Of a DNA stretch of 24,114 nucleotides, positions 1 to 24,114 are shown piece by piece. The stretch lies in IMG/VR virus record IMGVR_UViG_3300032305_001499, positions 1-24,114 of that record; one strand, written 5' to 3'. Numbering within the stretch: the stretch's first letter is position 1; each line of letters begins with the position of its first letter. The position numbers were made by a program, and so were the translations under genes. The DNA comes from a virus. Its lineage: Duplodnaviria; Caudoviricetes. Under the pieces are notes generated by a model that worked only from the letters and a program-made list of their open reading frames with translations, was not told the DNA's origin and made no database searches.

Positions 1-31
1 ATATTTGATTTAAATATAGTTAATGTTTGAG

Positions 32-38
32 TATTTAT
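32..38 (+). promoter_or_regulatory. TATTTAT motif, putative phage late promoter element
   Basis: 6 nt upstream of ATG 45. TATTTATCAATA (32-43) is identical to 2251-2262 ahead of the sheath gene. Confidence 0.55.
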
Positions 39-44
39 CAATAT

Positions 45-557
45 ATGCAAAAATTAGTCCCAATTACAAGATTAGGTAAGTTCTTCGGAGCTGAGGATTA
101 TTCGCTCGACATCGGTATGGGTGAGGAGTGGTTATTAGGTGATATGAACTTCACCATAGTATTGTATCGTATTGATAGGTATAAAACCAAAACTGATGAT
201 GTTTATGGTGAAGTAACTGAAGATGGTATCCAATTCCTGGCACCTATTGAATTACAAGGTTTAGTTCAAGTTATGGCACCTGTACATAAATTATTAGGTA
301 ATTCTAAAGTGGAACAACAAGAACCTGGTAATATGAAGTTCTCTATTTATCAAAAGACTCTTGATGATATGGGGGTTGAGATATTCCAAGGTGACTATAT
401 TGGATATTACGAAACAGAAGACAGAGTAAGATATTATGTGGTGTCTGATGACGGATATGTCAAGTCAGATAATAAACACACTTATGGTGGATACAAACCT
501 TTCTATAGAAGTGTTATTGCAACATACGTAAGTGAAAACGAATTTAGAGGAATATAA
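45..557 (+). CDS. Putative neck/head-closure protein (T4 gp14-like)
   Basis: ORF track starts at TTG 27; the in-frame ATG 45 (MQKLVP) is the more likely start. The pattern LYRID..KTDDVYGE..FLAPIEL..GDYIGY..YYVV and the position ahead of a gp15-like gene fit head-closure proteins. Confidence 0.55.
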   Translation: MQKLVPITRLGKFFGAEDYSLDIGMGEEWLLGDMNFTIVLYRIDRYKTKTDDVYGEVTEDGIQFLAPIELQGLVQVMAPVHKLLGNSKVEQQEPGNMKFSIYQKTLDDMGVEIFQGDYIGYYETEDRVRYYVVSDDGYVKSDNKHTYGGYKPFYRSVIATYVSENEFRGI

Positions 558-970
558 TGAAAGTAATCATAACAGGGTCTCAGTTTGATTCTATCTTTAT
601 TGGTAAGAAAGTTATGGTATACTATAATTTACATAAACACACTTTCTCGGTTACATATGATAGTAAAGTAATATTACACGCTGACTATGTTAAATTAGGG
701 GATGTTGAGTTTAGGGTTAGACAAGGTGGTAACGAAAGGGTTCGACAACAAAAGAGTAAGAACGTACATGCCTTTGTTATTGGAAGATTATTAGACTATT
801 GTGAATACCCTTGTGACGATATACCATCACCATCATCCGATAAGATTGTAACCTATAATCCTTACAAACACAATTCGTTTATATATAAAGATAGTGAAGA
901 ACCTGTATATAACGCCAAAGAGGTTGATATGATAAATTCACAAAATAAACTATTTGTAGTTAAAGAATAA
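557..970 (+). CDS. Uncharacterized phage protein (VYYNLHK..KNVHAFV..YNPYK)
   Basis: 137-aa ORF coupled to both neighbours by TAATG overlaps. The motifs look like a widespread phage family, but I cannot assign a function. Confidence 0.8.
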   Translation: MKVIITGSQFDSIFIGKKVMVYYNLHKHTFSVTYDSKVILHADYVKLGDVEFRVRQGGNERVRQQKSKNVHAFVIGRLLDYCEYPCDDIPSPSSDKIVTYNPYKHNSFIYKDSEEPVYNAKEVDMINSQNKLFVVKE

Positions 971-2013
971 TGCCATTACCAAGAAACGTAGTTAAACCAA
1001 CATTACCATTAGTACCTAAGAAGACATTGTCTGCTCGTAGGGAACAGTTGTTGGAATATATTAATGAAGACGGAACTTATTTACCTAAGTCGGTATTACA
1101 TGCTGATTTGGATAGGGGGATGTTAGATTTTGTTAAAGGAGACTTAGAAGTTATAACCGCAGGTAAAGTTGTACCTATGGTTGATATTATTATTACAACT
1201 CAAAACTGGACTCAGTACGTAGAAACTGCGTTATTTGTTGATTTAGATTATAACCCTTCTCCACCATTCATTACTGTGGTTAGAAATCCTGAAGTAAAGT
1301 TTGGAACTAATCCTTCATTACAATATACAATCCCAAATAGAAAACAATTTTATTATGCATCGGTTCCAACATGGAACGGTAATGAGCAAGGTATGGATAT
1401 CTACACGATACCTCAACCTGTTCCTGTAGATATTAATTACAGTGTTAAAATTATTTGTAATAGAATGAGAGAGCTTAACCAATTGAATAAAGTGGTTATG
1501 CAGAAATTTTCATCGAGACAAGCCTATACGTTTATTAAAGGTCAATATGTTCCAATTATCATGAACAATGTTTCTGATGAATCTCAAATGAGTTTGGAAT
1601 CAAGAAAGTATTATGTTCAAAGTTATGACTTCACAATGTTAGGTTATTTAATCGACGAGGAAGAGTTTGAAGTTAAACCTGCAATTGCTCGAGTTGCTCA
1701 GGTTATGGAACTTGATACTTCTACATTTAAAAAGAGAAGAAACAAATCTCCTGAAAATCCTGACGAATTTCTTTCTAATTTTTTATACGTTGTTGGTAAC
1801 AATGTTTTAAATGATGTGGTGGCTTATACCGCAAACTTAACTTGGCTTAGTTCAGATAATGTTGAATCATACGATGTCTACATCAATGGTGACTATTATG
1901 GTACTGATGTACAAAAAATTCAAATTACCACAAATGATGAATTAAGAATCGAAGTTATTAAAACTGACGATACTCAAGAGTCGTACATCAAGTTTGATAA
2001 CATCTTAGTTTAA
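970..2013 (+). CDS. Tail terminator / tail sheath stabilizer (T4 gp15-like) with a small C-terminal beta domain
   Basis: PVPVDINYSVKIICNRMRELNQLNKVVMQKF resembles the gp15 core (PVPY.i.feL.i......a.QivEQI...F). It lies between neck and sheath. C-terminal NLTW..SDNVESYDVYING looks Fn3/Ig-like. Confidence 0.7.
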   Translation: MPLPRNVVKPTLPLVPKKTLSARREQLLEYINEDGTYLPKSVLHADLDRGMLDFVKGDLEVITAGKVVPMVDIIITTQNWTQYVETALFVDLDYNPSPPFITVVRNPEVKFGTNPSLQYTIPNRKQFYYASVPTWNGNEQGMDIYTIPQPVPVDINYSVKIICNRMRELNQLNKVVMQKFSSRQAYTFIKGQYVPIIMNNVSDESQMSLESRKYYVQSYDFTMLGYLIDEEEFEVKPAIARVAQVMELDTSTFKKRRNKSPENPDEFLSNFLYVVGNNVLNDVVAYTANLTWLSSDNVESYDVYINGDYYGTDVQKIQITTNDELRIEVIKTDDTQESYIKFDNILV

Positions 2014-2171
2014 TTCTCTCCGTAGATATCTTTCTTTTCTTTACACCTCTCTATTATCAAATTTTCTAAAAATTTGTAAATCTTCATTCCACGTTTCTCA
2101 CAGTACTTTTTTAATATCTCGTGTACTTCAGGGTCAATTTTGATGTTCTTAATTTCTTTAGTTGCTTTCAT
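2010..2171 (-). CDS. Small ribbon-helix-helix DNA-binding protein (Arc/CopG-like), 53 aa
   Basis: Manual translation: MKATKEIKNIKIDPEVHEILKKYCEKRGMKIYKFLENLIIERCKEKKDIYGEN*. Alternating beta strand (KNIKID), helix, Gly turn, second helix. It fills the gap between gp15-like and sheath genes, and its stop overlaps the gp15-like stop. Confidence 0.8.
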   Translation of the reverse strand: MKATKEIKNIKIDPEVHEILKKYCEKRGMKIYKFLENLIIERCKEKKDIYGEN

Positions 2172-2190
2172 AGGTAGAAAAAAGGTAGAA
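2172..2190. repeat. Direct repeat AGGTAGAA x2 with 11-bp period, candidate operator
   Basis: AGGTAGAA at 2172-2179 and 2183-2190, abutting the start codon of the minus-strand RHH gene. Confidence 0.5.
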
Positions 2191-2250
2191 TTTATTCATA
2201 CCGTTTACAAATACATATTCAAAAGTCAAGTTTTTTGTATTAGTAACGAA

Positions 2251-2257
2251 TATTTAT
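2251..2257 (+). promoter_or_regulatory. TATTTAT motif, putative late promoter of the sheath gene
   Basis: 35 nt upstream of ATG 2293; recurrent intergenic motif. Confidence 0.6.
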
Positions 2258-2292
2258 CAATAAAATAAATCTGCAATAGAATTAATTAAATA

Positions 2293-5200
2293 ATGGCAAC
2301 AGCACAAGCAAATCAAAAAGTTTTTGTATCACCTGGAGTATATACATCTGAAACGGACCTTTCGTTCGTAGCACAGAGTGTCGGTGTTACAACCTTAGGG
2401 TTGGTCGGGGAAACAATTAAAGGCCCTGCATTCGAACCTGTTTTTATAACTAACTACGACGAGTTCCAAGCATATTTTGGTGGAACGGAACCAGTAAAAT
2501 TTGTAAACACACAAATTCCAAAATATGAGGCGGCGTACATCGCCAAGTCATACTTACAACAATCTAACCAATTGTTTGTTACGAGAGTATTAGGTTTGTC
2601 AGGATATGACGCGGGTCCGTCTTGGAGTATTAGAGTTACTGCCAACGTTGACCCATTAACTATTGGTATCGTAGCTCCAACGGGAGGTACAGTATTCAAC
2701 GCAACATTCACAGGGGCTACAGGTTCTACTACAATTGAGTTTGTGGGAGGGTCATTACCTAATGATATTCAAGTTAACTTAAATAACCAATACAGATTAT
2801 CTGATGGTAGTACATCAACTTATAACGATGATTTCAATAGTAATTTAAGTAATATTATTGACACCCCATCTTTATCTGCAACAACAGTCGCGTTTTATGG
2901 TTCAATACCATCACCTGATTATTGGAGTTTGGTTAGTCAATATTCAAACCAACTTAATGTTTTTGGTTCTGAATCTAACAATTTAGATACTAACGATTTA
3001 AGTTCAGACGCTAACGACCCTTGGTACTACGCAACATTTAGTAATGACGCAAATCTAAACAACAATTATACAGGATATTCATTCTACTATAATGTGTCAT
3101 CATTAACCGATAACGGTAATGGAGAATTTATAGGTCAAATTACAGGTGAAGTTTTTAGTTTCACAGGAACAGCTTATACTGAGTACAATAACATGGTTAT
3201 TGCAACTTTACGTTCAAGAGGTATCTCGTTGTATTCAAATGATGCAAACCTTGGTCAACATGGACCTGTTTATGAAGTTAGTGGACTTACTGATGTAACA
3301 TTAGTTGCATCGGGAGAATACTCAGGTATAACTGATTCACCATTTGAAGGATTCTTATTATCAGGTATTACTAAAGACGGTGATAATTTCTCATTTGAAA
3401 CATCATTATCTGCAGCATCACCTAAATACATAACTAAAGTATTAGGAACTGATAACTTTGGAAAATCAAGAAACGAAGTTCCTTTGTTTGTTGAAGAGAT
3501 TTATCCGAGTTCATTATCTTACGCTTACAACCAAGGATATATCAAAGGTATCAATCCTGAGTTAATTGCGTTAGAGGATGCTAGAAGTGAAAACTCACAA
3601 TCAATCGCATACAAAGTTGAAAAATATCAATCACCTGAAACTCCTTTCTTAGTATCTGAGTTAAGAGGTAATAAAGTTTACAGATTATTTAAATTCATTT
3701 CAATCTCTGATGGAGATTCTGCGAATGTTGAGGTTAAGATTTCTATTGCTAACTTATCATTCAATAATATGACTTTTGATGTGTTAGTAAGAAACTTCTT
3801 TGATACGGATGCAAACCCTGTTGTTATTGAAAAATTCACTAACTGTAATATGGACCCAGGTTCTAACAACTTTGTGGCTAAGAAAATTGGTTCATCAAAC
3901 GGTGAATACGCTTTAATATCTAAATATATAATGATTGAATTAGCTGATGAAGCTCCAATTGATGCAATTCCTTGTGGATTCTACGGATACACACAAAGAG
4001 AATATGAATCAACTGCGAACATTTCACCAGTACCACAATTCAAAACAAAATATTATTTCCCAGGTGAGGTTATTTATAACCCTCCATTTGGAACAACCGC
4101 TAACGCAACTGAATCTGCGGGAGATATTGTTAGAAGAAGTTATTTAGGATTCTCAAGTCAATTTGGTATTGATGAATCATTCTTAACTTTTAAAGGTAGA
4201 CAAAACCCTGTAAATTGGGTTAACTCAGCATTACCTATTGAAGGTCAAGCTTGGAACTATTTAAGTAGAGGTTTCCACATGGACTCAGGAGCTACTGTAG
4301 TAACAATCTCTAACTCATACTTATCAAGTGGTCAAACAGCTTTCGAGTGTGGTGTTGCGGATTTCAGATTCGACCCTGAAACTCAAGAGAACCCTTACTA
4401 CTTCATCTACTCAAGAAAATATACATTATGTTTTGCAGGTGGATTTGACGGATGGGATGTTTATAGAGAATTCAGAACCAACCAAGATAGATTCCAATTA
4501 GGTTCATCAGGTTATTTAGCGGGAGCATCAGCTTCTACAAGATATCCAACAGCGACAGGTCAAGGTTTATTCAAGAGAATTGTTGTAGCTAACAATACTC
4601 AAGATTTTGCTAACACCGATTACTACGCTTACTTACTTGGTATATTAACATTCGGTAATCCTGAAGCAACAAACATTAACGTGTTCGCAACTTCATCAAT
4701 TGATTATGTTAACAACTCAAACCTTGTTGAAGAAGCTATCGATATGGTACAATATTCAAGAGCTGACTCTGTGTATATCGCAACAACTCCTGACTACTTA
4801 ATGTACACTCCAGATGGAACTAACTCTTTAGATATCATCTACCCACAAGAGGCGGTTGATAACTTAGATAATACAGGAATTGACTCTAACTACACTGCAA
4901 CTTACTACCCATGGATTTTAGTAAGAGATACTGTGAACAACACACAAATCTACTTACCTCCAACAGGTGAAGTTGTAAGAAACTTAGCGTTGACAGATAA
5001 CATTGCGTTCCCATGGTTCGCATCGGCGGGTTACACAAGAGGTCTTGTAAACTCTATCAAAGCGAGAACTAAATTGACTCAAGAAGATAGAGACACACTT
5101 TACCAAGGTAGAATTAACCCTATTGCAACTTTCTCTGATGTAGGTACTGTAATTTGGGGTAACAAAACGTTACAAGTTGCTGACTCAGCACTTAACAGAT

Positions 5201-5505
5201 TGAATGTAAGAAGATTATTACTTCAAGCTCGTAAGTTGATTTCAGCTGTAGCGGTAAGATTATTGTTTGAACAAAACGACCAAATCGTTAGACAACAATT
5301 CTTAGACAGTGTTAACCCAATCTTAGATTCAATCAGAAGAGACAGAGGTTTATACGATTTCCGTGTAACAGTTTCTTCAACACCTGAAGACTTAGACAGA
5401 AACACATTAGTAGGAAAAATCTACTTAAAACCAACGAAAGCATTAGAATTCATCGACATTGAATTCTTCATTACTCCAACAGGAGCTTCGTTCGAGAATA
5501 TTTAA
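2293..5505 (+). CDS. Contractile tail sheath protein (T4 gp18-like)
   Basis: N-terminal SPGVYTSETDLS; C-terminal WFASAGYTRG, RDTLYQGRINPI, VIWGNKTL, LNVRRLL, LFEQND, KPTKALEFI sheath signatures. Confidence 0.97.
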   Translation: MATAQANQKVFVSPGVYTSETDLSFVAQSVGVTTLGLVGETIKGPAFEPVFITNYDEFQAYFGGTEPVKFVNTQIPKYEAAYIAKSYLQQSNQLFVTRVLGLSGYDAGPSWSIRVTANVDPLTIGIVAPTGGTVFNATFTGATGSTTIEFVGGSLPNDIQVNLNNQYRLSDGSTSTYNDDFNSNLSNIIDTPSLSATTVAFYGSIPSPDYWSLVSQYSNQLNVFGSESNNLDTNDLSSDANDPWYYATFSNDANLNNNYTGYSFYYNVSSLTDNGNGEFIGQITGEVFSFTGTAYTEYNNMVIATLRSRGISLYSNDANLGQHGPVYEVSGLTDVTLVASGEYSGITDSPFEGFLLSGITKDGDNFSFETSLSAASPKYITKVLGTDNFGKSRNEVPLFVEEIYPSSLSYAYNQGYIKGINPELIALEDARSENSQSIAYKVEKYQSPETPFLVSELRGNKVYRLFKFISISDGDSANVEVKISIANLSFNNMTFDVLVRNFFDTDANPVVIEKFTNCNMDPGSNNFVAKKIGSSNGEYALISKYIMIELADEAPIDAIPCGFYGYTQREYESTANISPVPQFKTKYYFPGEVIYNPPFGTTANATESAGDIVRRSYLGFSSQFGIDESFLTFKGRQNPVNWVNSALPIEGQAWNYLSRGFHMDSGATVVTISNSYLSSGQTAFECGVADFRFDPETQENPYYFIYSRKYTLCFAGGFDGWDVYREFRTNQDRFQLGSSGYLAGASASTRYPTATGQGLFKRIVVANNTQDFANTDYYAYLLGILTFGNPEATNINVFATSSIDYVNNSNLVEEAIDMVQYSRADSVYIATTPDYLMYTPDGTNSLDIIYPQEAVDNLDNTGIDSNYTATYYPWILVRDTVNNTQIYLPPTGEVVRNLALTDNIAFPWFASAGYTRGLVNSIKARTKLTQEDRDTLYQGRINPIATFSDVGTVIWGNKTLQVADSALNRLNVRRLLLQARKLISAVAVRLLFEQNDQIVRQQFLDSVNPILDSIRRDRGLYDFRVTVSSTPEDLDRNTLVGKIYLKPTKALEFIDIEFFITPTGASFENI

Positions 5506-5512
5506 TAATAAC

Positions 5513-5534
5513 GGGGGGACTAAATCCCCCCTTT
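5513..5534 (+). terminator. Hairpin after sheath, probable intrinsic terminator or mRNA-stabilising stem
   Basis: GGGGGGA-CTAAA-TCCCCCC (7-bp stem) followed by only TTT. Confidence 0.6.
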
Positions 5535-5540
5535 AGCCAA

Positions 5541-6368
5541 ATGAGAAATAAATTAACAGAAGGATTTAAAGGTGAAGGTTCACCAGATATGAAATATTAT
5601 GCATTCGATTGGGATGATAATATTGTTCATATGCCGACAAAAATCATGGTTAAAAGTGAGGATGGTGACGAAGTAGGTATGTCAACAGATGACTTCGCAG
5701 AACACAGACATCATTTAGGTAAAGAACCTTTTGAATATAAAGGTGAGACAATTGTAGGGTTTGCTGAGGACCCATTTAGAAATTTCAGAACTGAGGGTGA
5801 TAAAGATTTCTTAATCGATGCGATGAGGGCAAAAGAAGGTCCTGCGTTTGATGATTTTAGAGAAGCTATCAATAACGGTTCGGTGTTTTCCATAATCACA
5901 GCGAGGGGTCACAATCCAAATACATTAAAACAAGCGGTTTATAATTATATTATAAATGATTATAATGGGATAAGCAAAGATGAACTTATTAAAAACCTTA
6001 AAAAATATAGGACGTTTGTAGGTGAAGATGAGATGAGTGACGAAGAATTAATTAAAACTTATTTAGAACTCAACAAGTACCATCCAGTTTCTTTCGGAGA
6101 TGAGGGTGGGGCGGTTAACCCTGAAGAGGCGAAGGTCCAAGCAATGGAAGATTTTGTATCTTATATTAAAGGATTAGCTGCGGTTTTAAATAAAAGAGCG
6201 TATTTAAAGAATGATGTTAATAATAACTTTATTCCTAGTGAGCCATCTATAGGCTTTTCAGATGATGACCCTAAGAACATAGAAGTAATGAAAAAACATT
6301 TTAAAGATAAACCAGATAATATAGTAAGAACATATTCTACTGCTGGAGGACTTAAAAAGGAAGTCTAG
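5541..6368 (+). CDS. HAD-superfamily phosphatase/hydrolase
   Basis: Motif I AFDWDDNI (Asp codon at 5607), motif II IITARG, candidate motif III Lys (EAKVQ), motif IV GFSDDD. Alternative start ATG 5589. Confidence 0.85.
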   Translation: MRNKLTEGFKGEGSPDMKYYAFDWDDNIVHMPTKIMVKSEDGDEVGMSTDDFAEHRHHLGKEPFEYKGETIVGFAEDPFRNFRTEGDKDFLIDAMRAKEGPAFDDFREAINNGSVFSIITARGHNPNTLKQAVYNYIINDYNGISKDELIKNLKKYRTFVGEDEMSDEELIKTYLELNKYHPVSFGDEGGAVNPEEAKVQAMEDFVSYIKGLAAVLNKRAYLKNDVNNNFIPSEPSIGFSDDDPKNIEVMKKHFKDKPDNIVRTYSTAGGLKKEV

Positions 6369-6424
6369 TTAAAGAATACCGTTTTTAATTTTTTAAGTAA
6401 ATAGAAAAATTTTTCAAACGGATA

Positions 6425-6431
6425 TATTTAT
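6425..6431 (+). promoter_or_regulatory. TATTTAT motif, putative late promoter of the tube gene
   Basis: 32 nt upstream of ATG 6464; preceded by the palindrome GAAAAATTTTTC (6404-6415). Confidence 0.6.
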
Positions 6432-6463
6432 CGTTATAAACATAGAAACAAAATTTAAATAAT

Positions 6464-6952
6464 ATGGCTGATTTACTGATGAAAATGCCGATTCCTTATG
6501 AACCGAAACGTCAAAACCGATTCATTTTAAGGTTTCCATCAAGTTTAGGTATTAATGAATGGTTCGTAGAAAGTACTTCGAGACCACACATTACAATTGC
6601 TGCGACTGAAATTCCATTCTTGAACACTTCGACTTACGTTGCAGGTAGATTCAACTGGCAAACAATTAACGTTGTCTTTAGAGACCCAATTGGACCGTCT
6701 GCCGCACAAGCTCTTATGGAGTGGGTTCGTTTACACGCCGAGTCAGTGACAGGTCGTATGGGATATGCTGCAGGGTACAAAAAAGATATTGACCTTGAGA
6801 TGTTAGACCCAACAGGTGTTGTTGTTGAGAAATGGATTATGTATGGTACATTCTTAACAGATGTTAACTTTAATGCGTTGGCTTACAACACAGATGGTTT
6901 AGCGACAATTGCAGCAACTCTGAGAATGGACAGATGTGTGTTAGTTTACTAA
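6464..6952 (+). CDS. Tail tube protein (T4 gp19-like)
   Basis: 162 aa; EPKRQNRF..., IPFLN..YVAGRFNWQTINVVFRD, LMEW, YKKDIDLEMLDPTG.VVEKW.MYGTF, ATLRMD match the gp19 tube fold; downstream of sheath. Confidence 0.93.
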   Translation: MADLLMKMPIPYEPKRQNRFILRFPSSLGINEWFVESTSRPHITIAATEIPFLNTSTYVAGRFNWQTINVVFRDPIGPSAAQALMEWVRLHAESVTGRMGYAAGYKKDIDLEMLDPTGVVVEKWIMYGTFLTDVNFNALAYNTDGLATIAATLRMDRCVLVY

Positions 6953-6955
6953 TAC

Positions 6956-6963
6956 TATTTATA
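6956..6963 (+). promoter_or_regulatory. TATTTATA motif upstream of the chaperone gene
   Basis: Directly after the tube stop codon and upstream of the 6985-7016 hairpin. Confidence 0.45.
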
Positions 6964-6984
6964 AAAAATTTAGAACAATTATAT

Positions 6985-7022
6985 TTAACCGTAAAGCACA
7001 TAAACTTTACGGTTAATTTTTT
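6985..7022 (+). terminator. Intrinsic terminator / attenuator hairpin between tube and chaperone
   Basis: Perfect 12-bp stem TTAACCGTAAAG / CTTTACGGTTAA, 8-nt loop, then T6 ending 2 nt before ATG 7025. Confidence 0.75.
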
Positions 7023-7024
7023 AT

Positions 7025-7768
7025 ATGGATAATCAATCAAGAGAATACGGTCAAGCAAACTTTTCGCTTCCCCATGACGTGGTACCATTACCATCTCAAG
7101 GTACATTCTACAAAAACAAAAAGAAATCAATTAAAGTCGGGTATCTGACTGCAACTGATGAGAACTTATTAATGGCGGGTGGTGACGATATGACACCAAA
7201 TCTTTTAAGAACAAAGATTTACGAACCAGACTTACGTGTTGAGGACATGTTGGAAGGTGATGTTGAGGCGGTCTTAATTTTCTTAAGGAATACTGCGTTT
7301 GGACCTGAAATGGAACTTACATTGACGGACCCTTCAACAAGAAAACCTTTCAAAACGACAGTACTACTTGACCAATTAACTATTCTACAAGGTCAACAAC
7401 CTAACGAAGACGGAACATTTACAACGACGTTACCAAAATCTCAAACAACTGTTAAGTTAAAACCAATGACTTACGGTGAAATCTTAGAAAATCAAAGAGC
7501 TGCGGATTTATATCCTGCGGGAAGAGTAGTTCCTAAAGTTACTTTAAGATTACAAAAAGAAATTATTGAGGCAAACGGGTCTACCGATAAAGGCGAAATC
7601 GCCAAATTTATAGAATCAATGCCAATTGCGGATTCAAAATTCATAAGAAAATTTATGGAAGATAATGAACCAAGGTTGGATATGAAACGAATTGTTATGA
7701 CCCCATCAGGAGAAAGACTTACAGTTAATGTAGGTTTCGGGGTCGACTTTTTTCGTCCTTTCTTCTGA
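7025..7768 (+). CDS. Tail/baseplate-hub assembly chaperone (T4 gp26-like)
   Basis: PHDVVPLPSQG.FY..IKVGYLTATDENLL..GDVEAVLIFLRNTAFG resembles gp26-family proteins, with an internal second LPKS..VKLKPMT unit. It occupies the canonical chaperone slot between tube and tape measure. Confidence 0.8.
   Translation: MDNQSREYGQANFSLPHDVVPLPSQGTFYKNKKKSIKVGYLTATDENLLMAGGDDMTPNLLRTKIYEPDLRVEDMLEGDVEAVLIFLRNTAFGPEMELTLTDPSTRKPFKTTVLLDQLTILQGQQPNEDGTFTTTLPKSQTTVKLKPMTYGEILENQRAADLYPAGRVVPKVTLRLQKEIIEANGSTDKGEIAKFIESMPIADSKFIRKFMEDNEPRLDMKRIVMTPSGERLTVNVGFGVDFFRPFF
7748..7757 (+). other. Candidate programmed +1 frameshift site TTT_TTT_CGT_C
   Basis: In-frame Phe-Phe-Arg near the chaperone stop. tRNA-Phe can re-pair UUU to UUC in the +1 frame, which stays open to 7907. 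Confidence 0.7.
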
Positions 7769-7907
7769 TTATAGAAAAAGTCAGTTAGACGAGTTCTACT
7801 ACTTAAACACATTATTAAAGATAAGTTATCAAGATTTTTTAATAATGCCGTTGTTCACAAGAAAGTATCTTTTAGATAAATGGATTGAAGATAATAAAAA
7901 GGACTGA
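7755..7907 (+). CDS. Frameshift extension of the tail assembly chaperone (gp51-like / gpGT-type C-terminal part)
   Basis: Frame open 7734-7907 after TAG 7731-7733, with no ATG/GTG/TTG before 7845. Encodes VLSSDYRKSQLDEFYYLNTLLKISYQDFLIMPLFTRKYLLDKWIEDNKKD*. Confidence 0.75.
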   Translation, partial: VLSSDYRKSQLDEFYYLNTLLKISYQDFLIMPLFTRKYLLDKWIEDNKKD

Positions 7908-7922
7908 AAACTCAGTCCTTTT
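7897..7922. terminator. Possibly bidirectional intrinsic terminator hairpin
   Basis: AAAAGGACTGA-AAAC-TCAGTCCTTTT; the 5' arm contains the TGA stop (7905-7907) of the extension frame. Confidence 0.75.
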
Positions 7923-7923
7923 G

Positions 7924-7931
7924 TATTTATA
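7924..7931 (+). promoter_or_regulatory. TATTTATA motif, putative late promoter of the tape measure gene
   Basis: Immediately after the terminator and 22 nt before ATG 7954. TATTTATATAG is shared with 22952. Confidence 0.6.
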
Positions 7932-7953
7932 TAGTAACTAACTATACAAAAAT

Positions 7954-9807
7954 ATGGCAGAAACAAACGATAAGACCGCAGGTCAAATGGGTGAAGAGTT
8001 GAAAAACGCGGTAAAATTACCTAACGTACAAGAATTTGCTGATGCGTACGAACGAATAAGTTCTAGTGCTCGAATGGTTAATAATACTTTTGGCCAAAGT
8101 AGAGAAAGAATTGTTGAACTACAAACTGCGATTGCTGATACAACACCTGGCATCCTTCGAATGGGTGGTAGTTTTGGGGATGTTAGTAAATCAATGCAAG
8201 AGATTGCAGAAGCGTCAAAAAGAAACGTTGTAGCAAGCTCTGAAGATATTGAAAAACTCTACGCATCATCCAAGGTATTAGATATGAGTGTTCGTGAAAT
8301 TTCCGACGCCTTCCTAAATGTTGGTGTTGGTATCGAACAAGTGGGTACACAGTTAGAAGAGTCTGTTAACTATGTTAGAAGTATTGGTGGAAACACCAAA
8401 CAAGTAATGGATAGTGTTAGAAGTAACATGGACCAAATGAATCGTTACCAATTTGAAGGTGGTGTTCAAGGTCTAACTAAGATGGCAGCTCAAGCATCTA
8501 TGTTAAGGTTTGACATGTCTAACACATTTGCTTTAGCTGAAAAAGTTTTAGACCCTGAAGGAGCGGTTAATATGGCATCCGCATTCCAAAGACTTGGTGT
8601 TTCTGCAGGAGCCTTAGCCGACCCATTCGCTTTGATGAATGCATCAATAAATGACCCATCAGGACTACAAGATGGTTTAGCGAACATATCAAAACAATTT
8701 ACATATTTTGACGAAAAAACTAAAACATTTAAGATAAATCCTCAAGGTGTATTAACACTTAGGGAGATGGAAAAAGAGGCAGGGCTTGCTTCAGGTTCGT
8801 TATCTAAAATGGGATTAGCCGCAGCAGAATTAGATATGAGAATTTCTGATATCAATAAAGCTGGTCTTACAATTGCAAGTGAAGAGGACAAACAATATTT
8901 GGCAAATATTGCAACAATGCAAGATGGTAAGTACAAAGTTACTTTGGAAGATGGAACTAAAAAAGAATTAGCTGAGTTAACCCAACCTGAGTTTGATAAA
9001 TTAATTGAACAACAAAAAAATGCACCTAAAACTATGGAAGATATTGCGAAATCTCAATTATCTTATAGTGAATCAAGTGCAGGAGACCTTAAAGCTATAA
9101 GGTCCGCTATTGTTGGCGGAGCTGTAACACAAAGAGATTTACTAAAAGGTGGAGAGGCCGCTAGAAATTTATCAACAAACTTTACAGGGGCAGCCTCAGA
9201 AAACTTTAGTAACCCACAAAAAGTTAGAGATACTATAACCGAATCTTTTGGGGACATTAAACAGTTGTTTAAAGATATTAATAATAAAGACATTAAAACC
9301 ACTGACGCAGCCTCAATGTATCTAGAAAAATTAGGTCAACAAGGTCTTAAAATTGAAGAAGGGTTTAAACAAGGTATGATAAAAACTTTAGAAGAAACTC
9401 GTAAAAAAACGACTGGTACAACGGGAGTTGACGAGGTTGCTAAAGAATTTTTGGATAAGATGTTAGGTGGTGTAAAATCTGAACAAATTAAAGGTGTTAA
9501 AGACGGTAACAAACCAATATCGTCACTAATTGAAGGTACCAAAGCCTCCGAAGTCCAACAGAGTGTTGCAAACAACAATCCATTTGCTGGCGGGGGAGGA
9601 ACTTCAAAGGTTAATGTTGATGGTGGATTTAAAATTGATATTAATTTCACAGGAGGTGCTTCAGAATTAACAGCCGCACAAAAAGAACAAGTGACTAAAA
9701 TGTTAATCGAAAAAATGAATAGTGCTGAAATGCAACAATACATGGTTAGTGTTACAGGTAAAGATAACCCAACAAAAGCTCCTTCAGGAAAAACTGTAAG
9801 TAGATAA
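7954..9807 (+). CDS. Tail tape measure protein
   Basis: 617 aa, Ala/Gln/Lys/Glu/Met-rich helical composition, follows the chaperone; size similar to T4 gp29. Confidence 0.8.
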   Translation: MAETNDKTAGQMGEELKNAVKLPNVQEFADAYERISSSARMVNNTFGQSRERIVELQTAIADTTPGILRMGGSFGDVSKSMQEIAEASKRNVVASSEDIEKLYASSKVLDMSVREISDAFLNVGVGIEQVGTQLEESVNYVRSIGGNTKQVMDSVRSNMDQMNRYQFEGGVQGLTKMAAQASMLRFDMSNTFALAEKVLDPEGAVNMASAFQRLGVSAGALADPFALMNASINDPSGLQDGLANISKQFTYFDEKTKTFKINPQGVLTLREMEKEAGLASGSLSKMGLAAAELDMRISDINKAGLTIASEEDKQYLANIATMQDGKYKVTLEDGTKKELAELTQPEFDKLIEQQKNAPKTMEDIAKSQLSYSESSAGDLKAIRSAIVGGAVTQRDLLKGGEAARNLSTNFTGAASENFSNPQKVRDTITESFGDIKQLFKDINNKDIKTTDAASMYLEKLGQQGLKIEEGFKQGMIKTLEETRKKTTGTTGVDEVAKEFLDKMLGGVKSEQIKGVKDGNKPISSLIEGTKASEVQQSVANNNPFAGGGGTSKVNVDGGFKIDINFTGGASELTAAQKEQVTKMLIEKMNSAEMQQYMVSVTGKDNPTKAPSGKTVSR

Positions 9808-9827
9808 ACAAAAAATAGTCCTTAACC

Positions 9828-9834
9828 TATTTAT
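9828..9834 (+). promoter_or_regulatory. TATTTAT motif, putative late promoter
   Basis: 15 nt upstream of ATG 9850. Confidence 0.55.
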
Positions 9835-9849
9835 TAATTAAAGATATTA

Positions 9850-12800
9850 ATGGGGAGTCCTTTAGATTTTATTAGCTCGGATGGTTTCAGAAAGAAACTT
9901 ATAACAAGGAACTTAACGCCTTATGCTAAGTCCCCTAACCGACCTACGCTTCCTATTGATACAGAATACATTCAATCAGACACATCAGTACAAGATAGTC
10001 CTGACCAATTAATTGATACTCCAACATTTGCGAATCAACTATACCCTTTAAACCAATATGGTAATGAAGGTGGTTACGAGCAAGTTCCTGACCCAGGCGC
10101 GTTGTTAAATACCAAATCAAACGAAGGTGAGTATGGATTTCAAGACGCAAATATTGTAGACCAAGCCTTACCTGAATCTCAAAGATGGAAACCTCTTAAC
10201 GTATTTTCTAACGGTAATCAACTACCATTAGACAGTGCTCCATTTTTTGATTCTTTAAATAGACCACAGACAACCAATACATCAAACAACCAACCGTACC
10301 CAACAACGTTTGTACCGTCAACATATTCTCCACTATCAATATTACTTTCAAGTGACCCAGGAGGAAGTAATGGTTTATTGAGTCAAGATTCATTTATCGT
10401 TAAATTAGGTGCGGAAACACTTAGAAGAGAGTTTGAAGCAAGAATTGCCGCTCAGATTAGACAAGATACTATTGACAGAGCTAACATTTTAAACATTAAT
10501 AGTGGGACTGACATAGTTAACATTTTGTCAGGCGTAGTTCCATTAATTGAGCCAAACTATACAATTACTGTCACAGCAAACCCAATACTTGCTGCCGCCA
10601 ACTTTGCATTAAGATTAGGTGGAAGTATCTTACCTGTATCTCCAATACCTGGTTCATACTTTGACCCAAATGTTAATCCAGGTCCACAGACCACAATACA
10701 ACAACTGTCTAGTGCATTTATACGTAGTGGGGTTGGTAAATTCTTTAATAGACTTATGGGTGGTGGAGACACTGGTTCTCAAATCATGTTTAATAACATG
10801 GGTGCAGGACAAAGGTCAAGACTGTTCAAAAACATTGACTACAATAGATACAAACCAAACTTCCCAAGAACGTTTATCGATAGAGCCGCTGGTGTATTAA
10901 CAGGTACTCAATCTGATGACAGTAATTTCTATATAGGTAATATTACATCTAATCCTTCACAAGTTTTTTCACCAACTGGTGAGGTACCTGTAAATGCTTA
11001 TGGTGTTGAACAACAGTCACCTGTTTATGGTCCATCAGAGTTAGCCCAACTTTATGAAGGACCAAGTAAAGATATTAGATTAGGTGCAAACGGACCTACA
11101 TATTCTAATGGTGGTGGTATTGAAGGTGGATTCACATGGGTATCGCCAAAATACAAAGGTAATGCTGGTAAGAAAGTTGGACTTGGTGGAGAAGTTACAA
11201 ACCAAGACGAAGACTTTAAACCTTCATCATACAATACGACTGAGTCAACTGAAAGAACTTTTAAACAAGGTTCAATCTTAGACCAAACACAAAGAATTAT
11301 TGATAGCCAACCTCAGGGGGGTAAAAGATTACAACACGTTGGTAATGCAATTGACCAAGTGAGTAAAGTATTCCATGATGGATATAAAGAAATGACTAAG
11401 GGTTCAAGAGTTTATAGATACGAAGGAGCCATTGGACAAGAAGTTGGTACTGAATATTGTAGAGTATTTGCTAAAGACGTACCTTACTTACAATACAACG
11501 ACCTTCAAAAGGTTGATGGTGTAACGGTTAATGGTCGAAGATTTGCGGATTCAGTATTTGATAACACATATAATCTTAATATCGCACCTAACAAAATGGA
11601 AGGTGGACAATCTTCAACTAACCTAATCAACGGTGGTCCAGGGGGACAAGGATATGCCAAAAAGTATATGTTCTCATTAGAGAACTTAGCATGGAGAACA
11701 TCAAGTACTCCAGGGTTCTCTGTATCGGATTTAGCGGTGTGTGAGAGAGGTCCAAATGGTGGTAGAGTAATGTGGTTCGCTCCTTACGGATTGACCTTCA
11801 GTGAGAGTGTATCGACCTCGTGGAACCAATCAGACTTCTTGGGTAGACCCGAACCAATCTATACGTATAAAAATACCTCAAGAACAGGTTCATTATCGTG
11901 GAAAATCGTAGTTGACCATCCATCGGTATTAAATGTTATTGTTGATAAGGTATTGGGTAACGAAACAAATAGAGTTAGAATTGATAGTATTATTGATTCG
12001 TTCTTTGCGGGTTGTAGAAAATACGACTTGTATGAACTTGCTAAGAAATATTATACAATAAAGCCAGGTGAGTTGTCTTACTTACAAGAAGTGATTTCTT
12101 CTAAAGATATGACTAAGGAAGAGTTAATTTTTGCTAAACAAACAATTCAGACAGGTAAGGATGCTCCAACAGCGGGGGCAACTACTACCTCACAATCAAC
12201 TTTAAATTCTGAAGATTTCTTTAAAAAGTATGTTCAGATAGGTGGTTATTTTGGTAACGACTTTCCAAAACCTAAGACATCACCAAACTATACTGAGGAG
12301 TATACAAGATATACATCACCAGGAAACAAAAAAATATATACCGATAAATCAAACGGAGCTCAATTAGGAACGTTTTTTAATGCGGTAGTAACACCAAATT
12401 ATAATACTTTAAAAGAATTGACTGTTGAGTTAGATAAACAATTAACTCAGTATCCGACAGGTAACATCACAATGGTGATTGATTCAAGTTGTTCCGCACC
12501 TGCAACAAAGGCGTATAACGTTGAGTTATCTAAAAGGAGAATCGAATCCGTGATTAAGTTTTTTAATGAAACAGAAACACTTAAAAAATATATTACGGCT
12601 CAAAGATTAATTCTTAAACCAGGAACTGCTGCGGGTGAAAACGCTCAAGTACAACAATTTGATAGTGAGAAGGGTACATATATTGGTGGACAAACAGTTA
12701 GTTGTACGGATAATGACCCAAGTGCGTCTGGAGGAGACACAAAGGCCGACTCTAAAGAAATTTTCACAACTACAGCCATGGCTTGTAGAAGAGCTTATAT

Positions 12801-14868
12801 TGCCTCAATTACAGGAACACTAACCGCTCCTATACCTACTCCACCACCCGAAACTCAAGAAGTTTTAGTTGGTAACGTGGTAACAAGTACTGTAAAAGTA
12901 CCTGTTGTAGAACAAGTTAGAAAAGAAAGAAATAACGTAACTAAAAGAGTGTTAAGGTCTTTATTGTCGGAATGTGACTACTTTGAAACAATCAAAGCGG
13001 AAACTCCTATGGTTTATGACAACTTAAAAGATAAGTTGAAATTTTTCCAACCAGCGTTCCACTCAACAACACCTGAAGGATTGAACTCTCGTCTTACATT
13101 CTTACAACAATGTATGAGACCTGGTGATACAATACCTACAGTAAAACAAAACACACCACAAAGTAAACCAACATTGGAATACAACAATGCGATTAACACC
13201 GCGTTTGGTGCACCTCCTGTGTTAGTGTTAAGAATTGGGGATTTTTATAATACAAAAATCATCCCAACCTCATTATCTCTTCAATACGAACAATTAGATA
13301 TCAACCCTGAAGGTATTGGTATCCAACCTATGATTGCTAACGTAACGATGGCATTCAACTTTGTTGGAGGTAGTGGGTTAAAAGAATCCGTTGATAAGTT
13401 ACAAAATGCGTTAACATTCAATTATTATGCAAATACTGAAATGTACGATGACAGGTCGGATGTTACCGCTCAAGAAGATTTCTTAAAAATCCTTGATAGT
13501 GAATTCTTAAAACAAGATTCGTTACTTAGTCCACCTACTTTAAATCAGGCAACACCAAACGCAGGTCAGAATAATAATTCAACTGTAGGTACTATTATAA
13601 CTAATGTTATTAATGACCAAGGAGAAACTGGTACATTAAATTATTCGGATTTCATGGTTCAAGTGGTTAATGATACACAAACATATTTTACAACAGTTGT
13701 TAATAAAACTAAAGAAACTGTTAATCAATATAATAATGCGGTTCGTCAACAATGGATGTTAGAACGTTCATATACTCAAGGTAATTTATCTGTTGCAGAC
13801 CCTGCGGTTGTTTTGTTTGGTAAACCAAGTAGTATTGAAAAACGTTTTGATGAGATATTCTCTGATTTTGAAAAAAATATTAATAATGGTAGTGACCCAT
13901 TCATAGAGTTTATTAGTTTAAAAAATAAAGATTTTTCTCCAAAATTGATTCGTACTGTTAAAGAGAACTATTTTAATTTTGTTAAGAACAAAAGAAGTTC
14001 GTTTCAAAATGCCATATCAAAAATCACCCAAGAGTTAACAACCGCGGAACAAGGTTACTTACAAACATTAGGTAAAGTAAATCTAATCACATTCGAAGGT
14101 GAGACAGATAAAGGTACTGATGGATACCAAGGTAAGACAGGAAACGTTAGGGTGTATGTGACAACTGGTACGGATAAAGTATCAACAAATTCAAAAGCTG
14201 CGAACACGTTCTTAGAATTACAAGATGATATTAAAAAAATTCAAACAAATATTGGTGAATTTAATACCGTTATATGGAGTGATAGTAGTTTTACATATGG
14301 TAAAGGTAACTATACAGGTAAATTAGTTTTTGAAACTGCAACAAATGGTATCTCTAAAGCAGTTACTGTTGAGAATGTATTCTTACCTTTTAGTACAAAC
14401 ACATTGATTGTAGACAACAAAGCATTTAAGAGACAATATATGATAGTATCTGACGATGTTTTAGATGAAAAGAAATATCAAACATTTAAAGATGCGTTAA
14501 TAAGTAATGTTCAAGGTAACAAATCTTTAATTGGTGACGGAGCTGATAATATTGAAGCTGTGTTTGACGCTTATTGGATAACCCAAGCCAAACCAGTATT
14601 TGCAGAAGAAAACAATATAACTAAGGCCTTTATTGACAATTTAGAAAAAACTAAATTAAAAGACTTTTTAAAGTATACACCTTTTGATAAGAAGGAAAGA
14701 GTGCTTGATTATACGATTGAAAATGGTGCAAGTAATGATAAGAAGAAAGCACAAGAAAAAATGATTAAAGGTTTGGGAGCAACAACTAACTCAAACACAA
14801 ATAATAACACTTGGAATAACGAAAACGGAGCAACAGGTGCATATACATCAAAAGCAAAATTAAATTAA
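9850..14868 (+). CDS. Large baseplate protein: tube-initiator-like (gp48/gp54/CIS-tube) fold with an OmpA-like domain
   Basis: Tube-initiator-like segments at about 11764-11922 (WFAPYGLTFSESVSTSWNQSDFLGRPEPIYTYKNTSRTGSLSW) and 13213-13371 (PPVLVLRIGDF..PTSLSLQYE..PMIANVTMAF). OmpA-like YNVELSKRRIESV..GE..CRRAYI at about 12241-12810. Follows tape measure, precedes LysM gene. Confidence 0.7.
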   Translation: MGSPLDFISSDGFRKKLITRNLTPYAKSPNRPTLPIDTEYIQSDTSVQDSPDQLIDTPTFANQLYPLNQYGNEGGYEQVPDPGALLNTKSNEGEYGFQDANIVDQALPESQRWKPLNVFSNGNQLPLDSAPFFDSLNRPQTTNTSNNQPYPTTFVPSTYSPLSILLSSDPGGSNGLLSQDSFIVKLGAETLRREFEARIAAQIRQDTIDRANILNINSGTDIVNILSGVVPLIEPNYTITVTANPILAAANFALRLGGSILPVSPIPGSYFDPNVNPGPQTTIQQLSSAFIRSGVGKFFNRLMGGGDTGSQIMFNNMGAGQRSRLFKNIDYNRYKPNFPRTFIDRAAGVLTGTQSDDSNFYIGNITSNPSQVFSPTGEVPVNAYGVEQQSPVYGPSELAQLYEGPSKDIRLGANGPTYSNGGGIEGGFTWVSPKYKGNAGKKVGLGGEVTNQDEDFKPSSYNTTESTERTFKQGSILDQTQRIIDSQPQGGKRLQHVGNAIDQVSKVFHDGYKEMTKGSRVYRYEGAIGQEVGTEYCRVFAKDVPYLQYNDLQKVDGVTVNGRRFADSVFDNTYNLNIAPNKMEGGQSSTNLINGGPGGQGYAKKYMFSLENLAWRTSSTPGFSVSDLAVCERGPNGGRVMWFAPYGLTFSESVSTSWNQSDFLGRPEPIYTYKNTSRTGSLSWKIVVDHPSVLNVIVDKVLGNETNRVRIDSIIDSFFAGCRKYDLYELAKKYYTIKPGELSYLQEVISSKDMTKEELIFAKQTIQTGKDAPTAGATTTSQSTLNSEDFFKKYVQIGGYFGNDFPKPKTSPNYTEEYTRYTSPGNKKIYTDKSNGAQLGTFFNAVVTPNYNTLKELTVELDKQLTQYPTGNITMVIDSSCSAPATKAYNVELSKRRIESVIKFFNETETLKKYITAQRLILKPGTAAGENAQVQQFDSEKGTYIGGQTVSCTDNDPSASGGDTKADSKEIFTTTAMACRRAYIASITGTLTAPIPTPPPETQEVLVGNVVTSTVKVPVVEQVRKERNNVTKRVLRSLLSECDYFETIKAETPMVYDNLKDKLKFFQPAFHSTTPEGLNSRLTFLQQCMRPGDTIPTVKQNTPQSKPTLEYNNAINTAFGAPPVLVLRIGDFYNTKIIPTSLSLQYEQLDINPEGIGIQPMIANVTMAFNFVGGSGLKESVDKLQNALTFNYYANTEMYDDRSDVTAQEDFLKILDSEFLKQDSLLSPPTLNQATPNAGQNNNSTVGTIITNVINDQGETGTLNYSDFMVQVVNDTQTYFTTVVNKTKETVNQYNNAVRQQWMLERSYTQGNLSVADPAVVLFGKPSSIEKRFDEIFSDFEKNINNGSDPFIEFISLKNKDFSPKLIRTVKENYFNFVKNKRSSFQNAISKITQELTTAEQGYLQTLGKVNLITFEGETDKGTDGYQGKTGNVRVYVTTGTDKVSTNSKAANTFLELQDDIKKIQTNIGEFNTVIWSDSSFTYGKGNYTGKLVFETATNGISKAVTVENVFLPFSTNTLIVDNKAFKRQYMIVSDDVLDEKKYQTFKDALISNVQGNKSLIGDGADNIEAVFDAYWITQAKPVFAEENNITKAFIDNLEKTKLKDFLKYTPFDKKERVLDYTIENGASNDKKKAQEKMIKGLGATTNSNTNNNTWNNENGATGAYTSKAKLN

Positions 14869-15191
14869 TGGCATTTCAATATTGGAACCGATATAGTGAT
14901 TTTTTAATAAACGGAGAACAGACCGTTGTTCCTTACGTGCCCATTCCTCAAAAACCAACTGACAAGGCTTACATATATAAAGTGGCTCAGAGTAGGTTAG
15001 ATAAGGTATCACAAGAGTATTATAATTCACCTTACTTTAATTGGTTAATACTTCAGGCGAATCCTCAGTTCGGTGGTCTTGAAAACAATATATATGACGG
15101 TGCTATATTGATTATTCCTTTCCCATTACTACCATCTCTACAGGATTATAAAGCGGCGTTAGAAAATCATTTTTATTATTATGGTAGGTAA
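14868..15191 (+). CDS. LysM-like baseplate protein (T4 gp53 / P2 gpX-like)
   Basis: YKVAQSRLDKVSQEYYNSPYFNWLILQANP..IYDGAILIIP is a typical LysM/gpX pattern; TAATG-coupled to the upstream gene. Confidence 0.85.
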   Translation: MAFQYWNRYSDFLINGEQTVVPYVPIPQKPTDKAYIYKVAQSRLDKVSQEYYNSPYFNWLILQANPQFGGLENNIYDGAILIIPFPLLPSLQDYKAALENHFYYYGR

Positions 15192-18100
15192 TTTAGGACC
15201 AGACAACAGTGGGAGAGTTTATGTAGAGTTTGATTACAATAATCTTATTGTGGTTGACCCTAACAAAACCATTGACGCGTTAGGAAATATTAGAGAAAGA
15301 TTGGTTGACCATGAAAATTTGGTTATGTATGCTAATCTTGAGGCGGAAGTATTACCAAGAACAAAATTAGCGGTTGGTATTAGTCCTGAGGATAGTGGGT
15401 TAAGAACCATTTCAGTTGCTAAAATGAATTTCCTAAAACCAAGTAAAAACAATTTCTTAGGAACAGGTTATTATGATGAGTTAACGGGACAAAACACTAC
15501 AAAGTTTGATGGTACTAATCAGCCAGCAGAACTTGGTCAACAAACAGCCGCGGGTTCAAAACCATATATTTTAAACACGGTAGCCAATGAATTAAATGTT
15601 ATGGACAATGGGTTATTAGGTATAACTCAAATTAACATAACAACCAATTCTTCGTTTATCCCATCTGTTGAAATGCAGTTGGAAGATGTACAAGGTAAAG
15701 CTTTATTCCAATTAGGTAATAACTCACCGTACTCCGCATTCTTCAATTTACCATACCCACCATTCTATCTTACACTTAAAGGATTTTACGGACAGGCGGT
15801 TAGATACCAATTAAATTTGGAAAAATTCCACGCGACATTCAACTCGTTTAGTGGTAATTACCAAGTCAGATTAACATTCAAAGGGTATAAGTTCAACATA
15901 TTAAATGAGGTGGCTATGGGTCACCTATTAGCCGCACCACACATGTACTCTCAAAGGTTTAACTTTGGTGCGACACCAGTAACACCACAACAAAGTAATA
16001 AATCTACCGAATCACAATCTAAAACTCAAGCGGCTATTGGTTCTAATAATCCAAATAGTAGTGACGCAGTGGTAACTGAATTAGTTACTGAAAGAGGGTA
16101 TCAAAAAATAGTTGAAGTTTATAGTGAGTATAAAGCCAAAGGTTTAATACCTGCGGATTTACCTGAATTAACATTAGCTCAATTAATGGTTAAGTTAGAT
16201 AATTTTGAAAAACAAATTATGGACTCTTTCCCTAAAACAGATGTGGAGTCTTTAACTAACATTAGAAATTATAAAGGAATTTTAACACAATACTTCACAA
16301 ACGTTAGAGGACCTTCAAACAGTTCTTGGTTTGGAACGTATTTAAATCCACAACCACTTATTTTATTTGGTGGTGACAAAGTTTATGCTTTTAAAAATTT
16401 AGACCAAGGTGCTAAAGATACTGCGGTTTCTTTATTACAAGGAAATATTAAAAAATATAACGATGCTTTGGCTGCAAATCCTACGGTAGGAACTGCGGGT
16501 AAAACACCAATCCCAAATCCAATTAAGTATGAGATGATTCTAAAGGACAACATGTCTGAATCACAAATTGATTGGGTTGCAACTACAACAACTCAAACAG
16601 GATTCCCAAATCCTACGAAAGAACAGATTGAAAGAGTGATTTCACAATATGGTGGATTTACTAAAACTATTAACGAGACAATTACTAACGGTAAAAAAAG
16701 TTATACTGAAAATAAAGAAAGGTATTTTATTTTTGAAGGCAATGGAAGATTCGATTCAACTATTTCATCTTTAGAAACTCAGGCAAATAAAAAATTATCT
16801 GAATACGAATCTAAAATAACTGCTGACTTATTAAAAAAGATTGAAGATAAAGACACAGGTCTTGGATTCAGCCCTACAGTTAGGAATATGATTGCGGTTA
16901 TTATGGCATCCGCAGAAGCTTTCATTAGATTGTTAGATGATGTACACACCAACGCTTGGAATGTGAAGTACGACCCTGTAAGAAAGAGTGCAATTTTAGA
17001 TAACCCATCATCGGCACCTAGTAGTGAAACAAGAGACAATGTTGTTTATCGTGAAGGTTCTTTGTTGGGAAATACGGCCGCTGAGAATTCTCAAATTCCT
17101 GTTTACCCTTGGCCTCAATATTTTGTTGAAACACCTGACGATAAGAAAGGTAGATTCCAATTAAAATATATTGGAGACCCAACTGAAATTGATAGAACAC
17201 AAGGTGGTAATTATTCCAAATGGCCTGAGGTAGAATTTGTGGAAGAATATATGAAAGGACTTACTCAAAAATTTCAAAACCCTATCGCACCACAACCATT
17301 AGATAACCAAAGAGATACAAACGTTATTAATATAAACGCAATTGAGTTTCCATCGGCAGGTATTGCATATGCCAATAAAGAAGAAGTAAAGTTTTTCTAT
17401 GAAATATGGGAAAGACAATTTTTAACATCTCACTACTCGGGATTAGTCAGAGCCAATTTAAATCAGATTAATGATTTAATTAAACTTAATATTGAGACGG
17501 AGGTTAATAATGTTAAAGACGGTTTAGGGGTTAGTTCACCATATATCACATTTAAATTAAAAAATTACGGATTAAACGCTTCCAACTACCCAACGTTCTT
17601 AAATAACATTTCGAATATGGGTACGGGTAGGGCTTACCAAGATTATATTAGGGACTTTTTCGTAACTCCATATATTAAGAGTTTGACTGAAAATTCATTC
17701 AGTCTTTTGAAAACTAGTGATATTGGTAAGATACCTCAAGTAACGACATCATCAGACGCTCTTAGAGCTTTAATAACTAACGCATCTAACGAACCGTTAG
17801 TTGTTGATACGTTACCATATACCGATGCAACGTGGTGTATTAATAATTTAAACCAAGCCCAAAGTGCTGCAGGTAACCAAGTTTATGATACTAAAAAGAG
17901 TTTAACTATTTTTGAACCAAGAAAGATTATTGCTAATTTTAACGATGTAAACAACTATAAATTTAACAGACCTGTTACAGATTTTTCATATTTACAATCA
18001 AAAAATCCAAGTATTGTAGCGGCGGCTTTAGGGTCAGGATTGTTTCCAGGGTCAATTCCAGGGTTGTCAACGTTTTATATAACAAGAACACCTGATAATT

Positions 18101-21100
18101 TTGTTGCAACAGAAGGGTATTGTGACGTGGTTACACCAACAGGGTTCTTAGGACCAAGAACAACCACTTCAATGTTAAACACTCCTTACTTTATCAATGC
18201 GATTCAGATTGGGGTAGATAACTTTAAAAAGAAAGAGAACTATCCATACGTTCAAGCTGCTTATTTATTTCTTAATTCATTACCACTTGCAACCTTAAGA
18301 GAAAAATATAAGACTCTTTCAAATGACGTTACAAGTGATTTAGATTATATTGCCTCGACATTTAAAAAGTTTGGCGCTATTCATAAAATACCGTACGCTT
18401 GGATTTTAAAATACGGTTCTATATGGCACAGATATAAAAAATATAAAGATAGTGGTGTGGACATCCTAACAAATGTTTGGAAAGACTTTAATTACACAAC
18501 AAACTATAACCCAATAACCAATCAAACAACAACACCGTATACTTTCAAATATGGAGGTGTTGATAGAAATATTGTATTACAAAGCGAAACAACAACTGAC
18601 GTTAATATGCAAGTTGGATTTTATCCTAAACTGATTAACGATTTTAATATTTTTTATAATGGATATGACTTATATAGTGGATACACAAATACTGAGATTC
18701 AAGACAGTGTGAATGGTGGTATGAAAATGTATAACTTTTTAGAGTCAAACATCAATAGTGCCAAACAAGGAGATAAGAACTTAAGATTAAATACTTGGTC
18801 AATATTATTACCCGATTTAACTCCTGAAGCGGACGTTGATTGTAATCCTAAAAATAATACAAAGAGTTCTGAGTACTTTGTTGTACCATCTTTTGGAACA
18901 TTTTTTAACCAAACGGTAGGTTCTTGTTTAACAGGGGCAACAACATCACCTGGCGCTAAAGTACCACTTAGTTCAAATAGTAGTGTGTATAATGGTTCTG
19001 TAAGATGTTTATGGTCAGCTCCAAACTACGGATATTTCGATAGTACACAAATTGCGTACCCAAGCCCTGAATCGTATTTAACTTTAATTAATACAGGTAA
19101 AACACAAAGTCCCGTTCATTTTTTAAATACCAATGTGTATTCCAAGATTGAAGAAACATTTTCTGTGTTTGAAAAAAGAATATTAGATAACTTTGAACAA
19201 GAATTTTTAAATTTCTGTAAACCAATTACTGATAATCAAAATGGTAATGAAACGGTTACTTATGGACAAAGTCCTGTTAACAACACAAGCAACTTTAGAA
19301 ACTTCCAATCATTATTTAAGACTTTGATGATAGTACCTGCGCAGGCCGAAGGAGTTAGTGAAAAAACTTATTTTGAAAATACAATCGATAAACAATATCA
19401 ATCATTCCAAACAGGGATTCAATCTTTTATGGAATATGATATCTTATTAAGATACGGAAATCCTTCAAATTATAATAGAAGAATTTTTGATTCTTATATT
19501 TCTTTCAATGGACCAGCGGTTGTTACAGACCCAATAACTTTTAACCCATACGTAAAAGGTAGTTTACCAACTAGAGGGGGAGGAGTTACGTTAACTCAAT
19601 CTAAATTAGCAAACCCAAGGGCGTGGTTCGCTTTAGAAACGGAGGTAGGATTCTCAACAATACCAAATGTTGTATATACTTCAAATGGTTCATACATTAC
19701 TGATTTCTTTGTAGATAACAATATTGAATTTACTGAACAGAATGTTGTTTTGTTGGCACAAATCATTAAGATGTATGCAACACAAAAAGTTAAACAACCA
19801 ACAATTACTGTTTCACAATTTAAGAACCAAATAATACAATACCTTGGAGTTGAAACTGAGTTGCAGAATAATTTCTTAAACGGGGTTTTAACGGGGTTAA
19901 ATAAAGCACTTCCATCACAACAACAAGTACCTCAACAAACAATTCAAAGTTCGATAACGGGAGAGCAAAGTAAGGTTGAAAACTATGAAGTCTTTAAAGC
20001 GTTAAACGATAAGTGGATTGCGGGAGGAGACTATACCAACAAAACTTTGTTTGAAGACATAATGTTTTTAGACCGAGCGTCAAGAAATATCGGAGACACA
20101 ATATTGATTGATATCTTTGACTTAAAAAGTATGTTTAATGAAAAGTCATTGAATCAAGCAATGAGTGTTTACACGTTCATTAGTGGTATTCTTATTAAGA
20201 ATAACTTTAATGTGATGAACTTACCTGCCTATGTTAATTTTTATAATGTACAAGATGTTGATGGTACAACAATACCAAAAGCAGAAGGTTCATTAGATTT
20301 TGCCGACAGTTTATGGGGAACTTATTTAGATGTTGATTACAGAAAATCAGGACCTAAAATGGTTTGTTTTTATGCAGGTAAACCATCTCAATATTTAGAC
20401 TTACCAAAAGGTAATTTTAAATTTAGAGACGATGCGTTTGAAATGAGAAGAGCATCTGAGAATCCTCTATTGGAAAACCAACAAGGCAAAAAAGATTGGG
20501 CGGTTTCTAACAAATGTGTTGGATTTACTGTAGACCTTGGTATTAGAAGTCAAAATGTTTTCTTTTCATTCTCGGTATCTCAGGACAATGGTACTGCAAC
20601 ATCTGAGTCAATTAATACTCAGTTGAACATGGTTGACCAAGCATCAGGTAGACAAACCGCTACACAAAATAATAGTTTATATAACCTATATAAACAAAGA
20701 AGTTATAAATGTACGGTTGTATCATTAGGTAACGCTTTAATACAGCCAACAATGTATTTCAACCTTAGACACGTACCAATGTTTAATGGACCGTATATGA
20801 TTCAGGATGTTCAACATTCAATTCAAGCGGGTAACTTCCAAACAACATTTACGGGTGTTAGACAAGGGGTATTTGATTTACCTGCCATAGACAGTTTCTT
20901 ACAGAGTATTAACCAAAACCTTATAACTAAATTAGAAGAACTTCTTAAAGTTAATAAGGATAGTGTTACAGTTTCAGGAACTACCAATACGGTTAAGAGT
21001 ACAACACTACCTCAAAAGGCTGACAATACTCTTGATACACCAAATGCGTGTAAGAGTAATGTACTTAAAACTTTTGCGGATGCTGGATTTGGAGACGGGG

Positions 21101-22941
21101 TTGCGGCAACCTTAACTGAATTTACACCAAAACAACTTGCCGACGCATTACTTACTGAAATCCCTAACAATAAAGAATTACAAATAATCATATATTGTTT
21201 ATCGTATATGAGAAGTTTCCAAAAAAGTTCTACAAGTGGATTAGGGGCGTTTAATAGTTGGAATAATAACTTGGCAACCATTTCATTAAATACGGATTGG
21301 GGTGGTCTTAACTCTACTTTGGAAAAGAGATACAGTTGTGTTAAATCTAAATCAAACGCATCAACATCACAGTCTTTACCAATAGTTCATTTTACAACTA
21401 TTGGGAACTACGTGAGATTTATGTCAAATAGATTAAGAGAAAGAGTACCTCAAATATTGGAAATTGGTTTGGCCAAATACTATGTTTGTTATTGGCCAGA
21501 CTCTAATATATCTTCAGAATATTATGATTCTCACACATCAGAATTTAAACAAACTAAGGATACTTTATATGAAGCAATAAATTCGGCGGTTAAAGTTGGA
21601 CTATCAAGTCTTGATAACTCAAAAGACTTAAAGGCGACCATTAAAGTAACTGAAATCAAAGGAACAAGTGGAACATCAGGAACAAGTGGAACATCAGGAA
21701 CTAGCGGTACATCAGGAACAAGTGGAACATCGGCATTAGATTTAACTTGTCCACCACCAGCACTTAAATCATTCACACCAACTGCGGGTTATACAGGTAC
21801 TATTGTACAAGTTAATGGTAGTAACTTGTCAACGGCTAGCGAGGTTAAAGTTGTAGGAGTTGTGGTACCTAAGAAAGATGTTACTGTGTTTAGTGATAGT
21901 ATGTTACGTTTCATAGTACCTAAAGTATTCACAGGTGAAGTTAATCTTAATGGAAGAATTGAGGTTAAAACTGACCATGGTTCATTTACAGGGTCTACGT
22001 TATTCAATTATAACCCTGCGTTAAATGGTATTGCTAGTCTAACTCCAGGAGGAGCGTTTAGTGAGGATAACACAGGTACTGCCACTCCAACTACAACTGC
22101 AACTGTAAATCAAGAGACAGTAAATTCTAATCCGCAAACAACAGGACCGAATCCGTTGGTTGTTGCAACAAATACTAAAAATCCAAATGGAGGTAATGAG
22201 TTATTGGTTATTAAAGTTAATACCGACCCTACTTTAGGTGTATGGAAGATAGAACCTGAAGCTAAATATAATTATATTATAAACGTGGTTGAAGTGGGTC
22301 CAAATAATACAATAACAACTTCAGAGGTAACTAAAGGTGAATACGAAACTTTAGAAGGGTTTGTTTCTCAAGACGGTCAAACGTTTTCAATTAATAGACA
22401 ACAATTTATTGATAGTAATTCACAATTTAAGAGAGAAATTAAAGAGAATTCTGGAAAAGAGATTAGAATAGATACTCAAATTAATGTAATGGCGATACCA
22501 GCGGACCAAGAAAAGTATCCAAAAAATACTGAGACGTTTTCTAATTTTGAAATTGTAGTACCTAAATCATTATCAAAAACGTTTCCCCCAAAACAATTAT
22601 CGATAACATTGGCGGATGAAGAACCAACTATACAAGGTAATGGGCCACAATTTTATAATATTAAAAAACCTAATGGGGAATATATTACTTTTAAATTTAA
22701 CACAGAAGACCCATTTAATTCACAGTGGGTTGGAAGTACAATGTTTGTAAAGAACGGTAGTACGGTACCATTAGCGTCAGGATGTGTTAGTGGTTCAGAT
22801 ACAAGATATACTCAATCATGTACTGTGAGTCAATTAGGAGTTATTAGATTAGTTATTGAATATTACCCTTATGGGTTTACATCACCAATTGGTGGGGAGG
22901 TTTTAAAACAGACGGTTATGAGTTCTCCTTTCACTTTATAA
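15181..22941 (+). CDS. Giant baseplate hub-like protein (gp27/gpD/VgrG-type) with a C-terminal IPT/TIG domain
   Basis: N-terminal barrel-like segment GITQINIT..VEMQLEDVQG..LTLKGFYG (about 15610-15903). Hub C-terminal signature CTVVSLGNALIQPTMYFNL..FNGPYMIQDVQHSI..FQTTFTGVR (ends about 20865). IPT/TIG PALKSFTPTAGYTGTIVQVNGSNL..LRFIVP..GRIEVKT (about 21751-22011). Confidence 0.7.
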   Translation: MVGNLGPDNSGRVYVEFDYNNLIVVDPNKTIDALGNIRERLVDHENLVMYANLEAEVLPRTKLAVGISPEDSGLRTISVAKMNFLKPSKNNFLGTGYYDELTGQNTTKFDGTNQPAELGQQTAAGSKPYILNTVANELNVMDNGLLGITQINITTNSSFIPSVEMQLEDVQGKALFQLGNNSPYSAFFNLPYPPFYLTLKGFYGQAVRYQLNLEKFHATFNSFSGNYQVRLTFKGYKFNILNEVAMGHLLAAPHMYSQRFNFGATPVTPQQSNKSTESQSKTQAAIGSNNPNSSDAVVTELVTERGYQKIVEVYSEYKAKGLIPADLPELTLAQLMVKLDNFEKQIMDSFPKTDVESLTNIRNYKGILTQYFTNVRGPSNSSWFGTYLNPQPLILFGGDKVYAFKNLDQGAKDTAVSLLQGNIKKYNDALAANPTVGTAGKTPIPNPIKYEMILKDNMSESQIDWVATTTTQTGFPNPTKEQIERVISQYGGFTKTINETITNGKKSYTENKERYFIFEGNGRFDSTISSLETQANKKLSEYESKITADLLKKIEDKDTGLGFSPTVRNMIAVIMASAEAFIRLLDDVHTNAWNVKYDPVRKSAILDNPSSAPSSETRDNVVYREGSLLGNTAAENSQIPVYPWPQYFVETPDDKKGRFQLKYIGDPTEIDRTQGGNYSKWPEVEFVEEYMKGLTQKFQNPIAPQPLDNQRDTNVININAIEFPSAGIAYANKEEVKFFYEIWERQFLTSHYSGLVRANLNQINDLIKLNIETEVNNVKDGLGVSSPYITFKLKNYGLNASNYPTFLNNISNMGTGRAYQDYIRDFFVTPYIKSLTENSFSLLKTSDIGKIPQVTTSSDALRALITNASNEPLVVDTLPYTDATWCINNLNQAQSAAGNQVYDTKKSLTIFEPRKIIANFNDVNNYKFNRPVTDFSYLQSKNPSIVAAALGSGLFPGSIPGLSTFYITRTPDNFVATEGYCDVVTPTGFLGPRTTTSMLNTPYFINAIQIGVDNFKKKENYPYVQAAYLFLNSLPLATLREKYKTLSNDVTSDLDYIASTFKKFGAIHKIPYAWILKYGSIWHRYKKYKDSGVDILTNVWKDFNYTTNYNPITNQTTTPYTFKYGGVDRNIVLQSETTTDVNMQVGFYPKLINDFNIFYNGYDLYSGYTNTEIQDSVNGGMKMYNFLESNINSAKQGDKNLRLNTWSILLPDLTPEADVDCNPKNNTKSSEYFVVPSFGTFFNQTVGSCLTGATTSPGAKVPLSSNSSVYNGSVRCLWSAPNYGYFDSTQIAYPSPESYLTLINTGKTQSPVHFLNTNVYSKIEETFSVFEKRILDNFEQEFLNFCKPITDNQNGNETVTYGQSPVNNTSNFRNFQSLFKTLMIVPAQAEGVSEKTYFENTIDKQYQSFQTGIQSFMEYDILLRYGNPSNYNRRIFDSYISFNGPAVVTDPITFNPYVKGSLPTRGGGVTLTQSKLANPRAWFALETEVGFSTIPNVVYTSNGSYITDFFVDNNIEFTEQNVVLLAQIIKMYATQKVKQPTITVSQFKNQIIQYLGVETELQNNFLNGVLTGLNKALPSQQQVPQQTIQSSITGEQSKVENYEVFKALNDKWIAGGDYTNKTLFEDIMFLDRASRNIGDTILIDIFDLKSMFNEKSLNQAMSVYTFISGILIKNNFNVMNLPAYVNFYNVQDVDGTTIPKAEGSLDFADSLWGTYLDVDYRKSGPKMVCFYAGKPSQYLDLPKGNFKFRDDAFEMRRASENPLLENQQGKKDWAVSNKCVGFTVDLGIRSQNVFFSFSVSQDNGTATSESINTQLNMVDQASGRQTATQNNSLYNLYKQRSYKCTVVSLGNALIQPTMYFNLRHVPMFNGPYMIQDVQHSIQAGNFQTTFTGVRQGVFDLPAIDSFLQSINQNLITKLEELLKVNKDSVTVSGTTNTVKSTTLPQKADNTLDTPNACKSNVLKTFADAGFGDGVAATLTEFTPKQLADALLTEIPNNKELQIIIYCLSYMRSFQKSSTSGLGAFNSWNNNLATISLNTDWGGLNSTLEKRYSCVKSKSNASTSQSLPIVHFTTIGNYVRFMSNRLRERVPQILEIGLAKYYVCYWPDSNISSEYYDSHTSEFKQTKDTLYEAINSAVKVGLSSLDNSKDLKATIKVTEIKGTSGTSGTSGTSGTSGTSGTSGTSALDLTCPPPALKSFTPTAGYTGTIVQVNGSNLSTASEVKVVGVVVPKKDVTVFSDSMLRFIVPKVFTGEVNLNGRIEVKTDHGSFTGSTLFNYNPALNGIASLTPGGAFSEDNTGTATPTTTATVNQETVNSNPQTTGPNPLVVATNTKNPNGGNELLVIKVNTDPTLGVWKIEPEAKYNYIINVVEVGPNNTITTSEVTKGEYETLEGFVSQDGQTFSINRQQFIDSNSQFKREIKENSGKEIRIDTQINVMAIPADQEKYPKNTETFSNFEIVVPKSLSKTFPPKQLSITLADEEPTIQGNGPQFYNIKKPNGEYITFKFNTEDPFNSQWVGSTMFVKNGSTVPLASGCVSGSDTRYTQSCTVSQLGVIRLVIEYYPYGFTSPIGGEVLKQTVMSSPFTL
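21661..21732 (+). repeat. Coding tandem repeat (Gly-Thr-Ser)x8; 18-bp unit GGAACAAGTGGAACATCA x4, degenerate
   Basis: GGA ACA AGT / GGA ACA TCA alternating, read directly from the sequence. Confidence 0.95.
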
Positions 22942-22951
22942 CATAACAACA

Positions 22952-22958
22952 TATTTAT
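22952..22958 (+). promoter_or_regulatory. TATTTAT motif, putative late promoter
   Basis: 14 nt upstream of ATG 22973. Confidence 0.55.
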
Positions 22959-22972
22959 ATAGAAAGAATATT

Positions 22973-23197
22973 ATGGACATCAATACAGCAATCAGCAATT
23001 ATCTTGGGAAAAAAATTAATTATTCTGAAAAAGATAATAACGACGGAACAAAAGAAGTTTGCGACTTAGCAACAGGCCAATGTTATACAGTAAGAGAACG
23101 TGACGGTCTTATTGAAAGAAAAGGTAACAGTACTTACGTTAACAGACAAGTTATGGTTGAAACCGATAACGGATTAAAACAATTATTAAACGGATAA
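22973..23197 (+). CDS. Hypothetical protein (74 aa)
   Basis: ORF on the operon strand with an A/T-rich initiation region and upstream motif; contains C-D-L-A-T-G-Q-C. Confidence 0.75.
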   Translation: MDINTAISNYLGKKINYSEKDNNDGTKEVCDLATGQCYTVRERDGLIERKGNSTYVNRQVMVETDNGLKQLLNG

Positions 23198-23200
23198 AAA

Positions 23201-23905
23201 ATGAGTTTAGATAAAAAAATATTAAGTGAGATAGACAGATACAGAAGTATCAACAAATATATCACAGAACAGGCGGAGGAAATTCCAACAACACCTGAAG
23301 AAGATTTAGGGGCTTTAGCTCCACTACCAGGTGATGCAGGAGCAGGAGCTCCACCACCACCATCAGACGCAGCGGCGGTTCCGCCACCAGCACCTGCAGC
23401 ACCTGTATCAGGTCCATTAGATGTTGAGAATGACCCTGACGTAGAAAAAATTGACGACGAAGGGAATAGTGAAGAGGCAAGTGCTGAAGAAGGTGATTCT
23501 GAAGAACTTGATATCACTGAATTAGTAGACTCTCAAAAAAGTATTCAAACAAAACAAGATGAGTATTTTGAAAATTTATTTTCACAATTAAACGACTTAC
23601 AGTCAAGACTTGGTGAGATGGATAACATCATGACTAAGTTAAACACTCTTGAGAATAAGATTGAGAAATACAGAGAAAAAACTCCACAAGAAAAATTAGA
23701 GTTAAGAACATACGACTCATACCCATTCAATCAAAAACTTTCACAGTTTTTTGATGATAAGTCAGAAGAGATGGAAAAGACGGGAAAAAATGATTATGTT
23801 TTAACTTCCGACGAGGTACAAGACATCAACGTTAACGACATCAAGAACTCTTTCCAACCTGGAGGGGGGGAAGATAAAGAAAGTTACAAAACTTCATTTA
23901 GATAA
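23201..23905 (+). CDS. Acidic, Pro/Ala-rich coiled-coil hypothetical protein (possibly scaffold or head-internal)
   Basis: 234 aa; disordered PPPPSDAAAVPPPAPAAP and acidic tract followed by heptad-like LFSQLNDLQSRLGEMDNIMTKLNTLENKIEKY. Function inferred from composition only. Confidence 0.7.
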   Translation: MSLDKKILSEIDRYRSINKYITEQAEEIPTTPEEDLGALAPLPGDAGAGAPPPPSDAAAVPPPAPAAPVSGPLDVENDPDVEKIDDEGNSEEASAEEGDSEELDITELVDSQKSIQTKQDEYFENLFSQLNDLQSRLGEMDNIMTKLNTLENKIEKYREKTPQEKLELRTYDSYPFNQKLSQFFDDKSEEMEKTGKNDYVLTSDEVQDINVNDIKNSFQPGGGEDKESYKTSFR

Positions 23906-23910
23906 TAACG

Positions 23911-23935
23911 AAGGTGTCGAAAGACACCTTTTTTT
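23911..23935 (+). terminator. Rho-independent terminator ending the structural unit
   Basis: AAGGTGTC-GAAA-GACACCTT (GNRA tetraloop) followed by a T tract. Confidence 0.9.
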
Positions 23936-23936
23936 A

Positions 23937-23967
23937 TTTGACTATATCATATTTTCACCTATCTTTA
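23937..23967 (+). promoter_or_regulatory. Host-type (early/middle) promoter
   Basis: TTTG(23937-40)-N19-TATCTTTA(23960-67) is one mismatch from the Bacteroidota consensus TTTG-N19-21-TAnnTTTG. It also reads TTGACT-N16-TATCTT. Confidence 0.6.
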
Positions 23968-23999
23968 TAAAACAATTTAATCATTTTAATTTTAAAAAC

Positions 24000-24114
24000 A
24001 TGAGTTCATTAGACGCCGTATTGGCACAGTACGAAAAATCACAAAGTTCATCGGGCGGGGCCCAAAGCAAGATGTCGCAAGACGAAAGAATGAAAAAGTA
24101 TTTCGCTTTAATCC
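24000..24114 (+). CDS. 5' end of a probable single-stranded DNA-binding protein (gp32-like), truncated by the window
   Basis: ATG 24000 opens MSSLDAVLAQYEKSQSSSGGAQSKMSQDERMKKYFALI.. to the window edge, behind a terminator and promoter. The gp32-like call is from recalled similarity of the N-terminus only. Confidence 0.5.
   Translation, partial: MSSLDAVLAQYEKSQSSSGGAQSKMSQDERMKKYFALI

Follow-up and report, generated by a model that had tools for sequence, protein, structure and literature searches.

A probable +1 programmed frameshift in a phage family's gene for the tail assembly chaperone, with a predicted covarying hairpin upstream of the slip site

We analysed a 24,114-nt stretch of viral DNA (the window), a 24-kb fragment of the tail region of a myophage. 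One message from this region quite probably yields two tail assembly chaperones, a short form of 247 aa and a predicted long form of 293 aa, by means of a +1 slip close to the end of the chaperone gene. The event would very probably be a programmed +1 frameshift that joins a gp26-like domain to a gp51-C-like module. A +1 frameshift had been proposed by an earlier reading made from the letters alone (the sequence-only reading), and it is now supported by the relation of the frames, by the conserved UUU-C and by selection on the +1 frame. That reading missed a predicted covarying hairpin at 7699–7744, which ends 6 nt before the putative P-site UUU.

The chaperone locus sits between the tail tube gene upstream and the tape measure gene downstream, the latter by synteny only (Table 1). 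A family search with the 617-aa ORF at the tape measure position gave no match; the gene at this position is annotated as tape measure in records L224, L227, L228 and L230. The last codons of the chaperone gene, at 7745–7768, read GAC TTT TTT CGT CCT TTC TTC TGA. The +1 frame is open from 7734 to 7907, supplies 50 residues from 7755, and ends at a TGA (7905–7907) that falls within a terminator-like hairpin, so that the predicted fusion has 243 + 50 = 293 aa and the junction VDFF/VLSS. The −1 frame meets a TAG at 7786–7788, 11 codons after the slip, which is also the median distance across the scanned loci. The 0-frame ORF, the closure of the −1 frame, the open +1 frame, the stop embedded in the terminator and the 293-aa fusion are all as the sequence-only reading described them. 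A −1 shift, which other tail chaperones make on heptamers of the form X XXY YYZ, does not fit the window, where the −1 frame closes so soon. A tRNA search of the window found none.

Table 1 Features of the tail region and of the putative frameshift site (positions in the window)
Feature	Position	Strand	Evidence or remark
Sheath gene	2293–5505		Window context
Tail tube gene	6464–6952	+	phrog_4542, E 2e-23; PF06841 weak
Terminator-like hairpin in the tube/chaperone gap	6985–7016	+	Consensus scan only
Short chaperone (TAC-N), gp26-like, 247 aa	7025–7768	+	PF12322, 29.4 bits (cut-off 24.5); phrog_150
Predicted outer stem, 5′ arm, GACCCC	7699–7704	+	Pairs with 7739–7744
Conserved 5′ bulge, AUCAGGAGA	7705–7713	+	GGA third position 98% conserved
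Predicted inner stem-loop	7714–7738	+	7714–7723 with 7729–7738; covariation
Predicted outer stem, 3′ arm, GGGGUC	7739–7744	+	Gly GGG in 118/120 against a background of 10%
Putative slip site, UUU UUU CGU C	7748–7757	+	Likely P-site UUU 7751–7753, re-pairing to UUC
+1-frame extension (TAC-C), 50 aa, gp51-C-like	7755–7907	+	pN/pS; pLDDT 93.9; ESM Atlas
0-frame stop, TGA	7766–7768	+	
Terminator-like hairpin overlapping the +1 stop	7897–7922	+	−14.8 kcal/mol, z −5.75; consensus scan
Probable tape measure gene, 617 aa	7954–9807	+	Named by position only

The slip site is strongly conserved. Both TTTTTTCG and an open +1 frame are kept in all 80 homologues selected by their protein (36 distinct), which were the 80 top-ranking ones among 329 confirmed IMG/VR homologues and show 77–100% identity. 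The exact 21-base motif occurs in an estimated ~1,800 viral contig stretches, and at 109 distinct sampled motif loci the upstream proteins are 47–99% identical to that of the window. Given that a scan for the exact motif selects for the motif itself, we rescanned with a pattern open to every synonymous codon but bound to the residues G[VA][DE]FFRPFF-stop. This gave an estimated ~2,100 viral contig stretches, from which 120 loci, mutually related, were sampled; because its amino acids are fixed, the pattern is blind to homologues with altered residues. The second Phe codon was TTT in 120/120 loci, against a TTT background of 77%, and the first was TTT in 116 and TTC in four. The Arg codon was CGN in every one of the 120, despite a background of ~87% AGA plus AGG. 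Conservation of TTT_CGN with suppressed synonymous variation, which the sequence-only reading had named as a test of its proposal, is thus borne out within this clade. Queries lacking the C-terminus, with which 26 loci were fetched and 14 distinct ones kept after removal of 10 duplicates and two that were cut, returned TTT TTT CGN and the +1 register in 14/14. Within window ORFs of at least 150 aa, an in-frame TTT is followed by CG at only one of 236 TTT codons, which speaks against a chance occurrence. A slip at either Phe codon of the window would give an identical protein. CGT has a frequency of 2.8 per 1000 codons in the window, but CGU need not be a slow codon, since a close relative encodes a tRNA-Arg(ACG).

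The +1 frame of the window contains no ATG, GTG or TTG from its opening to 15 codons past the slip, and its first Met lies at 7845. We estimated pN/pS from 64 disjoint sister pairs, adopting this measure on closer pairs because JC-corrected dN/dS was saturated. Between the 0-frame stop and Met 7845, pN/pS was 0.20 (0.17–0.23) in the +1 frame, against 1.27 and 1.07 in the other two frames of the same interval; the value for TAC-N was 0.22, and that for the +1 frame upstream of the slip was 1.75. The +1 frame is therefore under purifying selection ahead of its first Met, a property that the sequence-only reading had named as a check. Met 7845 is itself replaced by a non-start codon in 20 of the 95 homologues compared. 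Some ATG, GTG or TTG does lie upstream of the slip in the +1 frame in 86/95, mostly a TTG arising from TTT GGG; these candidates are scattered, and the Phe codon that makes the TTG is at its background frequency (72/95). The 50-aa extension is predicted, with high confidence, to fold as three helices. We conclude from this pattern of substitution that the overlapping second frame is coding and conserved, and lacks a conserved start of its own.

The sister clade of Flavobacterium phage immuto-like sequences has the +1 register with UUU-Y in 65/65 distinct loci (80 were fetched, and 11 duplicates and four cut loci removed). Its sites are TTT TTT TGG in 36 loci, TTT CTT TGG in 25, TTT CTA TGG in three and TTT CTT TAC in one. 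A-site CGN, invariant in the window's clade, is absent from all 65. Because CGN is limited to the window's clade and the sister clade uses CTT, CTA or TTT-TGG, we conclude that CGN is clade-specific and that the family-wide +1 signal is, on the loci compared, an in-frame UUU followed by a pyrimidine (UUU-Y). In the window's clade, CGN may follow from the C being required for re-pairing together with an Arg conserved in the protein. Among more distant homologues, the +1 register is found in 7 of 11 named records (10 fetched out of 21, one per group, plus one further match) and in 17 of 19 complete IMG/VR loci. Of the remaining four, all in the −1 register, three have T TTT TTC, and in one of them a stable 3′ hairpin follows. 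The slip region of phages GXN1 and HSE3 reads TTC TTT CGT C, and GXN1 as a query yielded no usable relatives. Two IMG/VR loci, L214 and L218, have lost TTT-Y and carry the module in the other frame, with an ATG directly past the stop. The sequence-only reading had held that a second ORF with its own start in homologues would speak against frameshifting; such starts are present in these two loci, but no conserved start is found across the 95 homologues.

TAC-N contains the N-terminal T4_baseplate domain (PF12322). On phrog_150 it spans positions 12–232, T4 gp26 spans 14–235 and T4 gp51 13–280; hence TAC-N and gp26 cover the same part of the profile and gp51 adds about 50 positions. Pairwise BLAST of TAC-N against T4 gp26 and gp51 gave nothing significant. 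A direct comparison of the extension with T4 gp51 was likewise not significant (hhalign E 0.7). Four of 75 extensions match phrog_634 (best E 0.002), as do the final 49 residues of T4 gp51, and with a profile of 16 distant extensions gp51 ranks third of 2,320 ORFs (E 0.09). In the ESM Atlas, 25 of 30 named matches fall in clusters in which PF28602 (Gp51_C) is found on 10–33% of members, with a score of 0.93. These weak HMM matches and the Atlas clusters together suggest that the extension resembles the C-terminal module of gp51. The likeness to gp51 claimed by the sequence-only reading stands to this extent; its claimed likeness to GpE-type proteins found no support, P2 GpE being absent among the nine Pfam families matched by the 75 extensions. 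The arrangement is like that of T4 gp26 and gp51 in that both involve the PF12322 family and a short form accompanied by a long form with ~50 extra C-terminal residues, and differs in that T4 has two separate genes where the window has one gene and an overlapping frame. The T4-like tail assembly chaperone genes, named as genes 26 and 51, are reportedly the subject of a 2022 study by Vladimirov, Gautam and Davidson. PMC12846349 cites that study as the source for −1 signals of the polyT type in TAC-N genes of the T4-like kind. The present locus would connect gp26 and gp51 of T4 with the way in which other tailed phages use frameshifting.

The predicted hairpin consists of an outer stem that closes a 9–10-nt bulge and an inner stem (7714–7723 with 7729–7738), and its 3′ end lies 3 nt from the E-site codon and 6 nt from the P-site codon. 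Across 95 distinct gap-free sequences, 85.8% of cells are paired, as compared with 77.1% in shuffles, of which 0/500 reached that figure, and no more than 57.1% when the register was slid. The spacing of 6 nt between hairpin and slip site is fixed, with no indels in the 95 sequences. Outer-stem pairs 7700–7704/7739–7743 are kept in 95/95, with a double change from C-G to A-U in two; the central G of the outer stem is altered in those two sequences only, and both also alter the C partner. The upstream Thr/Ala codon ends in C in 98% and pairs with the fixed Gly GGG codon. Among 861 pairs of third-position columns drawn from the last 129 bases of the gene, the five that score highest by corrected mutual information belong without exception to the two helices, the inner-stem pairs 7717/7735, 7720/7732 and 7723/7729 ranking 1, 2 and 4. 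Sister pairs show 29 compensatory changes on six helix pairs, against 0.74 per control pair (1,320 controls), although one of the six, 7714/7738, has none. In 30/30 sampled sequences the fold of the hairpin region surpasses that of synonymous resamples by 6 kcal/mol in stability, and the excess in other windows along 600 nt never exceeds 2.3. Testing each pair separately along the supported branches of a tree gave too little power, and none of the pairs listed reached p 0.05.

The predicted hairpin is specific to its clade. Rfam gave no match at gathering level, and a search of 40 sources with the hairpin model yielded matches in that clade alone. In 20 distant loci, fold p was <0.05 (uncorrected) in only four, one of them a −1 locus. 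The 5′ structure of the immuto-like clade is weaker and different (−3.5 kcal/mol, 29/30, versus −2.3 in one control window). Three other elements were considered and set aside. A pseudoknot of the bulge (7705–7713) with 7761–7769 is complementary in the window, with no compensatory change in the 95 sequences. Folds of 7755–7830 and 7760–7860 are ordinary (z 0.76 and −1.60), which gives no sign of a 3′ stimulatory structure. GGGG as an internal Shine-Dalgarno (SD) site is less likely, because it covaries with CCCC and these phages show no SD use.

Relatives of the window are partial genomes of ~300 kb by completeness estimates. Three of five encode bS21, for which only the long ORFs of the 24-kb window were looked at, and SD-like motifs precede 0/10, 2/87 and 3/148 long ORFs. 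For freshwater myoviruses of ~300 kb with bS21, the predicted hosts are Bacteroidetes (PMC9723584), on whose ribosomes SD sites have no effect (PMC10798248). Since bS21 occurs among the relatives and SD sites are lacking, the host is likely a member of the Bacteroidota. No homologue was found in GTDB genome contigs, and hence there is no prophage-based host. The phages of PMC9723584 are comparable as freshwater myoviruses of this size with bS21, and the accessible main text of that paper contains neither "frameshift" nor "tail assembly".

We propose that the majority of ribosomes would stop at the TGA at 7766, giving the 247-aa protein, and that a minority would move ahead by one base on UUU UUU C and continue into the 50-residue gp51-C-like module. 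The peptidyl-tRNA-Phe would re-pair from UUU 7751–7753 to UUC, and the E-site UUU may shift together with it. The hairpin would refold once the ribosome has passed, near the mRNA exit and in the place otherwise taken by an SD/anti-SD helix, and might push the ribosome into +1 or block −1; it may in this way replace the SD push of the prfB type. The chances that the hairpin acts in the frameshift at all seem to us about evenly balanced. The long form would take the role of gpGT in the lambda gpG/gpGT pair, or that of T4 gp51. Extended to the family, the proposal is that giant phages of Bacteroidota use a natural 5′ refolding hairpin to stimulate and direct a +1 shift, in place of an SD push that the host cannot use, and that flanking structure sets the direction of the shift, because the same Phe-Phe codons serve −1 in relatives with a 3′ hairpin (L226). 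This wider proposal is tentative, and its prospects are a little short of even.

A tail chaperone +1 shift at TTT-CGC has been proposed for the HF1-group haloviruses, citing influenza and amalgaviruses (PMC7230728), and HSTV-2 is listed as +1 (PMC5009743, PMC8211752). The haloviruses resemble the window in having two chaperone ORFs between tube and tape measure and a +1 shift at TTT-CGn that is likewise a proposal only, with a site likened to that of influenza PA-X (PMC7230728). They differ in their archaeal hosts, in the absence of any mention of a 5′ hairpin from the accessible text of PMC7230728, and in amounting to a handful of genomes as against the ~2,100 viral contig stretches estimated for the window's family. 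The idea of the sequence-only reading is therefore less new than it might seem, since a +1 shift at TTT-CGn in a tail chaperone gene had already been put forward. Lambda gpG/gpGT and Mu share with the window the gene position and the logic of a short and a long chaperone (PMC5009743, PMC3498833), yet they shift by −1 and −2, respectively, and no sequence homology is shown. For the influenza A PA-X site, UCC_UUU_CGU, P-site re-pairing from UUU to UUC has been argued (PMC3498833), and the window has the same P-site UUU_C followed by CGN. Unlike PA-X, with UCC in the E site, the window's clade has UUU (116/120) or UUC (4/120); moreover, the N is free here, CGN is not family-wide, the ribosome is bacterial and a 5′ hairpin is present. 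Of the PA-X-like signal that had been suggested, UUU_C is thus retained (120/120), and CGN across the family and the E-site UCC are not.

Engineered upstream hairpins stimulate +1 shifts in yeast (PMC3639245) and in 70S assays (PMC6321510), where the hairpin was effective only at a stop codon without RF2. A natural SARS hairpin attenuates −1, and the published +1 effects of hairpins all come from synthetic constructs (PMC3639245, PMC6321510). A 2016 review likewise traces 5′ stem-loop stimulation of +1 to synthetic constructs only, calls its working "mysterious", and gives bypassing in T4 gene 60 as a case with a natural 5′ stem-loop. These refolding hairpins and the internal SD of prfB (PMC10798248) put a duplex immediately 5′ of the E site at a +1 shift site, as the window would; in contrast to the synthetic hairpins, that of the window is natural, covarying and bulged, and adjoins a sense-codon site. 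The literature searched, mostly outside subscription journals and without supplements, described neither this +1 site in a phage of bacteria nor a 5′ hairpin at a chaperone frameshift. We regard the +1 UUU-C site alone as moderately novel, and the predicted covarying 5′ hairpin in a probably SD-blind host as the most novel part. The locus is a natural candidate for 5′ stem-loop stimulation of +1 and comes with ready-made compensatory variants. It would also reveal a hidden protein in a phage family that is abundant and uncultured, with its estimated ~2,100 viral contig stretches, and in cultured phages for which the extension is either recorded as a separate hypothetical gene or left out.

Other routes to the same frame deserve consideration. 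RNA polymerase slippage would give the same 293 aa if a nascent hairpin beside the RNA–DNA hybrid on GAC-U6 made some transcripts lose one U. The geometry fits, in that the stem ends at 7744 and the nine bases 7745–7753 (GAC and six U) have the length of the hybrid; nascent stem-loops of the Roseiflexus IS type drive such forward realignment (PMC5009743), and the window's stem adjoins a 9-nt hybrid in the same manner. The full T6 run is kept in 116/120 loci, but, unlike the Roseiflexus case, the homopolymer is broken in the other four, which read TTC TTT C, represent three dissimilar types and retain both hairpin and extension. TTT CTA in 3/65 sister-clade loci and in L201 also breaks the run. 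The constant feature is an in-frame UUU plus pyrimidine, as re-pairing of tRNA-Phe needs, and we consider slippage by the polymerase unlikely. A Mu-like −2 slip on the U6 run would reach the same frame through DFFFVLSS and 294 aa, since the UUU at 7751 in the window can re-pair at 7749. Cognate re-pairing at −2 is impossible in the TTC TTT CG loci (4/120), in GXN1 and HSE3, in the TTC TTT TGG loci L202–L212 and L215–L217, and in the TTT CTN loci. We favour +1 over −2 because the TTC TTT CG, TTC TTT TGG and TTT CTA variants cannot re-pair in that way, and we hold the −2 slip to be very improbable. The 50-codon frame might instead be a separate small gene with its own start or re-initiation and no fusion. 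The upstream start codons of 86/95 homologues, mostly the TTG from TTT GGG, would allow this, the loci L214 and L218 do look like separate genes, and records of cultured phages annotate a small separate ORF. Against this, the window has no start before Met 7845, the upstream candidates are scattered, and purifying selection is absent from the +1 frame upstream of the slip (1.75) and evident in the 25 codons from stop to Met (0.20); the fixed TTT-CG would also go unexplained. There is accordingly very little chance that the frame is expressed in this way.

A further alternative accepts the frameshift and competes solely with the role we propose for the hairpin, which might serve in pausing, in RNA stability or processing, or as a site at which a phage protein binds the bulge. 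The bulge is conserved with no pairing partner, a stimulator is said to be dispensable for PA-X and chaperone frameshifts of low level (PMC5009743), and distant +1 lineages do not have the hairpin in the same form. On the other hand, no other structure shows strong selection within the final 600 nt that were scanned, and its distance of 6 nt is unchanged in all 95 sequences. We give some other role for the hairpin close to an even chance. Finally, an assembly error in the T run might have split one gene in two; homopolymer runs are error-prone, and two single-contig database proteins (P0121 and P0122) are fused. A search for longer proteins with the extension, in which 7,999 candidates were scored, gave no other fused form; one of the two has precisely the +1 junction, and both are probably themselves indel errors. 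An error in the window is refuted by the conservation of the split, which recurs in 80/80 homologues, and its probability is negligible. Contigs from other studies also show no indel. As regards the T6 run, for which mapping of reads had been suggested, Logan contigs (not raw reads) had no indel in the 7 of 8 runs whose contigs cover the site, one of which may be the window's own source; the site was not covered by contigs of run X16. Site-covering contigs from the RNA runs X15, X17 and X19 were free of indels, although contigs cannot show rare variants or prove transcription. In four DNA runs, summed contig depth, which is not copy number, peaks sharply at 7738–7778, a pattern that fits many phages sharing these words.

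Homologous chaperones with an unannotated +1 junction were found in six cultured phages: Mel-JY01, immuto, GXN1, HSE3, LIS04 and SP-15. The homologous chaperones of four further named phage records, L226 (LR756511.1, 1895-1960), L229, L231 and L232, are in the -1 register, and the database records of these four loci carry no frameshift annotation. T TTT TTC is present in three of the four, and at the L226 locus a stable hairpin lies a few bases 3′ (z = -3.57). The slip site has been lost from two homologous IMG/VR loci, L214 (2227-2549) and L218 (2215-2510); at both, the C-terminal module seems to be encoded by a gene of its own, which starts with ATG and carries an N-terminal addition. This addition includes FLG and is similar to the junction region.

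The bulge of the predicted hairpin 5′ of the window's slip site (7705-7713) contains a conserved AGGAG-like word, with 98% conservation at the third position of GGA. No start codon lies at SD distance from this word, which is also altered in both of the sequences that carry the compensatory C-G to A-U change in the stem.

In long ORFs of the window and of its relatives G002 and G005, a C follows in-frame TTT slightly less often than it follows ATT, GTT or CTT (p = 0.03, 0.006 and 0.025, respectively), as would be expected if shift-prone contexts were avoided. GATC is absent from all three (window, 1-24,114), where 65, 346 and 508 occurrences would be expected from shorter words; this probably means that a site of restriction or methylation is being avoided.

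Family matches are nearly absent for the two very long ORFs of the window, being limited to a weak metallopeptidase match and one TIG domain. The gp82-like gene sits 5′ of the tail sheath gene. Matches to the thymidylate synthase of G002 fall into several stretches, possibly because of an insertion. G002 also carries a cluster of 22 tRNA genes at about 17.9-27.4 kb (L354-L355), with both Arg(TCT) and Arg(ACG) among them.

Locations of chaperone junctions and other genes in the window, cultured phages and relative G002
Feature	Source	Location	Detail
Unannotated +1 chaperone junction	Cultured phages	L223, L224, L225, L227, L228, L230	
Very long ORF	Window	9850-14868	1,672 aa
Very long ORF	Window	15181-22941	2,586 aa
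Mycobacterium phage L5 gp82-like protein	Window	557-970	PF25735, E = 4e-29
Thymidylate synthase	G002	L354:650-2062	Matched in several stretches
Protein with superoxide dismutase domain	G002	L359:4633-6168	512 aa
Sugar-nucleotide gene cluster	G002	L357
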